DNA from: Sedimentisphaerales bacterium | GTDB taxonomy: Bacteria > Planctomycetota > Phycisphaerae > Sedimentisphaerales > SM23-30 | Direction: 5' to 3' | NCBI GenBank assembly: GCA_016934515.1 | Contig: JAFGSR010000181.1 | Span: 3,554 to 67,553, forward strand | DNA: 64,000 nucleotides | In this document: piece after piece, positions 1-64,000 of the stretch | How the letters are laid out: each line of letters opens with the position of its first letter | Position numbering within the stretch: the first letter of the stretch is position 1 | The notes under the pieces: generated by a model | Database searches by the model: none | Seen by the model: the letters and a program-made list of their open reading frames with translations, nothing else | What the model was told of the DNA's origin: nothing | Program-made: the position numbers and the translations under genes

Positions 1-497
1 ACCTGCTTGGCATCGCCGGTCGAATCCTTCTCCACCGCTATCAGGCAAGGCACTCCGCCTCCCTTTTCATACTCACTCCGCACCAGGTGCCCCGGCCCCT
101 TCGGCGCAATCATCACCACGTTGACACCTTTCGGCGGCACAATGTATTTAAAGTGGATATTAAAGCCGTGACAAAATCCCAACGCCTGTCCCGCCTGAAT
201 ATTCGGCGCTATCTCTGCCTCATAAACCTTCGTCTGCAACTCGTCCGGCAACGTCACAATTATCAACGCCGCATCCTTGATCGCCTCCGCCGCAGGCTTC
301 GGATCGAACCCATGCTCCTGGGCCAACTTATAATTGTCCGTCCCCGCCAATTCCGACACCACCACGCTCAATCCGCTGTCCCGCAGGTTCAAACTGTGCG
401 CGTGACCCTGGCTGCCGTAACCCAACACTGCTATTTTCTTGCCCTCTAACGCGGTTTTGGGGGCATCCTTCTCGTAATACATCACAGCTTCACTCAT
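1..497 (-). CDS. ilvC: Ketol-acid reductoisomerase, N-terminal part (gene runs off the left window edge)
   Basis: Absent from the ORF track because it is truncated. Reverse-strand translation from the ATG at 497-495 reads MSEAVMYYEKDAPKTALEGKKIAVLGYGSQGHAHSLNLRDSG...MIAPKGPGHLVRSEY, which contains the GxGxQG NADPH motif and the KARI core. Its start overlaps the ilvN stop as TAATG. The + strand ORF 87..449 is its antisense shadow. Confidence 0.9.
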   Translation of the reverse strand, partial: MSEAVMYYEKDAPKTALEGKKIAVLGYGSQGHAHSLNLRDSGLSVVVSELAGTDNYKLAQEHGFDPKPAAEAIKDAALIIVTLPDELQTKVYEAEIAPNIQAGQALGFCHGFNIHFKYIVPPKGVNVVMIAPKGPGHLVRSEYEKGGGVPCLIAVEKDSTGDAKQ

Positions 498-1015
498 TAT
501 TTATTCTCCTTGGCTTGCTGGCGCGGGCTTCTGGGATGACGAGGCATCGCGATTATCCCCGTTCTCGCCACATCCTTGACCCCATAAGGCCGACACATAT
601 CAATAAAAGCTTCTATTTTTTCTTCCGGACCCGTCACCTCAACCATAACAAATTTCGGCCCGATGTCCACCACTTTCGCCTGAAACATCTCAATTAACGA
701 CTGAATCTCCGTCCGCTTCTCCGGCGGCGCCGCCACCTTGACCAGCATCAAATCCCGCTGGACCAGGTTCTCGTCCGTCCAGTCGTGCACCTTCACCACC
801 GGAATAATCTTACCCAACTGCTTACGAACCTGCTCCACCGTGCTGTCGTTGGCCAACACCACGATCGTCATCCGCGAAATGTCCGGATCTTCCGTCCGAC
901 CCACCGCCAGTGAATCAATATTAAAGCTCCGCGCCGCGAACATCTGCGCCACATGCGCCAAAACGCCCGGCTTATTCTGCACCAGAGCACTTATCGTGTG
1001 TTTCGTCGTCGGCAT
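497..1015 (-). CDS. ilvN: Acetolactate synthase small (regulatory) subunit
   Basis: 172-aa ORF with an ACT-domain signature (HTISALVQNKPGVLAHVAQMFAARSFNIDSLAVGRTEDPDISRMTIVV). It lies between ilvB and ilvC on the same strand. Confidence 0.9.
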   Translation of the reverse strand: MPTTKHTISALVQNKPGVLAHVAQMFAARSFNIDSLAVGRTEDPDISRMTIVVLANDSTVEQVRKQLGKIIPVVKVHDWTDENLVQRDLMLVKVAAPPEKRTEIQSLIEMFQAKVVDIGPKFVMVEVTGPEEKIEAFIDMCRPYGVKDVARTGIIAMPRHPRSPRQQAKENK

Positions 1016-1105
1016 AATATCACCATCTATTCCCCCGTAATTTACTTAATTTTAACCATGTTCCGCTGAACATCCAAACCTTATCTTCCGTGGTTTCACG
1101 CTTCT

Positions 1106-2869
1106 TTACAACCTTTCAATGCTCTCGGTCGGTAAGCCTGCCATCTCGTGCAGCCCGCTGCCCGAGGCCACCATCGGCCAGACATTCTCCTCCCGTTCCA
1201 CGTGAAAATCAACCACGCAGCACTGCTTCTCTTTCAGCATCCGCTCCACAATTTCCGGCACCTCAACCTTTTTCGTCGCCGTCAGTCCCACCGCCCCGAA
1301 AGCTTCGGCCACCTTGGCAAAGCTCGGGTGCTGCAAGAAACTCTTCGAATACCGTTTACCGTAAAACAGCTCCTGCCACTGCCGCACCATTCCCATGTAA
1401 CCGTTGTTCAAAACGCACACCTTCACAGGCAACTTGTGCTCCACCGCCGTGGGCAACTCGTTCAGCGTCATCGAAAAACTGCTGTCCCCGTCAAAATTAA
1501 CCACCACCTCATCAGGCATCGCAATCTGAGCGCCAATCGCCGCCGGGAATCCAAATCCCATCGTTCCCAGCCCGCCCGACGTAATAAAATGCCGCGGTCG
1601 GCTGAAACGATAAAACTGCGCCGCCCACATCTGATGCTGTCCCACACCGGTCGTTATCAACGCCTGTCCCTTCGTCTGCCGAGACACCTCTTCTATCACG
1701 TACTGAGGCTTGATGCCCTCGGTATTGTTATCATAAACCAGCGGATATTTCTGCTTCCACCCCTCAATCCGCTCGAACCAACCCGGACGATCCCGGTGCT
1801 CCACAAAATTCACCAGTTCCGTCAGAATATTCTTCGCGTCGCCCACCACCGGAATATCCACCTTGACGTTCTTGGAAATGCTCGCCGGGTCAATATCGAT
1901 ATGAATGACCTTCGCATTGGGAGCAAACCGCTTGACATCACCGGTAATCCGGTCATCGAACCGCGCTCCGATCGCCACCAGCACATCGCACTCCTGAACC
2001 GCGAAATTAGCATAAGCCGTACCATGCATCCCCAGCATGTGCAACGACTTAGGATCATTCTCATCAAAACCGCCCAAGCCCAACAGCGTCGTCGTGATCG
2101 GCACATTGGCTTTATTGACCAGCGCGGTAAGTTCCTGCGCAGCGTCCGACAAAATTACTCCGCCGCCGGCATAAATCACGGGTCGCTCAGCCGCGTTAAT
2201 CGCTTCCGCTGCCCGCTTGATCTGACGCAGGTGCCCCAACGGCCTCACCCGGTAGCCGGGCAGATCCATCTGCTGCTCCGAACCGTTAAGATTGGTCTTA
2301 GCAATCGACACATCCAGCGGCAAATCAATTAACACCGGCCCCGGACGACCTGTCCGGGCAATAAAAAACGCCTCCCGCAGCGAACGCTCCAGGTCTTTGA
2401 CATTTTTGACGATGCAGTTGTGCTTGGTAATCGGCCGGGTGATTCCCGTGGTATCGGCCTCCTGAAAGGCATCGTTACCTATCAGAGGGGTTTTGACTTG
2501 CCCGGTTATCACCACCATCGGCGTAGAATCCATGTAGGCGGTCGCTATGCCGGTCACCGTGTTCGTCGCACCGGGACCACTGGTCACCAGCACCACACCA
2601 ACCTTGCCGGTCGCACGGGCGTAGGCGTCGGCCATGTGGGTCGCGCCCTGTTCGTGCCGCGACAAAATAAAATTGATCGGACTGTCATACAAGGCATCAA
2701 AAACCGGCAAAACCACCCCGCCGGGATAGCCAAACATCGTTTCAACTCCTTCGCTGATAAGTGTTTGACAGAAAATCTCCGACCCAGTCATTTCAGGTTT
2801 TGATGCTTCTTTTGGTTTGCCGGACTTCCCACCGGCCTTTGGAGGTGTAGATAAAGACTTATCACTCAT
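1106..2869 (-). CDS. ilvB: Acetolactate synthase large (catalytic) subunit, ThDP-dependent
   Basis: 587-aa ORF. The N-terminal PYR domain reads TGSEIFCQTLISEGVETMFGYPGG. The ThDP-binding region reads GLGTMGFGFPAAIGAQ...FDGDSSFSMTLNEL...NNGYMGMVRQWQ. An AAGGAG RBS lies about 9 nt upstream of the ATG at 2869. Confidence 0.95.
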   Translation of the reverse strand: MSDKSLSTPPKAGGKSGKPKEASKPEMTGSEIFCQTLISEGVETMFGYPGGVVLPVFDALYDSPINFILSRHEQGATHMADAYARATGKVGVVLVTSGPGATNTVTGIATAYMDSTPMVVITGQVKTPLIGNDAFQEADTTGITRPITKHNCIVKNVKDLERSLREAFFIARTGRPGPVLIDLPLDVSIAKTNLNGSEQQMDLPGYRVRPLGHLRQIKRAAEAINAAERPVIYAGGGVILSDAAQELTALVNKANVPITTTLLGLGGFDENDPKSLHMLGMHGTAYANFAVQECDVLVAIGARFDDRITGDVKRFAPNAKVIHIDIDPASISKNVKVDIPVVGDAKNILTELVNFVEHRDRPGWFERIEGWKQKYPLVYDNNTEGIKPQYVIEEVSRQTKGQALITTGVGQHQMWAAQFYRFSRPRHFITSGGLGTMGFGFPAAIGAQIAMPDEVVVNFDGDSSFSMTLNELPTAVEHKLPVKVCVLNNGYMGMVRQWQELFYGKRYSKSFLQHPSFAKVAEAFGAVGLTATKKVEVPEIVERMLKEKQCCVVDFHVEREENVWPMVASGSGLHEMAGLPTESIERL

Positions 2870-3329
2870 GGCTTTAGGCTCCTTCTTTCATTTGCCCTCG
2901 ATAATGGGTCGCCATTGAGTCCGCTGAGCAAACGCCCCAGCCCCGCAACGACGCATCTAGGTCGAAGCTGAACTAAAGCCCTTTATTACGCTCTAATCAA
3001 TGGTCCCATGGTTCAAAACCAAAGTAACCATTTATTATAACGGCTATTATTCCGGTAAACAAGCAAAATTTTCCGGTGTCTTAGTACTACAACGCCATTT
3101 AGACTTTTTTGAGGTTCTGAGTCTCCGTTATCAGTATCAAAAACGCGGATTTTCAGTCCAAAACCAGCTATGTGGCGTTGTAGTATTAGCATAATAACAG
3201 TAACTGCCTGCCCTTGAAAACGTTAAAATAATTTCGTTAGTTTAAAGTTTAATACCTTGCCGGTTGGGCCCGGACAAACGCATAATAATACTTTACAGGT
3301 GCAAAAACAGGGTTTTTCAGGATTTTTTG

Positions 3330-4574
3330 ATGACCAGACGCGTTAAATTCAACCTCACCATGGCCCGCTTCTGCGTGTACGGCTTTTTGAAAAATCAGCA
3401 GTATTTTGCCCCGTTTTTCATGTTAGCTATGCTGGAGAAGGGACTTAGCTTTTTCCAGTTCGGATTGCTGATCGGCTTTCGGGAGCTTTGCATTAACCTG
3501 TTTGAGATTCCAAGTGGAGCGGTAGCAGACCTTTATGGTCGCCGCCGGTCGATGATTTTCTCGTTCGTCTGCTATTGTATTTCTTTCGTGATTTTCGCCC
3601 TGAGCAGCCAATTGCCCCACCTTTTCTGCGCGGCGTTCCTGTTCGCCTTGGGCGAGGCTTTTCGCACCGGCACCCACAAAGCTATCATCTTCGATTATCT
3701 TCGTACCCATCACCTTGAAGACAAACGACTTAAAGTTTACGGCTTCACCCGCAGCTGGTCTCAGTTGGGTTCGGCAACCTCGTCGGTGATAGCTGCGGCG
3801 TTGGTATTCGGAACGGGTAACTACAGCAGCATCTTCTGGTTATGTTTGATTCCTTATGTGCTCAACATCATCAATTTTCTGGGCTACCCCCGCGATACCG
3901 TGCTGCCTAAAAACAGCCGACCCAGCGTCAAGGAGGTGTTCAGCCACGTCTGGGATTCACTCAAAGAAGCCTGGCACAACAAAGAACAACGCCGGTTGTT
4001 GCTGGAATCTTGCGGCTTTGAGGGCGTTTTCAAGGTCGTCAAAGATTACCTCCAGGTCGTTATCAAAGCGGCGGCACTTGCGTTGCCACTGTTGATGACG
4101 CACGACAACCAGAACCAGCGAACCGCGGTGCTGATCGGGCTGGTATATTTCCTAATTTACGTGTTTTCAAGCATTTCCGCGCGACAGGCTCATCGCATTT
4201 CCACATGGCACGGCTCGGACGATAAGGCTGCTTTGGCGGTCTGGGCAGCGGTAATGATCTGCTACGCGGTGCTGGCGGGTGCTTTGGCGTGGGAGATTAC
4301 CCCGGTTGCTTTGGCGATGTTTATCGTTATATATCTATCGCAGAACATCTGGCGGCCGATCCTGGTCAGCCGCATTAATAAGCACTCTAGGCCCGAACAG
4401 GCGGCGACCACCTTATCCATCGAAAGCCAGTCTAAATCACTGGGCGCGATGATTTTCGCCCCGATTTTAGGTAAAGCTGTTGATTTATGGGGTTTATGTC
4501 CGGTGGGCGTGCTGGGTTTTGCGGTGGCATTAGTCTTCTGGACAACCGGCAAAATCCGCAACGGCAATAAATAG
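3330..4574 (+). CDS. MFS-type transporter
   Basis: The ORF track gives 3264..4574; I prefer the ATG at 3330 (MTRRVKFNLTMARF...). The protein has many hydrophobic helices and an MFS loop motif between TM2 and TM3 (GAVADLYGRRRSMIF). Substrate unknown. Confidence 0.7.
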   Translation: MTRRVKFNLTMARFCVYGFLKNQQYFAPFFMLAMLEKGLSFFQFGLLIGFRELCINLFEIPSGAVADLYGRRRSMIFSFVCYCISFVIFALSSQLPHLFCAAFLFALGEAFRTGTHKAIIFDYLRTHHLEDKRLKVYGFTRSWSQLGSATSSVIAAALVFGTGNYSSIFWLCLIPYVLNIINFLGYPRDTVLPKNSRPSVKEVFSHVWDSLKEAWHNKEQRRLLLESCGFEGVFKVVKDYLQVVIKAAALALPLLMTHDNQNQRTAVLIGLVYFLIYVFSSISARQAHRISTWHGSDDKAALAVWAAVMICYAVLAGALAWEITPVALAMFIVIYLSQNIWRPILVSRINKHSRPEQAATTLSIESQSKSLGAMIFAPILGKAVDLWGLCPVGVLGFAVALVFWTTGKIRNGNK

Positions 4575-4583
4575 AAGAATTTC

Positions 4584-4603
4584 GACAGGATGACAGGATT
4601 TAC
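4584..4603. repeat. Dispersed intergenic motif GACAGGATGACAGGATTTAC (copy 1 of 3)
   Basis: Exact 20-mer shared with 11871..11890. A near-copy lies at 5347..5366. Each is preceded by GAATTT(T). This copy lies 10 nt after the MFS stop codon. Confidence 0.8.
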
Positions 4604-5346
4604 GTGATTTATATTTTTGTTATCTTGTCGCAGTTTTGGCCCAATTATTAGATACTACACATCCATTATGTGACAGAAAATGAACACTGAAAGTGGACCG
4701 ATTTTGAACGGCCAAAACTGTCGTTTTACAGGATGCCCGGCATCCAATATGTGTCCGAAAATGAGGCGCTAAATTGGGGTTTTGGGTGTTAAGATGGGTA
4801 AGATGTAACGATTATAACGGGCCAAAAACGCGACAAAAGTGGGCCGAAAATGAGAAAAAGTGAAATTCAGTCAAAAAACCGGGGCGAAAGTTGGGTGGTT
4901 TTGGGGTGGTTTTTGAAGAAAGTTGGGGCAAAGTTGGTGGTTTTTTGCAGAAAGTTGCGATTTTTAAAAAAGGCTTGTCGCGCTTTTGGACCACTTGGAT
5001 TACAGTGCGAAATTCACGTAAACCCTTTTGTAACCGCAGATTAACGCCGATTTTCGCTGATTTTCCAGGTTTTAGGTTTTAGGTGCCAGGTTTTAGATAA
5101 AGCCAAGATTCTCAACCACAAAAAACACATAAGAATTTTTGCCACAGCCCGGCTACGCCAACCTGCCGCGACTAGCGCGAGCACGAATTATGAATGGAAG
5201 AGGTGAATCCGCAGATTACGTTGATTTAAGCAGATTTTATGGCAGCTATGGAAAACATGTAAGAATTTGGCTACCGCCCAGCTACGCCAAAGCGCTTCGC
5301 CGTGGCGAGAGCAAGATTAGAACTCAGAGAATTTAAGAATTTTTTA

Positions 5347-5366
5347 GACAGGATTACAGGATTGAC
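5347..5366. repeat. Dispersed intergenic motif, variant GACAGGATTACAGGATTGAC (copy 2 of 3)
   Basis: Differs at 2 positions from the 4584 and 11871 copies. It shares the same GAATTTTTTA leader and AAGAT trailer. Confidence 0.7.
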
Positions 5367-5556
5367 AAGATATAATATATATAATACAGAACTAATCGCC
5401 GGGCAGAAACTGCCCGGCCTACGCTGAGGAAGAGTATCAAATCCATGAAGCATATGTGGTAAGAACATTTTCTGGGCACTGGCTGATATTTTATGGTGTT
5501 ACAACATCCATATTATATTCGGAAATGAAAAGAAAATACTCATATATATGACAATA

Positions 5557-6003
5557 CTACTTTTCGCTCTGGGTGGAATTTATCAGATCAGCAATTTTTT
5601 CGATCCATTCATCTTTAATCCAAGACAAATCATTCATTGGGATTACTCTTTTAACGGACCACCCGAAATCTTCTAATGCATATTTCATTCCATCTCCACC
5701 GTATTGATTGGTAGTGTGAATCAGGACGGGGCAATCCGGCTTGTGAGATTCAAGGAAATCAACAACATCCCGCCCCGTGCCTGGATCGAATACTCTACCA
5801 GCTCTCTCTTGGTTAGGTCCCAAATCATGATCGAGCGATATTACAGCAACTTTCTCCAGCGAGTCTCTAAGCCAGGCGATCATATCCGGAGCATTATCAA
5901 AAAAAACATAATCAAAATCAGGAAATCTTTTAGTGATTTCCTGGCGCATCATTTCCACACGTTCTGCATCATCATCAAGTATGACGATTAATTTATTGTT
6001 CAC
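5557..6003 (-). CDS. Stand-alone receiver-like domain protein resembling the cyclic-phosphate-processing receiver (cREC) family
   Basis: 148-aa ORF. It has an N-terminal acidic cluster (IVILDDDAERV), a central ISLDHDLG motif and then GTGRDVVDFL. This pattern matches what I remember of cREC-type proteins. It has no output domain. It is visibly more AT-rich than its neighbours. Confidence 0.5.
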   Translation of the reverse strand: MNNKLIVILDDDAERVEMMRQEITKRFPDFDYVFFDNAPDMIAWLRDSLEKVAVISLDHDLGPNQERAGRVFDPGTGRDVVDFLESHKPDCPVLIHTTNQYGGDGMKYALEDFGWSVKRVIPMNDLSWIKDEWIEKIADLINSTQSEK

Positions 6004-6046
6004 TAGTTTTTATTCCTCAAAAAGTGAACTATCTTGGATAATAAGG

Positions 6047-6114
6047 AAACGGCTTAGCTTTTTTTATAAAGCTAAGCCGTTTCGGGTACATTTCCTTTCG
6101 CGGCAGAAATGTAC
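6047..6114 (-). terminator. Two consecutive strong hairpins immediately downstream of the histone-fold gene
   Basis: The first is a perfect 15-bp inverted repeat, AAACGGCTTAGCTTT (6047-6061) / AAAGCTAAGCCGTTT (6068-6082). The second is a 9-bp stem, GTACATTTC (6086-6094) / GAAATGTAC (6106-6114). The trailing U-tract is weak, so a terminator role is inferred rather than clear. Confidence 0.4.
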
Positions 6115-6118
6115 TAGA

Positions 6119-6346
6119 TCAAATGTCCTGCGACTTGACCGTACTACGGCGGTTGGCCTTGGTACGCTCAATAGCTCTGTCGAGGCAGCAATAGACACAA
6201 TCGGAAATTGACTGAACTGCCTCGGCGCCAGACATACACCCTTTAGATTTGATGTATGCTTTGACCTTACTGGCCACTACCAACACTTCCTTGTTGCTGG
6301 CTTTCTTTGCGGCCTTTTTGGCCTTTTTGGCTTTTTTCTTAGCCAT
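6119..6346 (-). CDS. Histone-fold DNA-binding protein (bacterial singlet histone-like) with a Lys/Ala-rich N-terminal tail
   Basis: The ORF track starts at 6364. The ATG at 6346 has a GGAGG 8 nt upstream and gives MAKKKAKKAKKAAKKASNKEVLVVASKVKAYIKSKGCMSGAEAVQSISDCVYCCLDRAIERTKANRRSTVKSQDI. The C-terminal ...ANRRSTVKSQDI mirrors archaeal HMfB ...HAGRKTIKAEDI. The VLVV-SKVK block recalls Bdellovibrio-type bacterial histones (from memory). Confidence 0.6.
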   Translation of the reverse strand: MAKKKAKKAKKAAKKASNKEVLVVASKVKAYIKSKGCMSGAEAVQSISDCVYCCLDRAIERTKANRRSTVKSQDI

Positions 6347-7098
6347 GTGCGATCCTCCCTGCATTAAAAAAACTAAGAGAAACCATTCATTGGACCACGA
6401 TAGTCCGAAGGCATTTTCAATAGATGTGAAGAATAATGCAACAAAAAAATGAAAAAATATGGCAAATTTTGCATATACAGGGCTGTTTGAGGCAAATTAT
6501 GGGTTTGAAAGAGGTCTAAATGCGGCTGGTGGGCAGGTGTTTAGGAGCAGCGGGGCGTGGAGTTTATGACAAGTGAAGTGGTTTGAGGTCAAAAAAAAAT
6601 GTGATTTTGTTAAAAAAAAATGAAAGATGTACTTGCCAAAAGGCAATAAAAAGCCGAAAAATACCGGGAGGAGAGTATGTAGCGGGAGGAGGTGTGTGTG
6701 CCCTTGCTCCGGATGGGCACAAAGGTTAGAATTTTAAGCGGTGAATTACAATGAACTGCATGGGCTAAAGCCCATCCTACGGAACTAACCCTTCGGGCGG
6801 GCCGAGGGGCTAAAATTGGCGGTGTTACACGGAGAAGAAAAGCCGGAAGAATGAAACAAATCTGAATGCCCGAACCGCCGTGCTCGCGCCAGTTGCGGGA
6901 GGTTAAGTTGGGCATGACAAATCAGGAGTAGGTTTATTCTGGATGCCGGCGTAGCTCTGGGTGTCGCTTACGCGGCTCCAGGTGTCAATCTTAATGGTTT
7001 TTGTGTTTTATCAAAAGTATTATTGGCAGGTTAAAAGGTCAGAAACGTTAAATCTGTTGCATTGAGGTTAGGGCAATAAGTGGTAGGAGAGCCAGCCG

Positions 7099-7473
7099 AT
7101 GAGCCAGCATGCAGATGTAGAATTCAGTCATGATGATTATGTGCCGGTAGTGTATGCCCATGACTGGGCGGAGGCGAAATACTATAAAGTGCTTCTGGAA
7201 GATCATGCTATTCCGGTGATGATCGAGGAGGAGAGCGGCAGTGACAATGTTCCTGCGGAAGAAGGTGGCGGGGTACTGGTGATGGTGCCGGATGAGTATC
7301 TGAGCGAGGCCCAGGATGTTGTGGAGCGGGCCAGCGAGGAATCGGATTTGGATGACCTGGATGATTTTGGTGATGAAGACGACGATGAGCTGGCGGATTT
7401 GAGCGTGATGGAAGATTTGGACGGCCTGGGGGGGCGGGTTTTGACCGAGGATGAAGAGGACGAGGTTTTTTAG
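7099..7473 (+). CDS. Highly acidic small protein (DUF2007-like N-terminal fold, poly-Asp/Glu tail)
   Basis: 124-aa ORF with a GGAGAG RBS upstream. The C-terminal half is almost entirely D/E (EESDLDDLDDFGDEDDDELADL...TEDEEDEVF). The stop codon is 2 nt before the next gene's ATG. Confidence 0.6.
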   Translation: MSQHADVEFSHDDYVPVVYAHDWAEAKYYKVLLEDHAIPVMIEEESGSDNVPAEEGGGVLVMVPDEYLSEAQDVVERASEESDLDDLDDFGDEDDDELADLSVMEDLDGLGGRVLTEDEEDEVF

Positions 7474-7475
7474 TT

Positions 7476-7838
7476 ATGGATGAGGCGGAAAAAGAAGTTA
7501 TTGAGGAATCAGGATCGGATCGTCGTGCGGGGGCGGATCGGCGGGTGGGATTGCCGGATACCCGAGAGGGGCCGCGTGAGGAAAGGCGTAACGGATGGGA
7601 TCGTCGTCGTGGTCCGGGTCGGCGGCGGAGTGACGAACGTCGAACCGCGGAAGAAGGGGAGATGAATTCGGAGCAGTTTGAGTTCATCATGGCGATTAAC
7701 GAATACAAAAAAGTGAATAAATGCGCGTTTCCGAGTTTTACCGAGATTTTGGAAATTGCCAAGGCGTTGGGTTACAGGAAGGTAGCTGATCCGATTCCGC
7801 TGAATGAAATCGGCAAGGACGAGGGGGACATTTCATAG
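7476..7838 (+). CDS. Arginine-rich small protein with a conserved-looking helical C-terminal domain
   Basis: 120-aa ORF. The N-terminal half has repeated DRR/RRR motifs (DRRAGADRRVGLPDTREGPREERRNGWDRRRGPGRRRSDERR). The C-terminus reads SEQFEFIMAINEYKKVNKCAFPSFTEILEIAKALGYRKV. It is tightly coupled to 7099..7473. Confidence 0.6.
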   Translation: MDEAEKEVIEESGSDRRAGADRRVGLPDTREGPREERRNGWDRRRGPGRRRSDERRTAEEGEMNSEQFEFIMAINEYKKVNKCAFPSFTEILEIAKALGYRKVADPIPLNEIGKDEGDIS

Positions 7839-8079
7839 GGTAATAAGTCACAACTTAGATGAAACCGCCGATGGACGCAGATAAACGCGGATTTTTTTGT
7901 GCTGAAACAAAACATGCTTAAACCACTACGCGGTCCCGATAAGTCGGGATAAATTTCAGCATGCCACCCAATACCGCGGACTTTTATAGCTATGAAGGGG
8001 AGTTGTTTTTTGGAATGAGGGGATATAAACTCTGTCTGAGCGGTATGAGCAGCAATTACGCTTTGTAAGGGAACTTACT

Positions 8080-8526
8080 ATGGAGAAATTTGGATCGGTG
8101 GAAGCTATTCTGGATTTTGCGATAGGGGAAGAGGAGCGGGCGGCGGAGCTTTATCTGGGACTGGCGATTAAGATGGATAAGTCCTGGATGGTTGAGGTTT
8201 TTGAAGAGTTTGCTGCGGAGGAGAAGGTTCACAAGCAGAAGCTGGAGGCGGTCAAGCGGGGGGAAAAGCTGCGTTGGTCGAAGCAAAAGTTGGCGGACAT
8301 GAAGATTGCAGATTATGTGGTGGAGGTTGAGGCCCAGGCGAATATGGGATATCAGGACGCTCTGATATTGGCGATGAAGAAGGAGAAGTCGGCGTTTAAG
8401 CTATACAGCGATCTAGCGGCGAGCACGGACGATGAGGATTTGCGTGAGGCGTTTTTGTGTTTGGCGCAGGAAGAGGCCAAGCACAAGCTGCGTTTCGAGA
8501 TTGAGTATGACAATCTGATAGAATAA
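8080..8526 (+). CDS. Ferritin-like di-iron protein (rubrerythrin family, no rubredoxin domain)
   Basis: 148-aa ORF with two E...ExxH-type half-sites (EEERAAELY...AAEEKVHKQ and KKEKSAFKLY...AQEEAKHK). Confidence 0.75.
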   Translation: MEKFGSVEAILDFAIGEEERAAELYLGLAIKMDKSWMVEVFEEFAAEEKVHKQKLEAVKRGEKLRWSKQKLADMKIADYVVEVEAQANMGYQDALILAMKKEKSAFKLYSDLAASTDDEDLREAFLCLAQEEAKHKLRFEIEYDNLIE

Positions 8527-8630
8527 GCTTAGGGTGGTCAAGCCACAACCAAGTTGAAACCGCCGACCTGCTGCGACGAGCGTCAGCACGGCGAGTGCGC
8601 GCCGATAAACGCTGATTATTAAAAGCCTAA

Positions 8631-8674
8631 AAAACAAAAGAACCCTCGGCTGGTTGGCTGGGGGCTCTTTTTTT
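8631..8674. terminator. Probable bidirectional rho-independent terminator between convergent ferritin-like genes
   Basis: Imperfect 11-bp stem GAACCCTCGGC (8640-8650) / GCTGGGGGCTC (8657-8667). A T7 run follows at 8668-8674 and an A-rich run precedes the stem. Confidence 0.5.
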
Positions 8675-8712
8675 GTTGAGTTATTATTCAGATCCGTCGT
8701 CGGCAGAGAGCT

Positions 8713-9201
8713 TTAATATTGATCGGAGTCGAAGAGGAATTCGGCGTTTTCGAGCACGATGGCGGGTTGACCGACGAACTCAAGAGTCAGGTTGAGAAGT
8801 TTTTCGTGTTTTTGTTCCTCTTTACAGAGCACCAGCCAGATTTCTTTGAGGGCGGGGTCGGTGGCATCATGGGCTAGTTTGGTGTAAAGTTTGACCGATT
8901 CGGTTTCCAGGTTTCGGGCTTTTTCCAGGACAGCTTTGAGGTTGTCATCGTCCTGAAAAAGGGTGGTGTCGGACTGGGAGAGGGATTCAAAGACATTTTT
9001 CACACCGGCGAGGGATTGATCTTTGATCAGATCGGTTTTGCCGTTTTTGAGGTCCTGGATGACCTGGAGGTGTCTTTTTTCGTCGTCGGCCAACGAGAGC
9101 AGCATTTTTTTAGCGGCGGGGTTGTGGGCATTATCGGCAGCGTCGGAGAAGAATTCCATTCCGTCTTGTTCTATTTTGAGGGCGAAATCGAGCATTTCCA
9201 T
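8713..9201 (-). CDS. Ferritin-like di-iron protein (rubrerythrin family)
   Basis: The ORF track gives 8713..9240. The ATG at 9201 (MEMLDFALKIEQDGMEFF...) follows an AGGAAAGGA RBS. Half-sites are IEQDGMEFF...ADDEKRHLQ and LETESVKLY...CKEEQKHEK. Confidence 0.7.
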   Translation of the reverse strand: MEMLDFALKIEQDGMEFFSDAADNAHNPAAKKMLLSLADDEKRHLQVIQDLKNGKTDLIKDQSLAGVKNVFESLSQSDTTLFQDDDNLKAVLEKARNLETESVKLYTKLAHDATDPALKEIWLVLCKEEQKHEKLLNLTLEFVGQPAIVLENAEFLFDSDQY

Positions 9202-9419
9202 AATATCCTTTCCTGCCTTAAGTCTATAACAATTATGCAATTAGCTGATTAATCAGTTGCTAATTGCCTAAGGATAACAATTGATTTGCAGGATGATAGC
9301 AGATATTATCCAAGTGGTCAAGGTTGCCGGGCTGGGGGGATTTCCGGTTGGAAAATGTAGAAACTGGGCAAGAGGATGGGACGGACGGAAACAGAAGCTG
9401 CTATGTTGAGGAATTGCAA

Positions 9420-11060
9420 ATGATTATGTATGGAAAAGCAACTGTACCGGCTGAGTTAAGAGTTGGGAGACCGCGGTGGCATTGGATGCTGGCGGGGATG
9501 ATTTTGTTAACTTTGCCGGTGGTTGGTTATGCGAAGATTACCAAAGGGCCGATGCTGTTGCGGGTTTATCAGGATCGTGCAGCGGTTATGTGGGAAACGG
9601 ACGCGGCGGGGTCGGGGAAGGTTTTTTACGGGAAGGTGCCGGAAAAGCAAGGGGCGGGTGAATCTGCGGTGGTACTGGAGAAGCAGGTTGAATCAGATCC
9701 TATCGACATCGATTACAAGTATGAGGAGAAAGATCATCGGGTGTACATTCACAAGGTATGGCTGGAGAATCTCAAATCCGGCGTTGCTTACGAATACGCG
9801 ATTGTAGAGGGGGGATCGGCGGGGACGGGGGCGGGGCGGTATGGTTCGGGTCCTCATCGGTTCCGGACGGTGCCGAAGCATGCAGATGCGGTGCGTTTTG
9901 CGGTTTACGGGGACAGCAGATCTTTTCCCGATCGGCACCGCAAAATTGTGGAACAGATAATGAAGGCGAAGGTGGATTTTGTGGTTAATTCGGGTGATCT
10001 GGTCGGTTCCGGGATGCAATATCAGCAGTGGTCGGATGAGTTTTTTGAGCCGATGCGGGGATTGGCGGAATCGGTGCCGATCTATGCAGCCAAGGGCAAC
10101 CATGATAAAAGTTCGCAGGATTATTTTGAGAAGTTGCTGGTGCCGCCGGGGGAGAAAAATCATTTTGGATTTGAATACGGGCCGGTGAGTTACTGGTGCG
10201 GCGATCAGTATGTGGCGAAACCCGGAGAGTTGTTGGGATTGATGGCGAGATATTTTAAGGGGAAGACGGGGCAGTGGAATTTTGTATCTTTTCACGAGCC
10301 CTGTTTGAATTTTGGAGCGCATGATTCGGCATGGGGTTATCCAAACGCACTACAAAGAATTCTAGAAATGGGAGTGGATTTTCTGGTAGTGGGCCATTCG
10401 CACCTGTATGAACGATTTCGGCCTTTTTGTGGGAAAGATAAAGATGGTTCAGTGAGTTATTTGACGAGTATAACCAGTGGGGGCGGCGGAGCGCCGACGC
10501 ACGGTCCCTATCCGGTAGATTTACATGCTGCGGCCAACGAGGAGTATCATTTTTGTTTATTTGAGATAAAGGGTAACCTGCTAACTATGCAGGAGATAGA
10601 CTTAAACGGAAAAGTAATTGATTCGTTTAAGGTTTCCAAGGTTAAGGGGCGGTTGGATCCGGAATATGTATCGAATGCGGTACCGGTGGAGGAGGCTTTG
10701 CTGGTGCAGAGTTTGCAGCACAAACCGCCGTTAGCGAAACCGGTGGCGGCAAAAGATGAGCCGTTCTGGATTTTTTATGCTATATCGCTGCCTAATGCTA
10801 AAAGCGAGGTGAAGATTGATCTGGAATTGATATTTGATCCGGATAAGTATGAGATAAAGCAACCGAAACAGTCGGTGGTGGTTGGTTTGAATGAAACGGT
10901 TAAGGTTAAGTTTCTGGCAAAGGGCAAGCAGGAAGTGGAGCAAAACTGGTCAAATCCGGGGCCGATTACTCCGGCGATATGGCTGAGCTGTGAATACAAG
11001 TCCGATCAGTGGGAGGGCAGTGTGAAGTTGCCGGTGAAAGGTGAGAGGAAATTTAAATAA
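9420..11060 (+). CDS. Secreted or membrane-anchored metallophosphoesterase, purple-acid-phosphatase-like
   Basis: The ORF track starts at 9324; the ATG at 9420 is more plausible but the start remains uncertain. It has a hydrophobic signal/anchor (WHWMLAGMILLTLPVVGYA). Calcineurin-like motifs are present: FAVYGDSRS, NSGDLVGSG, KGNHD, VSFHEP, VVGHSHLYERF. Confidence 0.8.
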   Translation: MIMYGKATVPAELRVGRPRWHWMLAGMILLTLPVVGYAKITKGPMLLRVYQDRAAVMWETDAAGSGKVFYGKVPEKQGAGESAVVLEKQVESDPIDIDYKYEEKDHRVYIHKVWLENLKSGVAYEYAIVEGGSAGTGAGRYGSGPHRFRTVPKHADAVRFAVYGDSRSFPDRHRKIVEQIMKAKVDFVVNSGDLVGSGMQYQQWSDEFFEPMRGLAESVPIYAAKGNHDKSSQDYFEKLLVPPGEKNHFGFEYGPVSYWCGDQYVAKPGELLGLMARYFKGKTGQWNFVSFHEPCLNFGAHDSAWGYPNALQRILEMGVDFLVVGHSHLYERFRPFCGKDKDGSVSYLTSITSGGGGAPTHGPYPVDLHAAANEEYHFCLFEIKGNLLTMQEIDLNGKVIDSFKVSKVKGRLDPEYVSNAVPVEEALLVQSLQHKPPLAKPVAAKDEPFWIFYAISLPNAKSEVKIDLELIFDPDKYEIKQPKQSVVVGLNETVKVKFLAKGKQEVEQNWSNPGPITPAIWLSCEYKSDQWEGSVKLPVKGERKFK

Positions 11061-11103
11061 CTCAAGAATCAAAGACCAAAAATCGCAATTTTGGTGAGGA
11101 TTT

Positions 11104-11808
11104 ATGTTTAAAGCGGTAGTGTTTGATTTTGGCCAGACGCTGGTGGATTCGGCGGACGGATTTCGTCGGGCGGAGAAGGAGGCGCAGGCGAAGATATTTG
11201 GGGATTTGGCGTTTACCGATAAGGACGAGTTTTTGAAGGGGTATCGGCGGATTCGGCGGGAATTTCACGCTCAATCGAAGCTATCGCGGGTGAAGATCTG
11301 GGAGGAAGTGTACTGGTTTTTCTGTCGTCAGGCGGATATGGAAAAGCTGATGCAGTGGGAACAGGAATACTGGCAGAGGGTGAAGGAGCTGACGCGGGTG
11401 TTCGATGAGACCGTGGGGGTGCTGGGTGAATTGCAGAGGCGTTACAAGTTGGCGTTGGTGACGAATACACAGGGGCAAAGAAGCGGGAATGAACACCGAA
11501 TCAGTTTGTATCCGGAGCTGGAGAAGTTTTTTGAGGTGGTGGTAGTGGCGGGTGAAGGTGGGATTCCAGCTAAGCCGAGGATTGAGGCGTTTTCGGTGTG
11601 TCTGGAGCAGTTGAAGGTGTCGGCGGCGGAGGCGGTGTATGTGGGAGATGATTATCGCAACGATGTCGAAGGGGCAACGGCGGCGGGGATGAAGGCGGTG
11701 TGGCTGAAGCATCATTCGGTGGTGCGGAACTGGCCTGACGTAGAGCCGGAGGTGCCGGTGATAAGCAGTTTGGAAGAGTTGCTGGATTTGGAGAAAATTT
11801 TTAGTTAA
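11104..11808 (+). CDS. HAD-IA superfamily hydrolase (haloacid-dehalogenase-like motif I)
   Basis: 234-aa ORF. Motif I is VVFDFGQTLVD, motif II is LALVTNT, and motif IV is YVGDDYRNDVEGATAAGM. Confidence 0.8.
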   Translation: MFKAVVFDFGQTLVDSADGFRRAEKEAQAKIFGDLAFTDKDEFLKGYRRIRREFHAQSKLSRVKIWEEVYWFFCRQADMEKLMQWEQEYWQRVKELTRVFDETVGVLGELQRRYKLALVTNTQGQRSGNEHRISLYPELEKFFEVVVVAGEGGIPAKPRIEAFSVCLEQLKVSAAEAVYVGDDYRNDVEGATAAGMKAVWLKHHSVVRNWPDVEPEVPVISSLEELLDLEKIFS

Positions 11809-11870
11809 TGACGAATGACGAAACCAGAATGACGAATCAATGACGAATAACGAATGGCGAAGGAATTTTA

Positions 11871-11890
11871 GACAGGATGACAGGATTTAC
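11871..11890. repeat. Dispersed intergenic motif GACAGGATGACAGGATTTAC (copy 3 of 3)
   Basis: Identical 20-mer to 4584..4603. It is preceded by tandem-like ATGACGAAT units at 11808-11860 right after the HAD stop codon. Confidence 0.8.
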
Positions 11891-12048
11891 AAGATGGTTT
11901 TGAAATCCTAAACCCTAAATTCTAAACAAATTCAAAATTCTAGTTCCCTAAAACAGAAAACCGAATGAATGCGGCGGGCAGGGCCCACCCAACGGCGAAA
12001 TGCCGGATGCGCAGGTGAATAACTGCAGTGAAAGATTATGGAGGCTTG

Positions 12049-13530
12049 ATGAGTTCAAAAAAGGTGATGAATTATGTGGGCGGTGAGTGGGTGGAGCCGG
12101 AAAATGGTGGATGGCTGGACGTGGAGAATCCATCGACGGGGGAGGTGATTGGTCAATGTCCGTTATCGACCAGGGCGGCAGTGGACAGTGCGATTGAGGC
12201 GGCGGCGGGGGCTTATCCGGAATGGTCGCGGACGCCGGTGGCGCGTCGGGCGCAGTACATGGCGAAGCTAGCGGAGCTGTTGCGGGAGAATGAGGAGGCG
12301 CTGACCCGGGTAATGACCTTGGAGAACGGTAAGTCTTTGCCAGACGCCCAGGCGGAAGTGAAGCGGGCGTTGGAGAACTGCGAAGTGGCGAGTGGGATGC
12401 CGACGCTGATTCAGGGTGTCAAGGTGATGGGCTGTTCGTTTGGGATCGACGGTGAGGTGCTGCGGCTGCCGGTGGGGGTTTTTGGGATGATAGCACCGTT
12501 TAATTTTCCGGCGATGGTGCCGTTCTGGTTTTTGCCTTATGCGTTGGCGGCGGGCAATGCGATGGTGGTTAAGGCATCGGAGCAGGTGCCGCTGTCGATG
12601 CAGTTTGTGGGTGAGTTGATTGATCAGACGGGATTGCCGGCAGGAGTTTTCAGTTTGATTAACGGGGACCGGACGGCGGCGGAAGCGTTGGTGGCTAATC
12701 CGAATATTAAAGGGATTTCGCTGGTGGGCAACAGCAAGACCTGTCGGGTGGTGGGGCGAAAATGTGCCGAGGGCGGGAAGCGATTTTTGGGGATGGGCAG
12801 CGCGAAGAATCATCTGGTGGTGATGCCGGACGCGAAGGTGGATGAGGTGATTCGTAACATGATAACGTCCTGTTACGGTTGCGCGGGACAGCGGTGCATG
12901 GCATCGTCGGCGATAGTGGCGGTGGGCAGGGAGATGTACGAGAGAATCTGTGAGAAGTTTGTGTCGGCATCGCGGGAAGTGATTGTGGCCAATCCGCTGG
13001 ACGAGGTGGTGGCGGGCGAGGCGATGGTGATGGGGCCGGTGATTTCGGCACGGTCGAAGGAATTTATTCTTAGCATGATTGAAAAGGGATGCGCCGAGGG
13101 AGCGCATTTGGCATTGGACGGGCGGGGTCTGGTGGTGAAAGGGTGTGAGCAGGGTCATTTTGTCGGTCCGACGGTGTTTACGGATGTGAAGCCGGGTATG
13201 GCGGTGCACCGCACGGAGATTTTTGGGCCGGTGGTGGTGATTTTACAGGCGGAGACTCTGGACGAGGCGATTGGGATTATTAACGAGCACGAATACGGCA
13301 ACGGAGCTTCGATTTATACCCAGAACGGTTACTGGGCGCGGAAGTTCAAGCTGGAGACTTTGTGCGGGATGATTGGAGTGAATGTGGGGATTCCGGCGCC
13401 GGTGGCGTATCTGCCGTTTGGGGGGATGAAGGAGTCGCTGTTTGCGGACATTAAGGCTCAGAGCAGGTCGGTGATTGATTTTTATACGGAGAGCAAGGTG
13501 ATTACGGAGAGATATTGGCAGGAACAATAG
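12049..13530 (+). CDS. mmsA: CoA-acylating methylmalonate/malonate-semialdehyde dehydrogenase family
   Basis: The ORF track starts at 12028. The ATG at 12049 has a GGAGG 6 nt upstream (MSSKKVMNYVGGEW...). Family hallmarks are APFNFPAMVPFW and the catalytic-Cys block GCAGQRCMASS. Confidence 0.85.
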   Translation: MSSKKVMNYVGGEWVEPENGGWLDVENPSTGEVIGQCPLSTRAAVDSAIEAAAGAYPEWSRTPVARRAQYMAKLAELLRENEEALTRVMTLENGKSLPDAQAEVKRALENCEVASGMPTLIQGVKVMGCSFGIDGEVLRLPVGVFGMIAPFNFPAMVPFWFLPYALAAGNAMVVKASEQVPLSMQFVGELIDQTGLPAGVFSLINGDRTAAEALVANPNIKGISLVGNSKTCRVVGRKCAEGGKRFLGMGSAKNHLVVMPDAKVDEVIRNMITSCYGCAGQRCMASSAIVAVGREMYERICEKFVSASREVIVANPLDEVVAGEAMVMGPVISARSKEFILSMIEKGCAEGAHLALDGRGLVVKGCEQGHFVGPTVFTDVKPGMAVHRTEIFGPVVVILQAETLDEAIGIINEHEYGNGASIYTQNGYWARKFKLETLCGMIGVNVGIPAPVAYLPFGGMKESLFADIKAQSRSVIDFYTESKVITERYWQEQ

Positions 13531-13626
13531 TAATCTAAAAGATCACCCCCAAGAGTACTTGGCGGTGCCACCCGATATAAAGAAAGCTTGAAGCCTGAAG
13601 GATAAAGGATGAAGGGTAAGATTTGA

Positions 13627-13672
13627 TAAAAAAACTGCCCCGCGAAAAAATCGTAGGGCAGTTTTTTTTTTT
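13627..13672. terminator. Bidirectional rho-independent terminator shared by convergent mmsA and the phosphonate operon
   Basis: An A8 run is followed by the stem CTGCCC (13635-13640) / GGGCAG (13656-13661) and then a T11 run (13662-13672). Confidence 0.75.
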
Positions 13673-13731
13673 ATGAATAGAACTTTTCGGTTAAAAGTTA
13701 TGAAACTTTCTGTTCCAGCGTTTTGGGGCGA

Positions 13732-15120
13732 TTAGTCGCGGCCCCATTTTTCGAAATATGAACCGAAAATTTCATCATCGGTGGGAACGTATTCCTCGGT
13801 GGGTACGGAAAGCCAGGTGTAATTGAGGAATTGTTTCCAGTTGATGTTGTCGCTGGTCATGTTACCGGCCCAGGTGCCGCAGCCGAGGGTGTCGGTGAAG
13901 GGCTGGCCGTTGAACCAGCTGCCGCTGTTGGCCATGGCGTGGGGCATGTTGCAGTTGACGCGACCGACGTTGGCTTTGAGGCCCATTTCGAGTTGGCGTT
14001 CGCGGTTGAGGCTGTGTATGGAGGCGGAGTGACCTTCGCCGCTGAACTTTTGCATGAGCTTCATGCGTTCGATCATTTCGCTGAAATCGGTCCATTTCCA
14101 GACGGTCAGGACGGGAGAGATTTTTTCGCCACTGAAGCGGTCTTCGGGACCGGGTTTTTCGCCGATAACCATGAGGAAACGGGTGCCGGCGGGAACGGAG
14201 ATACCGGCGGCGGCGGCGATGACGGGAGCGGGTTTGGCGACGACGTCGCGGTTGAGGGAGTGACCATCGGGCCACATGTAGGTGCGGAGTTTTTCGCGTT
14301 CTTCGGTGGAGCAAAGGTAGCCACCTTCGCCCTTGAAGCACTCGATCATTTCATCGTAAACGCTGGCTTCGATGGCCACGGCATTTTCGGAGGAGCAGGA
14401 AGCGGAGTTGTTGGCGCATTTGGACTTGATGATTTTGGCGGCGGTGGATTTGATATCGACGGTTTCGTCAATGATGGAGATGACGTTACCGGCGCCAACG
14501 GTGTGAGCGGGTTTGCCGGCTTCGTAAACGACTTTGACCAGTGCGGCGCCACCGGTGGCGACGGCGAAATCACAGCCATTCATGAGTTCGCGGGTTTTTT
14601 CCTTACTGGTGTTTTTGATGCACTGGATGAGGTCTTCGGGGGCACCGATTTTTTTGAGTGCGGCGCGGCCGATTTCACAAGTGCGATAGGTGGACTTTTG
14701 GGTGCGGGGGTGAGGAGTTACGATTTGGGCGTTGCGGGTTTTTAGAATGTTGACGCCGAGCGCGCAGACGGTGGATTCCGGATTGGTGCAGGGCACGACG
14801 TTGGCGATGACGCCGATGGGTTTGGCGAATTTGACGATGCCGATTTCGGGAAGCTCTTCGACGATTCCGCAGGTTTTTGCATTACGCATGTCCCAGAGGG
14901 AGCCTTTGGTTTTGGACTGGATTTTACCGACTTTGTCTTCGTAAACGCCGATGCCGGATTCATCGACGGCCAGGCGGGCGAGTTCTTTGGCGGTTGACTC
15001 TTTGGACCACTCGTACCCGACGGCCAGAACCATTTCGTCGACCTTATCCTGAGGCCAATACTCGATAGTTTCGAAAGCCTTGCGGGCCTTTTTGTACATT
15101 TCCTGAATATTATCTTCCAT
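13732..15120 (-). CDS. CoA-acylating aldehyde dehydrogenase (AdhE-N / SucD / SauS-like family)
   Basis: The ORF track starts at 15204. The ATG at 15120 (MEDNIQEMYKKARKAFE...) has a GGAGG about 12 nt upstream. The protein has a VVPCTNPEST block and an active-site Cys context NNSASCSSENAV (compare the F-D-N-G-x-x-C-x-S-E-Q type). It is the last gene of the operon. Confidence 0.8.
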   Translation of the reverse strand: MEDNIQEMYKKARKAFETIEYWPQDKVDEMVLAVGYEWSKESTAKELARLAVDESGIGVYEDKVGKIQSKTKGSLWDMRNAKTCGIVEELPEIGIVKFAKPIGVIANVVPCTNPESTVCALGVNILKTRNAQIVTPHPRTQKSTYRTCEIGRAALKKIGAPEDLIQCIKNTSKEKTRELMNGCDFAVATGGAALVKVVYEAGKPAHTVGAGNVISIIDETVDIKSTAAKIIKSKCANNSASCSSENAVAIEASVYDEMIECFKGEGGYLCSTEEREKLRTYMWPDGHSLNRDVVAKPAPVIAAAAGISVPAGTRFLMVIGEKPGPEDRFSGEKISPVLTVWKWTDFSEMIERMKLMQKFSGEGHSASIHSLNRERQLEMGLKANVGRVNCNMPHAMANSGSWFNGQPFTDTLGCGTWAGNMTSDNINWKQFLNYTWLSVPTEEYVPTDDEIFGSYFEKWGRD

Positions 15121-15273
15121 GTTAGTTTTTACCTCCGTCTGCGGCAGCCGAGCATGCGGCTGTCCTGATTGAAAAAAGATTAAACAATTATTAACATTAA
15201 GCAATTAACCGGGTCAGAACCTGCTGACCATTGTTGTTGGTTAGGGTTTTTGATTAGACCTGAAAGGGCCAGG

Positions 15274-16338
15274 TTAATCAAGTTTTTTCCCAACGCTTTT
15301 AACGCCGGTTTTTTTGCTGGGATCTTCGATCTCTTCATGGATGCGATAGCCGGTGCCGAATATTTTTTGGCGTTCCTGGAAGGCCTGATTCCATTGATCG
15401 GGAGTATGGATCTGAGCGGGCTGGGCGTTTTTATCCCGTTCTTCGAGAGAGGGGACCGGGCGATCATCCGGGCCGTCGTAGATATCTTTGGGAGTCAGGG
15501 CCTGGCCGAGGCGGGTGTAGCCGTTTTCGGCGATATCGCGTTCAACTTCCTCGATGTAATGAGCACCGGCAGCGAAAGAGCGAGTGACAGCGAGGATGGC
15601 CCAGGTGGCTTCGGGCGAGAAGCCGAGGTCCATCATTACCGCCCCGGTAGCGCCGAGCATGTCGATATCGACCGGTTCGGAAGAAGCTTGTTGAGCGGCG
15701 GCGACGACCTCTTTCATGAAAGCGATGTTTTTGCCGGCTACGCCGAGTTTTTCGGCGTGAGCAATCATGCGTTTGGCGGCGGGGTCTTTGAGCATCAGGC
15801 TGGAGACCCCCAGGGACTCATCGTTGAGGTTGTCCTGGACGAGGAGTTTGGCCATTTCGGCGGTGGATTTGCCTTCTTGTTCGGCATGGTTGAGAAATTC
15901 TTCCAAGCGATTACCGAAAGCAGAGTAAGCGCCAAAGGCATGTCCGAAAGCCAGGATGGAAGCCCCGCAGGCCTGGGTAAGGAAGGTTTTGGATTGCGCT
16001 ACCATACGGGACATCAGCACAGGCATGGACAGGCCGTCCTCAAAAGAGAGAATCATTACGTAGTTTAGCATCTGCTCTTCTTCGACGAGCGGAATGCGGG
16101 ACTGGAAATCTACAAAGAGCACATCCGTAATGCCGTAACCTTCTTCCATCAGTTCGGTGGTATCGTAGCCGCGGGCCACGATGCGATGAACATTTTTGTA
16201 TGCTACTTCGGAGACCCACTGGAAAGGAGCCCGTTTGGTATCCAAGGGGACCGTGCCATATTCGCGTTTGCTGTAATCGTAAGGCATCTTGGGACTGTCA
16301 AGATTGCCAATTCCTTTTTTATCTCCTAAATCACCCAT
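15274..16338 (-). CDS. Citrate-synthase / citryl-CoA-lyase-fold protein, paralog B (His motifs degenerate)
   Basis: 354-aa ORF. The N-terminus reads IVARGYDTTELMEEGYGITDVLFVDFQSRIPLVEEEQMLNYVMILSFEDGLS, which is the citrate-synthase-family small-domain pattern. The C-terminus reads PVDIDMLGATGAVMMDLGFSPE...AVTRSFAAGAHYIEE. Its ATG overlaps the upstream gene by 13 nt; an alternative ATG is at 16287. Confidence 0.65.
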   Translation of the reverse strand: MGDLGDKKGIGNLDSPKMPYDYSKREYGTVPLDTKRAPFQWVSEVAYKNVHRIVARGYDTTELMEEGYGITDVLFVDFQSRIPLVEEEQMLNYVMILSFEDGLSMPVLMSRMVAQSKTFLTQACGASILAFGHAFGAYSAFGNRLEEFLNHAEQEGKSTAEMAKLLVQDNLNDESLGVSSLMLKDPAAKRMIAHAEKLGVAGKNIAFMKEVVAAAQQASSEPVDIDMLGATGAVMMDLGFSPEATWAILAVTRSFAAGAHYIEEVERDIAENGYTRLGQALTPKDIYDGPDDRPVPSLEERDKNAQPAQIHTPDQWNQAFQERQKIFGTGYRIHEEIEDPSKKTGVKSVGKKLD

Positions 16339-17222
16339 TGTTTGTACTCTCCTTGTTCTTTCTGGTTTTTGGCATATTCCTGACGTTCACTTTGCTTTGG
16401 AACACGACGGTCTTCGGGTCCGATGTACTTGATCATGCTGAGATCGATCATCTGGACCATGGGCTCGTTGCGGGAGGCGCCCCAGGCGCGGCCGCGTTTC
16501 ATATTGTAGATGGCGTGTGCGGCGCAACTAAACCCACGGCAGACGCTACCGATGCACCAGGCAGCATTGGGTGCGAAACCGATATCGCACAGAGCGGTAT
16601 TTCCGGAACCGACGACGTTGACGCCGACATAGGAACGTCCTTCGGCTTTGCGGCGGGCGTGGAAGTGTTTTTCGACGGCGCGTTGGAATTCGAGGTAAAC
16701 CCCCTGGACGCCGAGTTCTTCCTGTTTAACATGTATGGGTTCGGCACGGGGGTCGCTGTCGATGTGCTGTGGCTGTCCCATTCCCATGACGGGTGTTTTG
16801 TTGTCGAGGTATTCATCGACCAGGATTTTGGCCATTTCGTCGAGAGATTTTCCTTCTTTGTGGGCGCGGTCGAGATATTTGTTGAGCATGTAGCCATGCG
16901 CAGCCCCGGGACCATGTACGCCACCAAAAGTCATGATGGAGGCGGCAATGGCACAAGGCAGATTAGGCCGACCGGTTATAACGCCGATGGCACCAGCAGC
17001 GGAAGGCGACATGGAATGCTCCAGAAAAACGCCCATTTCGTACTTAAGCATTTTTTCTTCGGCGGCGGTGGGGATGCGGTTCTGGAACAACACAAACATA
17101 GCATCGCAGAAAGAATAACCTTTTTCAGCGAGGTCGCTGAGGTTGTACCCGCGCAAGACAGTTTTTTCTTCTGTCTTGTACGAGATCGACGTTTTTCTGC
17201 GAAATAGTGGATCCCTGTTCAT
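16326..17222 (-). CDS. Citrate-synthase / citryl-CoA-lyase-fold protein, paralog A
   Basis: 298-aa ORF. The sequence TSISYKTEEKTVLRGYNLSDLAEKGYSFCDAMFVLFQNRIPTAAEEKMLKYEMGVFLEHSMSPS resembles citryl-CoA lyase and citrate synthase. GGVHGPGAAHG corresponds to GPLHGGANE. VMGMGQPQHIDSDPRA corresponds to GFGHRVYKxxDPRA. Confidence 0.7.
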   Translation of the reverse strand: MNRDPLFRRKTSISYKTEEKTVLRGYNLSDLAEKGYSFCDAMFVLFQNRIPTAAEEKMLKYEMGVFLEHSMSPSAAGAIGVITGRPNLPCAIAASIMTFGGVHGPGAAHGYMLNKYLDRAHKEGKSLDEMAKILVDEYLDNKTPVMGMGQPQHIDSDPRAEPIHVKQEELGVQGVYLEFQRAVEKHFHARRKAEGRSYVGVNVVGSGNTALCDIGFAPNAAWCIGSVCRGFSCAAHAIYNMKRGRAWGASRNEPMVQMIDLSMIKYIGPEDRRVPKQSERQEYAKNQKEQGEYKQWVI

Positions 17223-17264
17223 TGGTAGCTCTCCAATCTTTTAAAATAGACGTAAATATTAAAA

Positions 17265-18629
17265 TTAACCCATGGGAATTCCCAGAGTGTTGATTTCTTT
17301 ATTTATTCCTTCGACGAAAGTAACATATTCATCCAGCGGTTTAGCGTTTTCAACATCGAAGCATCGGTCATAAGGTTTTCCGGCGGAAGCGGTTTTGAGG
17401 CCATTTTCATACCTGGTTAATATTGATTTGACGATACCATTGGCCTGGGAGCGGGTCATGCCGGCACAAGCCAAGGCCAAGTGTGTGTTGTTTTTCATTT
17501 CCAGAGGAGTGACGTAATCGGGCAGGGTCGCTTTGGCAGGATGAGGTGTCTGGATAGAAATCCCGGAGGCGATAGAGGCGGCGATAAAAGCAGCACTTTC
17601 ATAGTAGAAGGACTCCGTCCAGGGACCACCGGCAGCATAGGCCAAACCCAGAGTGGGCATGTTGGTGTTGCGGGCGAGGGCCTGGCCGGAGAGAGCCATG
17701 GACCAGATTACGGGGCGGGTAGTAGAACAGCCGTAGTGCATATCCATGGGCAGGGAGAGGTAATAGTTGCACTTGTAAACCAGCATCCCCAAAAAAGCGT
17801 AAGCGGTATTCAAGACGGCGTTAGCTTCGGGACCGCCGCCGTAACCGCCGACCATAGGTGCGGAGGCCAAGACGATATTGGTGCCGGAATTCAGAGAATA
17901 CTCGACTTTTTCCATCATTTCGTTGTTGGTTTTGAACTCGGCAAAAGTGCCCACGATGATAGCGTCGGAAGGAACCAGGGCAACCTTTGCAGCTTCGATG
18001 GTAGCATGGGAACTGCCGGCGGTGGCAATTCCATTGATAATGGCCAATCCATCACGGCCGGCGCGTTTGATGGCGGCACGAGCCACTTCGATAGAACGAA
18101 TGGCCCCTTCGATTTCGCCAGGCTGGCCGGTGATAATGTCCCGGCCGTCAATTTTGTCGAGAGCATTGACACTCATGGAATCGGCTTCGGGAATGGAGGC
18201 ATTACCGAAAACGATCTGGGATTCAATATCCTCTGAAGAAGCCATGATTCCTGAACCGACATGCATCCAGGGACGGGAATCACTGTCAGGTTTTCGGGAG
18301 CGGAAGATGCGAGCTTCTTTGCCTTGGCCAAAATGGCAATCGCCATCGTAATTTGCTATGGCGTCGAGAACTTCATCACGGGTAAAGGTGAACACCGTGT
18401 TGGTATTCTGGAAATAGCAACCGCAATTAACGCAGAAATCGACAGCGGCGGCAAAAACCCGATCGGCCAGGGCATCATCGGAGGGTACCGGATTATCCGG
18501 AGTGTATTGAATGTTATATTTACGGACCAGTTCGGTAAGATTCGTATAGATCCGATCCAGATCGAAAGATTCTACCTGAATTACTAAACCTTGTTTAGCA
18601 CGGTCCAGTATGTTTTGCACATGTGACAT
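17265..18629 (-). CDS. MtmB-family (monomethylamine methyltransferase-like) protein, pyrrolysine-free, paralog 2
   Basis: 454-aa uninterrupted ORF. It appears collinear over its full length with Methanosarcina MtmB (about 458 aa, recalled from memory). Matching blocks are DRAK..G, FTRDEVLDAIAN versus YTEDEIWDAINN, PMVGGYGGGPEANAV versus PIFGGYAGGIEETT, and the C-terminal SAGKPYDRCFDVENAKPLDEYV versus PAGKTFQECYDVKTVTPTEEYM. There is no in-frame TAG. Confidence 0.75.
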   Translation of the reverse strand: MSHVQNILDRAKQGLVIQVESFDLDRIYTNLTELVRKYNIQYTPDNPVPSDDALADRVFAAAVDFCVNCGCYFQNTNTVFTFTRDEVLDAIANYDGDCHFGQGKEARIFRSRKPDSDSRPWMHVGSGIMASSEDIESQIVFGNASIPEADSMSVNALDKIDGRDIITGQPGEIEGAIRSIEVARAAIKRAGRDGLAIINGIATAGSSHATIEAAKVALVPSDAIIVGTFAEFKTNNEMMEKVEYSLNSGTNIVLASAPMVGGYGGGPEANAVLNTAYAFLGMLVYKCNYYLSLPMDMHYGCSTTRPVIWSMALSGQALARNTNMPTLGLAYAAGGPWTESFYYESAAFIAASIASGISIQTPHPAKATLPDYVTPLEMKNNTHLALACAGMTRSQANGIVKSILTRYENGLKTASAGKPYDRCFDVENAKPLDEYVTFVEGINKEINTLGIPMG

Positions 18630-18695
18630 TAGTATATTCCGGTAATCCGTTTATGTTCCGGTAAAAGCAAGCTGAAACTGCCCTGAGGGCAGAAT

Positions 18696-20069
18696 TTACA
18701 GTTTGTAATTGAATCCCATGGTTCGGAGTTCATCTTTGACCTGGCCGTAAAGGTCCACGTATTCCTGGGTGGGTTTGCCGGTGTTGAGGTCGTAAGCTTC
18801 CTGGTATTTTTTGCCGCGGGGAGCGCTGTCGAGAGTGTCGATGTATTTGGGCAGCAGATTTTTGACCATTTCGTTGGCCTGGGCGCGAGTCATGCCGACG
18901 CAGGCTTCGATGAGTTCGACGGAGCCGAGTTTTTCCATCGGGGTGACATAGTCGTTCAATACCGCCCGGGCGGGGTGGCAGGTTTGAGCGCTGACCCCGG
19001 AGGAGATGGCCATGGCGATGTAAGCGGCGGTTTCGTAGAAGAACTGCTTGGTCATGGGCCCGGCAGCCATGTAGCCGAGAGACCAGACGAGTTCTTTGGT
19101 GTTTCGACTGATGGCCTGGTTACTGACGGCGCAACACCAGAGTACTTCAGGCATGGAGCAGCATCCGCGGGTGACGTGAATCGGAAAGGTCAGGTGGCAA
19201 TCGCACTGAAGAACGAGGAGTCCGAGCAGTCGATAAGCGACGTTTAGGACTGCGGTTCCGGCAGGGCCGCCGGCATAGCCACCGACGAGCGGACCTGATT
19301 CGCAGGCTATATTGGCGCCCCAACTGGCCAGGTAAGCGGCTTTGTTGAGGGTGGACATGCCGTATTTGAACTCGGCCAGGGCACCGACCAGCCAAGCGTC
19401 GGAAGGACGCATGCCGGACTGGGGCGTGCTGGCAGCGACCGCGGCGTAAGCGGTACCGGCGGTGGAGATGCAGTTACCGATGGCCAGACCGGGACGACCG
19501 ACATGGCGGGCGGCATCGCGGGCGATGCGCATGGCCCGGATGGCACCGAGGATTTCGGTAGGCTGACCGGACATGATCTTAATACCGTCGATAGAATCCA
19601 GAGCGGGGATACTGATGGAGTTGGCCTGTTTGATGGAGGCGTAACCCTTGACCTGGTTGAAGGCGACCCGTTCGTCAGTGGCGACGATGCCGGTGCCGAC
19701 GTGATACCAGGGCTGGGTGTCGCTGTCGGGTTTCCTCGGGGTCCAGACGTAACGGTCTTTGCCCTGGCCCATGATGCAGCGGCCGGGAGCATTGGCTATG
19801 GCTTCGAGGACTTCATCACGAGTGAACTTAACGATGCTGTTGGTATCGGGAATGAACATGCCGGCTTCAAGGACGAAATCGATGGCAGCCTGGTAAACGC
19901 GGTCAGCCAGAGCGTCGTCGGATGGGACGGGGGTTTTGGGATCAAAAACAATTTTGTATTTTTCGCAAAGTTTCCGGGCCGTCATGTAAACGACATCCAG
20001 ATCGAAGTTTTCTTCGCTCATGGTCGGGCCGGTATTGGCTCTTTTACAAAGTTCAGAAAAACCTATCAT
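18696..20069 (-). CDS. MtmB-family (monomethylamine methyltransferase-like) protein, pyrrolysine-free, paralog 1
   Basis: 457-aa uninterrupted ORF. It shares blocks with 17265..18629: PVPSDDALADRV, FTRDEVLEAIAN, RKPDSD..PW.HVG, GQPTEILGAIR, GRPGLAI, GGYAGGP, DYVTPME and GMTRAQAN. The C-terminal RGKKYQEAYDLNTGKPTQEYV is MtmB-like. Confidence 0.75.
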   Translation of the reverse strand: MIGFSELCKRANTGPTMSEENFDLDVVYMTARKLCEKYKIVFDPKTPVPSDDALADRVYQAAIDFVLEAGMFIPDTNSIVKFTRDEVLEAIANAPGRCIMGQGKDRYVWTPRKPDSDTQPWYHVGTGIVATDERVAFNQVKGYASIKQANSISIPALDSIDGIKIMSGQPTEILGAIRAMRIARDAARHVGRPGLAIGNCISTAGTAYAAVAASTPQSGMRPSDAWLVGALAEFKYGMSTLNKAAYLASWGANIACESGPLVGGYAGGPAGTAVLNVAYRLLGLLVLQCDCHLTFPIHVTRGCCSMPEVLWCCAVSNQAISRNTKELVWSLGYMAAGPMTKQFFYETAAYIAMAISSGVSAQTCHPARAVLNDYVTPMEKLGSVELIEACVGMTRAQANEMVKNLLPKYIDTLDSAPRGKKYQEAYDLNTGKPTQEYVDLYGQVKDELRTMGFNYKL

Positions 20070-20204
20070 TTAACACCTCGCAAACAGGAAAATTAAATTC
20101 CTTAATAAACCACAATTGCCTACAACAACACTTATCTTTTTCAAAAATTTTTTGCTCTAACAAAATGAGTGTTTGAATGGGCGAAAGGCCAATAATTTTT
20201 AATT

Positions 20205-21605
20205 TTAGCGCATTTTGTCAGGGGCTCTTATTATAATTCTTTTCAGGCACTGTTCGATAATGTTCAGGGCCTGGTCCATCTGTTCGACGGTAATAGTCAA
20301 CGCCGGGGTCAAGGTCAGGATATTTGACATGGTAACTTTAAAGCTGAGGCCTTTGCCAAGAGCGGCATACATCATTTTGTCAGCCAGGTCAGGTGCCGGT
20401 TGGTTTGAAACCTGATCGTGGACAATTTCCAATCCCAGCAGCAGTCCGATGCCGCGGACGGGACCGACATGAGAGTGATTTTTTTGCATTTGGCGCAGAC
20501 GGTCGAGAGCGTGGCTGCCGATTTTAGCGGCGTTTTCACAAAGGTGCTTTTCTTCGACGAATTCGATGGCAGCCAGTGCGGCGGCACAGGCAACGGGATT
20601 TTTTTCGTGGGTGTAGTGGCCCAGAGCCCGATCGCCGGCGACAGCCAGGTGTTCGCGGGCGAGAACGGCGGCATGAGGGAAGATACCGCCACCGAGGCCT
20701 TTGCCAATGACGAGGATGTCCGGGACGATGTCAAAGTGTTGGCAGGTGAACATTTTGCCGGTGCGGCCGAGGCAGTGAGGGATTTCGTCGAGAATGAGCA
20801 AGGCGTCGTGCTTGTCGCAAATCTGTCGGATTTTTTTCCAATATTTCTGTGAGGGAACCGATGAGGTGCTGCGGACGGTTTCGGCGATAAAGGCGGCGAC
20901 ATCGCCTTCCTTTTCCATGATGTAATCGACGTAATCGGCACACTTGAGGTTGCAGTTATCCCGGCAGTCCCAGAAGCAGCGTGGGCAATCGGGCGGCGGA
21001 ACGTGTTCGGTGCCGGGCAGGAGTGGTCCGACATCTTTGCGGAAGATGGTTTCACCGCCAACGCTGATCGCATCGAGCGAAGCACCATGGAAGGAATCCC
21101 AAGTGGAAATGGTTTTAAACCGGCCGGTGGCATAGCGGGCGAGTTTCAGAGCGATACCCATGGCGGAGGTGCCACCGGGAGCGAACAATACTTTGTTGAG
21201 ATCGCCGGGTGCCAAAGCGGTGAGCTTTTCGGCAAGCTTGATGGCGGGGATGTTGGTGTAACGTCGTGTGCAAAAGGGTAGCTCGTCGAGTTGGTCTTTG
21301 ATGGCCTGGATAACGCGCTGATTGCCAAAGCCAACCTGATGGACATTGTTGCCGTGGAAATCCATGTAGCGTCGTCCCTGAAGGTCCTGGAGATAAATAC
21401 CATCGCAGCGTTCCAGCACGTTCAGGCAGGGTGTGGAGAGTGACTGATGGAGGAAGAATTTTGCGTCGGCTTCGAGCCATTTTCGGGTTTGGGCATCGAT
21501 GTTGTTGCGGGACCAATCCGCACGGCGTGGGGAAATGTTCAAGTCGCCTTCTGATTGTAGCGTGATAAGCTGGTCATTTTTTTTCGGCACCAAAGGCATG
21601 ATCAA
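20205..21605 (-). CDS. Class-III (omega) aminotransferase-fold PLP enzyme
   Basis: 466-aa ORF with blocks FAPGGTSAMGIALKLAR, LILDEIPHCLGRTGKMF and the PLP-Lys context VIGKGLGGGIFP. It lies only 24 nt downstream of the PhnX-like gene. Confidence 0.85.
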   Translation of the reverse strand: MIMPLVPKKNDQLITLQSEGDLNISPRRADWSRNNIDAQTRKWLEADAKFFLHQSLSTPCLNVLERCDGIYLQDLQGRRYMDFHGNNVHQVGFGNQRVIQAIKDQLDELPFCTRRYTNIPAIKLAEKLTALAPGDLNKVLFAPGGTSAMGIALKLARYATGRFKTISTWDSFHGASLDAISVGGETIFRKDVGPLLPGTEHVPPPDCPRCFWDCRDNCNLKCADYVDYIMEKEGDVAAFIAETVRSTSSVPSQKYWKKIRQICDKHDALLILDEIPHCLGRTGKMFTCQHFDIVPDILVIGKGLGGGIFPHAAVLAREHLAVAGDRALGHYTHEKNPVACAAALAAIEFVEEKHLCENAAKIGSHALDRLRQMQKNHSHVGPVRGIGLLLGLEIVHDQVSNQPAPDLADKMMYAALGKGLSFKVTMSNILTLTPALTITVEQMDQALNIIEQCLKRIIIRAPDKMR

Positions 21606-21629
21606 ACTTCCTTTTTGTCAAAAATAATG

Positions 21630-22358
21630 TCAGGAAAATTCACTTTCGATCAGCGCCGGCAGCTCTCTGACGCTGGGGATGACATGGGTGTGATAATATT
21701 TTCCCCAAGCTTCGACCGGTCGGGGTCCGCTGAGCACCCCGACGATGCCGCGGCAGCCGGCGTTACGACCTTCCAGCATATCCGCCGGGGTGTCGCCGAT
21801 CTTGATTACTTCGTGTACGCTCTGGATACCCAACTGGGCCATGGCGTAAAAGATCATGAAGGGTGCGGGCCGGCCCATTTCGCCGACGACGTGTTCGACA
21901 TCCACGGAGAGATCGACCAGACCGTCGCGAACCCAACCCAGGCCGTCCATGATGGCTTCGGTTATGTCGCGATGGAAACCGGTGTCGGTTGCTACCTTAA
22001 TGCCGTTATCGTGGCACCAACGGAAGCAGTCGGCGGCACCGGGTACCTCTTTGACTTCTTTACGGTAGTGGTTGATCATGATTTCTGAGTAGCGGTTAAA
22101 CACCTTTACCGCTTCTTCATGGGTGTCGGGATCCTTGACTTTTTCAAAATCTTCGATCGCGATTTTCTTACCTTTTGATCGGGCGATAAGAAACTGATAA
22201 AGGTGTATTTTGTTCGTGCCCATGTGCAACAGAATTTCTTCCGGGGTGGTATTGAGATTGTGTTCCTGGGCCGCTTTATAAAGGCAGTCTCTCACCCCCG
22301 TGTCATCATAAACAGTGGTTCCGGAAAGATCAAACATCACCATGCTAATCTTGCTCAT
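21630..22358 (-). CDS. phnX: Phosphonoacetaldehyde-hydrolase-like HAD enzyme (PhnX-like)
   Basis: The ORF track starts at a TTG at 22379. The ATG at 22358 has a GGAG 6 nt upstream (MSKISMVMFDLSGTTVYD). Motif I is D-L-S-G-T, with a small residue at D+2 as in the PhnX motif D-W-A-G-T. HMGTNKIH aligns with the PhnX Schiff-base-Lys segment PMGLLKIDH. GRPAPFM and KIGDTPADMLEGRNAG align with the PhnX segments GRPYPWM and KVGDTVSDMKEGRNAG (Bacillus PhnX recalled from memory). Confidence 0.75.
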   Translation of the reverse strand: MSKISMVMFDLSGTTVYDDTGVRDCLYKAAQEHNLNTTPEEILLHMGTNKIHLYQFLIARSKGKKIAIEDFEKVKDPDTHEEAVKVFNRYSEIMINHYRKEVKEVPGAADCFRWCHDNGIKVATDTGFHRDITEAIMDGLGWVRDGLVDLSVDVEHVVGEMGRPAPFMIFYAMAQLGIQSVHEVIKIGDTPADMLEGRNAGCRGIVGVLSGPRPVEAWGKYYHTHVIPSVRELPALIESEFS

Positions 22359-22474
22359 TTTTTTCTCCAGGTTCTCCAATCAGGTTTTTACCACTTATTC
22401 AGATTCAAATTCTTTTGACCCATTAGTGCCTAAGCTAAAGTGTTTTTGACAATTTTTTGGTCGTTGCCGGAGAA

Positions 22475-23578
22475 TTACGGCACGACAATAGGTCTTATCG
22501 ATTCGCGTTTCTCCAAGGACTCCAGCGCCGCGGTTACTCCCGCCGCAGTCAAGGGAAATTCAGGACCGGTCAGCTTCCGGTAGGGATACCTCTGTCGGCT
22601 GCGATGCACCAGGTCCAGCGCCAGCCCCAAATAGCGGGAATCGTAGTTGTGCAGGCCCATGATAGTCAGACACTTAATAATCACGTCATGCGAGGCCAGG
22701 GTAAAAAGGTCGTCGGGATACACGCTGCCCTGTAGTAGATAGCGACCACCGATACGCAGCATCTTAACTCCCACAGGAATCACCTGGGCGAATCCCGCCA
22801 CTTCCACCACCAGGTCAGCTCCCCAGCCGTCGGTCAGGTCTTTAACCTGGCTGACCACTTCTTCGTCACCCAAGCCCTGGACGTTAAGGCAGTGATCGGC
22901 GCCAAATTCCCGGCCCACCTCCAACCGTTTGTCTAGGATATCGACCATGATTACCTGCTTGGCCCCCTGCTCTTTAGCCAGGGCCGCAGCGTACAAGCCC
23001 AACATCCCCGCCCCCTGGATTACCACGTTTTCCCCGGGCTGCAAGCCGATCCGAGCCAGCCCCGCCGTCACCGTGGCCGCGGCACACATGAGCGGTGAGA
23101 CCTCCTCATCAGCCATATCATCCGGCACTTTGAATACACTCGTGCCGGGCTTGACATACACATACTCGCCAAACGTGCCCATGAAATAGGGCGGCACATC
23201 GCTTTTGACATGGCCGTACTTAAATAGATTAAGGCACTTCTGCGGTAGCGAGTGAATCCGGCAAAAGCAGCAGTAACCGCAATTGGCCATGATTGCCCAG
23301 GTGATACGGTCACCCACTGCCAGGGATTTGCCCGTCGTGTCCTTTTCCACGCCGGAGCCCATCTGGGCGATGGTTCCCAGCCCTTCATGGCCCAGTATCG
23401 AAGGAGTAGGAAAGGGTCGGCGCCCCCGCCAACTGTGCATATCCGAGCCGCATACCGTAGCCATGGTGGTCTTCACCAGGATTGCCCCCGGCTCCAACTC
23501 TTCCGGAAGAGGAAAGCTATGCTCTTCCAGAGGTTTTCCTACCCCCATAAACATAACTACCTTGCCTGTCTTACCCAT
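22475..23578 (-). CDS. Zinc-dependent medium-chain alcohol dehydrogenase (phosphonate-catabolism-associated type)
   Basis: 367-aa ORF with zinc ligand blocks CGSDMH and GHEGLG, structural-zinc cysteines CGYCCFC, and the Rossmann motif VVIQGAGMLGLYAA. It sits between phnW and the PhnX-like gene, an arrangement recognised for this ADH clade (TIGRFAMs description, from memory). Confidence 0.85.
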   Translation of the reverse strand: MGKTGKVVMFMGVGKPLEEHSFPLPEELEPGAILVKTTMATVCGSDMHSWRGRRPFPTPSILGHEGLGTIAQMGSGVEKDTTGKSLAVGDRITWAIMANCGYCCFCRIHSLPQKCLNLFKYGHVKSDVPPYFMGTFGEYVYVKPGTSVFKVPDDMADEEVSPLMCAAATVTAGLARIGLQPGENVVIQGAGMLGLYAAALAKEQGAKQVIMVDILDKRLEVGREFGADHCLNVQGLGDEEVVSQVKDLTDGWGADLVVEVAGFAQVIPVGVKMLRIGGRYLLQGSVYPDDLFTLASHDVIIKCLTIMGLHNYDSRYLGLALDLVHRSRQRYPYRKLTGPEFPLTAAGVTAALESLEKRESIRPIVVP

Positions 23579-23683
23579 TGGATTATCCCTTTATTCACCT
23601 GAAAAGCCGCATAAACTTCATTTCAATAGTATGTTATGGATATATTAAGCGGCGTTATAGTATCGGTTTTTTTTCTTTCTGGT

Positions 23684-24817
23684 TTATAGGAGTTTAAGGC
23701 CCATTTCTTTGATTACATCGCGGATAGCGCCGAGGAGGTCCCTGACGTCAGAAGCAGAAATTCGGCCGATATTTCCGATTCGGAAGCAGTCGGCGTTGCT
23801 TACTTTTCCGGGATAAATCACGTAGTCTCTTTCATTAAGGGCTTCATAGAATTTTTCAAAGCTGAAGTTTGGATCTTTCGGATACCGGAAAGAAGTAATG
23901 ATGTAGCCCTGGACTTTTTGGTCGAGATATTCTTCGAAGCCCATTTTGCGCATGCCTTTGACGAGGGTTTCGTAATTGTTGCGATAGCGGGCAGCGCGAG
24001 CTTCGACGCCGCCTTCGGCATCAAGCTCCAGCAGGGCCTGGTAAAAAGCCAGCATCGCGTGGGTTGGTGGGGTAAAGCGGAACTGTCCGTTGGCTTCGAG
24101 GCCCTTGTACTGGGCACAAAGATCGAAAGAGAGGCTGCGAGCGTTGCCTTCGGTTTCGAGCAAGGAGCTGATCTTGGCAATGACGAAGGAAAAGCCGGGC
24201 ACGCCTTCGATGCATTTGTTGGCCGAGGATACCAGGTAATCGATGTTGCACTCGGCGAGGTTGGTAGGAACCGCACCAAAGCAGCTCATGGCATCGACGA
24301 AGAACTTTGCCCCGGCGGCTTTGACGATGGCGCCAACTTCCTTGATGGGATTCATGATACCGGTGGTGGTTTCACAATGGGTAATGGCGACATTGGTGAT
24401 GTTGGGGTCGGATTTGAGTTTGGCCTGGATCTGGGCCGGGTCGGGAGTCTGGTCTTCGGGGAATTCCATGGTTTCGAAATCGATCTTGAGTACTGATGCG
24501 ATTTTGGCGATACGGTGGCCGTAAGCACCGTTGATGACAACCAGGAGTTTGCCGTCCTGAGGAACATAGCAGCCGATGACCGCTTCGAGAGCGTAAGTGC
24601 CGCAACCCTGGAGGGGGACGGTAGTGTATTCGTCAGAGGTTGCCTGTCCGGCCTTGAGCAGCAGTTCACGGATGCCCTTGATGACACCGATGAATTCAAA
24701 ATCTCTGGAACCCAGGTCGCGAAGCATAGCTTGTTTGACCTTTGGGCTGGTGGTGAGAGGTCCGGGTGTGAAGAGGATTTTATCTTTCCAGCCGGGAATT
24801 TTCGTATTGGTTTTCAT
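23684..24817 (-). CDS. phnW: 2-aminoethylphosphonate:pyruvate aminotransferase
   Basis: 377-aa ORF. The N-terminus ILFTPGPLTTSPKVKQAMLRDLGSRDFEF and the PLP-Lys block YLVSSANKCIEGVPG are typical of PhnW. An AAAGGAG RBS lies upstream of the ATG at 24817. Confidence 0.9.
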   Translation of the reverse strand: MKTNTKIPGWKDKILFTPGPLTTSPKVKQAMLRDLGSRDFEFIGVIKGIRELLLKAGQATSDEYTTVPLQGCGTYALEAVIGCYVPQDGKLLVVINGAYGHRIAKIASVLKIDFETMEFPEDQTPDPAQIQAKLKSDPNITNVAITHCETTTGIMNPIKEVGAIVKAAGAKFFVDAMSCFGAVPTNLAECNIDYLVSSANKCIEGVPGFSFVIAKISSLLETEGNARSLSFDLCAQYKGLEANGQFRFTPPTHAMLAFYQALLELDAEGGVEARAARYRNNYETLVKGMRKMGFEEYLDQKVQGYIITSFRYPKDPNFSFEKFYEALNERDYVIYPGKVSNADCFRIGNIGRISASDVRDLLGAIRDVIKEMGLKLL

Positions 24818-25409
24818 TCAGTTATTAACTCCTTTACCTGATCACGGGACACAAAACCCCCGTGATTTTCTGTCGGAAACTGCGGGCCCGGCAATGCCAC
24901 CCAAACCCGCAACTGGCAAGTCCATACCACTGTTTATAGTCGTTCTTTTGAAGCACCAGGGTATTCGAAAAAACCACCGGCGAACAAAACAATGGTGAGT
25001 CTATTATGAAGCGGTACAAAAATCCATAACAAACACCTGTATAATATTGCTTATTACATGGACAATAGTGTCGAAATCATGTTTTATTGGCGTCAAACGA
25101 CGATTATAGCTGGACAATTTTAGGAACGGGCCCTCTGGCGAGAAACCTAACGGATGCTAAATCTGTATCTGTTGTGATTTGGAGGTGATGATGAGTTGTT
25201 GATGAACTGGTGAAGCACGAAGAGGAAGTGCAATTTTTGCTGCCTGGTTCAATCGGGCAGTAACGGAGGTGTGCTTAGCTGGTGCTAAATGGTTGTCTTC
25301 AGGTTTTTTGAGATGGTCAATGTTTTTGGGAATGGTTTTGCCGAGAATCGGACCGGCGGTTTCGGTAACCAGCAGATCATCCTCCAGGCGGGCGTCGCCG
25401 AAATCGGTG

Positions 25410-25823
25410 CTATTTTTTATAGACTGCATCGGGATCGTAAACCGGCTTTGCGATGAATTCCAGTTGGTTATCGGTTCCCTGGTTCAGGCGGCGGTAAAAG
25501 CAGGACTGATATCCGACGTGGCACTGGCCGGAATCGACGGTAACTTTGAGGATGAGACAGTCCTGATCGCAATCGACGAGAATTTCCTGCACTTTCTGGA
25601 CGTGGCCCGATTCTTCACCTTTGCGCCAGAGTTTTTTTCGGGAACGAGAATAATAAATTGCGTTTCCGGTAGCGATGGTCTCGGCCAGGGACTGCTCGTT
25701 CATGTAAGCGACCATCAGAACTTGGCCGTTTTGAGCGTCCTGGGCGATGGCGGGGATCAGCCCGTGGGTGTCAAACTTCGGGGTAAAGTCAGTTCCGGTT
25801 TCAACTTCTTTGGGGGCGGACAT
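25410..25823 (-). CDS. hisI: Phosphoribosyl-AMP cyclohydrolase
   Basis: 137-aa ORF containing GLIPAIAQDAQNGQVLMVAYMNEQSL...YYSRSRKKLWRKGEESGHVQKV...DCDQDCLILKV. Confidence 0.9.
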   Translation of the reverse strand: MSAPKEVETGTDFTPKFDTHGLIPAIAQDAQNGQVLMVAYMNEQSLAETIATGNAIYYSRSRKKLWRKGEESGHVQKVQEILVDCDQDCLILKVTVDSGQCHVGYQSCFYRRLNQGTDNQLEFIAKPVYDPDAVYKK

Positions 25824-25912
25824 GTTTATCTCCAGATTTCGGGTTTATGATTTTCATTTGAATACTGCCGGGTCAGGTTCGGAGTGCCGGATTTGGCCAG
25901 GCAGATTGTTGA

Positions 25913-26599
25913 TTATTTTTCCGCGTAAGCAATGTTCATGATGGCTGGTGGGCAGACGCCAAAGACATTTTGTTGGATTTTTGCAAAGCCGGCGTCATTG
26001 AGCAATTTGCGAAAACGCAGAGCAGAACAATGATGGACGTGATTTTCGGCCCGGGTGACACAGATATCGAAAACGAAGTAGCCCAGGGGGTCATCGCGGT
26101 AGCCATCGATAAGTATGTAACGGCCGTTGTTATCCAGAACTCTAAGCACTTCGCTGACGGCACGGTCCTGATGGGGGTAATGGTGGAATGAATTGCAGCA
26201 GGTCACGACATCGAATGAATTGTCCGGAAAAGGCAGGTGCTCCGCGTCGCCAACCAAGAAACTGAGTTTTCGGGAAAGATTCATGTTCTCGACCTTTTCG
26301 CGGGCGTAATCGATCATGTTGTCGGACATGTCGATGCCGATGCCGGATTGAACGTGAGAACCCAGACGCAGGGACTGAATGAGCAGGTTTCCGGTACCAC
26401 AACCGACATCGAGGATACGCAGCGGCTTTAGTCCTCGCCGTTTACCCTGGCGTAGTTCAGCCAGAACGCGCTGATGGCAGGGTTTGAACAGTAGGACATT
26501 AATAATGTCGCGGTCGTAATGATGTGCCCAGCGTTGAAAATGGGCGTGAGCGGAATCTTTCCATTCGTGCTGTTCGGTAGAAGGCACGTGTTTTAACAT
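25913..26599 (-). CDS. Class I SAM-dependent methyltransferase
   Basis: 228-aa ORF with motif I ILDVGCGTGNLL, followed by GIDMSDNMI and FDVVTCCNSFHHYP. Confidence 0.8.
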   Translation of the reverse strand: MLKHVPSTEQHEWKDSAHAHFQRWAHHYDRDIINVLLFKPCHQRVLAELRQGKRRGLKPLRILDVGCGTGNLLIQSLRLGSHVQSGIGIDMSDNMIDYAREKVENMNLSRKLSFLVGDAEHLPFPDNSFDVVTCCNSFHHYPHQDRAVSEVLRVLDNNGRYILIDGYRDDPLGYFVFDICVTRAENHVHHCSALRFRKLLNDAGFAKIQQNVFGVCPPAIMNIAYAEK

Positions 26600-26922
26600 G
26601 AATAATCATCCAACTAGTGAAAAAATATTTCCGTCAAGTAAAATCCGCCGAACCAAACCTGCTAAAAAAGGTGCCAAACAGTACAATTCCACTTTTTCGG
26701 GCATGAACAACTGCATTTTGGGCAATTATATCAGGGTCATAGTAATTATCAAGGCAGGAAACAACCTATCAAAGTGAATTTTATCGGTCGTGGCGAATTG
26801 ACTATATGGTTTTAAGAATGAAATAAGGGGCAAGTCAGGAAATTGATACATTAGAGCGGTTTTCCTGCCGAATTTGATTACAGACAAATACGTTCTGATT
26901 TGTGGAAACCAGAAGGAAATTT

Positions 26923-28164
26923 ATGAATCTGCCAAAAATCGAAAACATACTGAACCGATGTGATATATCGGAACTGATTAAAATCGAAAAAATCGTACAA
27001 AAGCTGATTGAGAACCAAAAATCAGCATCGGAACTCTCAGATGAAGAACAGGGCAGCCAACTACGTCGCGAGCAGCGTTTCCAAACCAACATCCTGGGAA
27101 CCCTGGTACGGATTACGGACATTAAACCGGGTGAGCGTAAAGAATACAGCGTAACCTTGAAGGATATCTCTCAGAGCGGCATGTGCCTGATAGTGGATTT
27201 GAATTTTGTGCCATCTCGAATAGTGGAAGTGGTTTTTGCCGGTCCCGGAGGCAAGATCAAGCGTAGTTATCTGGAAGTGGTAAGGATGCGTAAAATGACC
27301 AACCAGGACGGTTCGTGGTTGGAAGTGGGCTGCCGAGCCGTAGGTGACGAGGAAGTCAGGCATGCGCGACTCCAGGAAGATCAGATCGCCAAAATGCGCA
27401 GCAAAATGCATAAGCGTAGCGGCATAATTATTCTGGCAGTTGGACCGGAGACCGAGGAAAATAGCAAGCTGATCGAACGCGTTAAAGCGGCATCGTATCA
27501 GATACGTCAGATTACCGGAATAGTCCAGGCAATGGAGAGTGCTCGTAAGATATCGGCCCAGTTAGCCATATTGTGTAACGGATCAGAAATCAGCAAAGAC
27601 CCGAAACTGCTCGCCGAATTGTCCAAGGCGCCGTCAACGCTGGCAAGAATGGCGATAGTGGATAACGATGAGGACCGCTTCGCACTGATAGAAGCCGGTG
27701 TGGATGAATGCCTGAAAAAGAGAGATTCAGAAAAAGACGATTTTCTGTTTTACGGAATTGAACGAGCAATGGTAAGCCATCTGCTTCGCCAGGGTAAAAG
27801 CCTGAACTCTACAACCAAGGCGTTAGTCGTCAGCATGGACAACACGAAAATAAATCTTATAACGTACCAGTTGGAAGACCATGGTTATAAGTGTAAAAAT
27901 ATCGACACCGCCGAAGAAGCTCTCCAACTCGAAAACAATCAGTTCGCTATAATTCTTGCTGATTATGACATTGACAATAACGACGAGATTAAAAAGTTGG
28001 TTGCATACTTTACCGGTTCTCCGGTTATCGCCATGTGCGACGAAATCGGTTATGGACATCGTGCCATGACAACGGGTGTGGCAAATTATCTTAACATGCC
28101 CCCCAATAAAGATGATGTTCGGATGATTCTGGAATCGTGCGTCAATAGCAAACAACCGGTTTAA
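26923..28164 (+). CDS. PilZ-domain protein with C-terminal receiver-like (partly degenerate) domains
   Basis: The ORF track starts at 26902; the ATG at 26923 follows AAGGAA. The PilZ c-di-GMP motifs are present (RREQRF ... DISQSGMCL). They are followed by two REC-like segments (IIILAVGPE...LAILCNG and ALVVSMDN...AIILADYDI...PVIAMC). Confidence 0.65.
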   Translation: MNLPKIENILNRCDISELIKIEKIVQKLIENQKSASELSDEEQGSQLRREQRFQTNILGTLVRITDIKPGERKEYSVTLKDISQSGMCLIVDLNFVPSRIVEVVFAGPGGKIKRSYLEVVRMRKMTNQDGSWLEVGCRAVGDEEVRHARLQEDQIAKMRSKMHKRSGIIILAVGPETEENSKLIERVKAASYQIRQITGIVQAMESARKISAQLAILCNGSEISKDPKLLAELSKAPSTLARMAIVDNDEDRFALIEAGVDECLKKRDSEKDDFLFYGIERAMVSHLLRQGKSLNSTTKALVVSMDNTKINLITYQLEDHGYKCKNIDTAEEALQLENNQFAIILADYDIDNNDEIKKLVAYFTGSPVIAMCDEIGYGHRAMTTGVANYLNMPPNKDDVRMILESCVNSKQPV

Positions 28165-28183
28165 CGACTTAAGTGTAGCAGAG

Positions 28184-28849
28184 TTAGTAATTTTTCGATT
28201 TCCCCTCCAAACTTTCCTTCAGAATTCGACAGCATTTCGAAGAGCGACTTATCAACCGGGCGATCTGTAAGGATGAGACCATTCGATAGGTATAAAAAAT
28301 CAGGTATCGTCCGTTGGTTTCCCAGTCCACGTATGGACAAGCCAGCAGCGCTTTTCTGAGGGGGCCGTTAAGCAGCGAAATTGCCGTTTCAGGCTGATCG
28401 GTAACAAGTTTATAATGATGAGCAAAAGGAGGGTCATCGAAATTTACCGGTTGGAAATTCTCATATCGACCGATCGGTTCGAAAAGTTCATCCCGCAAAG
28501 CAACCATAGCCGGTAATTCTTCATCCATCCGCCAGAGAACCACATTTCGATGATGGACGGCACGCTGCTGACCTGATCCGGTTTCATAACACCAGGTAAA
28601 CACTAACAACTCATGGTCATCGTACCTGCCATGCATTACGTTGAAAGCTCGGCAACTGTGTCCGAACGAGACCAGATGAAAGCCATCCAGCAACTCAGGC
28701 AGTTTGAAATGGTCCCGGGCGGCAAAACGCATCCGCAGCCGCAACGCCAAAGCCGCAATGGTCTGGCGCCGACGATAATAACGAACCATCACCAACACCG
28801 CCACCAGTGTCGCAAAAAAAAACAGAAAAAAAACTAAATACTCAAACAT
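28184..28849 (-). CDS. Hypothetical N-terminally membrane-anchored protein
   Basis: 221-aa ORF with one N-terminal TM segment (YLVFFLFFFATLVAVLVMV). I recognise no family. The first 40 nt contain T8 and T9 runs on the coding strand. Confidence 0.5.
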   Translation of the reverse strand: MFEYLVFFLFFFATLVAVLVMVRYYRRRQTIAALALRLRMRFAARDHFKLPELLDGFHLVSFGHSCRAFNVMHGRYDDHELLVFTWCYETGSGQQRAVHHRNVVLWRMDEELPAMVALRDELFEPIGRYENFQPVNFDDPPFAHHYKLVTDQPETAISLLNGPLRKALLACPYVDWETNGRYLIFYTYRMVSSLQIARLISRSSKCCRILKESLEGKSKNY

Positions 28850-29157
28850 TCAAATTTTTCCCTAAGCCCTACTGAAATAATCCAACCGGAATCACCCATA
28901 ATTAAGCTACCAGAATAACAGGATGCCGCCGGAAAAAAAGGTGATTTCATTTGGCAAAAAGATTTGCACCTCAGGGCAATCCGCATAAACTGTTAAAAAC
29001 AATGGGTTTACAAATAATAATCCTGGACGACAAATTGATACAGCAAGAAAAAAAGCTTAACCAAAAGCATTATCGGGTGTCATTTATTAGTAGGATAACG
29101 ATATAATGTAGATAGGACGAAAATGAGCCAAAGCACCAATAAACAAGGAGGTGCATA

Positions 29158-30507
29158 ATGAGCGGTAAATTAACATTATTATTTGTTTTTGCGTGGATCA
29201 TTGCGATTTTGCCGGAATCGGCGTCAGCACGCACGGTAAACAGGTCCGCCCGAGCGACCGGTTCGAGCAGAAGCATCTCCAGCCAACGATCTGTGTCTCG
29301 ACCAAGTGCATCGATGAGCAGAAGTCGGCCAAGTGCATCGGTGAGCAGAAGTCGGCCAAGTGCATCGGTGAGCAGAAGTCGGTCCATTCCTTCCAGCGGT
29401 TCAATGCCCCGCGGCAACGTTCGTGCCGGCAGCAGGTCTCAAACCATTACATCACGCGGCAGCAGGCCTTCAACCATTTCCTCGCGCGGCAGCGTCCGCG
29501 TCAGCCCACGGGTAGTCAGTTCGGCCAGTACTCTGCGTGGACATCGCCAAGGTCCGCTGACCGTGAAGAGTTTACCCGGTCATCGTAGCGGCATACATGT
29601 AGGAGCCAATACCTATCGTCCATATTATCGCCCGTCTTATAGCCCCCGAGTGGTGCGTAACTATAGCTATCCGGGATATCGCTACCGCCCCACCGTGAGG
29701 GTATATCACAGCTATCCCGGCCGGTATTACGACCCATATTACTACCCTTATTATTATCCATACTATCCCAACACGATTCGGATTTATGGTTCGATACCGC
29801 CGGTGGTAGTCAATCATGTAAATGTTAATCCGGTGGCGCCGGTAGTGGTTCAGGCCCCGACGGTTCAAGTCAGCCGGCAGTCCAGCCTGATCAGCAAAGC
29901 TATCAGAGAAGGCAGCGATGATCGCAAACAGGCGGTACGTGCATTGTCCGAGTATCCCGATATTGCGTCGGTGGCGGTGCTGCTGGATGTGCTGATCAAC
30001 GACGGCGACGATGAAGTACGCCGTGCAGCCGCGAAAAGCCTGGGAGAAATCGGCGATCCAACAGCTTATGAGGCGCTGATGCGCAGCGCGGCTTCCGAGC
30101 AGTCCGAACGGGTGCGCGATGAAGCTGTCGCTGCAGCCGATCACATTAAACTGGCAGTTTCCGAACAGGAATTGTATCTCAGCCCGAAGATGCCGCCCAT
30201 GAACACCGGCAAGGAGAAACTGGGTCAACTGCTGGAAGAAATTCGCTTTGGCACCCATGATGTTCGCGAAGACGCGGTCAAAGACCTGGATGATTACCCC
30301 GGAACTCAATCGGTTTGTGCGTTGATCAATGTGCTGATAAATGACCCGGAAGAAGACATCCGTGAAGACGCCGCGGAAAGCCTGGGTAAAATCGGTGATC
30401 GCATGGTACTGCCGTTTTTGGATTGGGCTCTGTACAACGACCCCGATGACGAAGTGCGTAAGAACTCCAAAAAAGCCATCGAAAAGATCTATGACACCAT
30501 TCAATAG
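29158..30507 (+). CDS. Secreted HEAT-repeat protein with Ser/Arg-rich and Tyr/Pro-rich low-complexity regions
   Basis: 449-aa ORF with a GGAGG RBS upstream and a signal peptide (LLFVFAWIIAILPESASA). It has SRSRPSASV tandem repeats and a YYDPYYYPYYYPYYP segment. The C-terminal HEAT/PBS-lyase-like repeats include DDEVRRAAAKSLGEIGDP, ERVRDEAVAA, HDVREDAVKDL, EDIREDAAESLGKIGD and DDEVRKNSKKAI. Confidence 0.7.
   Translation: MSGKLTLLFVFAWIIAILPESASARTVNRSARATGSSRSISSQRSVSRPSASMSRSRPSASVSRSRPSASVSRSRSIPSSGSMPRGNVRAGSRSQTITSRGSRPSTISSRGSVRVSPRVVSSASTLRGHRQGPLTVKSLPGHRSGIHVGANTYRPYYRPSYSPRVVRNYSYPGYRYRPTVRVYHSYPGRYYDPYYYPYYYPYYPNTIRIYGSIPPVVVNHVNVNPVAPVVVQAPTVQVSRQSSLISKAIREGSDDRKQAVRALSEYPDIASVAVLLDVLINDGDDEVRRAAAKSLGEIGDPTAYEALMRSAASEQSERVRDEAVAAADHIKLAVSEQELYLSPKMPPMNTGKEKLGQLLEEIRFGTHDVREDAVKDLDDYPGTQSVCALINVLINDPEEDIREDAAESLGKIGDRMVLPFLDWALYNDPDDEVRKNSKKAIEKIYDTIQ
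29296..29390 (+). repeat. 27-bp in-frame tandem repeat (about 3.5 units) inside the HEAT-repeat gene
   Basis: The unit AGCAGAAGTCGGCCAAGTGCATCGGTG is identical at 29317-29343 and 29344-29370. Degenerate partial units flank it on both sides. It encodes SRSRPSASV. Confidence 0.85.
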
Positions 30508-30525
30508 ATAATGGTCGTCTCGGGA

Positions 30526-30560
30526 AAATCAACGTTCTGTTCGCGGAACGTTGATTTTTG
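30526..30560. terminator. Rho-independent terminator (bidirectional) between convergent genes
   Basis: 10-bp stem ATCAACGTTC (30528-30537) / GAACGTTGAT (30546-30555), followed by TTTT and preceded by AAAA. Confidence 0.7.
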
Positions 30561-30632
30561 GGGATCTATCGTAAAAAAAACCTAAGATGAACCGTGCCAT
30601 CTCTAATTGTCATTGTCGATTTAAAAAAATCC

Positions 30633-31928
30633 CTACAGCCGCCATGGGGCTCGCATCGAATTACTTAGCATAGCTGTAGCTGTCTCGTCATTGATAATCT
30701 GTTCTGTTTCCGGATTAAAACGTATCTTACGGTCGAGCAGCATGGCGATTTGGCCCAGATGTCCGACCGACGCGGAGCGATGCGCCACCTCGCAGGGCGT
30801 CAGCGTTGTGGCGCGGCTCTTGACACAATCGAGAAATTCGCGTTGATGGCCAGGGGAACGATAAAGATGAATTTCGCTGGGGCCGAATTTTTCCTGTAAC
30901 AAACTCTTAGGCTCAGCTTCGATGCCGCCGCGGTCCACCCAAACCCATCCGTCAGGGCCAATCCATTTGGTGCCGCTGCGGATATCGCCATGGCCGCCGG
31001 CGACAATCATATCAATTCCGTTGGCGTATTTGGCGTGCAGTCGATATTTTGTTGCGGCGTTCCACAAGCCGTCGCGGGCGTATTCGCCGCGCCCTTCGAT
31101 CTCGACGGGACCGGTGTAATCGCAACCCATCCCCCAGTGGGCGATGTCAACGTGGTGGCCCACCCAGTCCATGAGTTGTCCGCCGCCGTAATCCAGATGC
31201 CAACGCCAGTTTACATGCACCCGGGCCTCACAGTAAGGCGCCCAGGGAGCAGGCCCCAGCCAGCGGTCGTAACCAAGCTCTGGAGGGGGATTTTTGAGAG
31301 TTTCATCTTTTTTGGTGTAAAAACCACTGGGCAACCCCACCTCGACAGTATGGACTTTACCGATTCTTCCGTTCAGGACGATTTCACAGGCCCGACGAAA
31401 ATGTTCCTGCGAACGTTGCCAACTGCCGGTCTGCCATATGCGTCCGAATTGTTTGACGGCACGGCACATCGCGCGACCTTCTGCGAGTGTATGTGACAAG
31501 GGCTTTTCGCCGTAAATATCCCTGCCATTCCTGGCCGCATCGATGGCGATAACCGAATGCCAATGATCCGGAACCGCCAGTGAAACCGCGTCGATGTCTT
31601 TGCGAGCGAGCAACTCGCGAAAATCGTTGTAGGTGGCGCAATCCTGATTGCCGTATTTCTTATTGACGGTGTTTTTAGCTTTATCAAGATGATTTATATC
31701 CACATCACATACCGCAGCGACATGACAATCATCATAGCTGAGAAAACTGTTCATGTTTCCCGGTCCTTGCCAACCAAGCCCGATGCAGCCCACGACAATC
31801 CGATTAGAGGGTGAGACCGACCCGGCCTTGCCCAGCGCCGACGAGGGCACAAAATACTGGAAGCCGGCAACACCGACCGCTGCTGCGGTATTCTTCAAAA
31901 ACATCCGACGTGTGATTGATTTACCCAT
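30633..31928 (-). CDS. Gfo/Idh/MocA-family oxidoreductase with twin-arginine signal
   Basis: The ORF track starts at 31961; the ATG at 31928 (MGKSITRRMFLKNTAAAVGVAG) gives a Tat-type signal. The Rossmann segment is VVGCIGLGWQG, and the dehydrogenase core includes EKPL. Confidence 0.85.
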   Translation of the reverse strand: MGKSITRRMFLKNTAAAVGVAGFQYFVPSSALGKAGSVSPSNRIVVGCIGLGWQGPGNMNSFLSYDDCHVAAVCDVDINHLDKAKNTVNKKYGNQDCATYNDFRELLARKDIDAVSLAVPDHWHSVIAIDAARNGRDIYGEKPLSHTLAEGRAMCRAVKQFGRIWQTGSWQRSQEHFRRACEIVLNGRIGKVHTVEVGLPSGFYTKKDETLKNPPPELGYDRWLGPAPWAPYCEARVHVNWRWHLDYGGGQLMDWVGHHVDIAHWGMGCDYTGPVEIEGRGEYARDGLWNAATKYRLHAKYANGIDMIVAGGHGDIRSGTKWIGPDGWVWVDRGGIEAEPKSLLQEKFGPSEIHLYRSPGHQREFLDCVKSRATTLTPCEVAHRSASVGHLGQIAMLLDRKIRFNPETEQIINDETATAMLSNSMRAPWRL

Positions 31929-32035
31929 AATAAATATCTCCACTGTTCTGCGAATCATCAAAGTTTATTGTAACATTTTACGGGGCAAGAAGTTAAGTTA
32001 AAATCGTTTGTGTACTGTAGCCGGGAGAGTCGTGA

Positions 32036-33667
32036 CTATTTTATGGAGAAAAAGTTTGGTGTTTTATCCGTTTCCTTGGGCGCGTAGATTTTTATATTGT
32101 CGATCATGCCGGAATCGTCGAATGTGCCGAAACCGATGTATCCCGTCCCAAAGGTTTTATCTTCGGCGACCATGAGGGGCTCGTGCATGTCATCATAGAA
32201 AACCTTGATTGAACCGTCGGCGAGGGTGCGTTCGATGCGAACTTTGTGCCAGAGGTTTTTGCCCCAGTCGATGCCCTCGGTGGTTTTCTGGGCTATGGCG
32301 GTTCTGGGCTGGTCGTTAACGATGAAGATGTTATGAGCATGGGGATCGGCTTTTGTGGCGATGTGGGTGTAGTAAAAGTGGCTCGGGTCCTGAATATTGT
32401 AGAACAGGCACATATCGCGATGGCCGTATTCTTTGCCGGTCTGGAGAAGGTCAACTTCAAGGGCGAAATCGCCAAACATTTTATCGGAAATCATGCCAAT
32501 AACGAGGGGCGATCTTACCTTGGGAGTATAGTTGCCGGGGCCGAGGAATTCCAGGGCCGAGCCACCATCGGGTAAATTTGTGAGCTGCCATTTTTCGGGA
32601 TTTGTAAACCTGAAATCCTTGATCGAATCGGGATTTTCAAAATCCTGGCTATAAACGCAACTCCAGCCGGTTAAGGTGTATTGTTTGTATTGCTTTTCGA
32701 TTTGGTCGGCGGTTATTGGTCCGTCATAAAAAACCATTCGGTATTTGAAGGCCGCTTGTTGGCCGGGCAGGAGGGTGAGGTTGAGATTTTCGGCGTTGGG
32801 TACTTTTCTGGATTTTTCAAAGGCGCCCTGGCCGAGGGGATTGGCGGAGAAACAGCCGTACCCGCGGGCGTGCCAGAATGTGGGAAAGTTTGTGCTTTGT
32901 GGGTGGTCGAAGATTAAGATGCCCCTGGTGTTGTTGTCTTTTGTGCCCTGAAGACGCATCCATTTCGCGCGGCAGCCCCAAACGTCCGCTTCATTTTTCT
33001 GTCCCTGCGATTTAAGGTATTCGCCGGTGCCGCCAATTTCCCTAAGCCAGGGTGCGACGCGGACGGCCATCATGCCTTCTTTGGTGTCGGTAATGACGAC
33101 CTTTTTGTCGAGGGCTTTCAGGGTAATGTCAAAGTCAATTTCGTACTGGTTTTTTTCAGTCGCAATAGCAATAAAAGTCATTTGTCGGTTTTCTTCGAGA
33201 ATGACTTTGCCGTTGCCGTCGATCCAGTGCAATAGTGTAGTAAGCACCGCCGAGGATTTTTCTGATTTCATATTGGTGACTTTAATATGCTGAATCTTAG
33301 GCAGGTCGGTTTTGCTGTTACCCCAGAAATGGTCCTGGTTGACATCGACGGTGAAGTAGATCCCCATGTGATGAGGGTGGTCTTTGCTTTCGCCTTCGAT
33401 ATTTTTGAAGGGATAGCCACGTACCATCATTTCTCCGGAGGGAGAATAGACCGGGAAGAGAACGGGCTTGGCCAGTTGGCAATCCTTGGCGTACATCGGC
33501 TCGGCAGGGTCGATTTTCCAAAGATAACTGGTGAACATTTTGCCGTCAACCAGGACGTCGATTTTATTTTCGTGTTGCTTGAATTCTACTTTGGCAGCCG
33601 AGCAAAGAGAGTGCGACAGTAAAACGAACAATAATGTCGTGACCAATAAGTGTCTTGTACTTTTCAT
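32036..33667 (-). CDS. Secreted PmoA-family (DUF6807-like) / DUF1080 (3-keto-disaccharide-hydrolase-like) fusion protein
   Basis: 543-aa ORF with a signal peptide. The PmoA-family hallmark is KDHPHHMGIYFTVDVNQDHFWGN. The C-terminal jelly-roll-like segment ends ...GYIGFGTFDDSGMIDNIKIY. Confidence 0.65.
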   Translation of the reverse strand: MKSTRHLLVTTLLFVLLSHSLCSAAKVEFKQHENKIDVLVDGKMFTSYLWKIDPAEPMYAKDCQLAKPVLFPVYSPSGEMMVRGYPFKNIEGESKDHPHHMGIYFTVDVNQDHFWGNSKTDLPKIQHIKVTNMKSEKSSAVLTTLLHWIDGNGKVILEENRQMTFIAIATEKNQYEIDFDITLKALDKKVVITDTKEGMMAVRVAPWLREIGGTGEYLKSQGQKNEADVWGCRAKWMRLQGTKDNNTRGILIFDHPQSTNFPTFWHARGYGCFSANPLGQGAFEKSRKVPNAENLNLTLLPGQQAAFKYRMVFYDGPITADQIEKQYKQYTLTGWSCVYSQDFENPDSIKDFRFTNPEKWQLTNLPDGGSALEFLGPGNYTPKVRSPLVIGMISDKMFGDFALEVDLLQTGKEYGHRDMCLFYNIQDPSHFYYTHIATKADPHAHNIFIVNDQPRTAIAQKTTEGIDWGKNLWHKVRIERTLADGSIKVFYDDMHEPLMVAEDKTFGTGYIGFGTFDDSGMIDNIKIYAPKETDKTPNFFSIK

Positions 33668-33783
33668 AAGTATTCCCTTGTGTTGACAATTGTAGAGTAT
33701 GTATTTGCTCCGGTGAAAATAAGTTGTTGGTTGGATTTACGGTGTCAATAATCCTGTTATTAGTTGATTTGCTTTTTGTGATC

Positions 33784-34701
33784 TCAGGTTAGATGGTGGG
33801 ATTGGTTCCAGATACCGCTGACAATGGCGAAGAGGAGGTCTATTTCGTGTCGGCACTGGACCTGGAAATGTTCGCACATTTCGGCGGCGACGTTAATAGG
33901 TTGTTGGGTTTTCTGTATTTTGTTGACGATTTTATCACGTGAGCCGTTGGGTTGGTCCAGGGCCTCGAGGTAGCGGTCGAGCAGGTCGGATAAGTATTGC
34001 GGGTTGTCCGATTCGGCGATGTGGCCCGTGGAGCGTCCGAAGAGGTTTTCCAGTTCGATGCCGTCGAGGTTATCGGTGATTTCCTGGGGGATGAGTTTGC
34101 CCTGGTGGACGAGAGCTTTGATTTGTTCGGTGTCGTGGTTGGTCATTAGGTCGGCCATACCTGAAAGTCGGTAGCAGCCTCGGTTGGGGAAGAGTCGGCC
34201 AAGCAGGAGTTGTCCGGGTTGAATTTCGTTGGTGATCAGGGTTTCATTGATTTTGTAAGTGGTGTGGGGCCGGAACAGGTCGGAACAGTTGAAGCTTTTA
34301 CCTTTTATGACTTTTTCGACTTCGTAAAGCCCCAGGGCGTAGTTTAGGCACTGGTGGGCGTCGGCGTAATCGTCGGAGCTGAGGTCGTTGGCGTGTTTAG
34401 CGAGCCAGTACTCAGCGGGGGTGGCGTTTAATTCGGGGATGAGATAATCGAAAACAAACCATTCGAGGCAACGGCCGACCATTTCGAGTTGTCCTTCGTA
34501 GCCGACCATTTCGGCAGGTGTGGCGCCGCAGAAAAAGGTGAATTGCGCCCGGGCGCGATAGCGATTAATGGCATCTTCGCGGATAGCTTCGGAAGTGATA
34601 CGTTCGAGGATGTCCAGCCTTCCGGGTAAAGAAGCCAGTCTTAATGTTTCGGGAGAGCCGGCGTCATTGTCGGAAGCCGAACCTAAATTACTCGCGGCCA
34701 T
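33784..34701 (-). CDS. Hypothetical protein
   Basis: 305-aa ORF with normal composition. I recognise no motif. Confidence 0.5.
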   Translation of the reverse strand: MAASNLGSASDNDAGSPETLRLASLPGRLDILERITSEAIREDAINRYRARAQFTFFCGATPAEMVGYEGQLEMVGRCLEWFVFDYLIPELNATPAEYWLAKHANDLSSDDYADAHQCLNYALGLYEVEKVIKGKSFNCSDLFRPHTTYKINETLITNEIQPGQLLLGRLFPNRGCYRLSGMADLMTNHDTEQIKALVHQGKLIPQEITDNLDGIELENLFGRSTGHIAESDNPQYLSDLLDRYLEALDQPNGSRDKIVNKIQKTQQPINVAAEMCEHFQVQCRHEIDLLFAIVSGIWNQSHHLT

Positions 34702-35025
34702 ATTCGAATCCTTTCTCAGCCAGCTATATTAAAACATGTTGCGATTAAAATAACAGCAAAAAAAACGCCAAGTCAAGAGTTATGCGATTTGAAGCGGCTG
34801 GTATGGTAGCGGTAAATTACTGCTATGGAGTGATTTAGCTTTGTGATTATTAGTTTCTCTTCCGGAAGCGGACGGTATGAATCCGGGAAACCCTGGTAAG
34901 ATCGGCTGTGATTGACAGCGATAAATATTTGAATGAAGCCTCAAAAAGGCATTTTGGTTACGAGCTTATTTCAGATGGCAAAGGGATAATCCGGTAGATT
35001 CCTTAAGCGGTCAGGGACAAATGGC

Positions 35026-35053
35026 TTGAGTAGCAGGGATTTAGCGGTATAAT
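35026..35053 (+). promoter_or_regulatory. Candidate sigma-70-type promoter for glyQS
   Basis: TTGAGT (35026-35031), a 16-nt spacer, then TATAAT (35048-35053), about 55 nt upstream of the glyQS start. Confidence 0.35.
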
Positions 35054-35107
35054 ATCAAGTTCTGAACTTTTTTACGTAAGTGTTGTTCTTATAATGGATT
35101 GGATGAA

Positions 35108-36574
35108 ATGGCGGAAACATTGAAGAGTCTGGATGAATTGGTGTCGCTGTGCAAGCGGCGAGGTTTTATATTTCAAAGCAGCGATATATATGGCGGCCTG
35201 GCAAGCTGTTACGATTACGGGCCGCTGGGTGTGGAACTGAAGCGGAATGTGAAGAATGCCTGGTGGAAGTCGGTGGTGCAGATGCGTGACGACATGGTGG
35301 GGCTGGACTGCAGCATTTTGATGCATCCGATGGTGTGGAAATCGTCGGGGCATGTGGACAAATTTGCGGACCTGGTGGCGGAATGCAAGAAATGCAACAC
35401 GCGAACACGGGTGGACCATTTGCAGGGTACTGAAGGCGCGGAGACCACCCACCACAGCCACGGTGAGGAGCAGGAGCATACGGATCTTTCAGGTAAGGTC
35501 TGTCCGTCGTGCGGAACGACGGGTCAGTTTACGAATCCGATGCCATTCAAGCTGATGTTTGAGACGCAGATGGGTGCTAATGTTGAGGATTCGATGAAGG
35601 TTTATCTGCGGCCGGAGACGGCACAGGGAATTTTTGCGAATTTTCGTAATGTGATGGACTCGACGAGGATTAAGGTGCCATTTGGGATTGCCCAGGTGGG
35701 TAAGAGTTTTCGTAATGAGGTTACGACGAAGGCGTTTATTTTTCGGACGCGTGAGTTTGAGCAGATGGAGATTGAGTTTTTCTGCCAGCCGGGGACTGAT
35801 GAACAGTGGTGGGAGCACTGGAAAGAGCAGCGGATGCAGTGGTACCTCGATTTGGGGATTCGTCGGGAGAATCTGAAATTCCGTCCGCACGCTTCGGATG
35901 AGTTGGCGCACTATGCCAAGGCGTGTGTTGATATTGAGTATCGTTTTCCGTTCGGTCAGGGTGACTGGCAGGAGCTGGAGGGGATTGCGAACCGGACGGA
36001 TTATGATTTGCGACAGCATCAGCGGGGAATGCGCTCGGTGACGAAGTGGTTTGAGAGTGGACGGAATACGGAGAAGACTTCGCTGGTGGAGGAGCCGGAG
36101 GATTGGCACAAGGGGCCGTTGAGCTTTTTTGATGATGAGGCCCGGGAGCGTTATATTCCTTATGTGATTGAGCCGTCGGCGGGTGCGGACCGGGGGACGC
36201 TAGCGTTTCTGGTGGATGCTTACGCGGAAGAGGAAGTGCGGGGCGAGAAACGTAACGTGCTACGTTTTCATCCGAAATTGGCACCGATTAAGGTGGGGGT
36301 GTTTCCGCTGGTGAAGAAGGAAGGGATGCCGGAGCGGGCCAAGGCGATTTATAATGATCTGCGGGGGTATTTCAGTTGTTTTTATGATGAGAAATCGGCG
36401 GTGGGTCGGCGATATCGTCGGCAGGATGAAGCAGGGACGCCTTATTGCGTTACGGTTGACGGCCAGACAGCTGAGGACAACACGGTTACGCTGCGTGACC
36501 GGGACTCCATGGAGCAGACCCGGGTGAGTTGTGATAAGCTTTTAGGATTGTTACGTGAAAAACTTGATATGTAA
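35108..36574 (+). CDS. glyQS: Glycine--tRNA ligase (dimeric class II type)
   Basis: The ORF track starts at a TTG at 35099; the in-frame ATG at 35108 gives MAETLKSLDELVSLCKRRGFIFQSSDIYGGLASCYDYGPLG, a canonical GlyQS N-terminus. It also has YLRPETAQGIF and a CxxC...CxxC insertion. Confidence 0.9.
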   Translation: MAETLKSLDELVSLCKRRGFIFQSSDIYGGLASCYDYGPLGVELKRNVKNAWWKSVVQMRDDMVGLDCSILMHPMVWKSSGHVDKFADLVAECKKCNTRTRVDHLQGTEGAETTHHSHGEEQEHTDLSGKVCPSCGTTGQFTNPMPFKLMFETQMGANVEDSMKVYLRPETAQGIFANFRNVMDSTRIKVPFGIAQVGKSFRNEVTTKAFIFRTREFEQMEIEFFCQPGTDEQWWEHWKEQRMQWYLDLGIRRENLKFRPHASDELAHYAKACVDIEYRFPFGQGDWQELEGIANRTDYDLRQHQRGMRSVTKWFESGRNTEKTSLVEEPEDWHKGPLSFFDDEARERYIPYVIEPSAGADRGTLAFLVDAYAEEEVRGEKRNVLRFHPKLAPIKVGVFPLVKKEGMPERAKAIYNDLRGYFSCFYDEKSAVGRRYRRQDEAGTPYCVTVDGQTAEDNTVTLRDRDSMEQTRVSCDKLLGLLREKLDM

Positions 36575-36584
36575 GTTTTATGTT

Positions 36585-36666
36585 GCCCCTTCAGGGCTTG
36601 GAAATTTGCTAATGCTCGTAAACCCAGGGCGTTGCCCTGGGCTATAATATTTTACCCCTTTGGGGC
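36585..36666 (+). repeat. REP-like palindromic element, copy 1 (direct orientation)
   Basis: About 82 nt. It contains the hairpin CCCAGGGC-GTT-GCCCTGGG (36623-36641), flanked by the small palindromes GCCCCTTCAGGGC and CCCCTTTGGGG. It is near-identical to 38140..38222. Confidence 0.85.
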
Positions 36667-36734
36667 ATTGAGATAGAACGCTAACGTGTCAGATTTTCAC
36701 GGATTAAATTCATATTTGTAGTAATAATATAAAG

Positions 36735-37556
36735 ATGAATATTCATAAACACGAACAAGTCGTTGAATTTGTCCATAGTCATCCAGTATTCAAAGGAATA
36801 CTAGATGATAATTATTTGAACGATCTTGCTAAAAAGATTGAAGAAAATGAGCCAAATTGGCCCAAAACACTAGAAATTTATTGTCATATTATTGAGGATA
36901 CCAGATCAAACTTAGATACTCTTGAAATTGGATTAAGGTTCATCATAGAAACGGTGTCGGGGCAACCTAAATCAGATTTTATCAATCGATTAAAAGACGT
37001 GAATAATGTTGGTACAGTATTTGAAACATGTTTAATTGGAGCATTATATCGAGAATTAAAAAATAATGTGTACCCATACCCAGACATTGGAAATAGACAG
37101 AGAGTCGAAGCAAAATTGACTATTGATGAACTCAATTTATTCTTAGAAGCAAGTGTTTTAAACTTTAGTGAAGCGGATTTAGATTCATTTCGTTCGGCGG
37201 AATCTCAAGGGGGAATTTCAGTAACAAGCTTACCTGGAACCGGCGAAGGTAGGGTAATACAAAAAATTGAAGAGAAGTTCAAAAGATACAATTCCGATGA
37301 GCGTAATATACTTTTATTAAGCCAATACAGTTGCCTTCCCTTGCATGATTGTGGGATTGAAGCAGTGAAAAGTTATTTACATGAATATGGAAAAAATGAT
37401 TCTGCGCGTAATTTTTGTGGGATATTCTACTTTGATCGTTTTGAATGTTTAGCTTGGATTGAGAATAAGTTTTGCAAGAAGGAATTAATGTTAAATAGTC
37501 GAATAGTCAATATATTAGAATCGGCGTTTTCAGGGATGATTCCATGTAATAGATAA
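36735..37556 (+). CDS. AT-rich orphan hypothetical protein (possible PD-(D/E)xK-like motif)
   Basis: 273-aa ORF, strongly more AT-rich than its flanks (about 30% G+C in a hand-counted 100-nt sample). It is bracketed by REP copies 1 and 2. The segment YPDIGNRQRVEAKL fits a loose PD...ExK pattern; this is speculative. Confidence 0.5.
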   Translation: MNIHKHEQVVEFVHSHPVFKGILDDNYLNDLAKKIEENEPNWPKTLEIYCHIIEDTRSNLDTLEIGLRFIIETVSGQPKSDFINRLKDVNNVGTVFETCLIGALYRELKNNVYPYPDIGNRQRVEAKLTIDELNLFLEASVLNFSEADLDSFRSAESQGGISVTSLPGTGEGRVIQKIEEKFKRYNSDERNILLLSQYSCLPLHDCGIEAVKSYLHEYGKNDSARNFCGIFYFDRFECLAWIENKFCKKELMLNSRIVNILESAFSGMIPCNR

Positions 37557-37586
37557 TTTAATTTATCAGATTGTTAATTTGATTGT

Positions 37587-37665
37587 CCTGAAAGGGCATA
37601 ATAGAGAAGCCAAGGGCAACGCCCTGGGGCGTTGGGAACGAGAGCATTTTTAGCCCTGAAGGGGC
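37587..37665 (-). repeat. REP-like palindromic element, copy 2 (inverted orientation, degenerate)
   Basis: It reads as the reverse complement of copy 1, with substitutions (...GCCAAGGGCAACGCCCTGGGG...TAGCCCTGAAGGGGC). It lies 14 nt upstream of the RAYT start. Confidence 0.75.
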
Positions 37666-37678
37666 GGAATACTACACT

Positions 37679-38131
37679 ATGCCGCAGTCTTTATCGCAAA
37701 TTTATATCCATTTGATATTCGGAACGAAAAATCATGAGCCGTTATTGGAAAATCATGTCCGCGATGAATTGCACCGTTACATAGCGACAATTTTAAAAAA
37801 CTGGGAGTCACCGGCAATTACGATAGGGTCCGTCTCCAACCACATTCATATTCTCTTTTCTTTGTCGCGAAATCATCCGGTACGCAAAATCGTAGAAGAA
37901 GTGAAAAAGAGTTCGTCGAAGTGGTTGAAAACCAAAGAAGGCATATCTTCGAATTTTCACTGGCAAAACGGGTACGGCGTTTTTTCCGTTAGCCAATCCG
38001 GATTACAGGATGTAATTGCATATATTGAGAATCAGGAAGATCATCATCGACACGTGGCATTTCAGGAAGAATATCGTAAGTTTCTGCAAAAATATAATAT
38101 TGAGTTTGATGAGAAATACGTTTGGGATTAG
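37679..38131 (+). CDS. IS200/IS605-family Y1 (HUH) transposase-like protein, REP-associated tyrosine transposase (RAYT) type
   Basis: 150-aa ORF. The HUH motif is in SNHIHILFS. The catalytic Tyr is in a YxxxQ context (VIAYIENQEDHH). The N-terminus SQIYIHLIFGTKNHEP is typical. Confidence 0.85.
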   Translation: MPQSLSQIYIHLIFGTKNHEPLLENHVRDELHRYIATILKNWESPAITIGSVSNHIHILFSLSRNHPVRKIVEEVKKSSSKWLKTKEGISSNFHWQNGYGVFSVSQSGLQDVIAYIENQEDHHRHVAFQEEYRKFLQKYNIEFDEKYVWD

Positions 38132-38139
38132 AATAATTG

Positions 38140-38289
38140 CGCCCTTTCAGGGCTTGGAAATTTGTTGTTGCTCGTGAACCCAGGGCGTTGCCCTGGGCTA
38201 TGCTATTTTGCCCCTTTGGGGCTTTAAGGCTGGGATGGCATGAACACCAGGGCGTTGCCCTGGGCTATATTATTTTGCCCCTTTGGGGC
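38140..38289 (+). repeat. REP-like palindromic elements, copy 3 (full) and copy 4 (partial), direct orientation
   Basis: 38140-38222 repeats copy 1 almost base for base, with the hairpin CCCAGGGCGTTGCCCTGGG at 38179-38197. 38243-38289 repeats the 3-prime half, with the hairpin core at about 38247-38264. Confidence 0.85.
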
Positions 38290-38339
38290 TTTGGAATTAG
38301 CCTGTAGCGCATTTTGTTAGGAACCCTGAGGGAGATGGC

Positions 38340-39848
38340 ATGGAAATGAAATCGATTAGAATCAATGAGATGGGTCGGCATGTTGGCGAGGAAGTTTTGC
38401 TGAAGGGTTGGTTGAATAATTCACGGGCGGGGGGTAAGGTTCAGTTTTTGATGGTTCGGGATGGAAGCGGGCTTTGTCAGGCGGTTATGGAAAAAAGCGA
38501 GGCTAGCGCGGAGTTGTTTGATGAGGTTAAGCACCTGGGTCAGGAATCGTCGCTTTGGGTGGCGGGGGTGGTTCGGGAAGAGCCGCGGAGTGTGGGCGGT
38601 TATGAGTTGGCGGTGAGCGATGTGCGGATTATTCATAAGACGGAGGATTATCCGATTACGCCGAAGCCGCACGGGCCGGATTTTTTGTTGAAAAATCGTC
38701 ATTTGCATTTGCGCAGTCGCAAGCAGTGGGCTTTGGCGCGAGTGCGGCACAGTGTGATTGAAGCGATTCGCGATTTTTTCAACAGCAACGATTTTATACT
38801 GATCGATACGCCGATATTTGCTCCGGCAGCGGGCGAAGGGGAACAGACGCTGTTTAATGTGGATTATTTTGGCGAGGAAGTGGCATTGGCACAGACGGGG
38901 CAGCTTTACCTGGAGGCGGCGGCGTTGAGTCATGGGAAGGTTTATTGTTTTGGGCCGACGTTTCGGGCGGAAAAGAGCAAGACCCGTCGGCATTTGACGG
39001 AGTTCTGGATGGTGGAGCCGGAGATTGCTTATGTTGATCTGAACGGGCTGCTGGAAGTGGCGGAGAATTTTATTACGCATATTATTCAACACACACTGAA
39101 GCGTCGTCGTGATGAGTTGGAAATTCTGGAGCGGGACACGGCTGATCTGGAAAAGATACAGCTGCCGTTTTATCGCTTGAGTTATTCGGATGCAGTGGAT
39201 TTGCTGCACAGCGAAAAAGCTCAGGGGTTTTTGCAGGGACAGCTTGAGGAGAAACAGGGACAGCTTGAGCAGTTACAGAGCAGTATTGAGCAGTGGACCC
39301 AGGAGCAGGAATCAGCGAAAAAACAGTGGCAAAAAGACAAGCTTACGCATCAGATTGCCCAGGGCCACGAGCAGGTTAGTGAGTTGACGGAGCAAATCAA
39401 GAACATTCCCCATCACATGGAGTTGGCGAAGAACTTTAAGTGGGGCAAGGATCTGGGCGGTTCGGACGAGACGATTATTTCAAATCTGCATGATCGACCG
39501 GTATTTGTGCATCGTTATCCGAAGGAAGTTAAGGCTTTTTATATGAAGCCGGACGAAGAAGATTCGCGAGTGGTGATGAACTTTGATTGCCTGGCGCCGC
39601 AGGGGTACGGCGAAATAATCGGCGGCTCCATGCGTGAAGACAGCTATGAGGCGCTGCTGGGGCGGATTCGTGAGTTGGGTTATGAGGAAGCGGACTATCA
39701 GTGGTATCTGGATTTGCGACGTTACGGCTCGGTGCCACATGGTGGTTTTGGTTTGGGCGTGGAGCGTACGGTGGCGTGGCTTTCGGGAACCAGACACATT
39801 CGCGAGACCATTGCTTATCCGAGGATGATGGGCAAGATTTATCCGTAA
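38340..39848 (+). CDS. asnS: Asparagine--tRNA ligase with a coiled-coil insertion
   Basis: 502-aa ORF. Class IIb motif 2 reads FRAEKSKTRRHLTEFWMVEPEIAY (AsnRS type). Motif 3 reads GGFGLGVERTVAWL. A Q/E/K-rich insertion of about 60 aa precedes the WG.DL block. Confidence 0.85.
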   Translation: MEMKSIRINEMGRHVGEEVLLKGWLNNSRAGGKVQFLMVRDGSGLCQAVMEKSEASAELFDEVKHLGQESSLWVAGVVREEPRSVGGYELAVSDVRIIHKTEDYPITPKPHGPDFLLKNRHLHLRSRKQWALARVRHSVIEAIRDFFNSNDFILIDTPIFAPAAGEGEQTLFNVDYFGEEVALAQTGQLYLEAAALSHGKVYCFGPTFRAEKSKTRRHLTEFWMVEPEIAYVDLNGLLEVAENFITHIIQHTLKRRRDELEILERDTADLEKIQLPFYRLSYSDAVDLLHSEKAQGFLQGQLEEKQGQLEQLQSSIEQWTQEQESAKKQWQKDKLTHQIAQGHEQVSELTEQIKNIPHHMELAKNFKWGKDLGGSDETIISNLHDRPVFVHRYPKEVKAFYMKPDEEDSRVVMNFDCLAPQGYGEIIGGSMREDSYEALLGRIRELGYEEADYQWYLDLRRYGSVPHGGFGLGVERTVAWLSGTRHIRETIAYPRMMGKIYP

Positions 39849-39902
39849 GCAAAGTTGTTACGTGATCGAATGTAAAAATCACTTTTGCGAAGGGAAAATA
39901 AA

Positions 39903-41450
39903 ATGAATCGACGTTCGTTTTTGAAGCAGATTGGTGTGGCGTCCCTGTCGGTTTTCCCGTTGGCTTGTGCAACTTCGGGGTGGGTGAAGGCCAAGCGGGG
40001 GCGGCCGAATATTTTGTTTATTTTTTCCGACGATCACGCTTTTCAGGCTATCAGTGCTTACGGTTCCAAAATAAACCAGACGCCCAACATTGATCGGATC
40101 GGGGCGGAGGGGGCGATTCTGGATAACTGTTATTGTTGTAATTCCATTTGTGCCCCGAGCAGGGCAGCGGTGCTGACGGGCAAACACAGTCATGTCAACG
40201 GATTGCGAACCAATGGTGACCGGTTTGACGGAGGTCAGCAGACGGTAGCCAAGCTTATGCAAGAGGCCGGCTACCAGACGGCAATGATCGGCAAGTGGCA
40301 TCTGAAGACTGATCCGACCGGTTTTGACTACTGGGAGATTCTACCGGGGCAGGGATGCTACTACAATCCGGATTTCCGTAGCAGCGGAGGCAAGAAGCGT
40401 TACAGCGGTTATGTGACGGATATCACTACCGATTTAGCGTTGGATTGGCTGGAAGAGAAACGTGACAAAAATAAGCCTTTTATGCTGATGTGTCAGAATA
40501 AGGCACCACACCGCAACTGGATGCCTGGTCCGAAGCATTTGAATATGTACGATGATGTGACGATTCCGGAACCGTCGAATTTGTTTGACGATTATGCTAA
40601 CCGCAGTTCCGGACTCAAGCAAAATGAAATGTCCATCGCAAAGCATTTTATGTTCGATCGCGATTTGAAAGTTACCGGTTCCAAGATAAAAGATGCTCTG
40701 GGACGCGATTATTCCAACTACGAGCTTAAGCGGATGAATCCTGAGCAGAAGCAGCTTTGGATGGAAGCCTACGGTCCGAAAAATGAGGCTTTCGAAAAGG
40801 CTGATTTGAAAGGAAAGGAGCTGACCCGCTGGAAGTATCAGCGTTACATCAAGGATTACCTGCGTTGCGTGGCGTCGGTGGATGATAATGTGGGGCGTTT
40901 GCTGAATTATCTGGACAGCAACGGTTTGGCGGATAACACACTGGTGATTTATAGTTCGGACCAGGGATTCTATTTGGGTGAGCACGGCTGGTATGACAAG
41001 CGGTGGATGTATGAGGAGTCTTTTCGGATGCCGTTTTTGGCGAAGTGGCCGGGGGTAATAAAGGCAGGCATCCGGAGTTCCAAATTGGCTCAGAATATTG
41101 ATTTTGCTCCGACTTTTCTGGAGGCTACCAATCAGAACGTTCCCGATGATATGCAGGGTGTGAGTTTGTTGCCCTTGCTGGAAGGTAAGAAGCCAGCTGG
41201 TTGGCGGAAAAGTATTTACTATCACTATTACGAGAAGGGCGAACATAACGTTCCGCGGCACTATGGCGTACGGACCGAGCGATACAAATTGATTCACTAT
41301 TACGATCTGGGCGAATGGGAACTGTTCGACTTGAAAAATGATCCGCGTGAAATGAAAAGTCTGTATGACGATCCGGCTTATGAATCGGTGCGCAAAAAAT
41401 TGCTGGCGGAGTTGCGGAAGCTGGAGAAACAATATCAGGTGCCGAGCTGA
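39903..41450 (+). CDS. Cys-type sulfatase (formylglycine-dependent) with Tat/Sec signal
   Basis: The ORF track starts at 39885; the ATG at 39903 gives [23 protein letters not shown]. The sulfatase signature is [15 protein letters not shown], preceded by [10 protein letters not shown]. Confidence 0.85.
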
Positions 41451-41511
41451 CATTATCGGGTATAGCAGAATACCGGCTTCCGTTAATTAGCGGTTTAATT
41501 CGGAGCAGAAA

Positions 41512-42543
41512 ATGATGTACATTAAGGAGCTGTTGGGGTACGCCCGGAGTCAGGGGGCGGCGGATATTCATGTGATTGCGGGGGCACCGATTCACATCCG
41601 AGTAGGGAGGGACCTAAAGGCGATTACGAAGGAAACTCTCAGTGTCGAGCAAAGTCGCGAGTTGTCTTATGCGTTACTGAGTGAACAGCAGCGTGAAGAA
41701 TTTGAGCGGAATCTGGATTATGATTTGATGCACACGGACGAACAAGGTCGATACCGGATTAACATCGGTTATTTCAGCGGGGCGGTGGGGTGTGTTATTC
41801 GGATTTTGCCGGATGTGCCTAAGACAGTGGCGGAGTTGAAACTGCCGAAAGTGATTTGCAAGTGTGCGGAATTTACCAAAGGATTGGTATTGATAACCGG
41901 CAGCACCAGCCAGGGCAAGACCACCACGATGAGCGCAATGATCGATCATGTCAACGAGAAGAAGAAGCGGCATGTGGTAACGATTGAAGATCCGATTGAG
42001 TACGTCCACACGAATAAGAAAAGTGTGGTGCGGCAGCGGGAAATAGGCAAGGACACGGCGGGATTTTATAACGGACTGCGGGCGGCATTGCGGCAGGATC
42101 CGGATATTATCGCGATTGGTGAGATGCGGGATTACGAAACAATTAAGATTGCGTTGACGGCGGCAGAGACGGGGGTGTTTGTGCTGTCCACTTTGCATAT
42201 TATTTCTATCGATAAGATTATTGAGCGACTGGTGAGCTATGCACCGGCGGAGGAGGAACTGCATTTGCGGTTTTTGCTGGCGGACTGTCTGCAGGCGGTG
42301 ATTCATCAGGAGTTGATGCCGACTAAGGACGGGGGCAAAAGGGCGGCGTGTGAGATTTTAATGGTAACTGATGCGGCGAAGAATATTATCCGGCGGCGGG
42401 GGGCGTTTATGCTGCGTAATGTGATTACCTCAGGCAAGCGATACGATATGATTTCCATGCAGGATTCGGTGGACGCTCTGCTGAAGGAAGGGGTGATAAG
42501 TGAAGACGCCGCCAACAGTGTGCTGGTTAATTATCGCAACTAA
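41512..42543 (+). CDS. pilT: PilT-family type IV pilus retraction / twitching ATPase
   Basis: 343-aa ORF. Walker A is GSTSQGKTTT, the Asp box is VVTIEDPIEY, Walker B is DPDIIAIGEMRD and the His box is VFVLSTLHI. Confidence 0.8.
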   Translation: MMYIKELLGYARSQGAADIHVIAGAPIHIRVGRDLKAITKETLSVEQSRELSYALLSEQQREEFERNLDYDLMHTDEQGRYRINIGYFSGAVGCVIRILPDVPKTVAELKLPKVICKCAEFTKGLVLITGSTSQGKTTTMSAMIDHVNEKKKRHVVTIEDPIEYVHTNKKSVVRQREIGKDTAGFYNGLRAALRQDPDIIAIGEMRDYETIKIALTAAETGVFVLSTLHIISIDKIIERLVSYAPAEEELHLRFLLADCLQAVIHQELMPTKDGGKRAACEILMVTDAAKNIIRRRGAFMLRNVITSGKRYDMISMQDSVDALLKEGVISEDAANSVLVNYRN

Positions 42544-42651
42544 TCGGGATAATTTTGAAGTCGTCAAGGATTTCATTATAAATGGCTGTCAGATTTACAT
42601 TTACGGAATTAGTGCTCTTGCAATATTGTATGTGATCGGTATAATGCCAAC

Positions 42652-43980
42652 ATGCAAACTCCGCGTAAACATGATCGAAATATAGAATTGCCGGTTGATA
42701 CCGCGGCAGAGGCTGCGGCACGTCTGGATCGTAAGGTTCGCCGGCTGAATAAGGATTTAACCTCGGTTCGTGAAACTTCGAGATTATTTACCCGGCCGCT
42801 GGATTTGCCGCAGGTTTTGGAGACGGTGGTCAAGACGGTGGCGCAGGCGATTGGAGCGGACGCGGCGGGATTAAGGCTGCTGGATGAAGAGGCGGGGCAG
42901 TTGAACCTGGAAGCTACTTATGGATTAAGCCAGGCCTACATCAACAAGGGACCGGTTACCTCCAGCGAAAGCACATTGAATATGCGAGCGTTGCAGGGCG
43001 AGCCCATCGTGGTGGAAGATATGCAGGGCGATAAGCATTTTAAAAGGTACCACAAGGACATTGTTCGTGAAGGGCTGGTTAGCAATTTAACGATCGGTCT
43101 GACTTATAAGGACCAGGGGATTGGAACGTTGCGGCTTTACAGTAAGAGGCGGCGGCGGTTTTCTGCTGATGATATTTCGGTGGCCCAGACAGTGGCGGCA
43201 CAATCGGCGGTTGCGATTGTGAATGCCCGTTTATATGCTGAGGCGTTAGAAGCGGACCGTTTGAATCGTCAGATGAAACTTGCCGGGGATGTGCAGCGGC
43301 ATTTGATTCCTCAGAAAGCGCCGGAGGTTTCGGGTCTGGATATCAGCGGTTTGTATGTGCCCTGCCATGAAGTCGGTGGTGATTTTTACGATTATATCAA
43401 TTTGTCGAACGAGCGGATTTTACTGGTGATAGGCGATGTAATGGGCAAGGGAGTGGCGGCATCGCTGAAGATGGCGTCGCTGCGTTCGGCTTTGCGAGCT
43501 TATGCCGAGCAGTTTGAGGAGTTGGGTGATTTAGTCATCCGGGTGAACCGGTTGTTTTGTCATGATAACGAAGCGGGGGAATTCGCGACGTTGTTTTGTG
43601 CAGTGGTCGATCAGCGGGCATCGACAATAACTTATTGCAATTGCGGGCATGATCCACCGGCTTTGCTTCGGGCAGAGGAAACGCTGGACCTGACGGAGGG
43701 GGGAACCATTGTCGGGCTGGATGCGGAAAACCGGTTTGAAACTCGTCAGAAATCTCTGGCGGCTGGCGACATGTTGATAATGTACACGGATGGATTGACG
43801 GATGCGATGAATTTTGAACGGGTGTCGTTTGGGCGCGAGCGGGTCATTGAGGCGGCCCGGCAATCGTTTCAGATGAGTGCAGAACGAGCGGCCAAGAATA
43901 TCCTCTGGTTGATGAGGAAATTTACCGGTTTGACGCCTCGATTCGACGATACTGCTTTGGTAGTTATGAAAAAAGTCTAA
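42652..43980 (+). CDS. GAF-domain PP2C-type (SpoIIE/RsbU-like) serine phosphatase
   Basis: 442-aa ORF with an N-terminal GAF region (LETVVKTVAQAIGADAAGLRLLDEE...GTLRLYS). The C-terminal SpoIIE/PP2C blocks are GGDFYDY, VIGDVMGKGVAASL and MYTDGLTDA. Confidence 0.8.
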   Translation: MQTPRKHDRNIELPVDTAAEAAARLDRKVRRLNKDLTSVRETSRLFTRPLDLPQVLETVVKTVAQAIGADAAGLRLLDEEAGQLNLEATYGLSQAYINKGPVTSSESTLNMRALQGEPIVVEDMQGDKHFKRYHKDIVREGLVSNLTIGLTYKDQGIGTLRLYSKRRRRFSADDISVAQTVAAQSAVAIVNARLYAEALEADRLNRQMKLAGDVQRHLIPQKAPEVSGLDISGLYVPCHEVGGDFYDYINLSNERILLVIGDVMGKGVAASLKMASLRSALRAYAEQFEELGDLVIRVNRLFCHDNEAGEFATLFCAVVDQRASTITYCNCGHDPPALLRAEETLDLTEGGTIVGLDAENRFETRQKSLAAGDMLIMYTDGLTDAMNFERVSFGRERVIEAARQSFQMSAERAAKNILWLMRKFTGLTPRFDDTALVVMKKV

Positions 43981-44071
43981 TTTTATGGCAATGACACAAC
44001 TCGTCTTTTGAATGCTTATTGACCGATACTGAATCTGTTCAACAGCGATATTGGAAAACCAGGAAAAGAAC

Positions 44072-46045
44072 ATGCAGGACAATTTAAATCATATCGATTA
44101 CACCGTTATTATTATTTATTTTGGTTTTCTGGTGTTTTTGGGGCTGTATCTCAAGAAAAAAGCGTCGGCTTCACTGGAGGATTATTTTCTGGGGGGACGG
44201 AAGTTGCCATGGTGGGCGTTGGGAGTTTCGGGAATGGCATCGTTTCTGGATATTACCGGGACAATGGTGATTGTGTCGTTTTTATATATGCTGGGGCCGC
44301 GGGGATTGTTTGTGGAATTGCGGGGCGGAGTTTGCATTGTGCTGGTGTTTTTGATGTTGTGGGTGGGAAAGTGGCACCGGCGTTCGGGCTGCATAACCGG
44401 AGCGGAGTGGATGGTGTACCGGTTTGGTGAGGGGGCCGGCGGTCAGTTTGCCCGGATAGTCCAGTCAGTGGCGGTTATAGCTACAACGGTGGGGATGCTG
44501 GCTTATCTATCCAAGGGGGTGGGTTTGTTTTTATCGACGTTTATACCGCTGGAGCCGATTTACTGCACGTTGATTTTGTTGGCAGTGGCAACAATCTATA
44601 CGATGGTTAGCGGATTTTATGGCGTGGTCTTTACGGACCTGTTTCAATCGGGAATTATTCTGATTGCGGTTTTTACGATTTCTATAATGGCGTTTGTGAA
44701 GATTTCCGATGTAGCGAGTTTTGCCGGGGTGGCAGAGCAGGTTACCGGTTCGAGGGAATGGATGAGTTGTTATCCGCAATGGAAAACCACGATGCCGGTG
44801 GGTAGGGAATATGAACCATTTAAGTATTTGTTTCTGGTAGGATTTTTCTACCTGGTGCGGAATATATTCGGCGGCATGGGTGACGGCTTCGATCCGAAAT
44901 ATTTTGGTGCCCGATCGGATAGAGAATGCGGCAAGTTGACGTTTCTATGGACCTGGTTGATGATGTTCCGCTGGCCGATGATGATGGGATTTGCGGTGCT
45001 GGGAATTTATCTGGTAAACGAGCATTTTCCGGACATGACGGTGCTGGCCCAGGCGAGTGATTTAATTAAGGATTATTTTCCGGGTATTGATAAGTCCCGC
45101 TGGGCAGATACTCTTAGCAGTATTCGTTTGCATTCTGAGCCCGCCGAACTGGTTGTCGGGCTGCAGAATATTCTGGGCGAAAACTGGGCGACGAAGCTGA
45201 ATCTTTTGGGATTCGAAGGTAACATTAATCCGGAGAAAATCCTACCGGCGGTAATTCTTTTTAATATCAGGCCGGGTTTTCGGGGACTGATACTGGTGGC
45301 GTTACTGGCGGCGTCGATGTCCACTTTTGATTCCACTGTCAACAAAACAGCTGGGTATTTTACCCGGGACCTTTATCAGCGTTATTTCCGGCGGCGGGCA
45401 TCGAACCGGGAATTGATCTATGCCAGTTGGTTTTTTATCGTGGTGCTGGTGGGACTGGGTTTTGCGTTAGCTTATATTACCGAGAGTATCAACGAAATCT
45501 GGGACTGGCTGGTAATGGGATTGGGGGGCGGTTTACTGATTCCCATAGTAATTCGTCTGTACTGGTGGCGTTTCAATGGCGGCGGATTTGCGATTGGCAC
45601 CGTTGTGGGGCTGTTGGCGGCGGTAGCTCAAAAGGCGTTCTGGCCAATGCTGGTTGCGAATTACGGCTGGCCTGAATTAGCCGGCTGGCAAATGTTCTTA
45701 ATAATGGCTTCTATTGGTTTGGCGGCTTCGGTATTGGGGACCTATCTGACCCGGCCGACAGACAGAAAAGTTCTGGAGAATTTTTACCGTTCGACGCGAC
45801 CGTTTGGTTTATGGGGACCCTTAAGGAAGTTATTGCCGATTGAGCAGCAAATAAAGGTAAGGCAGGAGAATCGTAATGATCTGCTGGCGGTCCCTTTTAC
45901 TTTGGCATGGCAGATAAGTCTGTTTCTGCTACCGATGGAGTTGGTCATTCATAATTACCGGGCGTTCTGGATAACGCTGCCGATTTTCCTGGTGGGTCTG
46001 ACGGGATTGTATTTCCTGTGGTATAAGAACCTCCCGGAAGATTGA
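44072..46045 (+). CDS. Sodium:solute symporter (SSS) family transporter
   Basis: The ORF track starts at 44051; the ATG at 44072 follows AGGAAAAG. The protein has more than 12 hydrophobic helices. The N-terminus YFLGGRKLPWWALGVSGMASFLD is typical of the SSS family. Confidence 0.8.
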   Translation: MQDNLNHIDYTVIIIYFGFLVFLGLYLKKKASASLEDYFLGGRKLPWWALGVSGMASFLDITGTMVIVSFLYMLGPRGLFVELRGGVCIVLVFLMLWVGKWHRRSGCITGAEWMVYRFGEGAGGQFARIVQSVAVIATTVGMLAYLSKGVGLFLSTFIPLEPIYCTLILLAVATIYTMVSGFYGVVFTDLFQSGIILIAVFTISIMAFVKISDVASFAGVAEQVTGSREWMSCYPQWKTTMPVGREYEPFKYLFLVGFFYLVRNIFGGMGDGFDPKYFGARSDRECGKLTFLWTWLMMFRWPMMMGFAVLGIYLVNEHFPDMTVLAQASDLIKDYFPGIDKSRWADTLSSIRLHSEPAELVVGLQNILGENWATKLNLLGFEGNINPEKILPAVILFNIRPGFRGLILVALLAASMSTFDSTVNKTAGYFTRDLYQRYFRRRASNRELIYASWFFIVVLVGLGFALAYITESINEIWDWLVMGLGGGLLIPIVIRLYWWRFNGGGFAIGTVVGLLAAVAQKAFWPMLVANYGWPELAGWQMFLIMASIGLAASVLGTYLTRPTDRKVLENFYRSTRPFGLWGPLRKLLPIEQQIKVRQENRNDLLAVPFTLAWQISLFLLPMELVIHNYRAFWITLPIFLVGLTGLYFLWYKNLPED

Positions 46046-46118
46046 GCACGATTATTAATGACGAATGTTAACCACGAGTAAAACGTATGGTACAGGTTTA
46101 AGCTGAAGAGGTTGAATT

Positions 46119-47510
46119 ATGGCTAAGAAAAGCTGGCAAAGTCGCATGAGCGGTGCGGTTGATGAGTTAGCGGTGAATTTTGTGGAATCGATCAGCGTGG
46201 ACTGGCGGTTATACAAGTATGATATTGTGGGCAGTATCGCTCATGCTCAGATGCTCAGCGAACAGGGACTTATCAGTAAGGATGAGTTTCGGCAGATCAA
46301 GCAGGGGCTGACGGAGATAGCTGAGCAGATTGAGGCGGGCAAGTTCAAGTTTGATAAGTCGCAGGAAGACATTCACATGGTGATAGAGGCGGCGTTAACC
46401 AAAAATATTGGTGAAGCAGCCCGGAAACTGCACACCGGTCGCAGCCGCAACGATCAGGTGGCTTTGGATATGCGGCTGTGGCTGCGGGATTGCACCGAGA
46501 CAATCATTGAGCGAATAATGAAGCTGCAAGAGGCGCTAGTGAAGCTGGCGCAAAAGCAGGGACAGGTGGTGATGCCGGGCTATACGCATTTGCAGCGGGC
46601 TCAACCGGTGTTGTCGGGTCATTATCTGTTGGCATTTGCGGAACAATTACAGCGGGACCGGCAGCGATTTTCCGATGCGCTTAAGCGGATTAATGTGTGT
46701 CCGCTGGGCAGCGGTGCTCTGGCGGGCAGCAGTCTGCCGTTGAATCGACGGCGGGTGATGGAGTTGCTGGGTTTTGCTGAAATTACCCGCAACAGTATTG
46801 ACGGGATAAGTGATCGGGATTTTTGTGCGGAGTTTGTCTTTACCGCGGCTTTGACAGCTATACACCTGTCGCGCCTGGCGGAAGACTGGATTATTTATTC
46901 CACGCAGGAGTTCGGATTTATTCGGATTGGCGACGCCTATTGCACCGGCAGCAGCATGATGCCGCAAAAGCGCAATCCCGACATGTTGGAATTGATACGC
47001 GGCAAGAGTGGACAGTTGCACGGTAATTTAACTGCTCTGCTAACGATGCTCAAGGGACAACCGCTGGCATACAACCGAGATATGCAGGAGGATAAAAAGC
47101 AGGTTTTCGACGCGGCGGATACGCTGGAAGCAACGCTGGCGATGGCGGCGGCGATTGTGGCAAACACCAGATTCAATCCGGACAAAATTCAGGCGGGCCT
47201 GGATGAAGGATTCCTGGACGCTACGGCACTGGCGGAATATCTGGTGCGAAAAGGGGTACCGTTCCGTCAGGCTCATCAGATTGTGGGGGAACTGGTGGCA
47301 CAGTGTGAAGCGGAAGGGAAATCACTGGCCCAAAAACCGTTGGATGAACTGCAAAAGGCTTGCGATAAGATCGAGGCGGATGTGTACGAAAATCTGACTG
47401 CTGAGAATGTGGTGGCTGGCTACGCGGTCGAAGGTTCGGCGGGTAAACAGCAGTTGCAGGAGCAATTGGATTTCTGGCAGGAGCATCTCAAGCGAACGGT
47501 GGAGAAGTAG
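46119..47510 (+). CDS. argH: Argininosuccinate lyase
   Basis: 463-aa ORF with the blocks LHTGRSRNDQV, GYTHLQRAQP and the signature GSSMMPQKRNPD. Confidence 0.92.
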   Translation: MAKKSWQSRMSGAVDELAVNFVESISVDWRLYKYDIVGSIAHAQMLSEQGLISKDEFRQIKQGLTEIAEQIEAGKFKFDKSQEDIHMVIEAALTKNIGEAARKLHTGRSRNDQVALDMRLWLRDCTETIIERIMKLQEALVKLAQKQGQVVMPGYTHLQRAQPVLSGHYLLAFAEQLQRDRQRFSDALKRINVCPLGSGALAGSSLPLNRRRVMELLGFAEITRNSIDGISDRDFCAEFVFTAALTAIHLSRLAEDWIIYSTQEFGFIRIGDAYCTGSSMMPQKRNPDMLELIRGKSGQLHGNLTALLTMLKGQPLAYNRDMQEDKKQVFDAADTLEATLAMAAAIVANTRFNPDKIQAGLDEGFLDATALAEYLVRKGVPFRQAHQIVGELVAQCEAEGKSLAQKPLDELQKACDKIEADVYENLTAENVVAGYAVEGSAGKQQLQEQLDFWQEHLKRTVEK

Positions 47511-47529
47511 CTGATTCCTCGCTGATAAT

Positions 47530-48018
47530 TCACCGCCGTCGATGCATAGCCTGGCGGATGTCGCGTTGGACCTGGCGGTCTTTGATTTTGTCGCGTTTGT
47601 CGCCATGGGTTTTGCCCTGGGCGATGGCGATTTCCACTTTGGCCAGGCCACGGGTAAAATAAATCCGCAAGGGAACCAGGGTGAGGCCTTTCTGGACGAC
47701 TTTACTTTGCAGTTTTTTGATTTCGCGGCGATGGGCCAAAAGTTTGCGGGTTCGGGTGGGTTCATGATTAACAAGATTGCCGTGTTCGTAAAGGGAAATG
47801 GTGCAGCCAACGAGGAAAAGTTCACCGTCGTTAACGCGACAATAAGCCTCTTCCAGATTGGCCCGCCCCTGGCGAAGGCTTTTGACCTCGGTACCGGTCA
47901 GGGCAATTCCGGTTTCCAGCTTTTGCAGAAGATGATAATTGAAGCGGGCCTTTTTGTTTTTGATGGTGGGGCTGTATTTATCGGAACTATTAGGGTTTTT
48001 ATCGGTCTTTTTACTCAT
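47530..48018 (-). CDS. smpB: SsrA-binding protein
   Basis: 162-aa ORF containing NKKARFNYHLLQKLETGIALTGTEVKSLR...RTRKLLAHRREI...GKTHGDKRDKIKDR. Confidence 0.92.
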   Translation of the reverse strand: MSKKTDKNPNSSDKYSPTIKNKKARFNYHLLQKLETGIALTGTEVKSLRQGRANLEEAYCRVNDGELFLVGCTISLYEHGNLVNHEPTRTRKLLAHRREIKKLQSKVVQKGLTLVPLRIYFTRGLAKVEIAIAQGKTHGDKRDKIKDRQVQRDIRQAMHRRR

Positions 48019-48388
48019 TGCTTATATTTGCTTTGTGTGGTTTTATTCCAGGCGATTACCGATCTGTCCGGTTTGTATCTGTTCTTCGTTTTTTTGGTAG
48101 GCGATTCTATTTTTTCACGTTTTGCTTCGGCAAACATTCGGCTATCAGGCAAAACCTGAATAACATACTAGCATATCCCTGACGATTTTGCAATGGCATG
48201 TCCGATTGATGGTGTAATCAGGTCTGATAACCGTTACAAGACGTTTTCCAGTATTGATAAGACAAAATATCTTTAAAAATTAATGTTTTTTTGGCCGATG
48301 CTTTGGCCCATTCACTGTTTAGAGGTTATACTAATAATACCATGATAAGATTCTTACAGGGAAAGAGGGAAAACGGAGGATAGCCAGA

Positions 48389-50176
48389 TTGCACCATAGT
48401 AAAACCATCGTACATATCACCCATGAAACAACTCACAAAATTGGGGGAATCGGCGCTGTTCTTGAAGGTCTGTTGACTGCGGAAAGTTATCGGAACGAAG
48501 TCGGTCGGTCCGTTTTGTTGGGGCCTTTGTTTAAGGGGCAACACGTTGCAGAACAACGACTCGGTCCGGACGGTCAGGTTTTGTATTCGTCTCTTGACGG
48601 GATAACGGATCATCCCTACAAGTTAGTGTTTAAGGATGTCGAACGGAAATTCGGGGTATCGGTTGTTTACGGATATCGGACTTTTTATCAGCCGGGCGGG
48701 AGTAATGCTGTAGATGTTGAGGTTATTCTGATTGATACAGATGAGGTGAACCCCAACCCGGTCAATGCCTTGAAGGCCTGGTTGTTCGATGATTTTGGGA
48801 TTGAGAGTCTGGGCTTCGAAAGTGATCCGGAATACGATCAGTATGTAAAGCTGGCACCGGCGGCGCTAGCGTTGCTGCGCGGGATTAATGTCTCGGATCC
48901 GAATCAACCGGCGGTTTTGATATCTCACGAATACATGGGAATGCCAACAATCCTGGCGGCGATACTGGATCCGCTGGGTACGTTTAAGACGATGTATTAC
49001 GCTCATGAAGTGCCGTCGGTTCGCAGGATTATTGAAAATCATCCGGGGCATGACACTATGTTTTACAACACGCTGAGGTGGACTAATAAGCGGCAATATT
49101 ATCTTGCTGACATTTTTGGTCCTCAGGATTCCTCGTTCCGACATGCCTTGACATGTGCCTCACGTTATTGCGATAATATTGTTGCGGTGGGTGATCAGGT
49201 TAAGAATGAGTTGCGTTTTCTGAGCCTGGACTTCAATCATGTTTCCATCGACTTGGCTTATAACGGTATTGAGACTCAGGAAATATCTCTGGAAAGCAAG
49301 TTGGCTTCTAAGAACAAACTGCAGCAATACGCGCAAAATCTGCTGGGATATCGGCCGGATTATATTTTTACTCATGTTGCCCGAACAACGATCAGTAAGG
49401 GTTTCTGGCGTGATTTTCGGGTACTGGAACATTTAGATAAGCAGTTTCAAAAAGATAACCAAACCGGAATACTTTTCTTGTTGAGTACAGATGCCTCGGC
49501 ACGCAGCCCGGAAGAAATTCGCGAGATGGAAACCGCCTGGGATTGGCCCGTCGCGCACAAGCAGGGTTATCCCGATTTGTGCGGGGCGGAGATTGATTTT
49601 TATCCGGCGTTGCAAAGCTTTAATGCACGAAGTCACAATATCAAGGCGGTTTTGGTAAATCAATTTGGTTGGGACAGCAGGATTTGTGGTTCGCGAATGC
49701 CGAGGGAGATGACTTTCAAGGATTTACGTGAAGGTTGTGATGTTGAGTTCGGCCAGAGTGCTTACGAACCTTTTGGGATCGCTCAACTGGAGCCGCTCGG
49801 TTATGGGGCAATTTGTGTGACAAGCAATGTTTGTGGCTGTTGCGGATTTGTCGAGCAGCTTTGCGATGAGGAACTGCCCGCCAATATCGTCAAAGCTGAT
49901 TATGTACAGGCTGATCTTAACTGGTCTAAAATAGATATTCAGAATCTTTTATCGATTAACCAGCAATTCCGCGATCGAATCGAAATGGCGGTTAGTGCGG
50001 AAGTTGCTCATGATATTCTACAGCGGCTGCCGAAGAATGACGACCAGGCTGAAGCATTGATACGTAGCGGCTACGAAATTGCCCACCAGATGACCTGGGA
50101 AAAGGTCAGCAAAAGCTATTTCCTGCCGGCTCTGGACCGGGCTTATCGAAGATTTCGTACTCGCCAGATTGCCTGA
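48389..50176 (+). CDS. Glycogen/starch-synthase-like glycosyltransferase
   Basis: 595-aa ORF with a TTG start and a GGAGG 9 nt upstream. The N-terminus HITHETTHKIGGIGAVLEGL resembles the K-x-GG-(I/L) donor-binding loop of glycogen synthases. The C-terminal E-x7-E-like region is SAYEPFGIAQLEPLGYG. Confidence 0.65.
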   Translation: MHHSKTIVHITHETTHKIGGIGAVLEGLLTAESYRNEVGRSVLLGPLFKGQHVAEQRLGPDGQVLYSSLDGITDHPYKLVFKDVERKFGVSVVYGYRTFYQPGGSNAVDVEVILIDTDEVNPNPVNALKAWLFDDFGIESLGFESDPEYDQYVKLAPAALALLRGINVSDPNQPAVLISHEYMGMPTILAAILDPLGTFKTMYYAHEVPSVRRIIENHPGHDTMFYNTLRWTNKRQYYLADIFGPQDSSFRHALTCASRYCDNIVAVGDQVKNELRFLSLDFNHVSIDLAYNGIETQEISLESKLASKNKLQQYAQNLLGYRPDYIFTHVARTTISKGFWRDFRVLEHLDKQFQKDNQTGILFLLSTDASARSPEEIREMETAWDWPVAHKQGYPDLCGAEIDFYPALQSFNARSHNIKAVLVNQFGWDSRICGSRMPREMTFKDLREGCDVEFGQSAYEPFGIAQLEPLGYGAICVTSNVCGCCGFVEQLCDEELPANIVKADYVQADLNWSKIDIQNLLSINQQFRDRIEMAVSAEVAHDILQRLPKNDDQAEALIRSGYEIAHQMTWEKVSKSYFLPALDRAYRRFRTRQIA

Positions 50177-50348
50177 TTCGAAGCAGTTGAAAAGTGCCCG
50201 GTTGATTTTCATGACTACGCCGGCAAAATTGTTGCATCGGCAGGTTTTTGGGAGAGGGGAGTTCTAGCCCACTTTCCGGGGAAGCAATGTTTTTTGGGCT
50301 GAATATTTTCAGCTTTTCAAATCTCAGGATTAATCTATAATCGGATTC

Positions 50349-51371
50349 ATGTCTGAATATCGATATAATCCGATTACCGATCAATGGATAATTCTGGCGG
50401 CAAAGCGTAATGAACGACCTATTGATTTTGCTCGGGCGCACAAAACGGAATCGTCGGATTTTGATCGGGGCTGCCCTTTTTGTCCCGGCAACGAGGCTTT
50501 GACACCACCGGAAACTTTTGCTGTTCGACCGGCCGATTTGTCCGCGGACGGGGCCGGGTGGTCTGTTCGAGTGGTGCCGAATAAATACGCGGCCTTGAGC
50601 GGCTTATTGGTTAATGAAGGCCAGGAAGCTGAAAACGGTATCGGGCCATGGAAAAACAAAGTCGGTCTGGGATTCCATGAAGTGATAATCGAATCGACTT
50701 CGCACAACCGCTCTTTCGGATATCATGACGATGAACAGGCTAGGAATATTTGCCGGTCACTTCGGCAACGTTACCAGCACTTTGCGGCTGACCAACAGAT
50801 AAAGTTAATTTCAATTTTCTGCAACCACGGAAGTTCTTCGGGAGCATCACTGGCCCATCCGCATTTTCAGCTTCTGGCCCAATCGGTCGTCCCGCCCCGA
50901 CTGATCAGGCAACTGCAACACTGCCGTGATTACTATCGAAAAAATAAGTCTTCAGTTTTCGATAATGTCATCCGTACAGAATTACCGGATGGACAGAGAG
51001 TGCTGTTAGCTAACGATCATTTCGTGGTGCTGTGTCCCTATGCTTCTATATGTCCGTTTGAGATTTATCTGCTGCCCCGGTTTGAACAGCAGCATTTTGG
51101 CGAACTCGATAACGAACTTCTGGAAAACTTTTCACAAATTCTACAGCAGGCCATCAGAACCCTGGATAACTCGCTGAATTACCCGGATTACAATCTGGCT
51201 TTTCATACCGCTACGCTAAATTCAGATGATAATCATCCTGTGGGATTTCGTTGGTATATACAAATCTGCCCCAGGCTGCACAACACGGGCGGATTTGAGC
51301 TGGCAACCGATGTTTATATTAACACGGTAAAACCCGAATCAGCTGCGGCTATTTATCGCAAAAATATCTAA
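50349..51371 (+). CDS. galT: GalT-family (HIT-superfamily) hexose-1-phosphate nucleotidyltransferase / nucleotide-sugar phosphorylase
   Basis: 340-aa ORF with the zinc motif CPFCPGNE and the active-site sequence HPHFQL (H-x-H-x-Q). Confidence 0.7.
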   Translation: MSEYRYNPITDQWIILAAKRNERPIDFARAHKTESSDFDRGCPFCPGNEALTPPETFAVRPADLSADGAGWSVRVVPNKYAALSGLLVNEGQEAENGIGPWKNKVGLGFHEVIIESTSHNRSFGYHDDEQARNICRSLRQRYQHFAADQQIKLISIFCNHGSSSGASLAHPHFQLLAQSVVPPRLIRQLQHCRDYYRKNKSSVFDNVIRTELPDGQRVLLANDHFVVLCPYASICPFEIYLLPRFEQQHFGELDNELLENFSQILQQAIRTLDNSLNYPDYNLAFHTATLNSDDNHPVGFRWYIQICPRLHNTGGFELATDVYINTVKPESAAAIYRKNI

Positions 51372-51471
51372 GAAAAACTGACCGGGAACCGGTTTAGCAA
51401 AGTCATCGAAATACCGCAAAAAAGCCCGAAAAAACACTTTGGCAGGCCTTGAAAAATTGGCTTTTACCCGC

Positions 51472-51507
51472 TTGACCTACTATTCCAATGGGATATAATA
51501 GATATCC
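51472..51507 (+). promoter_or_regulatory. Near-consensus sigma-70 promoter with an overlapping palindrome (candidate Rrf2 operator)
   Basis: TTGACC (51472-51477), a 16-nt spacer, then TATAAT (51494-51499). The palindrome GGATAT-AATAG-ATATCC overlaps the -10 element. It lies 42 nt upstream of the Rrf2 ATG. Confidence 0.45.
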
Positions 51508-51548
51508 AGTACGGAATCACGCGATAACCAAGAGAGGAGTTATTGTAA

Positions 51549-52010
51549 ATGAAGCTATCAACGAGAGTTAGGTATGGCGTTCGTGCTATGGTGGAATTGG
51601 CAAAACAGCCCGATAACAATCCGATTCCCCTACGGCTTTTGGCAGATAACCAGCAAATTTCACCAAAATATCTGGAGCAAATGGCTTCCTCTCTCAAGAT
51701 AGCAGGTTTACTGGAAAGTATCAGAGGCGCCGATGGTGGATATCGGTTAGCCAAACCGGCCGAGAAGATTACCGTCTGGGATATTTATAAGGTTCTCGAT
51801 ATTTCAGTTCAGCCGGCGGATTGTTTTGGAGCAAGTTGTTCCCGTGCGAAATTATGTTCCGTCCAAAAATTATGGATGGAATTGGCTGATTCTATTGCTG
51901 TTATTTTGAAATCATATAATTTGAAGGATTTGGCGCAACGCGAGGTAAAAATGCAATCGAAAACGCATCCAAGCCGGGTGGGTGGTCGTTGTGCAAGAAA
52001 GATCAAATAA
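51549..52010 (+). CDS. Rrf2-family transcriptional regulator (IscR/CymR-like)
   Basis: 153-aa ORF. The N-terminal wHTH reads MKLSTRVRYGVRAMVELA...ISPKYLEQMASSLKIAGLLESIRGADGGYRLAKP. Cysteines at ...ADCFGASCSRAKLCS could ligate an Fe-S cluster. Confidence 0.85.
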   Translation: MKLSTRVRYGVRAMVELAKQPDNNPIPLRLLADNQQISPKYLEQMASSLKIAGLLESIRGADGGYRLAKPAEKITVWDIYKVLDISVQPADCFGASCSRAKLCSVQKLWMELADSIAVILKSYNLKDLAQREVKMQSKTHPSRVGGRCARKIK

Positions 52011-52032
52011 TCAATCCAACAAGGTAAACAAA

Positions 52033-53340
52033 ATGAAGGAAGATTTAAATAAAAAACCCGGATTGAATACTTTGTCGATTCATGCCGGTCAACAGGCTGA
52101 TTCAGTTACCGGTGCCCGTGCAGTACCAATATATCAAACCACCAGTTACCTGTTTAATAGCACCGAACATGCCGCTAATCTGTTTGATCTGAAAGAATTC
52201 GGCAATATTTACACTCGGCTAATGAATCCAACGACCGACGTTTGGGAAAAGCGTCTGGCGGCCTTGGAAAGCGGCAGTGGAGCATTGGGCACTTCCAGCG
52301 GGATGGCGGCAATTTTTCTGGCGATTCACAATATTGCCGGGGTGGGCGATCACATTGTTTCCTCAGCTTCGCTTTATGGCGGGACCGAAACACTGTTTCG
52401 TTATACTCTGCCGCAAATGGGCATTGAAACCACTTTTGTCAACGAACCGGATCCGAAGAAAATTGCCGCAGCCATCAAGAATAACACCAAGGCGATTTAC
52501 ATTGAGACAATTGGTAATCCCCGCTGTGATGTGGCGGATATCGCCGGGATCGCTAAGGTTGCCAACGAAAATGGAGTGCCACTGATTGTGGACAACACCT
52601 TTGCGCCGGTGCTCTGTCGGCCGATCGAACATGGAGCCAACGTGGTTGTCCACTCATGCACTAAGTGGATCGGTGGACACGGAACTTCTATTGGCGGAAT
52701 CATCATCGACGGTGGCAATTTCGACTGGTCCAACGGCCGATTCCCCGGTTTTACCGAGCCGGATGCCAGTTATCATGATTTGAAATACTGGGAAGTTTTC
52801 GGTGATTTCCCGGGAATGGGCAATGTCGCCTTCATTATCAAAGCGCGGGTGCAGGGGATGAGGAATATCGGGCTTTGCCCCAGTCCCTTCAATGCGTTTC
52901 TGTTTTTGCAGGGCCTGGAAACCCTGCCTTTGCGGATTCGCCAACAAAGTGCCAACACTCTGGAATTGGCTAAGCATCTCCAGCAACATAAACTGGTTGA
53001 ATGGGTGCAGTATGCCGGCTTGAATAATCATCAAACTTACGCCAATGCCGAAAAATATCTGGATGGTGGCTTTGGGGCGGTGCTGGGTTTTGGTATCAAA
53101 GGCGGATTTGCTGCCGGCGAAAAGTTTATCAATGCCGTTAAGTTGGCCAGTCACTTAGCTAACGTTGGCGACGCCAAAACGCTGGTGTTGCATCCCGCTT
53201 CGACCAGTCACCGCCAGATGAGTGAACAGGCCCAGCTCGACGCCGGGGTTACTCCTGAATTTGTTCGGGTGTCCGTGGGGCTGGAGGATATTGCCGACAT
53301 AATCGCTGATATTGACCAGGCCTTGGAAAAATCGGTTTGA
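52033..53340 (+). CDS. metY: O-acetylhomoserine sulfhydrylase / PLP-dependent Cys/Met-metabolism enzyme
   Basis: The ORF track starts at 51982, overlapping the Rrf2 gene; the ATG at 52033 is more plausible. Blocks are LSIHAGQQADSVTGARAVPIYQTTSY, YTRLMNPTT and the PLP-Lys context HSCTKWIGGHG. Confidence 0.85.
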   Translation: MKEDLNKKPGLNTLSIHAGQQADSVTGARAVPIYQTTSYLFNSTEHAANLFDLKEFGNIYTRLMNPTTDVWEKRLAALESGSGALGTSSGMAAIFLAIHNIAGVGDHIVSSASLYGGTETLFRYTLPQMGIETTFVNEPDPKKIAAAIKNNTKAIYIETIGNPRCDVADIAGIAKVANENGVPLIVDNTFAPVLCRPIEHGANVVVHSCTKWIGGHGTSIGGIIIDGGNFDWSNGRFPGFTEPDASYHDLKYWEVFGDFPGMGNVAFIIKARVQGMRNIGLCPSPFNAFLFLQGLETLPLRIRQQSANTLELAKHLQQHKLVEWVQYAGLNNHQTYANAEKYLDGGFGAVLGFGIKGGFAAGEKFINAVKLASHLANVGDAKTLVLHPASTSHRQMSEQAQLDAGVTPEFVRVSVGLEDIADIIADIDQALEKSV

Positions 53341-53373
53341 GAATCCAGGCAAAATGCAAAATTAACAAGTTCA

Positions 53374-53407
53374 AAAACCGGGCAGTTAAAGCTGTCCGAT
53401 TTTTTTA
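53374..53407. terminator. Rho-independent terminator between convergent metY and rpoN
   Basis: 7-bp stem CGGGCAG (53379-53385) / CTGTCCG (53392-53398) with one G-U pair. It is followed by ATTTTTTT and preceded by AAAAA. Confidence 0.6.
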
Positions 53408-53421
53408 TAGGAACATCATGA

Positions 53422-54900
53422 TTAACTGTATTCTTTGCGTCTTCGGGCAGGAGGAATGTTGAGCAGGCCGCGGTATTTGGCAACCGTGCGGCGGGCCACG
53501 GTCAGACCCTGCCTGACGAGTTCTTCCACCAGTTTGTCATCACTGAGAGGGTTGTTTTTGTCTTCGTTGTCAATAATTTCCTGCAGCTTGGCTTTGATAG
53601 CGTCCCAGCTCACCGATTCACCGGCGGCGTTTTCGGTACCGCCACTGAAAAACGAACGCAGGGGAAAAATGCCGATAGGCGTTTGCAGGTATTTGCCCGA
53701 AACCGCGCGGGAAACGGTTCCGACGTGTATTCCCAGAGCTTCAGCAACTTCAACCATGGGCAGGGGTTTGAGATGCAGTGGCCCATGATCGAAAAAATCA
53801 CGCTGATTTTTCAGGACATGATTGACCACGCGTAACAGAGTGGTCTTACGCTGTTCGATGGATTCGATAAGCCAGCGGGCCGAGCGGACGGAATTCTGCA
53901 GGAATTCTTTGGCGTCAGTCGCGGTTTTTTTGTCCTTGATCATACCGGCATACAGCGAACTGATTCGTAGATTTGGTGAGCTGCCGTCACTGAGACGGGC
54001 GGTGTAGATGTCGTCTTCCTCGTCATAATCCACAATGATGTCGGGTACAATATACTGGTTTTCATGGCTGCCGATTTGCATGCCCGGACGGGGATCTAAC
54101 TGGGAAATCACTTTGACTGCATCCTGGATTTCTTTAATGGTTTTCCCGGTTTTTTTAGCAATAGCAGGATAGCGGTTCATCTCGATATCTTTGAGGTGAT
54201 TACTGACCAGTTCAATTTCGAGAGTACGCGGTTCGGGCTGATTACGCAACTGGAGCAGCATGCATTGGGCCATATCCCTGGCACCGATGCCGGGAGGGTC
54301 CAGCGTTTGGACCAGTTGCAGAGCCAGGTTCATTTGTTCGGGCTTAACCGGTTCACGCAACTGTTCGGTAAGGCTTTGCAGATCGGTGGTGAGGTATCCG
54401 GAATCATCGAGATTATCAATAATTACCGTCCCGGCTTTTTTGATAATTTCATCAGCTTCCATAAAAAGCCACTGCTCATGAAGGTAATCATTGAGAGACT
54501 GGTTGGGTGCGGCGGTATTTTGCATGGCGTCAAGTTTGGCGTCACGTTCGCCGTTGGTACGTTTTTGGGTAATGTAACTGGACCGGCCCAGATAATCATC
54601 GTAATCGTTACCAATATTTTCCAGCCGCTCAAAATCACCTTTTTTGCTGTCATCCTGACCGATTTGCAGTAAACGTTCGCCCTCGGGAACTTCTTGAGAT
54701 GTCTGTTCGTTAGCCGGTGGCGGACTATCAAAATCTGCGGGGAGCTCTTCCTCTAATACCGGATTTGTAAGCATTTCCTGTTCGATACGCTCCTGCAGGG
54801 CCAGTAGCGGCAACTGCAGGATCTCCATGGACTGGATCATCCGCGGGGCCAGCACCATGCGCTGTTCCGCTCGCATCTGTTGTGAAATATCCAGTCTCAT
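53422..54900 (-). CDS. rpoN: RNA polymerase sigma-54 factor
   Basis: 492-aa ORF. Region I is at the N-terminus (QMRAEQRMVLAPRMIQSMEILQLPLLALQERIEQE). The C-terminal HTH is followed by the RpoN box ARRTVAKYR. Confidence 0.92.
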   Translation of the reverse strand: MRLDISQQMRAEQRMVLAPRMIQSMEILQLPLLALQERIEQEMLTNPVLEEELPADFDSPPPANEQTSQEVPEGERLLQIGQDDSKKGDFERLENIGNDYDDYLGRSSYITQKRTNGERDAKLDAMQNTAAPNQSLNDYLHEQWLFMEADEIIKKAGTVIIDNLDDSGYLTTDLQSLTEQLREPVKPEQMNLALQLVQTLDPPGIGARDMAQCMLLQLRNQPEPRTLEIELVSNHLKDIEMNRYPAIAKKTGKTIKEIQDAVKVISQLDPRPGMQIGSHENQYIVPDIIVDYDEEDDIYTARLSDGSSPNLRISSLYAGMIKDKKTATDAKEFLQNSVRSARWLIESIEQRKTTLLRVVNHVLKNQRDFFDHGPLHLKPLPMVEVAEALGIHVGTVSRAVSGKYLQTPIGIFPLRSFFSGGTENAAGESVSWDAIKAKLQEIIDNEDKNNPLSDDKLVEELVRQGLTVARRTVAKYRGLLNIPPARRRKEYS

Positions 54901-55117
54901 TGGTTCAACCTCTCAATTTATCCAGCTAAGCAACTTCTTTTGCATATCTGTTACTGGTTACGCCGGCTTTTTCTCTATCGACCGACCGGCTCGGTCAGTT
55001 TGGTTAAAACTTGTAAAAACCGCTTTTCCAGTGCTTAAAACACCGTTCCGGAAGAATTCGCGTAGTGTTAGAGGACTTTTACTTAAGCGAAAAAACTCCA
55101 GTCTGAATCCGACAAAA

Positions 55118-55723
55118 TTATTCCAGCGTTGTTCGTCCGCGAATCGCGTCAGACAAAATGCTTTTGTTGGCGTATTCAATGCTGCCTCCGGATGGCAGTC
55201 CGCGGGCCAGTCGCGACACTTTAACCGAAGTATCGCTCAGCAGAGAGCTGATATACAAAGCTGTGCCGTCGCCTTCCATATTCGGATTAGTCGCCAAAAC
55301 CACTTCCTTCACTTGACCGGTTTCAACTCGCTTAATTAACTGATCGATAGTCAGGTTGTCCGGGGTAACACCTTCCAACGGAGCCAGTCTGCCCAGCAGC
55401 ACATGATAAACCCAGTTGCACAAGCCGGTTTCTTCCAGACTGATCAGGTCGCCCGGTTGCTCCACTACACAAATAATGGATTGGTCGCGGCGTTCGTCAC
55501 GGCAGATTTCGCACAAGTCCTGTTCGCTTAGATTAAAACACTGTTTGCAGTTGCGTATCTGAGACTTAACCGTCTGGATAGCCTCCGACAGCGCTAAGGC
55601 GTCTTCGGGCGATTGCTGCAGAATAAAATAAGCCAGACGTTCAGCTGTTCGCGGCCCGATACCGGGCAGCCTGGCAAACTGCTTCATTAATCGCTCCATG
55701 CTTTCGGTATGTGCCTGACTCAT
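55118..55723 (-). CDS. recR: Recombination protein RecR
   Basis: 201-aa ORF containing LPGIGPRTAERLAYFIL, the C4 zinc finger CKQCFNLSEQDLCEIC, and a Toprim region. Confidence 0.92.
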   Translation of the reverse strand: MSQAHTESMERLMKQFARLPGIGPRTAERLAYFILQQSPEDALALSEAIQTVKSQIRNCKQCFNLSEQDLCEICRDERRDQSIICVVEQPGDLISLEETGLCNWVYHVLLGRLAPLEGVTPDNLTIDQLIKRVETGQVKEVVLATNPNMEGDGTALYISSLLSDTSVKVSRLARGLPSGGSIEYANKSILSDAIRGRTTLE

Positions 55724-56061
55724 CCGAACATCTTACCTAATTGATCCAGCCCCGGAATATTAAGCCCGCCGGTTAGTTCCTGCATTTGCTCACGCATCTC
55801 TTCCTGGCTCTTGGTAACCGCGGCGTTGATAGCAGCTTTGATCAAATCTTCCATCATCTCCAAATCGTTGACATCCACCACATTCGGATCGATTTTAATT
55901 TCCAAAAGCTCACCTTTACCGTTAACTTTGGCGGTTACCATGCCGCCGCCGCTGGAAGCTTCCACTACGCGTTGGGCAGCTTCTTCCTGTACCCGCTGCA
56001 GATTGGCCTGGATATCCTTGAATTGACCGAACATTTTTGTTAAGTCGCCAAATCCCATCAT
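55720..56061 (-). CDS. ybaB: YbaB/EbfC-family nucleoid-associated protein
   Basis: 113-aa ORF containing MFGQFKDIQANLQRVQEE...SSGGGMVTAKVNGKGELLEIKIDP. Its stop overlaps the recR start (ATGA). Confidence 0.9.
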   Translation of the reverse strand: MMGFGDLTKMFGQFKDIQANLQRVQEEAAQRVVEASSGGGMVTAKVNGKGELLEIKIDPNVVDVNDLEMMEDLIKAAINAAVTKSQEEMREQMQELTGGLNIPGLDQLGKMFG

Positions 56062-56132
56062 TTTTTAAATCCTCGCTTAGTTTGTAATCGGACTGAGTTT
56101 TTTTCGTTTATTAAACTGATCCTGCTATCTTT

Positions 56133-57878
56133 TTATTCTACCCGGTCAATCCGAACCACCTTGCCGCCCAGGACATTTTGAACCATTCTGACTTTTGGAT
56201 CCGACATGGCGGTGTTAATTTCCTTTTGGCTGGGTTTGGAACCAGCCGATTTCATGGTACCGTTAGCTCGTCCGCTGCTTATAACAGTTGACGATTGAAC
56301 GATTTCCAGCTTCAGGCTGCTCGAAAGTATTTTGCCCAGCATCTGCTCAATTTCACTGATAACCATCGGCTGACCCAATAGAAACCTTCCCATCCCTTCG
56401 TCGCGATTGAAAACCAGTGACAACTTTCCATCGGCCCACTCGGTTGGTTGGGCGGGCCTGAGGTAGGCCTCCAGGTTTTTGCCGCCCTGGTGGACAACTT
56501 CGGCCAGAATATCATGCCATTTTTCCTGCAAATCAGCCAGCGTAATATTTCGCTCCGGCGTCAGTGATTTACCCGCGACAGAAGGTAAAACCGTTTTACT
56601 TTTGGGGATTGTGGTGGCAATATTATCAGGTTTTATTGCGGTTTCAGAAGTTTTTTTTTGCGCAGCAGCAAATCGGTTGGTTGGTTGTGGCTGCCGAAAG
56701 CTGGTGGCTGCTCCGGAAGAAGCGGTTGTCACCTGGGGCAAATTTTGCAACTGTTCCAGCAGAACTTTGGTGTCACTGAAACGCTGTCCAGCCGTAAGAC
56801 GAACCATGGCAGCTTCGAGCAAAGCCCGTCCCGAAACACCCGTTCGCAGAAATCGCCGCAATTCTTCCAGCACCGTAATGTTGTACACCAAAGCAGCGTC
56901 GTCAAATTGCTTGGCCTGCTCAACAGCCATCTGGCGGGCCTGGTCGTCATCCAGCTCAACCAGTTCGGTATCTCCGCCGCAGTTGCGTAACACCATCAGG
57001 TCTCGAAAATGATTCTGCACTGCTTCGGTCAATTGATCCAAGGCCAACCCTTCGCTGAGGCCGGCATCAATCTGCGTAAGAACTTCCGCCAAGTCGTTTT
57101 TACCGACGGCCTCAGCCAGATCAACAATCCGCTGCGACCGGGGCGTACCCAGCAAATCGTGCAACAGCTCCACCGTCAGCTTGCCGTCCGCCATGCTCAA
57201 AAGCTGATCCAGCAAACTCAGAGCGTCACGCATGGAACCATTGGCCCGTCGGGCAACCCGGCGGACCAGAGCGTCATCAGCCTTAATCTTCTCGCCGTCG
57301 AGAACCAGCTTTAACTGGCCAACGATGTCGTCGAGTTTGATATTGCGAAAATCGAAACGCTGACAGCGGGAATGAATAGTAGCCGGTACCTTGTTGGGCT
57401 CGGTGGTGGCCAGGATAAATTTGACGTGATCGGGCGGTTCTTCCAGAGTTTTCAGCAATGCGTTGAAGGCACTGGTCGAGAGCATATGCACTTCATCAAT
57501 AATATAAATTTTATAGCGGGCCCGGGCCGGTCGATAAATAGCATTCTGTCGGAGCTCGCGGATGTGCTCCACGCCGGTATTGGACGCCCCATCTATCTCC
57601 AGCACGTCAATGTCATCACCTTCATTAATTGCCAGGCAACTTTCGCATTTGCAGCAGGGTTCGCTGGTGGGCTTGTCCGAATTGAGGCAGTTCAGCGCCT
57701 TGGCCAACACCCTGGCCATGGTAGTCTTGCCCACTCCCCTGGTCCCCGTGAACAGATAAGCGTGCGCCACCCGATCGGACGTTAGCGCATTTTTAAGCGT
57801 TCGCGATACAGCGTCCTGTCCCACCACTTCGTCAAAACTCTGCGACCGGTAACGCCTGGCCAAAACTGTATATGACAT
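56133..57878 (-). CDS. dnaX: DNA polymerase III subunits tau/gamma
   Basis: 581-aa ORF containing LARRYRSQSFDEVVGQDAV and the Walker A motif GTRGVGKTT, plus a zinc module CxxC...CxxC. An A9 run lies on the coding strand at 56651-56659 (codons 407-410). Confidence 0.92.
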   Translation of the reverse strand: MSYTVLARRYRSQSFDEVVGQDAVSRTLKNALTSDRVAHAYLFTGTRGVGKTTMARVLAKALNCLNSDKPTSEPCCKCESCLAINEGDDIDVLEIDGASNTGVEHIRELRQNAIYRPARARYKIYIIDEVHMLSTSAFNALLKTLEEPPDHVKFILATTEPNKVPATIHSRCQRFDFRNIKLDDIVGQLKLVLDGEKIKADDALVRRVARRANGSMRDALSLLDQLLSMADGKLTVELLHDLLGTPRSQRIVDLAEAVGKNDLAEVLTQIDAGLSEGLALDQLTEAVQNHFRDLMVLRNCGGDTELVELDDDQARQMAVEQAKQFDDAALVYNITVLEELRRFLRTGVSGRALLEAAMVRLTAGQRFSDTKVLLEQLQNLPQVTTASSGAATSFRQPQPTNRFAAAQKKTSETAIKPDNIATTIPKSKTVLPSVAGKSLTPERNITLADLQEKWHDILAEVVHQGGKNLEAYLRPAQPTEWADGKLSLVFNRDEGMGRFLLGQPMVISEIEQMLGKILSSSLKLEIVQSSTVISSGRANGTMKSAGSKPSQKEINTAMSDPKVRMVQNVLGGKVVRIDRVE

Positions 57879-57957
57879 GTCTTACCTGTTATTATTATGA
57901 TCCCAAACGACCAGAAATTCTCCATCTCCGCCGGGATTCCCGTTGAATAAAAAAAAA

Positions 57958-58227
57958 GGCCGTGCACTTTTCGTCGAATCGATCACGCCGGGTTTGTCGT
58001 CACAGCCTGCTCCTGCCAGGTTATTCCACGGCACAACAGACGAATACGCTTATGGCTGCTCCGTTCCCGGCCTGACCAGATTCACGCTGCCCGCTTGCAT
58101 GGGACCCAACGATCAACACTACTTATGACAATAGAGGCCCGACTACTTCGACCCTCAAAAAAGAATTCCGCCTCGCTATAGCGGATTGCGAGTTCGAGGT
58201 ACCGCTAACACCCCGCCTAGCACGGCC
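57958..58227 (-). ncRNA. ffs: Signal recognition particle RNA, large (Alu-domain-containing, Bacillus-type)
   Basis: The reverse strand carries the S-domain core TCTGGTCAGGCCGGGAACGGAGCAGCC...GTGCCGTGGAATAACCTGGCAGG (compare E. coli 4.5S CCAGGUCAGGUCCGGAAGGAAGCAGCC...GUGCCGGGAUGUAGCUGGCAGG). The 5-prime Alu-like segment GGCCGTGCTAGGCGGGGTGTTAGCGGTACC...GCAATCCGCTATAGCGAGG resembles B. subtilis scRNA (from memory). The 5-prime GGCCGTGC pairs with the 3-prime GCACGGCC, and a T9 terminator tract follows. It sits just upstream of dnaX, as in many bacteria. The ends are approximate. Confidence 0.8.
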
Positions 58228-58758
58228 AATTCCATAATGATCAATCTTCAGTAAATCCTATTCCACCGAATATAGCCGATAACCAGAGCAAAGTCCATGC
58301 CTAAATTATAAAAATTATATAACTAATTTAAAGTCAGTACTTTACGCAAACAGCAACCGGCATACCACTAAAAATCACCTCCCTGGCAACAACCATACAG
58401 CCGAAATAAAAAATACTTAATTTAACGCTGATTTTGTTAGGATTTTGTTTTGATTTTTTCAGCCATAATGATATAGTAGTGCTTCAGAGTTTATATTAGG
58501 GTCAGGGAAATCTTTCGACCGTTTCTCTTGGTAAAGTGCTTTCGTACTTTGTTGTTGATTTGAATGCTGGTTTGTGATCCTGCAGAGCCTTATAAGCTCT
58601 CAGGTAAGGATCTGTTTGTTCGTTCCAACACAATTAGTTTTCGGCTGAAATAAAAGCTCATAATCGATATTCCTGGCAAAATCTATCAGAGACTCTTAGA
58701 TTTGTTGTCCTGTTGCAACGTTTTTTTGCAGCAACCTTTTTTTACGGAGGTGTTTACT

Positions 58759-59859
58759 TTGATTAAGTTCCATTGCTCAATTTGTGAAAAAAAAGTCGGC
58801 GTCCCGGAGGAATACGCTGGTAAGTTAATTAAATGTCCAAAATGCGCAAACCCAATTAAGGTGCCTGTTCCGAATCTGAAGACTCCCGCTGCCTCAGATT
58901 TAAATATACCACCGGAAAATGAAGCCGAACCACAAACTAATACCGATCCAGATCAGCAGTATCTATCCGCGGAGGATGATTCGTCGGAACAAATATGGAC
59001 GGATGACATGTTTGATAATAACACTGTTGGACTGACGGACGCCACAGATTCAACCCTGGAGACTATGCATCAATGCCTAAATTGCCAGGCTGATATATCC
59101 CCAGGTTCAGAATTTTGTACAAATTGCGGGCAAATGTTGCCAGGACACTCGACACCTGAATCACCGGTTGTGGCGGGTAAATCAGGTGTCGCAGCAACTG
59201 CGGCATCTTTACCGAAAGGATTAATATGCGGCCTGATAGGCGCCTCGCTCGGTGCGGGTATCTGGTTCGCAATTGCTTACATAACTAATTATGAAGTTGG
59301 TATTATAGCCTGCCTGGTTGGTTTTTTAGCGGGCGTAGGAGTTCGGTTTGGTGCTCAGCAAGAAAAGGAAGTACTGGGTATTATGGCAGCGGTCCTGGCT
59401 ATTGTAGGCATCCTGGCGGGTAAATACATGCTGGTACAGTATATAGCAATCCCGGTTGCAAAAGAGATGGTTGCCGAAATGCCCCTTGATGAGATTAGAG
59501 AAATTGCCCGGGATGACGATGCTATGTATGGCTTGGTAATGTTAAATATGTATAATAAGGGTAGGTTTGATGATTCACTCGCTCAGCAATTGGAAGCTTA
59601 CCATGATGGTAATGATGTATCTGAAGAAAATCTTGCCCAGATCGAACAATTGGACAGTGAAGTACAAGATTTACTGGACAGCCTTAATGAAAACGAAAAA
59701 ATTAAACTGGCTCGCGAGATTATGACCCAGGCGATTACAGTTGAACTGAATGACATCACTTTCTGGGACATGTTAAAGGAATCCCTGGGAGTTTTCGATA
59801 TCTTGTTCTTCTTGCTGGCTATCGGCAGTGCCTATAAGATTGCTGCCGGCAAATCCTGA
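58759..59859 (+). CDS. Double zinc-ribbon membrane protein, tandem paralog 1
   Basis: The ORF track starts at 58702. The TTG at 58759 has a GGAGG 8 nt upstream and makes the N-terminus (M)IKFHCSICEKKVGVPEEYAGKLIKCPKCANPIKVP collinear with paralogs 2 and 3. A second ribbon reads CLNCQADISPGSEFCTNCG. The protein has 4 predicted TM helices. Confidence 0.7.
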   Translation: MIKFHCSICEKKVGVPEEYAGKLIKCPKCANPIKVPVPNLKTPAASDLNIPPENEAEPQTNTDPDQQYLSAEDDSSEQIWTDDMFDNNTVGLTDATDSTLETMHQCLNCQADISPGSEFCTNCGQMLPGHSTPESPVVAGKSGVAATAASLPKGLICGLIGASLGAGIWFAIAYITNYEVGIIACLVGFLAGVGVRFGAQQEKEVLGIMAAVLAIVGILAGKYMLVQYIAIPVAKEMVAEMPLDEIREIARDDDAMYGLVMLNMYNKGRFDDSLAQQLEAYHDGNDVSEENLAQIEQLDSEVQDLLDSLNENEKIKLAREIMTQAITVELNDITFWDMLKESLGVFDILFFLLAIGSAYKIAAGKS

Positions 59860-59910
59860 CAATAATTGCTAAATACTGCCGATTTCCCAATTTGTTAACA
59901 GGTAAGTGTT

Positions 59911-61353
59911 ATGATCAAATTTCGCTGTCACAACTGCAACAAGAAAATCGGTGTTCCTGAAAAATACGCGACCAAAATGGTCAAATGCCCTCAGTGTGCT
60001 AATCCAACAATCGTACCGGGAGTAATTCACGAAGAACCTGCTGCAGAACAAATCCCCCTCATTGAAAAGTCTTCCCAGGCCCATGAAAGCAATCCCCCTG
60101 ATAATTGTTCCCGGAACGATGGTTTCCCCGCGTTAACTCCTCAGACCGAGCAGGATGACTTGGCGGACCAGGATAGTCCCTGGACGGACGACATGTTCGA
60201 AACCTCTCCGGAAACAGAAGCCGTTAACCAGGAAAGAAATTGCCCTCAGTGCGGCACGGAAGTACCGGAGGATTCGGAGTTTTGTGTCAACTGCGGCCGC
60301 GAGGTGCCGCTGCCGAAAACTACCGAAATTGATAACCTATCCCAAAAAAAAGGTCTTATCGGGGCTATGCCCGCCGGAAAAAGCTTTGGTATTGATGTAC
60401 TTCGCCTGATGTCCCCGGTTAGAAGTCTCGATGACGGTATTTCCTTTTTCTTTCTGATAATATTGACCGCTTTCGTTAGCATAAATTTCTTTGGCCCCAG
60501 CTTTTATGGCGGCGTCTTTATAACTATAGCCCGGCTGATGGTATATGGCATCATATATACCTTTTTGTTTGATGTGCTGTTAGTAACCGCAAATGGCGAT
60601 GACGAACTTCCCAAGTTTGAAATGCCGACTTCCTCCTGGGATCTGGTTCGTCCCTATTTCCAAATGATTGTCAGTTATTTATATGCACTGCTGCCATTTA
60701 TTGCCTGTTTTATCGTCGGTATCTGGTTTGTAATTGCTGCCGCTGACTCCACGAATGAATCCGGCTTTTTGGATGTCCCGATAGGCCAACCATATGAAAT
60801 GCTAGATCCTGAAAATGAACCCATAGATACGGAAAAGTTTTATAGTGATATGGAGGAACCAGTCGGCGAAAATGAAATGCTTCAGGATGATTCGGAAGTA
60901 TTTTATGAAGAGCCAGAAGACTCAGTTTTCGAAAACGATGAATCTTATGGTAGTAATAACATCATTAAACAGAATTTAGATAAATTTGCCACGGCCGCTT
61001 TCGGCTTTTTTGCTTTTACGATATTTTTGTTTTTTGCGGGCTTGTTCTTCTGGCCAATGATAGTAATGAACATCGTACTCGGCGACAGGTTTGTCATAAA
61101 TCCCGCCAAGGTTGTCATGAATGTCCTGCGAACTTTCAAACCCTATCTGATCTGCTGTGTTGCTATGTATCTTACAATCCTCATGTTCTATTTGACTAAT
61201 GTTACCTTTGCGATTAAGGGATTATCCGGGGACAGTCTTGCTCCGGTCCTTGGGGCAATTACCGCAATTATTGGTGGTTTGTGCATTCAGATATACAACA
61301 TGAGATTGCTGGGGCTGCTCTATCGTTACTATGGCGAAAAGCTGGATTGGTAA
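59911..61353 (+). CDS. Double zinc-ribbon membrane protein, tandem paralog 2 (different, larger polytopic C-terminal domain)
   Basis: 480-aa ORF. The N-terminus is MIKFRCHNCNKKIGVPEKYATKMVKCPQCANPTIVP and the second ribbon is CPQCGTEVPEDSEFCVNCG. It shares the WTDDMF motif with paralog 1 and has about 6 TM helices. Confidence 0.7.
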   Translation: MIKFRCHNCNKKIGVPEKYATKMVKCPQCANPTIVPGVIHEEPAAEQIPLIEKSSQAHESNPPDNCSRNDGFPALTPQTEQDDLADQDSPWTDDMFETSPETEAVNQERNCPQCGTEVPEDSEFCVNCGREVPLPKTTEIDNLSQKKGLIGAMPAGKSFGIDVLRLMSPVRSLDDGISFFFLIILTAFVSINFFGPSFYGGVFITIARLMVYGIIYTFLFDVLLVTANGDDELPKFEMPTSSWDLVRPYFQMIVSYLYALLPFIACFIVGIWFVIAAADSTNESGFLDVPIGQPYEMLDPENEPIDTEKFYSDMEEPVGENEMLQDDSEVFYEEPEDSVFENDESYGSNNIIKQNLDKFATAAFGFFAFTIFLFFAGLFFWPMIVMNIVLGDRFVINPAKVVMNVLRTFKPYLICCVAMYLTILMFYLTNVTFAIKGLSGDSLAPVLGAITAIIGGLCIQIYNMRLLGLLYRYYGEKLDW

Positions 61354-61478
61354 AACCCCAAGGGGGCAAAATCAAGAACGGGAAACCTTGAAACCTCGGA
61401 AGGATTGTGTTATCATACCCTTTGGTCCATTGTGGCGATAAGCTTATTGGCTTTAAATTGGGAAAAGGATCTCGTTCC

Positions 61479-62756
61479 ATGATTAAATTCAGGTGTCCCA
61501 ACTGTGATAAAAAAATCAGCGTGCCGCCGGAGTTCGCCACAAAAAAAGTTAAGTGCCCCAGATGCTCCCGCCCCATCAGGGTCCCCCAGCCCAAACCGGA
61601 CAGCTCCGACGAATTTATTCCGGAATCCTCCGGTAAGCCCGCCAATGAAACTGACAGTTTGCTCGCCGATCAGCTTGCCCATAAGTCTAATGACCAACCC
61701 AAAGACTCACCTGCCGTCACATCCAACGATAGCTCCATCAATCAACCAAGCAGCAAGCCCAGCAAAGAACCTGCCGAAAACTCACCTGAAGCCCCCACTG
61801 AAAAGTCTGCTGATCAGCCCGCCAATCCGCCTGAACCACCCCCACCAAATCCTAAAATCCCAAAATTGGCCAATGTTATAGAACTTGAAATACCCGACGA
61901 ATTCTCTGATTCTCCCAAGTCGGATGCTTCTGGAAAGTCGAAAAAAAAAGAAGAAAAAGTAAAATGCCCCCACTGCCGGGCACCTGTCCGGGCCGGCGCA
62001 TCCATCTGCATAACCTGCGGTACCCAGCTTGATACCGTTTACCTCAAAGCCTACGCCGCCGCCGCAGCCGAATCAGCCGCAAAAAGAAAATCCGCCTCCC
62101 CAAAAGCCATTCTAACCGGCGGAATCATCGGCACTCTGGTCGGAGTAATCGTCTGGTTTATCATAGTATATCTGACCCAATTCAAATACGCGATTCCCTG
62201 TATTGTCGGAATAACCTCGGCACTGGGAATTTTTATCGTAGCACGGGAAGGTACTGATGAACTGGGTAAAAAGGCCGCCGTATTGACCGGCGCAGGTTTA
62301 CTGCTTGGCACCTTAGCACTAACATTATTTATGCCCCTGCCGACCGTCTCGCAAAAAATGGCCCAAATACCCTCGGAACTGTATCATCAAATGACCAACG
62401 ATAACGCAGTTATGTACGAAGCTGCTTGTTACGTTTTCGCTCATACCGGCGATCTGGACCAAAACACCGCCGATTTACTGATTGATAAACAAAAAGGCCA
62501 GTCACCCCCACCGCAGCAGCAGGAAAAAGTGCAACAAGCCGATGAGCAAATTAAAAACTTCCTGAACAGCCGCACTCCCAAGGAAAAAAACGACCTGGCC
62601 AGACAATATCAACGCCTTAAAACCGAGAATTATCTCCAAAATATTTCTATTTTCGGCAGGTTCAGGGAGTTTATATCAATTCTGGATTTCTTCTGGTATT
62701 TTCTGGCAATATTCGGCTCCCTGAAAATCGCCTCTGAAATGGCTAAATCCAAATAA
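61479..62756 (+). CDS. Double zinc-ribbon membrane protein, tandem paralog 3
   Basis: The ORF track starts at 61407; the ATG at 61479 gives MIKFRCPNCDKKISVPPEFATKKVKCPRCSRPIRVP. It has a Pro/Ser-rich linker and the second ribbon CPHCRAPVRAGASICITCG. Its TM layout and C-terminus (FWYFLAIFGSLKIASE) parallel paralog 1 (FFLLAIGSAYKIAAG). Confidence 0.7.
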   Translation: MIKFRCPNCDKKISVPPEFATKKVKCPRCSRPIRVPQPKPDSSDEFIPESSGKPANETDSLLADQLAHKSNDQPKDSPAVTSNDSSINQPSSKPSKEPAENSPEAPTEKSADQPANPPEPPPPNPKIPKLANVIELEIPDEFSDSPKSDASGKSKKKEEKVKCPHCRAPVRAGASICITCGTQLDTVYLKAYAAAAAESAAKRKSASPKAILTGGIIGTLVGVIVWFIIVYLTQFKYAIPCIVGITSALGIFIVAREGTDELGKKAAVLTGAGLLLGTLALTLFMPLPTVSQKMAQIPSELYHQMTNDNAVMYEAACYVFAHTGDLDQNTADLLIDKQKGQSPPPQQQEKVQQADEQIKNFLNSRTPKEKNDLARQYQRLKTENYLQNISIFGRFREFISILDFFWYFLAIFGSLKIASEMAKSK

Positions 62757-62798
62757 AATCTCCAAACCTGGATTTCCGGCAACGCTCAACCGCCGATT

Positions 62799-63563
62799 TT
62801 AACGCTGCTGATTCCACGCTTGACCCCCATACTTTTCCTGAAGTTTGGCGGCACCGGCTTGTTCTGCATCGCTCAGAGATAAAATTTGAGGCAACAGGTC
62901 CATTCCCAGTGCGATTCTGTCCGCCATACTATTGGTCAATTTTTCCACCTCCGCCGGTATCTGAACCAGCCCATTCAGTGACGCTGATTTTTGCTGCTTA
63001 AAATGCCTGGCCAAAATCAACGAACCGTGCTGCAAAACAGCATTTTTCATCCGACGCTGCGCACTGCCTAGCAGTTTCTCCTCACCAACCACCAGATCCA
63101 GCCGATGTAAACGCGAAAAACAGAAAAACGACCCCCGCTGGGAGTTCCCCCGATCCTCACCGCCACGGTAATTGACCTGCACACCCAACTGAAGCAAAAC
63201 ATAAATAAACGCGTCATGCACCAAACGATATAATCCTTCAATATCGATCTTGGAATCATCAACCAGTGGAACAATGAGCGAATAAGTCAGCTCATCATCG
63301 TGCAATATCGCCCCACCGCCGGTTTGACGACGCACCATGGGCAATTTTCTGATAACCGCATCTTGAGCCAGATATTCATCGTGCTTTTGAAAGTAACCCA
63401 GCGATATCGTCGGTTCGGCCCATTGATAAAATCGCAGCGTAGCACCTTGACTACCCCCGTTCACCGCCTCCAGAATGGCTTCGTCCGTAGCCATGTTCAC
63501 CGGACCCGACTGAGCCGGATCGATTATCACACGTAAAACTGAATTGTCTGGATGATTTGGCAT
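62799..63563 (-). CDS. Biotin/lipoate A/B protein ligase-family enzyme (octanoyltransferase LipM / LplA-like)
   Basis: 254-aa ORF containing NMATDEAILEAV...ATLRFYQWAEPTISLGYFQ and RRQTGGGAILHDDELTYSL. It lies downstream of lipA on the same strand. Confidence 0.75.
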   Translation of the reverse strand: MPNHPDNSVLRVIIDPAQSGPVNMATDEAILEAVNGGSQGATLRFYQWAEPTISLGYFQKHDEYLAQDAVIRKLPMVRRQTGGGAILHDDELTYSLIVPLVDDSKIDIEGLYRLVHDAFIYVLLQLGVQVNYRGGEDRGNSQRGSFFCFSRLHRLDLVVGEEKLLGSAQRRMKNAVLQHGSLILARHFKQQKSASLNGLVQIPAEVEKLTNSMADRIALGMDLLPQILSLSDAEQAGAAKLQEKYGGQAWNQQR

Positions 63564-63613
63564 TAATTTTCGGTAGAGCTGAATGAATCAAAAAATCAAA
63601 CTGGTTAGCCACA

Positions 63614-64000
63614 TCACGGCTTTTTCTCCTGAAGACTTATTTCGGCATGATAACTGCTCCGAACGAAGGGCCCGGCTGCCACGTGATCAAAACCAAGCTG
63701 CTCGGCAACTTTTTTAATCTGCTCAAATTCTTCCGGCCGGTAATATCTCACCACCTCATGATTGTTCTTGCCGGGACGTAGGTACTGCCCAATAGTAAGC
63801 ATCTGAACCTGGGCATTTCGCAAATCCTGGAGTAGCTGTTTTATTTCAGCGTCCGTCTCACCCAGCCCAACCATGAAACCGCTTTTAACGGTTGGGTGTT
63901 GGCCTCTGCCCGCCACGTAATTCAGCACCGCCAACGACCGATCATAATCGGCACCGCTGCGAATTTCACCGCTCAGCCGACGCACCGTTTCCAGGTTGTG
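63614..64000 (-). CDS. lipA: Lipoyl synthase, C-terminal part (gene runs off the right window edge)
   Basis: The reverse-strand reading frame is open to the window end. It begins HNLETVRRLSGEIRSGADYDRSL and continues ...KSGFMVGLGETDAEI...LTIGQYLRP...FVRSSYHAE, the conserved C-terminal half of LipA. Confidence 0.88.
   Translation of the reverse strand, partial: HNLETVRRLSGEIRSGADYDRSLAVLNYVAGRGQHPTVKSGFMVGLGETDAEIKQLLQDLRNAQVQMLTIGQYLRPGKNNHEVVRYYRPEEFEQIKKVAEQLGFDHVAAGPFVRSSYHAEISLQEKKP

Follow-up and report, generated by a model that had tools for sequence, protein, structure and literature searches.

In the 64-kb window (the whole stretch of DNA analyzed), which comes from an anaerobic Sedimentisphaerales planctomycete from sediment, a nine-gene operon may encode a catabolic hub centered on phosphonoacetaldehyde (PAA). 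We tentatively propose that the MtmA/MtmB2 pair would demethylate N-methyl aminophosphonates anaerobically, and that the citryl-CoA-lyase-like (Ccl) module would take PAA via phosphonoacetyl-CoA to acetyl-CoA and phosphate. Four of the nine genes are already accounted for: PhnW, a PbfG-type dehydrogenase, a PhnX-like hydrolase, and PbfA all make or cleave PAA. The remaining five belong to two widely recurring modules, the MtmA/MtmB2 pair and CclA–CclB–SauS-like dehydrogenase, and the fourth gene of the latter module, HAD41, is located on the opposite strand. For these five novel genes, we infer functions throughout from gene context and residues. A published pathway covering the Mtm pair or the Ccl module was not found in the literature searched, in line with the original statement that the four central genes are new to C–P metabolism.

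Overall organization of the operon

The nine ORFs between 13732 and 24817 are co-directional on the minus strand, all with the coordinates originally predicted (Table 1). The gaps are as tight as expected: from phnW to the dehydrogenase, they are 105, 95, 24, 135, 66, 42, −13, and 69 nt. The 135-nt gap between pbfA and MtmA contains a weak promoter-like match. The strong bidirectional terminator predicted after the operon is confirmed as an inverted repeat between convergent genes. Its 18-nt arms (13628–13645 and 13651–13668) are 89% complementary and lie 5 nt apart, with an A7 run on one side and a T11 run on the other; the repeat is absent from the consensus-scan output.

Profile searches with Pfam and NCBIfam models support the families originally predicted for the nine proteins. 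Pfam scans covering nearly every large ORF in the 64-kb window detect no PEP mutase, corrinoid protein, or pterin-binding or UroD-type MT2, and a corrinoid-protein HMM has no match in the window, as predicted. The lack of PEP mutase in the window agrees with a catabolic rather than a biosynthetic operon.

The convergent ALDH scores 472 bits against TIGR01722 (cut-off 448.5). In L004, L005, L007, and L009, its orthologues adjoin phn or Mtm genes; in L094 and L095, they come after the HAD gene. The purple-acid-phosphatase-like esterase, predicted to be part of a phosphorus neighborhood, is only loosely associated: a homologue with 25% identity lies upstream of CclA in L122, and PAP N-terminal-domain proteins flank the Mtm genes in L002.

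Table 1 Features of the operon and its flanks
Feature	Coordinates	Strand	Assignment	Basis or position
phnW	23684..24817	-	2-aminoethylphosphonate (AEP):pyruvate aminotransferase (AEP to PAA)	NCBIfam
PbfG-type	22475..23578	-	Zn-dependent dehydrogenase; probably 2-hydroxyethylphosphonate to PAA	TIGR03366, Zn-ligand residues
PhnX-like	21630..22379	-	HAD hydrolase; probable PAA hydrolase	TIGR03351, TIGR01422, motifs
PbfA	20205..21605	-	R-HAEP ammonia-lyase, class-III aminotransferase fold	NCBIfam NF049939
MtmA	18696..20069	-	Non-pyrrolysine MtmB-family protein; proposed N-methyl-aminophosphonate demethylase	Pfam MtmB
MtmB2	17265..18629	-	MtmA paralogue	Pfam MtmB, BLASTP
CclA	16326..17222	-	Citryl-CoA-lyase-like, citrate-synthase fold; proposed catalytic subunit on phosphonoacetyl-CoA	Pfam Citrate_synt
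CclB	15274..16338	-	Degenerate CclA paralogue, probably partner subunit	Start overlaps CclA end by 13 nt
SauS-like	13732..15204	-	CoA-acylating aldehyde dehydrogenase; proposed PAA + CoA + NAD(P)+ to phosphonoacetyl-CoA	NCBIfam
Terminator	13628..13668		Bidirectional intrinsic terminator	Between operon and convergent ALDH gene
ALDH	12028..13530	+	CoA-acylating, methylmalonate-semialdehyde-dehydrogenase family	TIGR01722; convergent
HAD41	11104..11808	+	HAD-IA hydrolase, fourth Ccl-module member	Opposite strand to operon here
Esterase	9324..11060	+	Purple-acid-phosphatase-like metallophosphoesterase	Pfam Metallophos, Pur_ac_phosph_N

Genes predicted to form and cleave PAA

By family homology, PAA would be formed in three ways, by PhnW from AEP, by the PbfG-type dehydrogenase from 2-hydroxyethylphosphonate, and by PbfA from R-HAEP, and could be cleaved by the PhnX-like hydrolase. 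PhnW is matched at the equivalog level (NF010006, 495 bits, cut-off 296; TIGR02326, 486 bits, cut-off 401). Orthologues with 60–72% identity are positioned directly upstream of MtmA in L001, L005–L007, L009–L012, L088, L090, L091, and L098.

The PbfG-type dehydrogenase scores 302 bits against TIGR03366 ('phosphonate catabolism associated alcohol dehydrogenase'), slightly below the cut-off of 328, and its orthologue in L099 passes with 343 bits. Residues Cys43, His64, Cys165, and a four-Cys cluster agree with the Zn ligands of PbfG, which converts 2-hydroxyethylphosphonate to PAA (published 2026, PMC13576164). It would not catalyze an acetaldehyde step.

The third gene, predicted to be PhnX-like, belongs to a PhnX-like subfamily but is not a canonical PhnX, scoring 170 bits against TIGR03351 (cut-off 219) and 115 bits against TIGR01422 (cut-off 220). 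Compared with true PhnX, its product retains the DxSGT nucleophile motif, the MGxxK Schiff-base lysine, and the GRP arginine. Translation probably begins at the ATG near 22358. In L106, L107, L114, L137, L154, and L161, an orthologue with 78–80% identity is found upstream of CclA. For the fourth gene, the class-III aminotransferase fold was predicted correctly, but its identity as a known phosphonate enzyme was missed: it scores 700 bits against NF049939 (cut-off 525), the model of PbfA, a characterized R-HAEP ammonia-lyase (published 2021, PMC8154272).

The Ccl module

CclA scores 54 bits against Pfam Citrate_synt (cut-off 27), and its closest solved structure by sequence is citryl-CoA lyase (6hxp). 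CclB reaches only 22.8 bits with the same model and is placed through CclA (34% identity, E 1e-46) and the NCBIfam citryl-CoA-lyase models (E 4e-29; subfamily score 102 bits). The predicted citrate-synthase-fold pair stands as to family but lacks the catalytic His/Asp pair. In CclA, the catalytic His/Asp sites of citrate synthase are occupied by invariant Gln150 and Val204, and H69, H103, R159, and R229 are invariant; this pattern is unchanged in 84 orthologues. Of the catalytic and binding residues of citrate synthase, CclB retains little more than one Arg. The His/Asp loss is ancestral to the wider CCL-like family and is not confined to phosphonate loci. Related CCL-like proteins neighbor aminotransferase, ALDH, and CoA-transferase genes, which suggests a position after acyl-CoA formation.

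CclA, CclB, the SauS-like dehydrogenase, and the HAD hydrolase form a fixed four-gene module on 309 metagenome contigs. All 19 fully covered loci contain both CclB and the SauS-like gene, and at 18 of them HAD41 follows the SauS-like gene. The nearby HAD hydrolase, originally read as a phosphorus-scavenging neighbor, is thus more specifically the fourth gene of this module. The neighbors of the module are AEP aminotransferases, PbfA or PbfG, and, upstream, transporters of phosphonate type (TIGR03340, PhnT2-like, GlpT/PgtP-like). An AEP aminotransferase is near the module at 12/19 loci, the other 7 having none nearby, and the aminotransferases at Ccl loci exceed the NCBIfam AEP-specific cut-offs. 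True PhnX is found at 0/19 fully covered loci, and in L086, L099, L100, L113, and L116, where PbfG-type ADH genes precede the module, neither PhnX nor PhnY/A is in the vicinity. Because the module is usually without PhnX, it looks like an alternative PAA disposal rather than a post-PhnX step, contrary to the place first given to the terminal dehydrogenase. The neighborhoods, on dozens of contigs, do confirm that MtmB-like and citrate-synthase-like genes co-travel with phnW in relatives.

The terminal dehydrogenase scores 479 bits against the NCBIfam SauS model (below the cut-off of 600), versus 382 for AdhE and 301 for EutE-type models. Its best solved relative is SucD (8cei, 299 bits, versus 266 bits for AdhE). 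It groups with enzymes of anionic substrates; it is a CoA-acylating ALDH as predicted, but the acetaldehyde step fits less well. We propose that the SauS-like enzyme would oxidize PAA to phosphonoacetyl-CoA, and that a CclAB heteromer would bind this thioester, with the C–P bond being cleaved to give acetyl-CoA and phosphate. HAD41 may be a phosphoryl-transfer or hydrolytic partner, or a second PAA hydrolase. Since the PhnX-like hydrolase is also encoded in the window, the CoA route would be redundant at this locus. Also weighing against this route are the ancestral His/Asp loss in the CCL-like family, the SauS score below the model cut-off, and the seven loci with no aminotransferase nearby.

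Alternatively, the PhnX-like hydrolase and/or HAD41 could hydrolyze PAA to acetaldehyde and phosphate, with the SauS-like enzyme an acetylating acetaldehyde dehydrogenase, as originally suggested, and CclAB in another acetyl-CoA-related or a non-catalytic role. HAD41 is without a clear role in the CoA scheme, and as a PAA hydrolase it could leave the dehydrogenase a plain acetaldehyde dehydrogenase. Motif I of HAD41 (FDF[G/T/C/D]QTL) conserves the nucleophile Asp and not the Asp+2 general acid, as in phosphonatase and dehalogenases. In addition, the only fully covered locus without HAD41 (L107) carries a PhnX-like gene instead, the dehydrogenase does reach 301–382 bits on acetaldehyde-dehydrogenase models, and conversion of AEP to acetyl-CoA via PhnX and an acetaldehyde dehydrogenase has been proposed in anaerobes (PMC9324843). 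However, hydrolysis by HAD enzymes leaves no job for CclA and CclB, the most conserved genes of the module (CclA identity is 81–98% across 80 metagenome loci), and disagrees with the higher scores of the dehydrogenase on SauS and SucD. HAD41 also matches neither PhnX profile (TIGR01422, TIGR03351). Its nearest solved relative is N-acylneuraminate-9-phosphatase. We consider this alternative credible but unlikely.

The MtmA/MtmB2 pair

MtmA and MtmB2 score 292 and 256 bits against Pfam MtmB (cut-off 25) and share 47% identity (BLASTP E 7e-146). The AF2 model of MtmA (pLDDT 87.5) superposes on M. barkeri MtmB with a TM score of 0.94 and an rmsd of 1.9 Å. Pyl202 of M. barkeri MtmB is aligned to Gly198/Asn199 of MtmA, and the MtmA gene contains no in-frame TAG. 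In the tree, MtmA falls in a monophyletic Planctomycetota-only clade nested in the bacterial non-Pyl MtmB family, MtmB2 forms its own subclade of 7 sequences, and the sister clade is corrinoid-linked. A demonstrated substrate for any non-Pyl MtmB homologue was not found in the literature.

The Planctomycetota clade adjoins phnW, pbfA, or phnX at 16 of 18 informative loci, versus 1 of 63 loci of other clades (p = 8e-14). The Mtm pair is always beside PAA-forming genes, and its downstream partner is either true PhnX (L004, L005, L015) or the Ccl module. N-methyl-AEP is not a PhnW substrate, and the known N-methyl-AEP enzymes are FAD oxidoreductases; PbfD oxidases are O2-dependent, and the physiological acceptor of PbfC is not known (PMC10590968). 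The best reading of the pair, as originally suggested, is the trimming of N-methyl aminophosphonates: MtmA and MtmB2 would strip N-methyl groups off N-methylated AEP/HAEP without O2. These compounds would be unusable by PhnW and PbfA, and the pair would supply both enzymes with primary amines.

A corrinoid protein is encoded next to the Mtm genes at 0/22 loci of the clade, in line with the prediction for the window, versus 58/63 loci of relatives from other phyla (p = 6e-16). MT2 and activase are likewise found neither in the 64-kb window nor among the 22 loci. Therefore, a canonical methyltransferase fits badly. The methyl acceptor could be a corrinoid protein whose gene lies elsewhere, or a novel acceptor. 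The pair might even have abandoned corrinoid after losing its partners and catalyze another reaction on aminophosphonates or PAA, with another methyl acceptor or other C–N or C–P chemistry. Consistent with such a change, the clade has its own invariant residues (H123, H365, C98, C289, and C303), which are not conserved in relatives, and minimal clusters in L002 and L003 comprise 2-hydroxyacid dehydrogenase–PbfA–MtmA with neither PhnX nor PhnW. But the clade also retains about 30 polar residues conserved family-wide on an almost identical predicted fold, and sister-clade locus L047 combines two MtmB-like genes, MttB, a corrinoid protein, and a pterin-binding MT2 with adjoining pbfA and pst genes. 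Moreover, a corrinoid protein can be common to several systems, with its gene elsewhere in the genome, as in the MttB-family systems of Eubacterium limosum. A corrinoid-free reaction thus appears rather improbable.

Direction of the Ccl module and chance linkage

Physiologically, SauS reduces sulfoacetyl-CoA to sulfoacetaldehyde in the Sau pathway of Cupriavidus necator. By analogy, the Ccl module could, aided by CclAB, convert phosphonoacetate to phosphonoacetyl-CoA, the SauS-like enzyme could reduce this to PAA, and HAD41 or the PhnX-like hydrolase could cleave the product. The best HMM of the dehydrogenase, a clear hydrolase role for HAD41, and the missing aminotransferase at 7/19 loci are consistent with this direction. 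However, the module contains no gene for an ATP-dependent ligase or CoA-transferase, and we know of no citrate-synthase fold that forms a thioester. Tight linkage to PhnW/AepZ, PbfA, and PbfG, all PAA makers, would also make reductive entry into PAA needless, and we regard it as quite improbable. Least probable is that the five extra genes are coincidental neighbors from unrelated metabolism (sulfonate, beta-alanine, or methylamine use, for example): the dehydrogenase has a sulfoacetaldehyde enzyme as its top HMM, MtmA-clade genes in L013 and L014 are without phn neighbors, and pbfA and MtmA are separated by that 135-nt gap with its promoter-like match, but dozens of independent contigs carry these gene sets in the same orders, the linkage also survives rearrangement of the genes and involves three different enzymes that form PAA, and the module aminotransferases and transporters are of AEP and phosphonate type.

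Discussion

If the oxidative PAA-centered scheme is correct, aminophosphonates would supply the host with P, N, and acetyl-CoA, and neither free acetaldehyde nor O2 would be involved. Neither conserved set, the Mtm pair or the Ccl pair with its CoA-dependent aldehyde dehydrogenase, was previously linked to phosphonates, and both may be new oxygen-free steps in phosphonate phosphorus recycling.

The proposed enzymes resemble known systems in part. MtmA and M. barkeri MtmB are near-identical in predicted fold, whereas pyrrolysine is present only in MtmB. In its motif I, HAD41 resembles phosphonatase and dehalogenases, which need no general acid. CclA and citrate synthase have in common the enolate-stabilizing His and the anion-binding Arg residues, but the acid/base pair is absent from CclA.

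Organization of the operon

ORF calling returns the nine minus-strand genes exactly where the original prediction placed them. The intergenic gaps are, in order, 105, 95, 24, 135, 66, 42, -13, and 69 nt, and a consensus terminator scan finds no minus-strand terminator-like site in any of them. The terminator proposed at the operon end is present as an 18-nt inverted repeat with an A-run and a T-run at its flanks; it is seen by direct inspection and by inverted-repeat search, and was missed by the consensus scan.

A convergent gene facing the operon end across the terminator encodes a CoA-acylating aldehyde dehydrogenase (ALDH) from the methylmalonate-semialdehyde-dehydrogenase family; its 472 bits with TIGR01722 exceed the cut-off. 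ALDH genes of this type recur beside phn/Mtm genes in L004, L005, L007, L009, L094, and L095 (L numbers denote loci of relatives from genome and metagenome scans). As the phosphonate counterpart of malonate semialdehyde, phosphonoacetaldehyde (PAA) might also be a substrate of this ALDH. The purple-acid-phosphatase-like metallophosphoesterase gene adjoins the HAD hydrolase gene HAD41, and a 25%-identical homologue lies upstream of CclA in L122; the enzyme could free (N-methyl)AEP (AEP, 2-aminoethylphosphonate) from phosphonolipid or glycan head groups. The MFS transporter of the window is unrelated to the GlpT/PgtP-like MFS carrier that precedes CclA at other loci; the operon is therefore without an obvious dedicated importer. 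Elsewhere, a divergent rubrerythrin/ferritin-like gene pair and a sulfatase fit an anaerobic member of the Sedimentisphaerales that degrades sulfated glycans, and the GC skew is strongly positive (0.2-0.36) across 6-14 kb and 32-48 kb.

Positions of the features discussed, in the window and in loci of relatives
Feature	Sequence	Position	Strand
Nine-gene operon	window	13732-24817	-
PbfA	window	20205-21605	-
MtmA	window	18696-20069	-
MtmB2	window	17265-18629	-
CclA	window	16326-17222	-
CclB	window	15274-16338	-
Terminator, repeat arms	window	13628-13645 / 13651-13668	
Convergent ALDH (TIGR01722 type)	window	12028-13530	+
HAD41	window	11104-11808	+
Metallophosphoesterase	window	9324-11060	+
Rubrerythrin/ferritin-like pair; sulfatase	window	8080-9240; 39885-41450	
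MFS transporter	window	3264-4574	
pfam02826-pbfA-MtmA cluster	L002	7595-11380	
pfam02826-pbfA-MtmA cluster	L003	3707-7492	
pbfA with in-frame TGA	L047	13647-14993	-
TGA codon	L047	14400-14402	-
Distant CCL-like gene cluster	L166	4066-6829	
Distant CCL-like gene cluster	L168	6234-13281	

Putative enzymes forming and cleaving phosphonoacetaldehyde

PhnW is recognized at equivalog level (NF010006, 495 bits, cut-off 296; TIGR02326, 486 bits, cut-off 401). The class-III aminotransferase-fold gene, which lies after the PhnX-like gene and ahead of the remaining five genes, scores 700 bits with NF049939 (cut-off 525). By score and cluster location, it is assigned as PbfA, the R-HAEP ammonia-lyase characterized in 2021 (PMC8154272). 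As a characterized phosphonate enzyme, PbfA does not belong among the unexplained genes of the operon.

The Zn-ADH scores 302 bits with TIGR03366, 'phosphonate catabolism associated alcohol dehydrogenase' (cut-off 328), and its L099 orthologue, at 343 bits, is above the cut-off. It carries Cys43, His64, Cys165, and a four-Cys cluster (CGYCCFC...C), compared here with the published description of the PbfG ligands. PbfG, a pf00107 enzyme reported in Planctomycetota, oxidizes 2-hydroxyethylphosphonate to PAA (September 2026, PMC13576164). Identification of the Zn-ADH with the HAEP racemase PbfF was rejected, PbfF being a pfam02826 protein; a pfam02826 gene does stand upstream of pbfA-MtmA in L002 and L003.

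The HAD hydrolase encoded by the third gene is below the cut-offs for PhnX (TIGR01422, 115 bits versus 220) and for PhnX-like proteins (TIGR03351, 170 versus 219). Compared with true PhnX, it has the phosphonatase motifs, namely the nucleophile (FDLSGTT), the Schiff-base Lys (HMGTNKIH, MGxxK), and the motif-III Arg (GRPAP), suggesting that it probably cleaves PAA. Taken together, these family assignments give the operon three putative PAA-forming enzymes and one probable PAA-cleaving enzyme. Accordingly, the proposal that the first three genes form a module converting AEP through PAA to acetaldehyde stands for PhnW and the phosphonatase-type hydrolase and fails for the Zn-ADH, which is probably of the PbfG type and would make PAA.

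MtmA and MtmB2

The profile-HMM check of the nine proteins upholds the MtmB and citrate-synthase families. MtmA and MtmB2 are 47% identical and match Pfam MtmB with 292 and 256 bits, respectively. The AlphaFold (AF2) model of MtmA (pLDDT 87.5) aligns in Foldseek with Methanosarcina barkeri MtmB (1nth) at a TM score of 0.94 and an rmsd of 1.9 Å. Pyrrolysine is absent: Pyl202 of MtmB aligns with Gly198/Asn199, and both ORFs are free of internal stops and in-frame UAG. Only at residues 202-204 of MtmA, in the loop right after the pyrrolysine position, does the pLDDT of the model fall below 50, which fits a remodelled substrate site.

Scanning a single genome for each species yields 78 MtmB-like loci. 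In the neighbour-joining tree, the Planctomycetota sequences group as a single clade, split into an MtmA and an MtmB2 subclade; the clade is nested within the bacterial non-Pyl family and sister to Anaerolineae and Desulfobacterales sequences. The clade retains ~30 polar residues conserved family-wide and has invariant residues of its own (H123, H365, C98, C289, C303, Q362, and N253).

In relatives, the MtmB-like genes do co-travel with phnW: phnW, pbfA, or true phnX is directly adjacent in 16 of the 18 informative Planctomycetota-clade loci (p = 8e-14), typically in the order phnW-(pbfA)-MtmA-(MtmB2). A corrinoid-protein HMM trained on 53 genes neighbouring distant relatives and run on the window and the Planctomycetota-type loci finds no corrinoid protein in the window and none in the 22 Planctomycetota-clade loci, versus a TIGR02370-type cognate corrinoid protein near 58 of 63 non-Planctomycetota loci (p = 6e-16). 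MttB-family and class-III aminotransferase genes are also frequent beside the latter. Pfam scans covering nearly all large ORFs of the window agree with the original prediction, finding no corrinoid protein and no pterin-binding or UroD-type methyltransferase.

PbfA and MtmB2 are rarely found together beside MtmA. Only the window and L009 have both; pbfA and MtmA alone occur in L001, L002, L003, L010, and L091, and phnW, MtmA, and MtmB2 occur without pbfA in L005, L006, L007, L011, L012, L088, L090, and L098. This near-exclusion suggests alternative substrates for PbfA and MtmB2. The minimal cluster, in L002 and L003, has three genes, a 2-hydroxyacid dehydrogenase of PbfF's family (pfam02826), pbfA, and MtmA; phnW, phnX, and Ccl genes are all absent from the surrounding 10 kb, and the flanking genes encode large secreted proteins that begin with a purple-acid-phosphatase N-terminal domain.

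In the sister clade, the locus L047 comes from a Desulfobacteraceae MAG; its genes code for an MttB homologue, a pterin-binding MT2, a corrinoid protein, two MtmB-like proteins, and ETF, with pbfA and phoU-pstBA ~2.3 kb past the MtmB-like genes. A single in-frame TGA stop codon divides this pbfA into halves scoring 366 and 327 bits with NF049939. The context is PPDEY-TGA-CIFGC, corresponding to PPPDCPRCFWDC in the PbfA of the window; the TGA could be a selenocysteine codon beside a Cys, a sequencing error, or the mark of a pseudogene.

N-methyl-AEP is not usable by PhnW, and the enzymes known to act on it are FAD oxidoreductases, of which the PbfD oxidases require O2 and PbfC is a dehydrogenase that is poor with O2 (PMC10590968). 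In the best reading, MtmA and MtmB2 would act ahead of PhnW and PbfA as an oxygen-independent demethylase pair for N-methylated AEP or HAEP. The absent corrinoid partner is the main weakness of this demethylase reading; such a partner could act in trans, or the chemistry could be new.

Conservation and neighbours of the Ccl module

The Ccl module consists of CclA, CclB, the SauS-like dehydrogenase, and HAD41, the last encoded in the window on the opposite strand past the terminator. CclA is 81-88% identical over >110 protein clusters and is found on 309 confirmed metagenome contigs; the module spans ~500 protein clusters. Among 1.84 billion representatives, CclA has 28 matches at E <= 1e-30, and the identity of full-length relatives drops from 60% to 44% to about 30%.

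Genes near CclA in the 19 loci that cover 4 kb or more upstream and 6 kb or more downstream of it
Gene	CclA loci
CclB	19/19
SauS-like dehydrogenase	19/19
HAD41 orthologue	18/19
AEP aminotransferase	12/19
PbfG-type ADH	4/19
PbfA	3/19
MtmA/MtmB2	3/19
PhnX-like hydrolase	1/19
True PhnX	0/19

The citrate-synthase-like genes are likewise syntenic with phn genes in relatives: the AEP aminotransferases counted near CclA comprise 5 of the PhnW type and 7 AepZ-like (TIGR03301, 416 bits, cut-off 361). Carriers upstream of the module include an EamA protein (TIGR03340, 'phosphonate utilization associated'), a PhnT2-like ABC ATPase, and a GlpT/PgtP-like MFS protein. In L086, L099, L100, L113, and L116, the order is CclA-CclB-SauS-like dehydrogenase-HAD-ADH, the ADH being of the PbfG type. 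Three independent PAA-forming enzymes each co-occur with the Ccl module in loci without PhnX or PhnY-PhnA. The genes phnW-MtmA-MtmB2 are followed by true PhnX in L004 and L005 and by the Ccl module in the window, L006, L009, L011, L012, L088, L090, and L098; in L015, phnX is directly upstream of MtmA. After phnW-MtmA-MtmB2, true PhnX and the Ccl module look interchangeable.

The dehydrogenase scores 479 bits with SauS (NF047625, cut-off 600; 508 bits for the L136 orthologue), 382 with AdhE, and 301 with EutE-type models; its matches among solved enzymes are SucD (8cei, 299 bits) and AdhE (266 bits). By these scores, it is grouped with acylating enzymes for anionic substrates. The co-occurrence with PAA enzymes, the alternation with PhnX, and the affinity of the dehydrogenase to enzymes for anionic substrates argue that the Ccl module processes PAA.

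Active-site residues of the Ccl proteins

CclA matches Pfam Citrate_synt with 54 bits (cut-off 27), and its nearest solved relative by sequence is 6hxp. CclB (AF2 model pLDDT 49.5) is tied to the family through CclA (E 1e-46) and NCBIfam (E 4e-29). Both were aligned with E. coli GltA, B. subtilis citrate synthase, and Hydrogenobacter citryl-CoA lyase.

Citrate-synthase residues (pig numbering) and their counterparts in CclA and CclB
Reference residue	CclA	CclB
H238	His69	Asp
H274 (E. coli H264)	His103	Phe/Tyr
H320, catalytic His (E. coli H305)	Gln150	Val
R329	Arg159	Ala
D375, catalytic Asp (E. coli D362)	Val204	Leu
R401	Arg229	Arg253

The tabulated CclA residues are invariant in 84 orthologues. 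The CclB pattern, in which only the last Arg is kept, is equally fixed in 73 orthologues. As judged from the alignment, CclA keeps the residue that stabilizes the acetyl-CoA enolate and the anion-binding residues and has lost the acid/base pair for Claisen chemistry. With the catalytic residues replaced, neither CclA nor CclB is therefore a citrate synthase or citryl-CoA lyase in mechanism.

We infer that phosphonoacetyl-CoA may resemble citryl-CoA, with a tetrahedral phosphonate in place of C3; breaking its C-alpha-P bond would then yield the same enolate without calling on either of the missing residues. The 'G-x-(G/H)-QPQH, no Asp' pattern also occurs in more distant CCL-like proteins, whose genes lie between or after CoA-transferase subunits and by ALDH and class-III aminotransferase genes in amine-catabolic, non-phosphonate clusters (L166 and L168). 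These contexts support action of the CCL-like family on an acyl-CoA from an amine-derived aldehyde, and show that the pattern has not evolved specifically for C-P cleavage.

In HAD41, the nucleophile Asp of motif I (FDF[G/T/C/D]QTL) is conserved and motifs II-IV are intact. The Asp+2 position, the general acid/base in the DxDx(T/V) motif of HAD phosphatases, is Gly in most of 34 orthologues and otherwise Thr, Cys, or Asp. Such residues would suit a substrate with a good leaving group, e.g., an activated C-P bond or an acyl phosphate.

In the proposed Ccl route, CclA and CclB, as descendants of citryl-CoA lyase, would together with the SauS-like dehydrogenase and the HAD protein convert PAA to phosphonoacetyl-CoA and directly on to acetyl-CoA with cleavage of the C-P bond, replacing PhnX or PhnY-PhnA. 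The main rival takes HAD41 itself as the PAA hydrolase and has the dehydrogenase simply oxidize acetaldehyde, but it leaves the two most conserved genes, CclA and CclB, without a task. A sulfonate role of the module (taurine or isethionate) is rejected, since the aminotransferases, PbfA, ADH, and transporters fit phosphonate-specific models. A biosynthetic reading of the operon is rejected as well: in line with the original prediction, Pfam scans covering nearly all large ORFs of the 64-kb window find no PEP mutase, and C-P formation from acetyl-CoA appears energetically implausible.

Discussion

Phosphonates are a large organic-phosphorus pool in the sea and sediments, and the commonest natural ones are AEP, HAEP, N-methyl-AEP, and 2-hydroxyethylphosphonate. 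To our knowledge, all known hydrolytic phosphonate routes terminate in PhnX or PhnY-PhnA, N-methyl-AEP is handled only by FAD oxidoreductases, several of which depend on O2, and no substrate has been demonstrated for any non-Pyl MtmB-family protein. The search for recurrent unexplained genes in phn clusters, as used here, is the approach that produced PbfA to PbfG and has thereby proved its worth.

The locus belongs to a known kind, the hydrolytic catabolic clusters for aminophosphonates, and carries in addition two conserved modules that are new to phosphonates in the searched literature. We find no publication on MtmB-like or citrate-synthase-like proteins in phosphonate degradation or on catabolic phosphonoacetyl-CoA, and no published pathway covering the gene set, in agreement with the original prediction. 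From gene context and residues, the combined model of Mtm demethylation and a Ccl CoA route has a chance approaching even. That both CoA-dependent C-P cleavage by the Ccl module and oxygen-free N-methyl-aminophosphonate demethylation by the Mtm pair are new activities we consider rather doubtful. MtmA and MtmB2 would then be the first non-Pyl MtmB homologues with an assignable substrate, possibly working without a dedicated corrinoid protein.

The locus bears on the anaerobic use of N-methylated aminophosphonates and on a possible further C-P cleavage route, with clonable candidates and an abundant Ccl module. It would give a first functional foothold in the non-Pyl MtmB homologues and the 'QPQH' citryl-CoA-lyase-like proteins.

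Comparison with known systems

Like the phnW-phnX-pbfA clusters (Zangelmi et al. 2021, PMC8154272), the operon combines PhnW and PbfA with a phosphonatase-type HAD hydrolase around PAA, in a route that does without oxygen; it differs in that the hydrolase belongs to a PhnX-like subfamily below the PhnX cut-off and in five extra genes. With the PbfG/PhpC clusters (Piazza et al. 2026, PMC13576164), it shares a probable TIGR03366 Zn-ADH, with Zn ligands matching those described for PbfG and PAA-degrading genes nearby. Published PbfG clusters pair PbfG with PhnX or PhnY-PhnA, whereas CclA-CclB-SauS-like dehydrogenase-HAD is the partner in the window, L086, L099, L100, L113, and L116.

PbfB, PbfC, and PbfD (Zangelmi et al. 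2023, PMC10590968) also reside in phn clusters and, as proposed for the Mtm pair, make N-methyl-AEP usable for the hydrolytic pathway. However, these FAD enzymes, unrelated in fold and chemistry, oxidize the C-N bond to give PAA and methylamine, whereas the Mtm pair, which occurs in strict anaerobes, would strip the methyl group and leave AEP. The Mtm pair has the MtmB fold, and like the non-Pyl MttB-family quaternary-amine methyltransferases (MtgB, MtcB, and MtpB) has an ordinary residue in place of pyrrolysine, so that a larger amine substrate is expected. Unlike MtmB, it has neither pyrrolysine nor an adjoining corrinoid protein, MT2, or activase. A non-Pyl MtmB homologue met in a 2022 paper could not be assigned a function (PMC9768040).

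SauS of the sulfoacetate pathway, the best HMM for the dehydrogenase, acts on the sulfonate analogue of PAA; here, the score is below the cut-off, the gene keeps company with phosphonate genes, and SauT and Xsc are both missing. CclA has a short citrate-synthase fold closest by sequence to citryl-CoA lyase and the CCL module of ATP-citrate lyase (6hxp), and keeps the His that corresponds to pig H274 as well as two Arg that bind oxaloacetate in citrate synthase. In contrast to citryl-CoA lyase, both catalytic positions of CclA are invariantly replaced (His by Gln, Asp by Val), the proteins form a paralogue pair with one highly degenerate member, and the context is phosphonate metabolism rather than the TCA or reductive TCA cycle.

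Follow-up and report, generated by a model that had tools for sequence, protein, structure and literature searches.

Two overlapping genes in the window, by which we mean the whole 64,000-nucleotide stretch of Sedimentisphaerales DNA that was analyzed, raise the question of what reaction a pair of citrate synthase-like paralogs, encoded beside a CoA-acylating aldehyde dehydrogenase, might catalyze. A first-pass annotation of this DNA had tentatively proposed that the two proteins, here called A and B, hold complementary parts of a catalytic triad, a model in which they would jointly rebuild a full citrate synthase or citryl-CoA lyase (CCL) site for C-C chemistry. Alignments, profile comparisons and a survey of 81 loci from at least eight phyla, in which A is at least 80% identical (denominators differ from gene to gene: 74, 73, 52, 48 or 46), suggest instead that the pair could act in the breakdown of a phosphonate.

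Paralogy and coupling of the A and B genes

Both open reading frames and all six motifs quoted in the first-pass annotation were found where it had placed them. Paralog A (16326..17222, minus strand) is a CCL-like protein of 298 amino acids and the proposed catalytic subunit, while paralog B (15274..16338, minus strand; 354 amino acids) is likewise CCL-like, carries conserved N- and C-terminal extensions and a degenerate active site, and is the proposed non-catalytic partner. The earlier view that they are paralogs related to citrate synthase and citryl-CoA lyase was borne out: A and B share 34% identity (BLASTP, E 1e-46) and align with an hhalign probability of 99.95%, their scores against PF00285 of Pfam lie above (A, 54.1 bits) and under (B, 22.8 bits) the cut-off of 27, and their family profiles match the Hydrogenobacter CCL (PDB 6hxp) with E-values of 4e-21 (A) and 3e-12 (B). 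Against the NCBIfam CCL subfamilies, A reaches E 8e-33 and B reaches E 4e-29 (NF004868), with both proteins under the curated citryl-CoA lyase cut-offs (best scores of 113.8 against 212 bits for A and 101.6 against 193 bits for B). Judged from these profile matches, A and B are members of the citrate synthase/CCL superfamily. In Pfam and NCBIfam they match citrate-synthase-type families only, apart from a weak, sub-threshold match of B to a CopG-like RHH domain, and in the same two collections neither is homologous to the superfamilies of PhnX (HAD), PhnA (alkaline phosphatase) or PalA (PEP mutase/isocitrate lyase). AlphaFold2 models of both are all-helical, which is expected but not diagnostic of the fold, and their pLDDT of 49 (A) and 50 (B), from shallow family alignments of 24 sequences, is too low for them to be relied on.

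As had been noted, the two genes overlap by 13 nucleotides (ATGGGTGATTTAG; 16326..16338, minus strand), such that the end of A, including its stop codon, lies over the start of B (A ends W-V-I-stop and B begins M-G-D-L); AAGGAG is found approximately 10 nucleotides upstream of the B start. The same overlap geometry recurs in 70 of 73 independent loci and is therefore not due to chance, the exceptions being three Gemmatimonadota loci with a spacer of 49-62 nucleotides and a Shine-Dalgarno sequence of their own. The A family is at least 80% identical over 80-81 genome loci and the B family 74-80% identical (mean column identity 81%), and mean pairwise divergence is 0.148 for A, the lowest in the gene cassette described below, and 0.26 each for B and the dehydrogenase. 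The cassette genes co-evolve (r 0.70-0.80), with a correlated divergence of r 0.80 between A and B. Considering the conserved overlap, and given that B directly follows A in 74 of 74 loci, A/B looks like an obligate, translationally coupled heteromer, in keeping with the coupling originally suggested.

Active-site residues and the question of a split triad

A retains the equivalents of citrate synthase His238, His274, Arg329 and Arg401, with Gln at His320 and Val at Asp375. His69 (17016..17018, minus strand), aligned to the EH..N motif, corresponds to His238 of the oxaloacetate/citrate site and is invariant within the A family; B carries an invariant Asp101 in the same column. Likewise invariant is His103, which lies in GGVHGPGAAHG (16893..16925, minus strand) and corresponds, in alignments to 6hxp and 2c6x, to the enolate-stabilizing His274. 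Alignment of the motif GMGQPQHIDSDPRA (16743..16784, minus strand) to MGFGHRVYKTKDPRAE of 2c6x places Gln150 in the His320 column, His153 at +3 and Arg159 at the position of Arg329, and a His at +3 in G(H/Q)PxH is common among the non-canonical CCL-like proteins in a column table of 87 CCL-like representatives. Thus, of the A histidines that had been assigned to catalysis, His103 is kept as the His274 equivalent, but the His of GMGQPQH (His153) falls three residues past the column to which it had been assigned. Finally, NVVGSG (16602..16619, minus strand), aligned to LNVDGAI of 6hxp, has Val204 in the column of the catalytic Asp375, which among the 87 representatives holds V, I, L, P or A in the A clade and D in most of the superfamily.

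B retains the Arg401 equivalent only and is without those of His238, His274, His320, Arg329 and Asp375. The reported loss of its catalytic histidines holds: Phe135, in the motif LAFGHAFGAYSAFG (15913..15954, minus strand), occupies the His274 column, with His133 two residues earlier, and Val178, just 5' of the motif SSLMLKDPAAKR (15769..15804, minus strand), occupies that of His320. In most B homologs the His274 column is Tyr (family consensus GHAYGAY), and within SSLMLKDPAAKR the Arg329 column is taken by Ala187 (DPA for DPR). PVDIDMLGA (15649..15675, minus strand) had been thought to supply the catalytic Asp. However, the register given concordantly by phmmer, hmmsearch, MAFFT and hhalign has Asp226 in the near-invariant Asn373 column, two residues before the catalytic Asp, and Leu228 in the Asp375 column itself; the B clade as a whole is marked by D in the Asn373 column. 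The changed pocket residues of B (Asp101, His133, Asp224 and Asp226) are invariant in its family.

A complete triad was sought in each subunit by alignment and is absent from both, as had been predicted, but the two proteins do not hold complementary halves of it: no Asp stands at the catalytic position in A (V204) or B (L228), and neither has a His in the His320 column. The chance that A and B jointly rebuild the full site appears minimal. Although the His274 equivalent kept in A, the two Asp residues that are invariant in B close to its catalytic-Asp loop and the coupling of the genes would be consistent with a shared site, Asp226 of B belongs to the Asn373 column, B is without the oxaloacetate-binding His238 and Arg329 equivalents, and the genomic context is one of phosphonate catabolism, not of the TCA or reverse TCA cycle. 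Moreover, His274, His320 and Asp375 of citrate synthase all come from one subunit, so that a triad split between subunits would not rebuild the site. The split triad was rejected because its alignment register was wrong. The disappearance of the canonical triad points to different chemistry, and without a catalytic base or His320, A/B is not expected to condense acetyl-CoA with an oxo-acid.

The surrounding gene cassette

The genomic context leads to 2-aminoethylphosphonate (AEP), the most abundant natural phosphonate. In the window, PhnW (AEP:pyruvate aminotransferase, which makes phosphonoacetaldehyde; 23684..24817, minus strand) and PbfA (20205..21605, minus strand) match their NCBIfam equivalogs with 495 bits (cut-off 296) and 700 bits (cut-off 525), respectively, the function of PbfA being as described in PMC8154272. 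These phosphonoacetaldehyde-making genes stand in the same operon, and over the surveyed loci the cassette is co-located with such genes and with AEP import genes, which is the composition of an AEP catabolic cluster. Across the survey, an AEP aminotransferase of the PhnW or AepZ type is present in 39 of 48 loci, the second type matching the PhnW-AepZ equivalog with 413 bits (cut-off 360.8), and genes for AEP import, PbfA or phosphate transport are frequent neighbors. Encoded near cassettes are three proteins of the AEP ABC transporter, namely PhnS2 and PhnT2 (each scoring above its cut-off) and PhnU2, together with a membrane protein associated with phosphonate utilization and an AepP-type, GlpT-like MFS transporter, and phosphate transporters or PhoU-like genes flank several cassettes. 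In the surveyed loci the cassette core contains neither PhnX nor PhnY nor PhnA, and the recurrent genes include no known C-P-cleaving enzyme and no conserved kinase. Read from this context, A/B appears to form the core of a widespread, so far unannotated cassette for AEP breakdown. A biosynthetic phosphonate-condensing enzyme was considered and rejected, since A/B has no catalytic base and its neighbors serve catabolism and transport.

A SauS/SucD-like CoA-acylating aldehyde dehydrogenase is encoded within 5 kb downstream of A in 51 of 52 loci, which upholds the earlier idea of a repurposed acyl-CoA enzyme next to such a dehydrogenase. In the window this protein (13732..15120, minus strand; 462 amino acids, assigned from NCBIfam and homologs, with its start at a conserved MEDNIQEMY chosen by homolog comparison) is the proposed acylating phosphonoacetaldehyde dehydrogenase. 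Its best NCBIfam match is the acylating sulfoacetaldehyde dehydrogenase SauS (479 bits), and its best solved relative is the acetylating succinate-semialdehyde dehydrogenase 8cei (E 9e-88). Such a match could mean that the substrate is not a phosphonate but sulfoacetaldehyde (from taurine) or malonate semialdehyde (from beta-alanine), with A/B removing sulfite or CO2 from sulfoacetyl-CoA or malonyl-CoA, and it is in line with this that a CoA-acylating methylmalonate-semialdehyde dehydrogenase is encoded nearby in the window and in L009, and that some loci (Gemmatimonadota, L091) show no aminotransferase nearby. We nevertheless regard these substrates as highly unlikely, given that the dehydrogenase is under the SauS cut-off of 600 bits, that the linked PhnW, PhnW-AepZ, PbfA, PhnS2 and PhnT2 are phosphonate-specific at the equivalog level, that phosphate transporters and PhoU-like genes are among the flanking genes, and that no taurine or sulfite genes were seen. 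The sulfonate reading is further ruled against by the ThDP enzyme of the window (1106..2869), which is acetolactate synthase, not Xsc. The SauS link itself can be understood in terms of AEP, since sulfoacetaldehyde, the substrate of SauS, is the sulfonate analog of phosphonoacetaldehyde.

The usual fifth cassette gene encodes a HAD-family hydrolase, HAD2 (CTE7/YjjG-like, assigned from homologs; 11104..11808, plus strand, here the opposite one), whose homologs in the surveyed loci show 46-60% identity. It is possible, though unlikely, that HAD2 is the enzyme that cleaves the C-P bond, of phosphonoacetaldehyde or phosphonoacetyl-CoA, and that A/B has some other acyl-CoA task such as thioester hydrolysis, CoA recycling or acetyl-CoA condensation. 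Motif I of HAD2 reads DFGQT, with Gly for the Asp+2 general acid, in 39 of 46 homologs, an absence shared with the HAD-type C-P hydrolase PhnX, the many invariant Arg/His residues of its cap suit a polyanionic substrate, and the gene follows the dehydrogenase in 34 of 46 loci. However, HAD2 shows the weakest linkage of all cassette genes (none within 7 kb in 12 of 46 loci), ordinary phosphatases such as CTE7/YjjG, and not PhnX, make up its 25 best matches in NCBIfam, and its best solved relative is N-acylneuraminate-9-phosphatase. C-P cleavage by HAD2 would also leave A and B, which are the most conserved and always present, without a necessary role.

The variant cassette of locus L085 bears on the same point. 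There, A' (60% identical) and B' are accompanied by a two-subunit CoA-transferase, an aldehyde:ferredoxin oxidoreductase, an HpnZ-like alcohol dehydrogenase and a Na/Pi transporter, the oxidoreductase and CoA-transferase replacing the dehydrogenase, and HAD2 is absent from the visible part. We infer that L085 reaches the same acyl-CoA by another route, with the A'/B' product needed as CoA donor; the CoA-transferase would serve no purpose had the acid or aldehyde been dephosphonylated beforehand. More distant A/B relatives are also paired, or lie beside CoA-transferases or aldehyde dehydrogenases.

Further genes of the window include a PhnX-like HAD hydrolase (21630..22379, minus strand; TIGR03351, 170 bits, under cut-off), also encoded in four other loci, and an HpnZ-like Zn alcohol dehydrogenase (22475..23578, minus strand; TIGR03366, 302 bits, under cut-off). 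Together they form an accessory phosphonate sub-module (21630..23578) that recurs in L016, L059 and L074, and given its PhnX-like hydrolase, the window may also provide for a conventional phosphonatase step. Between PbfA and A lie two tandem MtmB-family genes (17265..20069, minus strand; PF05369, E 6.5e-76 and 1.2e-86) without an in-frame stop, which are found in the Planctomycetota loci L005-L007 too; no corrinoid partner was seen in the scanned parts of the window. When the operon region was scanned for promoters and terminators, the counts were near or under shuffled expectation and thus uninformative.

A candidate CoA-dependent pathway and its relation to known systems

We propose, with a probability of roughly one half, that the A/B heteromer, with A catalytic and B non-catalytic, cleaves the C-P bond of phosphonoacetyl-CoA in a CCL-like step of AEP catabolism. 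First, AEP or (R)-hydroxy-AEP would be converted to phosphonoacetaldehyde by PhnW/AepZ-type aminotransferases or PbfA, as their equivalog-level annotation indicates. Second, the SauS/SucD-like acylating dehydrogenase could convert phosphonoacetaldehyde to phosphonoacetyl-CoA, since its closest relatives act on anion-bearing aldehydes. Finally, A/B could cut the C-P bond to yield acetyl-CoA and phosphate. Modeled on citryl-CoA lyase, this cleavage would have the alpha-carbon group of X-CH2-CO-SCoA leave and an acetyl-CoA enolate remain, with the enolate stabilized by His103 of A and the phosphonate held in the former oxaloacetate pocket by His69, Arg159 and Arg229. Because the enolate would arise from bond cleavage rather than deprotonation, the catalytic base Asp375 would be dispensable, and Claisen chemistry on oxaloacetate would have been given up. 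B, whose pocket residues are lost, most likely has a structural or regulatory role and is produced 1:1 with A via the conserved overlap, although the invariance of Asp101, His133, Asp224 and Asp226 exceeds what would be expected of a purely structural protein.

The retained enolate-stabilizing His of A is also compatible with an improbable alternative, in which A/B isomerizes phosphonoacetyl-CoA to an O-phosphoryl enol thioester by a PEP-mutase-like C-to-O shift, and HAD2 hydrolyzes, or a kinase harvests, the phosphate. C-P cleavage and phosphate release would then be divided between A/B and the HAD enzyme, every cassette gene would have a role, and a HAD without the general acid would fit a substrate with a good leaving group. 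However, no enzyme of the citrate synthase fold is known to do such chemistry, not every locus has HAD2 and no kinase is conserved in the cassette.

To our knowledge, only a handful of enzyme types that break the C-P bond are known. With direct cleavage of phosphonoacetyl-CoA by A/B as the preferred reading, we tentatively suggest that A/B could be the first member of a new C-P-cleaving class, a citrate-synthase-fold "phosphonoacetyl-CoA phosphonohydrolase", and that it could define a fourth, CoA-dependent hydrolytic route. If correct, this unrecognized AEP route would give acetyl-CoA directly, an advantage for anaerobes in that the energy of the thioester is conserved; the citrate synthase fold would be convertible from C-C to C-P bond cleavage, and a function could be assigned to hundreds of proteins labeled "citrate synthase" or "hypothetical". 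If true, the broader clade of CCL-like proteins that are paired, have no catalytic Asp and lie beside CoA-transferases would be X-acetyl-CoA lyases acting on several substrates. Sulfate reducers have PhnW-type genes but are without PhnX, according to published surveys (PMC4046663). The CoA-dependent route would be carried by the surveyed anaerobic sediment bacteria (Desulfobacterales, Planctomycetota and others), a group reported to be without PhnX, and would explain AEP use by sulfate reducers and planctomycetes that have PhnW-type genes and no phosphonatase. In the literature searched, no CoA-dependent AEP pathway of this kind was found, and phosphonoacetyl-CoA was met as a hypothetical mention only, not as a natural metabolite.

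Hydrogenobacter thermophilus Ccl (6hxp) and the CCL module of ATP-citrate lyase (6hxj, 6qcl), the best solved matches of A and B, resemble them in fold family and approximate size, and the reaction proposed here has the same form as that of citryl-CoA lyase, with the alpha-carbon substituent lost and acetyl-CoA left. In contrast to citryl-CoA lyase, which is a homo-oligomer of the reductive TCA cycle, A/B would be a heteromer of diverged paralogs in a phosphonate catabolic context; it has Val (A) or Leu (B) for the catalytic Asp and Gln (A) or Val (B) for the second His, and scores far under every NCBIfam CCL cut-off (for instance, 113.8 against 212 bits for A). Citrate synthase and 2-methylcitrate synthase (PF00285) are matched by A above the Pfam cut-off in their C-terminal catalytic region, but A and B, at approximately 300-350 amino acids, align to that region only (about 165-352 of 357 in PF00285). 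Among characterized enzymes, the cassette dehydrogenase is closest to SauS and SucD (8cei), each of which converts an anion-bearing aldehyde to its CoA thioester and back, whereas the cassette enzyme is under the SauS equivalog cut-off and linked to phosphonate rather than sulfonate or succinate genes.

The CoA-transferase and A'/B' of L085 suggest the two-step cycle of citrate lyase (CitF acyl-transferase and CitE lyase), in which the acid is loaded onto a thiol carrier by exchange with an acetyl thioester that the lyase step regenerates. This likeness is one of logic, as the proteins are unrelated (CitE is an HpcH/HpaI-type lyase), the carrier in L085 would be free CoA rather than an acyl-carrier-protein prosthetic group, and the bond cut would be C-P, not C-C. 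With the PhnX and PhnY plus PhnA routes, the proposed pathway shares the upstream PhnW, PbfA and AEP transporters, as well as the logic that the C-P bond becomes susceptible to cleavage when a carbonyl group lies beta to the phosphorus; no CoA-dependent route is given in a 2023 review of phosphonate degradation. Activation would here be by a CoA thioester, as opposed to a Schiff base in PhnX and a metal-bound carboxylate in PhnA, and the product would be acetyl-CoA rather than acetaldehyde or acetate.

Paired citrate synthase-like proteins with altered active sites

On the minus strand, gene A (16326-17222; an ORF of 298 aa) and gene B (15274-16338; an ORF of 354 aa) overlap by 13 nt (ATGGGTGATTTAG), with A ending in W-V-I-stop and B beginning with M-G-D-L, and AAGGAG lies about 10 nt 5' of the B start. 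Both ORFs and their overlap are where the first-pass annotation had placed them, and all six motifs quoted there were found in A/B. The two proteins are 34% identical (BLASTP, E 1e-46; hhalign probability 99.95%). Pfam PF00285 matches A with 54 bits, above the cut-off of 27, and B with only 22.8 bits, and the NCBIfam 'citryl-CoA lyase' subfamilies match both at E 1e-29 to 1e-33, far under their curated cut-offs. The closest solved relative of both is the citryl-CoA lyase (CCL) of Hydrogenobacter (PDB 6hxp; profile E 4e-21 for A and 3e-12 for B). The paralogy and the membership in the citrate synthase (CS)/CCL superfamily that had been proposed for A and B are, as judged by homology, upheld by these matches taken together. 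AlphaFold models of A and B, with shallow alignments as input, had a pLDDT of about 50, too low to judge the fold by.

Four kinds of alignment (phmmer, profile hmmsearch against PDB chains, MAFFT with distant relatives, and hhalign) agreed on the active-site register, for which we take the numbering of the CS columns to be that of the pig enzyme. At the columns of His238, His274, His320, Arg329, Asn373, Asp375 and Arg401, A has His69, His103, Gln150 (with His153 at +3), Arg159, Asn202, Val204 and Arg229, and B has Asp101, Phe135 (Tyr in most homologs), Val, Ala (DPA), Asp226, Leu228 and Arg253, respectively. An Asp in the Asp375 register was found in neither protein by any of the four kinds of alignment. 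It had been suggested that B carries an Asp at the catalytic position and that A and B hold complementary active-site remnants; the residue concerned, Asp226, sits two residues upstream in the near-invariant Asn column, and the model of complementary remnants fails because neither subunit has an in-register Asp. A triad split across A and B is also at odds with CS itself, in which all three catalytic residues are supplied by one subunit.

In a column table of 87 representative CCL-like proteins, the Asp375 column is V, I, L, P or A in the A clade; the B clade has D in the His238 column, Y or F in the His274 column and D in the Asn373 column; and a G(H/Q)PxH motif, with its His at +3, is widespread among non-canonical CCL-like proteins. 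By these residue patterns, the active-site substitutions of A/B are clade signatures, with the A site looking modified yet functional and the B site looking like a pseudo-site. B is probably a non-catalytic partner produced in equal amount; its invariant acidic cluster (Asp101, Asp224 and Asp226) may point to a separate function, such as putative metal binding.

Conservation and genomic setting of the pair

Hundreds of relatives of A (81-88% identity) and of B (74-80%) exist, every one of them labelled 'hypothetical' or 'citrate synthase'. When one genome per species was scanned, 149 genomes matched A, and the 80 loci fetched came from Planctomycetota, Desulfobacterales (many), Verrucomicrobiota, Chloroflexota, Bacteroidota, Spirochaetales, Latescibacterota, Gemmatimonadota and Hyphomicrobiales; A spans at least 8 phyla at 80-87% identity (loci L005-L084). 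B lies directly after A in all 74 loci with enough sequence, and the 13-nt overlap is present in 70 of 73, the exceptions being Gemmatimonadota, where a 49-62 nt spacer and a separate Shine-Dalgarno sequence precede B. Mean pairwise divergence is 0.148 for A versus 0.26 for B and for the CoA-acylating aldehyde dehydrogenase downstream of B, making A the most constrained gene, and the distance matrices of the three correlate with r of 0.70-0.80. Searched against 1.84 billion representatives clustered at 50% identity, A matched only 435 clusters at E <= 1e-3 and only 28 at E <= 1e-30; on these matches, the A family is a small, tight clade. The cassette seems to travel between lineages as one piece through horizontal transfer, with very strong purifying selection on A.

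The minus-strand operon of the window runs in the order PhnW (equivalog, 495 bits), an HpnZ-like Zn alcohol dehydrogenase (22475-23578), a PhnX-like HAD hydrolase (21630-22379; TIGR03351-type, under the cut-off), PbfA (equivalog, 700 bits), two MtmB-family genes (17265-18629 and 18696-20069), A, B and the acylating dehydrogenase (13732-15120). The presence of this last gene beside A/B had been correctly noted; its top family match is the acylating sulfoacetaldehyde dehydrogenase SauS (479 bits versus a cut-off of 600) and its closest solved relative is the acetylating succinate-semialdehyde dehydrogenase 8cei (E 9e-88). Across 81 loci, the recurrent cassette comprises A, B, the acylating dehydrogenase (51/52), a 2-aminoethylphosphonate (AEP) aminotransferase (39/48) and HAD2, a CTE7/YjjG-like HAD-family hydrolase (34/46). 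The Desulfobacterales aminotransferase is only distantly related to the window PhnW (~34% identity) and scores above the PhnW-AepZ equivalog cut-off (413 versus 360.8 bits). Also recurring near the cassette are components of the AEP ABC transporter (PhnS2 and PhnT2, which score above cut-off, and PhnU2), a membrane protein of the 'phosphonate utilisation associated' type, LysR regulators, an MFS transporter resembling GlpT/PgtP, to whose family the AEP permease AepP belongs, and phosphate transporters accompanied by PhoU-like genes. PiT/CysP-like phosphate transporters (cluster c13) adjoin the cassette in seven loci.

No PhnX, PhnY, PhnA or C-P lyase genes were among the recurrent neighbours in the 81 loci. 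Apart from the window, just four loci carried the PhnX-like hydrolase: in three (L016, L059 and L074) it adjoins the Zn alcohol dehydrogenase, and in the other it lies where the contig ends. The protein is ~80% identical in Desulfobacterales loci. That sulfate reducers are without PhnX was noted in an earlier genome paper (PMC4046663).

The tandem MtmB-family genes (monomethylamine methyltransferase, PF05369) both lack an in-frame stop and are therefore without pyrrolysine. Neither had an NCBIfam match, and no corrinoid protein for them was seen in the scanned parts of the window; our guess is that they demethylate N-methylated AEP. The same layout, with the pair between PbfA and A, occurs in other Planctomycetota (L005, L006 and L007). 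On the plus strand, HAD2 (11104-11808) is flanked by a purple-acid-phosphatase-like metallophosphoesterase (9324-11060) and a CoA-acylating methylmalonate-semialdehyde dehydrogenase (12028-13530; 472 bits, above cut-off). The latter is perhaps loosely tied to the cassette as an accessory, because a 69% identical enzyme comes after HAD2 in L009. A cREC_REC ('cyclic-phosphate processing receiver') domain is carried by a small protein at 5557-6003 (minus strand) that appears unconnected with A/B.

A possible CoA-dependent route for C-P cleavage

We draw all statements of function from homology, residue patterns and gene linkage, which are best explained if A/B cleaves the C-P bond of phosphonoacetyl-CoA. 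First, PhnW/AepZ or PbfA would yield phosphonoacetaldehyde. Second, the SauS/SucD-like dehydrogenase would oxidise this to phosphonoacetyl-CoA. Finally, A/B would split the C-P bond, with acetyl-CoA and phosphate as products, and the adjoining phosphate transporters fit the release of excess phosphate when AEP is the carbon or nitrogen source. This last step would resemble the CCL reaction, in which X-CH2-CO-SCoA loses its alpha-carbon substituent and is left as an acetyl-CoA enolate. The retained His274 equivalent of A could stabilise the enolate, and the pocket that takes the oxaloacetate-derived portion of citryl-CoA would hold the phosphonate; of this pocket, A keeps the equivalents of His238, Arg329 and Arg401. 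Asp375 is the base that deprotonates to make the enolate in CS, and its loss is understandable because the enolate would here arise by bond cleavage rather than deprotonation. As an electron sink, a thioester is a match for PhnX's Schiff base or for the ketone in the case of phosphonopyruvate hydrolase. Candidates for water activation or enolate protonation would be the invariant His109, His153 and Asp155 of A, or residues donated by B.

In a rival reading, HAD2 has a larger part. Its motif I is DFGQT, with the general acid at Asp+2 replaced by Gly in 39 of 46 homologs (Asp in four), and its cap has many invariant Arg and His residues; these features are unusual for a plain phosphatase and recall the C-P hydrolase PhnX, where Ala occupies the Asp+2 position. 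Given the missing general acid and the Arg/His-rich cap, HAD2 may itself cleave the C-P bond or may hydrolyse a phosphoryl intermediate made by A/B. However, its looser linkage to the cassette and its absence from the visible part of the variant cassette L085 argue for an accessory role.

Variant cassettes and relation to known systems

The closest out-group of A (P0241, 60% identical) belongs to the variant cassette L085. The gene order there is LysR, A', B' (overlapping by 22 nt), CoA-transferase alpha and beta, an HpnZ-like alcohol dehydrogenase, ferredoxin, aldehyde:ferredoxin oxidoreductase and a Na/Pi cotransporter-PhoU (8639-9774). Here the alcohol dehydrogenase could oxidise 2-hydroxyethylphosphonate to phosphonoacetaldehyde, and oxidation of the aldehyde would give the acid, which the transferase would then place on CoA, the acyl-CoA thus being reached by another route. 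The acetyl-CoA produced by A'/B' would be the natural CoA donor, a logic that recalls the citrate lyase cycle. In L091, A is accompanied by a divergent B, the dehydrogenase, a HAD protein, LysR and PHO4/PiT with PhoU_div (12971-14560). Distant Asp-less CCL-like proteins likewise occur as adjacent, unequal pairs (352 and 287 aa), one member with the His274 equivalent and the other without, and are probably an uncharacterised family of acyl-CoA lyases. In L087 the pair (4210-6184) is accompanied by an acyl-CoA dehydrogenase and by both subunits of a CoA-transferase, and the pairs of L088 (3401-6496) and L089 lie between a CoA-transferase and an aldehyde dehydrogenase. These neighbourhoods, together with the variant cassettes, therefore suggest that the whole clade acts on acyl-CoA substrates.

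Our literature search found no published description of such a CoA-dependent AEP pathway; the one mention of phosphonoacetyl-CoA in it was in a biosynthesis preprint, as a hypothesis that was not realised, and the route is absent from a 2023 review of phosphonate degradation. A/B is of high interest because our reading predicts a new type of C-P-cleaving enzyme, widespread in anaerobic sediment bacteria. The pair differs from functional CS and CCL in lacking the defining Asp375 and His320, and it scores below every curated cut-off of the CCL families; for these reasons, A/B should not be filed as citryl-CoA lyases. By analogy, A/B would act like CCL on another leaving group and would fill the same job in AEP catabolism as PhnX, or PhnY with PhnA. 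The predicted pathway belongs with two known kinds of system, namely hydrolytic phosphonate catabolism and the acyl-CoA lyases of the CS fold.

Follow-up and report, generated by a model that had tools for sequence, protein, structure and literature searches.

Pyrrolysine-free MtmB homologs in a planctomycete phosphonate operon, candidate demethylases of N-methylated 2-aminoethylphosphonate

Closest described systems

The nearest described system in family and fold is the Methanosarcina monomethylamine:corrinoid methyltransferase MtmB (PDB 1L2Q, 1NTH), which in its canonical form (EC 2.1.1.248) has a UAG-decoded pyrrolysine (Pyl) at position 202, is accompanied by an adjoining MtmC-type corrinoid protein (B12-binding_2 plus B12-binding) and serves methanogenesis. 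One non-Pyl MtmB has been assigned a function: MtqB of Methanococcoides methylutens Q3c, published in March 2026, is a tetramethylammonium/choline:corrinoid methyltransferase that demethylates both compounds via a corrinoid protein and branches close to the Pyl-containing MtmBs (Kashyap et al. 2026, PMC13044021). As described, MtqB is MtqC-adjacent and acts in methanogenesis. Its activity shows that non-Pyl members of the MtmB family can function as MT1 together with a corrinoid protein of their own, and the statement in an earlier note on this DNA that no functional story existed for such proteins is thus out of date. Loss of Pyl is also seen in the MttB superfamily (MtgB, MtcB, MtpB, MtyB), where it is accompanied by a move to bulkier, charged N-methyl substrates and where three-component MT1/corrinoid protein/MT2 systems of anaerobic bacteria feed tetrahydrofolate; our proposal below would parallel both traits. 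To our knowledge, the known substrates of these non-Pyl MttB-superfamily enzymes are all quaternary amines.

On the phosphonate side, N-methyl-2-aminoethylphosphonate (N-methyl-AEP) occurs frequently as a natural product and is not a substrate of PhnW. Accessory enzymes for this compound have been recruited into AEP clusters, among them the FAD-dependent N-methyl-AEP oxidoreductases PbfB/C/D, which let aerobes use it (Zangelmi et al. 2023, PMC10590968). The role we propose for the MtmB pair, use of N-methyl-AEP inside phnWX-type clusters, is like that of PbfB/C/D, but fold and chemistry are unrelated: PbfB/C/D demethylate or deaminate oxidatively and yield phosphonoacetaldehyde directly, some of them needing O2, whereas the MtmB pair would demethylate non-oxidatively and pass AEP to PhnW.

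A nine-gene operon with two MtmB homologs

The window, i.e., the whole 64-kb stretch of planctomycete DNA that we analysed, contains a nine-gene operon on the minus strand in which the MtmB pair lies with PhnW and PbfA. The operon and its neighboring genes are as follows.

23684..24817, minus strand: PhnW, 2-aminoethylphosphonate:pyruvate transaminase, first gene of the operon (NF010006, 495 bits, cut-off 296; TIGR02326, 486 bits, cut-off 401)
22475..23578, minus strand: Zn-dependent alcohol dehydrogenase (ADH), ADH_N plus ADH_zinc_N (TIGR03366, 302 bits, cut-off 328)
21630..22379, minus strand: PhnX-like HAD hydrolase (TIGR03351, 170 bits, cut-off 219; TIGR01422 phosphonatase, 115 bits, cut-off 220)
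20205..21605, minus strand: PbfA (NF049939, 700 bits, cut-off 525)
18696..20069, minus strand: MtmB-1, non-Pyl MtmB homolog of clade B1, 457 aa (PF05369, E 1.2e-86)
17265..18629, minus strand: MtmB-2, non-Pyl MtmB homolog of clade B2, 454 aa (PF05369, E 6.5e-76)
16326..17222, minus strand: citryl-CoA-lyase-like protein a, CCLa (NCBIfam citryl-CoA lyase subfamilies, at most 114 bits, below cut-offs)
15274..16338, minus strand: citryl-CoA-lyase-like protein b, CCLb (NCBIfam, at most 102 bits, below cut-offs)
13732..15204, minus strand: SauS-like CoA-acylating aldehyde dehydrogenase, last gene of the operon (NF047625 SauS, 479 bits, cut-off 600)
12028..13530, plus strand: MMSDH-type CoA-acylating aldehyde dehydrogenase, convergent to the operon (TIGR01722, 472 bits, cut-off 448.5)
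11104..11808, plus strand: HAD hydrolase, 234 aa, motif I DFGQT lacking Asp+2
9324..11060, plus strand: metallophosphoesterase with a purple-acid-phosphatase N-domain (Pfam Metallophos plus Pur_ac_phosph_N)

The scores of PhnW and PbfA, both above curated cut-offs, bear out the earlier note's placement of the pair in a phosphonate operon; the PhnX-like HAD, the window's candidate for the C-P-cleaving enzyme (PhnX, or PhnY plus PhnA) of an AEP degradation cluster, falls below both of its cut-offs. Its motif I reads FDLSGT, without the second Asp, and it contains HMGTNKIH, which we take to resemble the PhnX cap segment with the Schiff-base Lys. The Zn-dependent ADH had its best match, slightly under the cut-off, to a family named for association with phosphonate catabolism, and no ortholog was found among the 62 other B1/B2 loci, the sole ADH match being 29% identical (L016). 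CCLa matched the citryl-CoA lyase 6HXP with an E-value of 7.5e-18 and retained the HG(G)A histidine, while the GH and D positions aligned to Q and V; CCLb (2e-8) was more degenerate, with no catalytic residue aligned. The last gene of the operon scored higher against SauS, a sulfoacetaldehyde dehydrogenase, than against AdhE (382 bits) or EutE-type enzymes (301 bits).

Orthologs of the MMSDH-type dehydrogenase (~70% identity) lie 3' of PhnX in L007, L008, L010, L024, L085, L098 and L103, and those of the plus-strand HAD hydrolase, whose top PDB matches were HDHD4/NANP phosphatases, lie directly 3' of the SauS-like dehydrogenase in related loci; this HAD family occurred in 12 loci, with the CCL/ALDHac module present in all that had available flanks. 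The conserved SauS-like dehydrogenase/CCL-like/HAD module would substitute for PhnX: among 36 deduplicated loci none had both the four-gene module and the pair of PhnX and an aldehyde dehydrogenase, and 13 had each alone. The metallophosphoesterase possibly frees the phosphonate head group, and its membership of the AEP system is uncertain; a different phosphoesterase (PF04185) lies 5' of PhnW in L166 and L167.

Both MtmB ORFs matched Pfam PF05369 from end to end (MtmB-1, 292 bits, profile positions 5-449 of 450; MtmB-2, 256 bits, positions 3-450 of 450; gathering cut-off 25 bits), as expected from the full-length family membership claimed for them earlier. MtmB-1 is collinear with Methanosarcina MtmB over its whole length at 27% identity (M. 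barkeri 1L2Q, E 2e-50 over residues 8-453, phmmer search of the PDB), with a GRPG motif ahead of the catalytic loop and many of the conserved acidic residues in common. An AlphaFold2 model of MtmB-1, the paralog that was modelled (pLDDT 89.7, pTM 0.91), superposed in Foldseek on 1L2Q/1NTH/1TV2 with a TM-score of 0.93 and an rmsd of 2.0 Å over 456 columns, predicting the MtmB TIM-barrel fold; MttB proteins, in contrast, belong to a different superfamily (PF06253) and gave a TM-score of ~0.5 to the model. The paralogs are tandem, with an intergenic gap of 66 bp, and at 47% identity over 453 residues they are clearly diverged, as previously noted; the shared blocks quoted for them (PVPSDDALADRV, FTRDEVL.AIAN, RKPDSD, GGY.GGP, DYVTP.E, GMTR.QAN) were all found.

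Unlike Methanosarcina MtmB, neither ORF has an in-frame TAG, or any in-frame stop, and the pyrrolysine hallmark is absent from both. The motif AGRPGMGV-X-GPE, which the earlier note had given for Methanosarcina, is present in the 1L2Q crystal sequence, and both loops quoted as carrying ordinary residues in its place, HVGRPGLAIGNCISTAG and RAGRDGLAIINGIATAG, were found in the ORFs; the Pyl-loop reads GRPGLAIGNCISTAG in MtmB-1 and GRDGLAIINGIATAG in MtmB-2. Residue X202 of 1L2Q pairs with Gly198 of MtmB-1 under HMMER and in one of two MAFFT alignments, and with Asn199 in the other, and since these alignments differ the Pyl202 equivalence in MtmB-1 is uncertain by one residue; the corresponding MtmB-2 residues are Ile/Asn. 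Positions aligned to MtmB Glu229 and Gln333 hold Leu. We found no tRNA genes in the window.

When the MtmB clades were compared residue by residue, B1 was seen to retain essentially all residues conserved across the corrinoid-linked clades and to match MtmB3, which always adjoins a corrinoid protein, at many positions. MtmB-2 differs at residues common to B1 and B3 (E257A, Y143N, H292Y, W226I, W250S), and the B2 position aligned to MtmB Glu259 is replaced. No clade-specific Arg or Lys able to bind phosphonate emerged from this comparison.

Clades B1 and B2 and corrinoid genes in related loci

Our comparison sample consisted of 166 fetched loci, of which 63 were of the B1/B2 type. Across this sample MtmB-1 and MtmB-2 define clades B1 and B2, found in Planctomycetota alone (bootstrap 100/100 for each and 93/100 for B1+B2); they are sister clades, the products of a single duplication. 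B1/B2 genes almost always lie inside AEP-catabolic clusters, between or adjoining PhnW, PbfA and genuine PhnX in the 63 loci: PhnW was within 5 kb of 28 of the 44 B1 genes (the L026 ortholog scoring 546 bits), PbfA was within 5 kb of 14, and genuine PhnX was found in 13 related loci with 329-340 bits (cut-off 220). B2 was present in three of 14 loci with PbfA vs 18 of 22 without it (p 5e-4), a negative association that looks like a pattern of alternative accessory functions. MttB homologs share clusters with B1/B2 in L026, L096 and L105.

The corrinoid protein (COR) that adjoins canonical MtmB is missing from the window, where a corrinoid-protein HMM found no match in six frames at E ≤ 10 and the 25 listed Pfam families (of 57 that matched) of the other ORFs include no B12-binding domain. 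Only one of 69 B1/B2 genes had a corrinoid protein within 5 kb, vs 118 of 140 (84%) in other non-Pyl MtmB clades (Fisher test on loci that are not independent, p about 3e-34), and neither the window nor the 5-kb surroundings of 68 of the 69 genes contained an MT2 or activation gene. The description of the pair as lacking corrinoid partners therefore stands for the window and for these 68 genes; it does not stand for the system as a whole, as L096, L164 and L162/L166/L167 show. L096 has one co-directional cluster in the order B2, PhnX, B1, PhnW, an MttB homolog, an organophosphate-type MFS transporter, a MetH-activation-like ORF (E 3e-5 to 1J6R), a corrinoid protein (HMM 278 bits, DxHxxG present), MtmB3 and a pterin-binding MT2, so that a full corrinoid system lies within the B1/B2 cluster. 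In other relatives a corrinoid module is 1-12 kb away: L086 has the order MtmB3-MT2-PhnW-B1-B2-PhnX, with a corrinoid protein that is presumably in the same operon or island; L164 has an activation gene, COR, MtmB3 and MT2 7 kb from B2; and on a 247-kb contig (L162/L166) PhnW-B1-B2-PhnX-ALDH is 12 kb from a COR module, with identical synteny in L167. The earlier note had reasoned that pyl genes and a cognate corrinoid system encoded elsewhere in the genome would make these proteins conventional, and as regards the corrinoid system what the relatives carry appears to come close to that.

The L096 corrinoid protein has many close homologs in Planctomycetota (70-78% identity), one of them in a complete Phycisphaerales genome (CP070747.1), where it is 3 Mb from a PhnW-PbfA-B1-CCLa cluster. 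The corrinoid module of this genome is damaged, with the activation-like ORF and COR intact, MtmB3 reduced to 35 residues and no MT2 adjoining COR; the B1 cluster is intact. Outside Planctomycetota the association of MtmB with phosphonate genes is seen again, with COR adjoining: L119 and L126 have the order PhnW-PhnX-MtmB-MtmB-COR, L021 has two PbfA (722 and 652 bits), an AEP-type SBP, three MtmB, COR, Pterin_bind and DUF1638, and L023 has a PhnW fragment followed by MtmB, COR and MtrH.

Proposed function and alternatives

On balance we lean towards MtmB-1 and MtmB-2 being corrinoid-dependent methyltransferases that demethylate N-methylated AEP or HAEP, an oxygen-independent counterpart of the FAD-dependent PbfB/C/D for anaerobes. 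This proposal draws on the family and fold, the operon with PhnW and PbfA, the corrinoid-bearing clusters of relatives within and outside Planctomycetota, the residues conserved in B1, the failure of PhnW to use N-methyl-AEP and the activity of MtqB. What we infer for the pair concerns substrate, reaction direction, corrinoid dependence and the roles of the paralogs. They would be the substrate-specific MT1 enzymes of a corrinoid methyl-transfer system recruited to AEP catabolism, each binding an N-methylated aminophosphonate (AEP with one, two or three N-methyl groups, or the corresponding N-methyl-1-hydroxy-AEP) and methylating the Co(I) centre of a small corrinoid protein, from which a pterin-binding MT2 would pass the methyl group to tetrahydrofolate. 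PhnW or PbfA would convert the demethylated AEP or (R)-HAEP to phosphonoacetaldehyde, which downstream genes would split into phosphate and a C2 unit. Different substrates are the most likely distinction between the paralogs, be it in methylation state or as AEP vs HAEP, and the host would encode its corrinoid protein, MT2 and activation protein outside the window. The comparative evidence favours N-methyl-AEP, the substrate suggested in the earlier note, and choline, used by MtqB, is a close analogue of trimethyl-AEP; unlike MtqB, our pair belongs to planctomycete clades among phosphonate genes with no adjoining COR. We know of no precedent for a secondary amine being demethylated without Pyl, the characterized non-Pyl MT1 enzymes all using quaternary amines, and this casts doubt on N-methyl-AEP demethylation. 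The proposal as a whole is also weakened by the scarcity of COR, MT2 and activation genes near B1/B2, by the damaged corrinoid module of the complete genome and by the failure to find a clade-specific Arg or Lys for phosphonate binding.

It is rather unlikely, in our estimate, that B1/B2 have given up corrinoid dependence and that the TIM-barrel funnel of MtmB now serves other chemistry, independent of a cofactor, on a compound related to AEP, e.g., the release or alteration of an AEP conjugate or the transfer of methyl groups to some other acceptor. The rarity of COR near B1/B2 genes would fit such a loss, as would the absence of any COR HMM match across 338 kb of planctomycete loci in a first scan, the complete genome that keeps an intact B1 cluster with no MtmB3 or MT2 beside COR, and the replacement in B2 of several residues common to B1, B3 and MtmB, including that at Glu259. 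Yet the L096 and (with COR presumed) L086 operons join B1 and B2 with COR, MT2 and, in L096, an activation-like protein, L164, L162/L166 and L167 hold B1/B2 and COR in one island, B1 keeps the family-wide conserved residues, the corrinoid protein of the complete genome is still intact, and the residue patterns suggest no alternative chemistry.

We hold it very unlikely that the pair are ordinary corrinoid methyltransferases for a non-phosphonate amine (choline, tetramethylammonium, methylamine or a methylated ethanolamine) and lie beside AEP genes only through shared breakdown of lipid or glycan head groups. MtqB, the sole characterized non-Pyl MtmB, does use choline and tetramethylammonium (PMC13044021), phosphoesterases adjoin several clusters, and relatives are accompanied by MttB homologs, generic aminotransferases or AOR; but MtmB genes are found between phnW and phnX/pbfA in single operons, in many lineages and varied orders, the linkage is specific to certain MtmB-family clades, and the cluster transporters belong to the organophosphate:phosphate antiporter or AEP-SBP types. 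Equally improbable to us is the obligate hetero-oligomer of one catalytic and one structural or regulatory subunit, the obligate form of an assembly suggested earlier for the paralogs. Mixed assemblies are conceivable given that M. barkeri MtmB forms homo-hexamers, and the tandem arrangement, the single duplication and the residues lost from B2 could be read that way; this is unlikely to be obligate because each paralog occurs alone, B1 without B2 within 5-10 kb flanks in L001, L002, L085, L094, L098 and L099 and B2 without B1 in L164 and L024, and the negative association of B2 with PbfA also argues against it.

A broader reading, which we regard as doubtful, adds to demethylation by the MtmB pair a second new anaerobic step, PhnX-independent C-P cleavage. 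The MtmB proteins would demethylate secondary, tertiary or quaternary N-methyl-aminophosphonates, maybe without a dedicated adjacent corrinoid protein, the SauS-like acylating dehydrogenase would form phosphonoacetyl-CoA, and the two CCL-like proteins with the Asp+2-less HAD would cleave the C-P bond, yielding acetyl-CoA and phosphate.

The family itself is known; its link to phosphonate catabolism appears to be unreported. Non-Pyl MtmB homologs are numerous and a role has been assigned to MtqB alone (2026), and under the demethylation reading favoured here a whole MtmB clade gains a concrete substrate prediction, for which M1AEP, M2AEP, M3AEP and the hydroxy forms have already been synthesized by the PbfB/C/D group. 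Strict anaerobes of sediments could then use N-methylated aminophosphonates without oxygen-dependent or flavin oxidases, the SauS-like dehydrogenase/CCL-like/HAD module may open the way to another route of C-P cleavage, and, if a secondary amine is the substrate, pyrrolysine would be dispensable for demethylating non-quaternary amines.

An aminophosphonate operon with two MtmB homologs

Nine consecutive genes on the minus strand of the window, with intergenic gaps of -13 to 135 bp, include the paralogs MtmB-1 and MtmB-2 at the positions that the earlier note had assigned them. Their neighbors include enzymes of 2-aminoethylphosphonate (AEP) catabolism (PhnW, PbfA and a PhnX-like protein) and two citryl-CoA-lyase-like proteins (CCLa and CCLb).

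Genes of the nine-gene run (window positions)
23684-24817, minus: PhnW, 486-495 bits, exceeding curated cut-offs
within 21630-23578, minus: Zn alcohol dehydrogenase, closest to TIGR03366 "phosphonate-catabolism-associated" (302 bits, cut-off 328)
within 21630-23578, minus: PhnX-like HAD hydrolase, TIGR03351 (170 bits, cut-off 219)
between the PhnX-like HAD and MtmB-1, minus: PbfA (700 bits, cut-off 525)
18696-20069, minus: MtmB-1, MtmB homolog, 457 aa
17265-18629, minus: MtmB-2, MtmB homolog, 454 aa
after MtmB-2, within 13732-17222, minus: CCLa and CCLb
last of the run, within 13732-17222, minus: CoA-acylating aldehyde dehydrogenase, closest to SauS, sulfoacetaldehyde dehydrogenase (479 bits against 600)

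PF05369 (MtmB) matched both proteins over its entire profile length (E-values 1.2e-86 for MtmB-1 and 6.5e-76 for MtmB-2), and no NCBIfam model claimed either. A search of PDB sequences matched residues 8-453 of MtmB-1 to Methanosarcina barkeri MtmB (1L2Q; E-value 2e-50), and the crystal structures 1L2Q, 1NTH and 1TV2 superposed on an AlphaFold2 model of MtmB-1 (18 homologs as input; pLDDT 89.7, pTM 0.91) with a TM-score of 0.93 and an rmsd of 2.0 A, the next structural matches being MttB-family proteins at TM ~0.5. The pyrrolysine (Pyl) loop that the earlier note had given, AGRPGMGV-X-GPE, reads the same in the 1L2Q crystal sequence, and X202 of that structure pairs with Gly198 or Asn199 of MtmB-1, two alignment methods placing it one residue apart. 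The paralogs share all the sequence blocks quoted previously and are 47% identical across 453 residues. Together these results bear out the assignment to the MtmB family, the lack of Pyl and the divergence of the pair. By sequence and fold MtmB-1 and MtmB-2 belong to the MtmB family, but they lack two defining features of canonical MtmB, pyrrolysine and an adjacent MtmC. Hao et al. are said to have described, in 2002, the significance of MtmB residues Glu229, Glu259 and Gln333.

The Zn alcohol dehydrogenase and the PhnX-like HAD hydrolase, both just under curated cut-offs, are inserted between phnW and pbfA. Because the other 62 loci carrying relatives of MtmB-1 or MtmB-2 yielded no ortholog of either (the only match was one of 29% to the alcohol dehydrogenase, in L016), we read the window operon as a mosaic that carries an additional, perhaps hydroxy-phosphonoacetaldehyde-specific, branch. 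Three plus-strand genes converge on the operon (an MMSDH-type acylating aldehyde dehydrogenase, a HAD hydrolase and a metallophosphoesterase), and the remainder of the window consists of housekeeping genes. A promoter and terminator scan gave nothing decisive on operon boundaries, and the window contains no tRNA genes.

Two rubrerythrin-family genes (8080-8526, plus; 8713-9240, minus) lie just upstream of the cluster and fit an oxygen-sensitive lifestyle. A 420-aa protein downstream (26902-28164, plus) has a PilZ domain and a weak receiver-domain match, and an IS200-like transposase domain (Y1_Tnp) occurs among the remaining window ORFs. The cluster is also flanked by a purple-acid-phosphatase-like metallophosphoesterase (9324-11060, plus), and in two related loci an 860-aa protein combining a beta-propeller with a PF04185 phosphoesterase lies immediately upstream of phnW (L166, 6180-8765; L167, 19610-20660); these flanking phosphoesterases could liberate AEP or N-methyl-AEP that is carried as a head group by phosphonolipids or glycans.

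Clades B1 and B2 and their gene neighborhoods

We fetched loci with MtmB relatives from GTDB species genomes (77), metagenomes (78) and exact-protein look-ups (12), with flanks of up to 10 kb per side and crude ORF calls (stop-to-stop segments with BLAST labels). The loci contain 212 distinct full-length MtmB homologs, and none of these has an internal UAG. Two candidate Pyl-containing relatives, in L075 and L079, whose matches stop near residue 200-214, were rejected, as runs of N there marked assembly gaps and no UAG was present; a similar match in L080 stops at a contig end. In neighbor-joining trees, all rooted on 1L2Q, the window paralogs define two clades, B1 (MtmB-1; loop RPGLAIGNCISTA) and B2 (MtmB-2; loop RPGLPIINGIATA), each with bootstrap support of 100/100, and B1+B2 were monophyletic in 93/100 replicates. 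All members with a taxon label are Planctomycetota. A clade of L020, L023 and L025 homologs, placed as sister to B1+B2 in an earlier tree, had bootstrap support of 0/100 in that position.

We counted genes having a named partner within 5 kb. Membership in the corrinoid-protein family was verified by Pfam B12-binding_2 and B12-binding domains and the DxHxxG motif.

Number of genes with each partner at a distance of up to 5 kb
B1 (n=44): corrinoid protein 1, PhnW 28, PbfA 14, PhnX 10
B2 (n=25): corrinoid protein 0, PhnW 16, PbfA 3, PhnX 7
All other clades (n=140): corrinoid protein 118 (84%), PhnW 7, PbfA 5, PhnX 5

The contrast between B1/B2 and the other clades was pronounced (Fisher p ~3e-34, for loci that are phylogenetically non-independent). 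PhnX of the related loci is genuine (329-340 bits, cut-off 220), PhnW of L026 and L166 passed its cut-offs, and typical gene orders were PhnW-B1-B2-PhnX-ALDH (L008, L166) and PhnW-B1-PhnX (L098). The PhnX-less loci L001, L002 and L004 had prompted the idea that the MtmB pair replaces PhnX in C-P cleavage, which fails because genuine PhnX shares the B1/B2 operon in 13 loci.

Among 36 deduplicated B1/B2 loci, B2 and PbfA were negatively associated (B2 in 3/14 loci with PbfA versus 18/22 without, p 5e-4), the window being one of only three loci with both. B1 retains residues conserved across the corrinoid-linked clades, while B2 departs at several such positions (E257A, Y143N, H292Y, W226I and W250S); D25, C98, S116 and F343 are B1/B2-specific, and this residue comparison revealed no clade-specific cationic residues able to bind phosphonate. 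The earlier note had suggested a hetero-oligomer, which we consider unlikely in an obligate form: B1 occurs without B2 in many well-flanked loci and B2 without B1 in two, and the B2 substitutions, judged from sequence, suggest a different substrate rather than a structural partner.

At the edge of the B1/B2 cluster in seven loci (L007, L010, L012, L085, L093, L099 and L105) we saw a HAD hydrolase (~256 aa) followed by a class-I glutamine-amidotransferase/Peptidase_C26-like protein (~293 aa), for example at L012 13684-15339 and L099 10362-12008. It is conceivable that the latter is a gamma-glutamyl-amine hydrolase, acting, e.g., on a gamma-glutamyl-AEP conjugate. An Fe-dependent alcohol dehydrogenase is present in seven loci, largely the same set (L098 replacing L093).

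Corrinoid modules in related genomes

The absence of corrinoid partners claimed in the earlier note holds within the window, where a corrinoid-protein HMM found no match in six frames and no B12-binding domain appeared among 25 listed Pfam families of the 57 that the other ORFs matched, and within 5 kb of 68/69 B1/B2 genes; it does not hold for the system as a whole. L096 carries one co-directional cluster of B2, PhnX, B1, PhnW, an MttB-family protein, an MFS transporter of the organophosphate-antiporter type, a 223-aa relative of the MetH activation domain (act; 1J6R, E-value 3e-5), a corrinoid protein (COR; 278 bits against the HMM built here), a third MtmB homolog (B3; 43% identity to MtmB-1, and sharing many residues with clade B1) and a pterin-binding methyltransferase (MT2). 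L086 starts within B3 and continues MT2-PhnW-B1-B2-PhnX. An act-COR-B3-MT2 module lies 7 kb from a B2-type gene in L164 and, on the 247-kb contig that L162 and L166 share, 12 kb from PhnW-B1-B2-PhnX-ALDH, a synteny repeated in L167 as far as the fetched stretch reaches. Beyond Planctomycetota, the linkage of MtmB homologs to AEP genes recurs next to a corrinoid protein, in PhnW-PhnX-MtmB-MtmB-COR (L119, L126), a PhnW fragment-MtmB-COR-MtrH (L023), and a locus (L021) with LysR, two PbfA over cut-off, an SBP whose NCBIfam matches are exclusively AEP-binding proteins, three MtmB, COR, Pterin_bind and DUF1638. Homologs of the L096 corrinoid protein number more than 100 (69-78% identity), and the named ones are all from Planctomycetota.

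Divergent from COR-B3-MT2 in L162 (1014-8281, minus) are two MttB homologs, an MFS transporter, a class II aldolase, a HisC-like aminotransferase and a beta-phosphoglucomutase-type HAD, suggesting that this planctomycete corrinoid system has a second methylated, non-phosphonate substrate as well.

The main rival explanation is that the planctomycete B1/B2 clade has become independent of the corrinoid protein, as the near-total lack of corrinoid linkage around B1/B2 would suggest. The complete Phycisphaerales chromosome CP070747.1 has also been counted in its favor: PhnW-PbfA-B1-CCLa lies at 1.90 Mb and an L096-type corrinoid protein at 4.92 Mb (L161 9273-10770), where the act-like ORF and corrinoid protein are intact, B3 is cut to its first 35 codons and no MT2 follows. 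The methyltransferase module seems partly decayed, in a genome whose PhnW-PbfA-B1-CCLa cluster is intact, and the damage can be read for or against corrinoid dependence. The module is followed, 5 kb downstream, by a DDE transposase. L096, L086 and the conserved act-COR-B3-MT2 island tell against corrinoid independence, which we regard as improbable.

Downstream modules and the proposed function

B1/B2 clusters carry two alternative downstream modules (0 loci with both and 13 with each alone among the 36 deduplicated loci, p 7e-4). One is PhnX with an MMSDH-type aldehyde dehydrogenase; the other is a conserved four-gene set, CCLa-CCLb-(SauS-like acylating aldehyde dehydrogenase)-HAD.

Four-gene module
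window 11104-11808 (plus) and 13732-17222 (minus)
L012 9436-13609
L099 6114-10287
L105 12800-16890
L088 12801-16901

The window has this second module in addition to its PhnX-like HAD and companion alcohol dehydrogenase. The module's HAD has a motif I of DxGxT/DxCxT with no Asp+2 (DFGQT in the window), and CCLa and CCLb have lost most catalytic residues, as judged by alignment with citryl-CoA lyase (6HXP). The module may represent PhnX-independent handling of phosphonoacetaldehyde. A route via phosphonoacetyl-CoA is chemically attractive but pure speculation; we found no literature support for such a catabolic route, the searchable literature mentioning the compound solely in connection with biosynthesis. 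An analogy of the CCL-like proteins to the sulfoacetate-CoA ligase SauCD was rejected, since SauCD belongs to another family (PF00549).

N-methyl-AEP is a common natural product that PhnW cannot use, and aerobic AEP clusters enlist the FAD enzymes PbfB/C/D to deal with it (PMC10590968). The most economical reading of the B1/B2 clusters, and the one towards which we lean, is oxygen-independent N-demethylation of methylated AEP or 1-hydroxy-AEP: B1 and B2 would strip off the N-methyl groups, and the demethylated product would pass to PhnW or PbfA. The residue patterns of B1 and B2, their separate occurrence and the mutual avoidance of B2 and PbfA described above agree with this reading. MttB homologs co-occur with MtmB homologs in L026, L096 and L105, which would be consistent with an additional, trimethylammonium substrate. 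For the window pair itself we infer substrate, reaction direction and corrinoid dependence. The only characterized non-Pyl MtmB, MtqB, acts on choline, and the function of the others is unknown (PMC13044021). MtqB shares with the window pair the lack of Pyl, and choline is the hydroxyl analogue of trimethyl-AEP, but MtqB belongs to another clade and host and has a different context and gene linkage.

A literature search that combined MtmB with phosphonate or aminoethylphosphonate turned up no paper linking MtmB homologs to phosphonate catabolism. We interpret one branch of the non-Pyl MtmB family as devoted to the catabolism of aminophosphonates and, where its genes are clustered, as part of a complete system of methyltransferase MT1, corrinoid protein and MT2; the aminophosphonate demethylation predicted for B1 and B2 is specific and testable.
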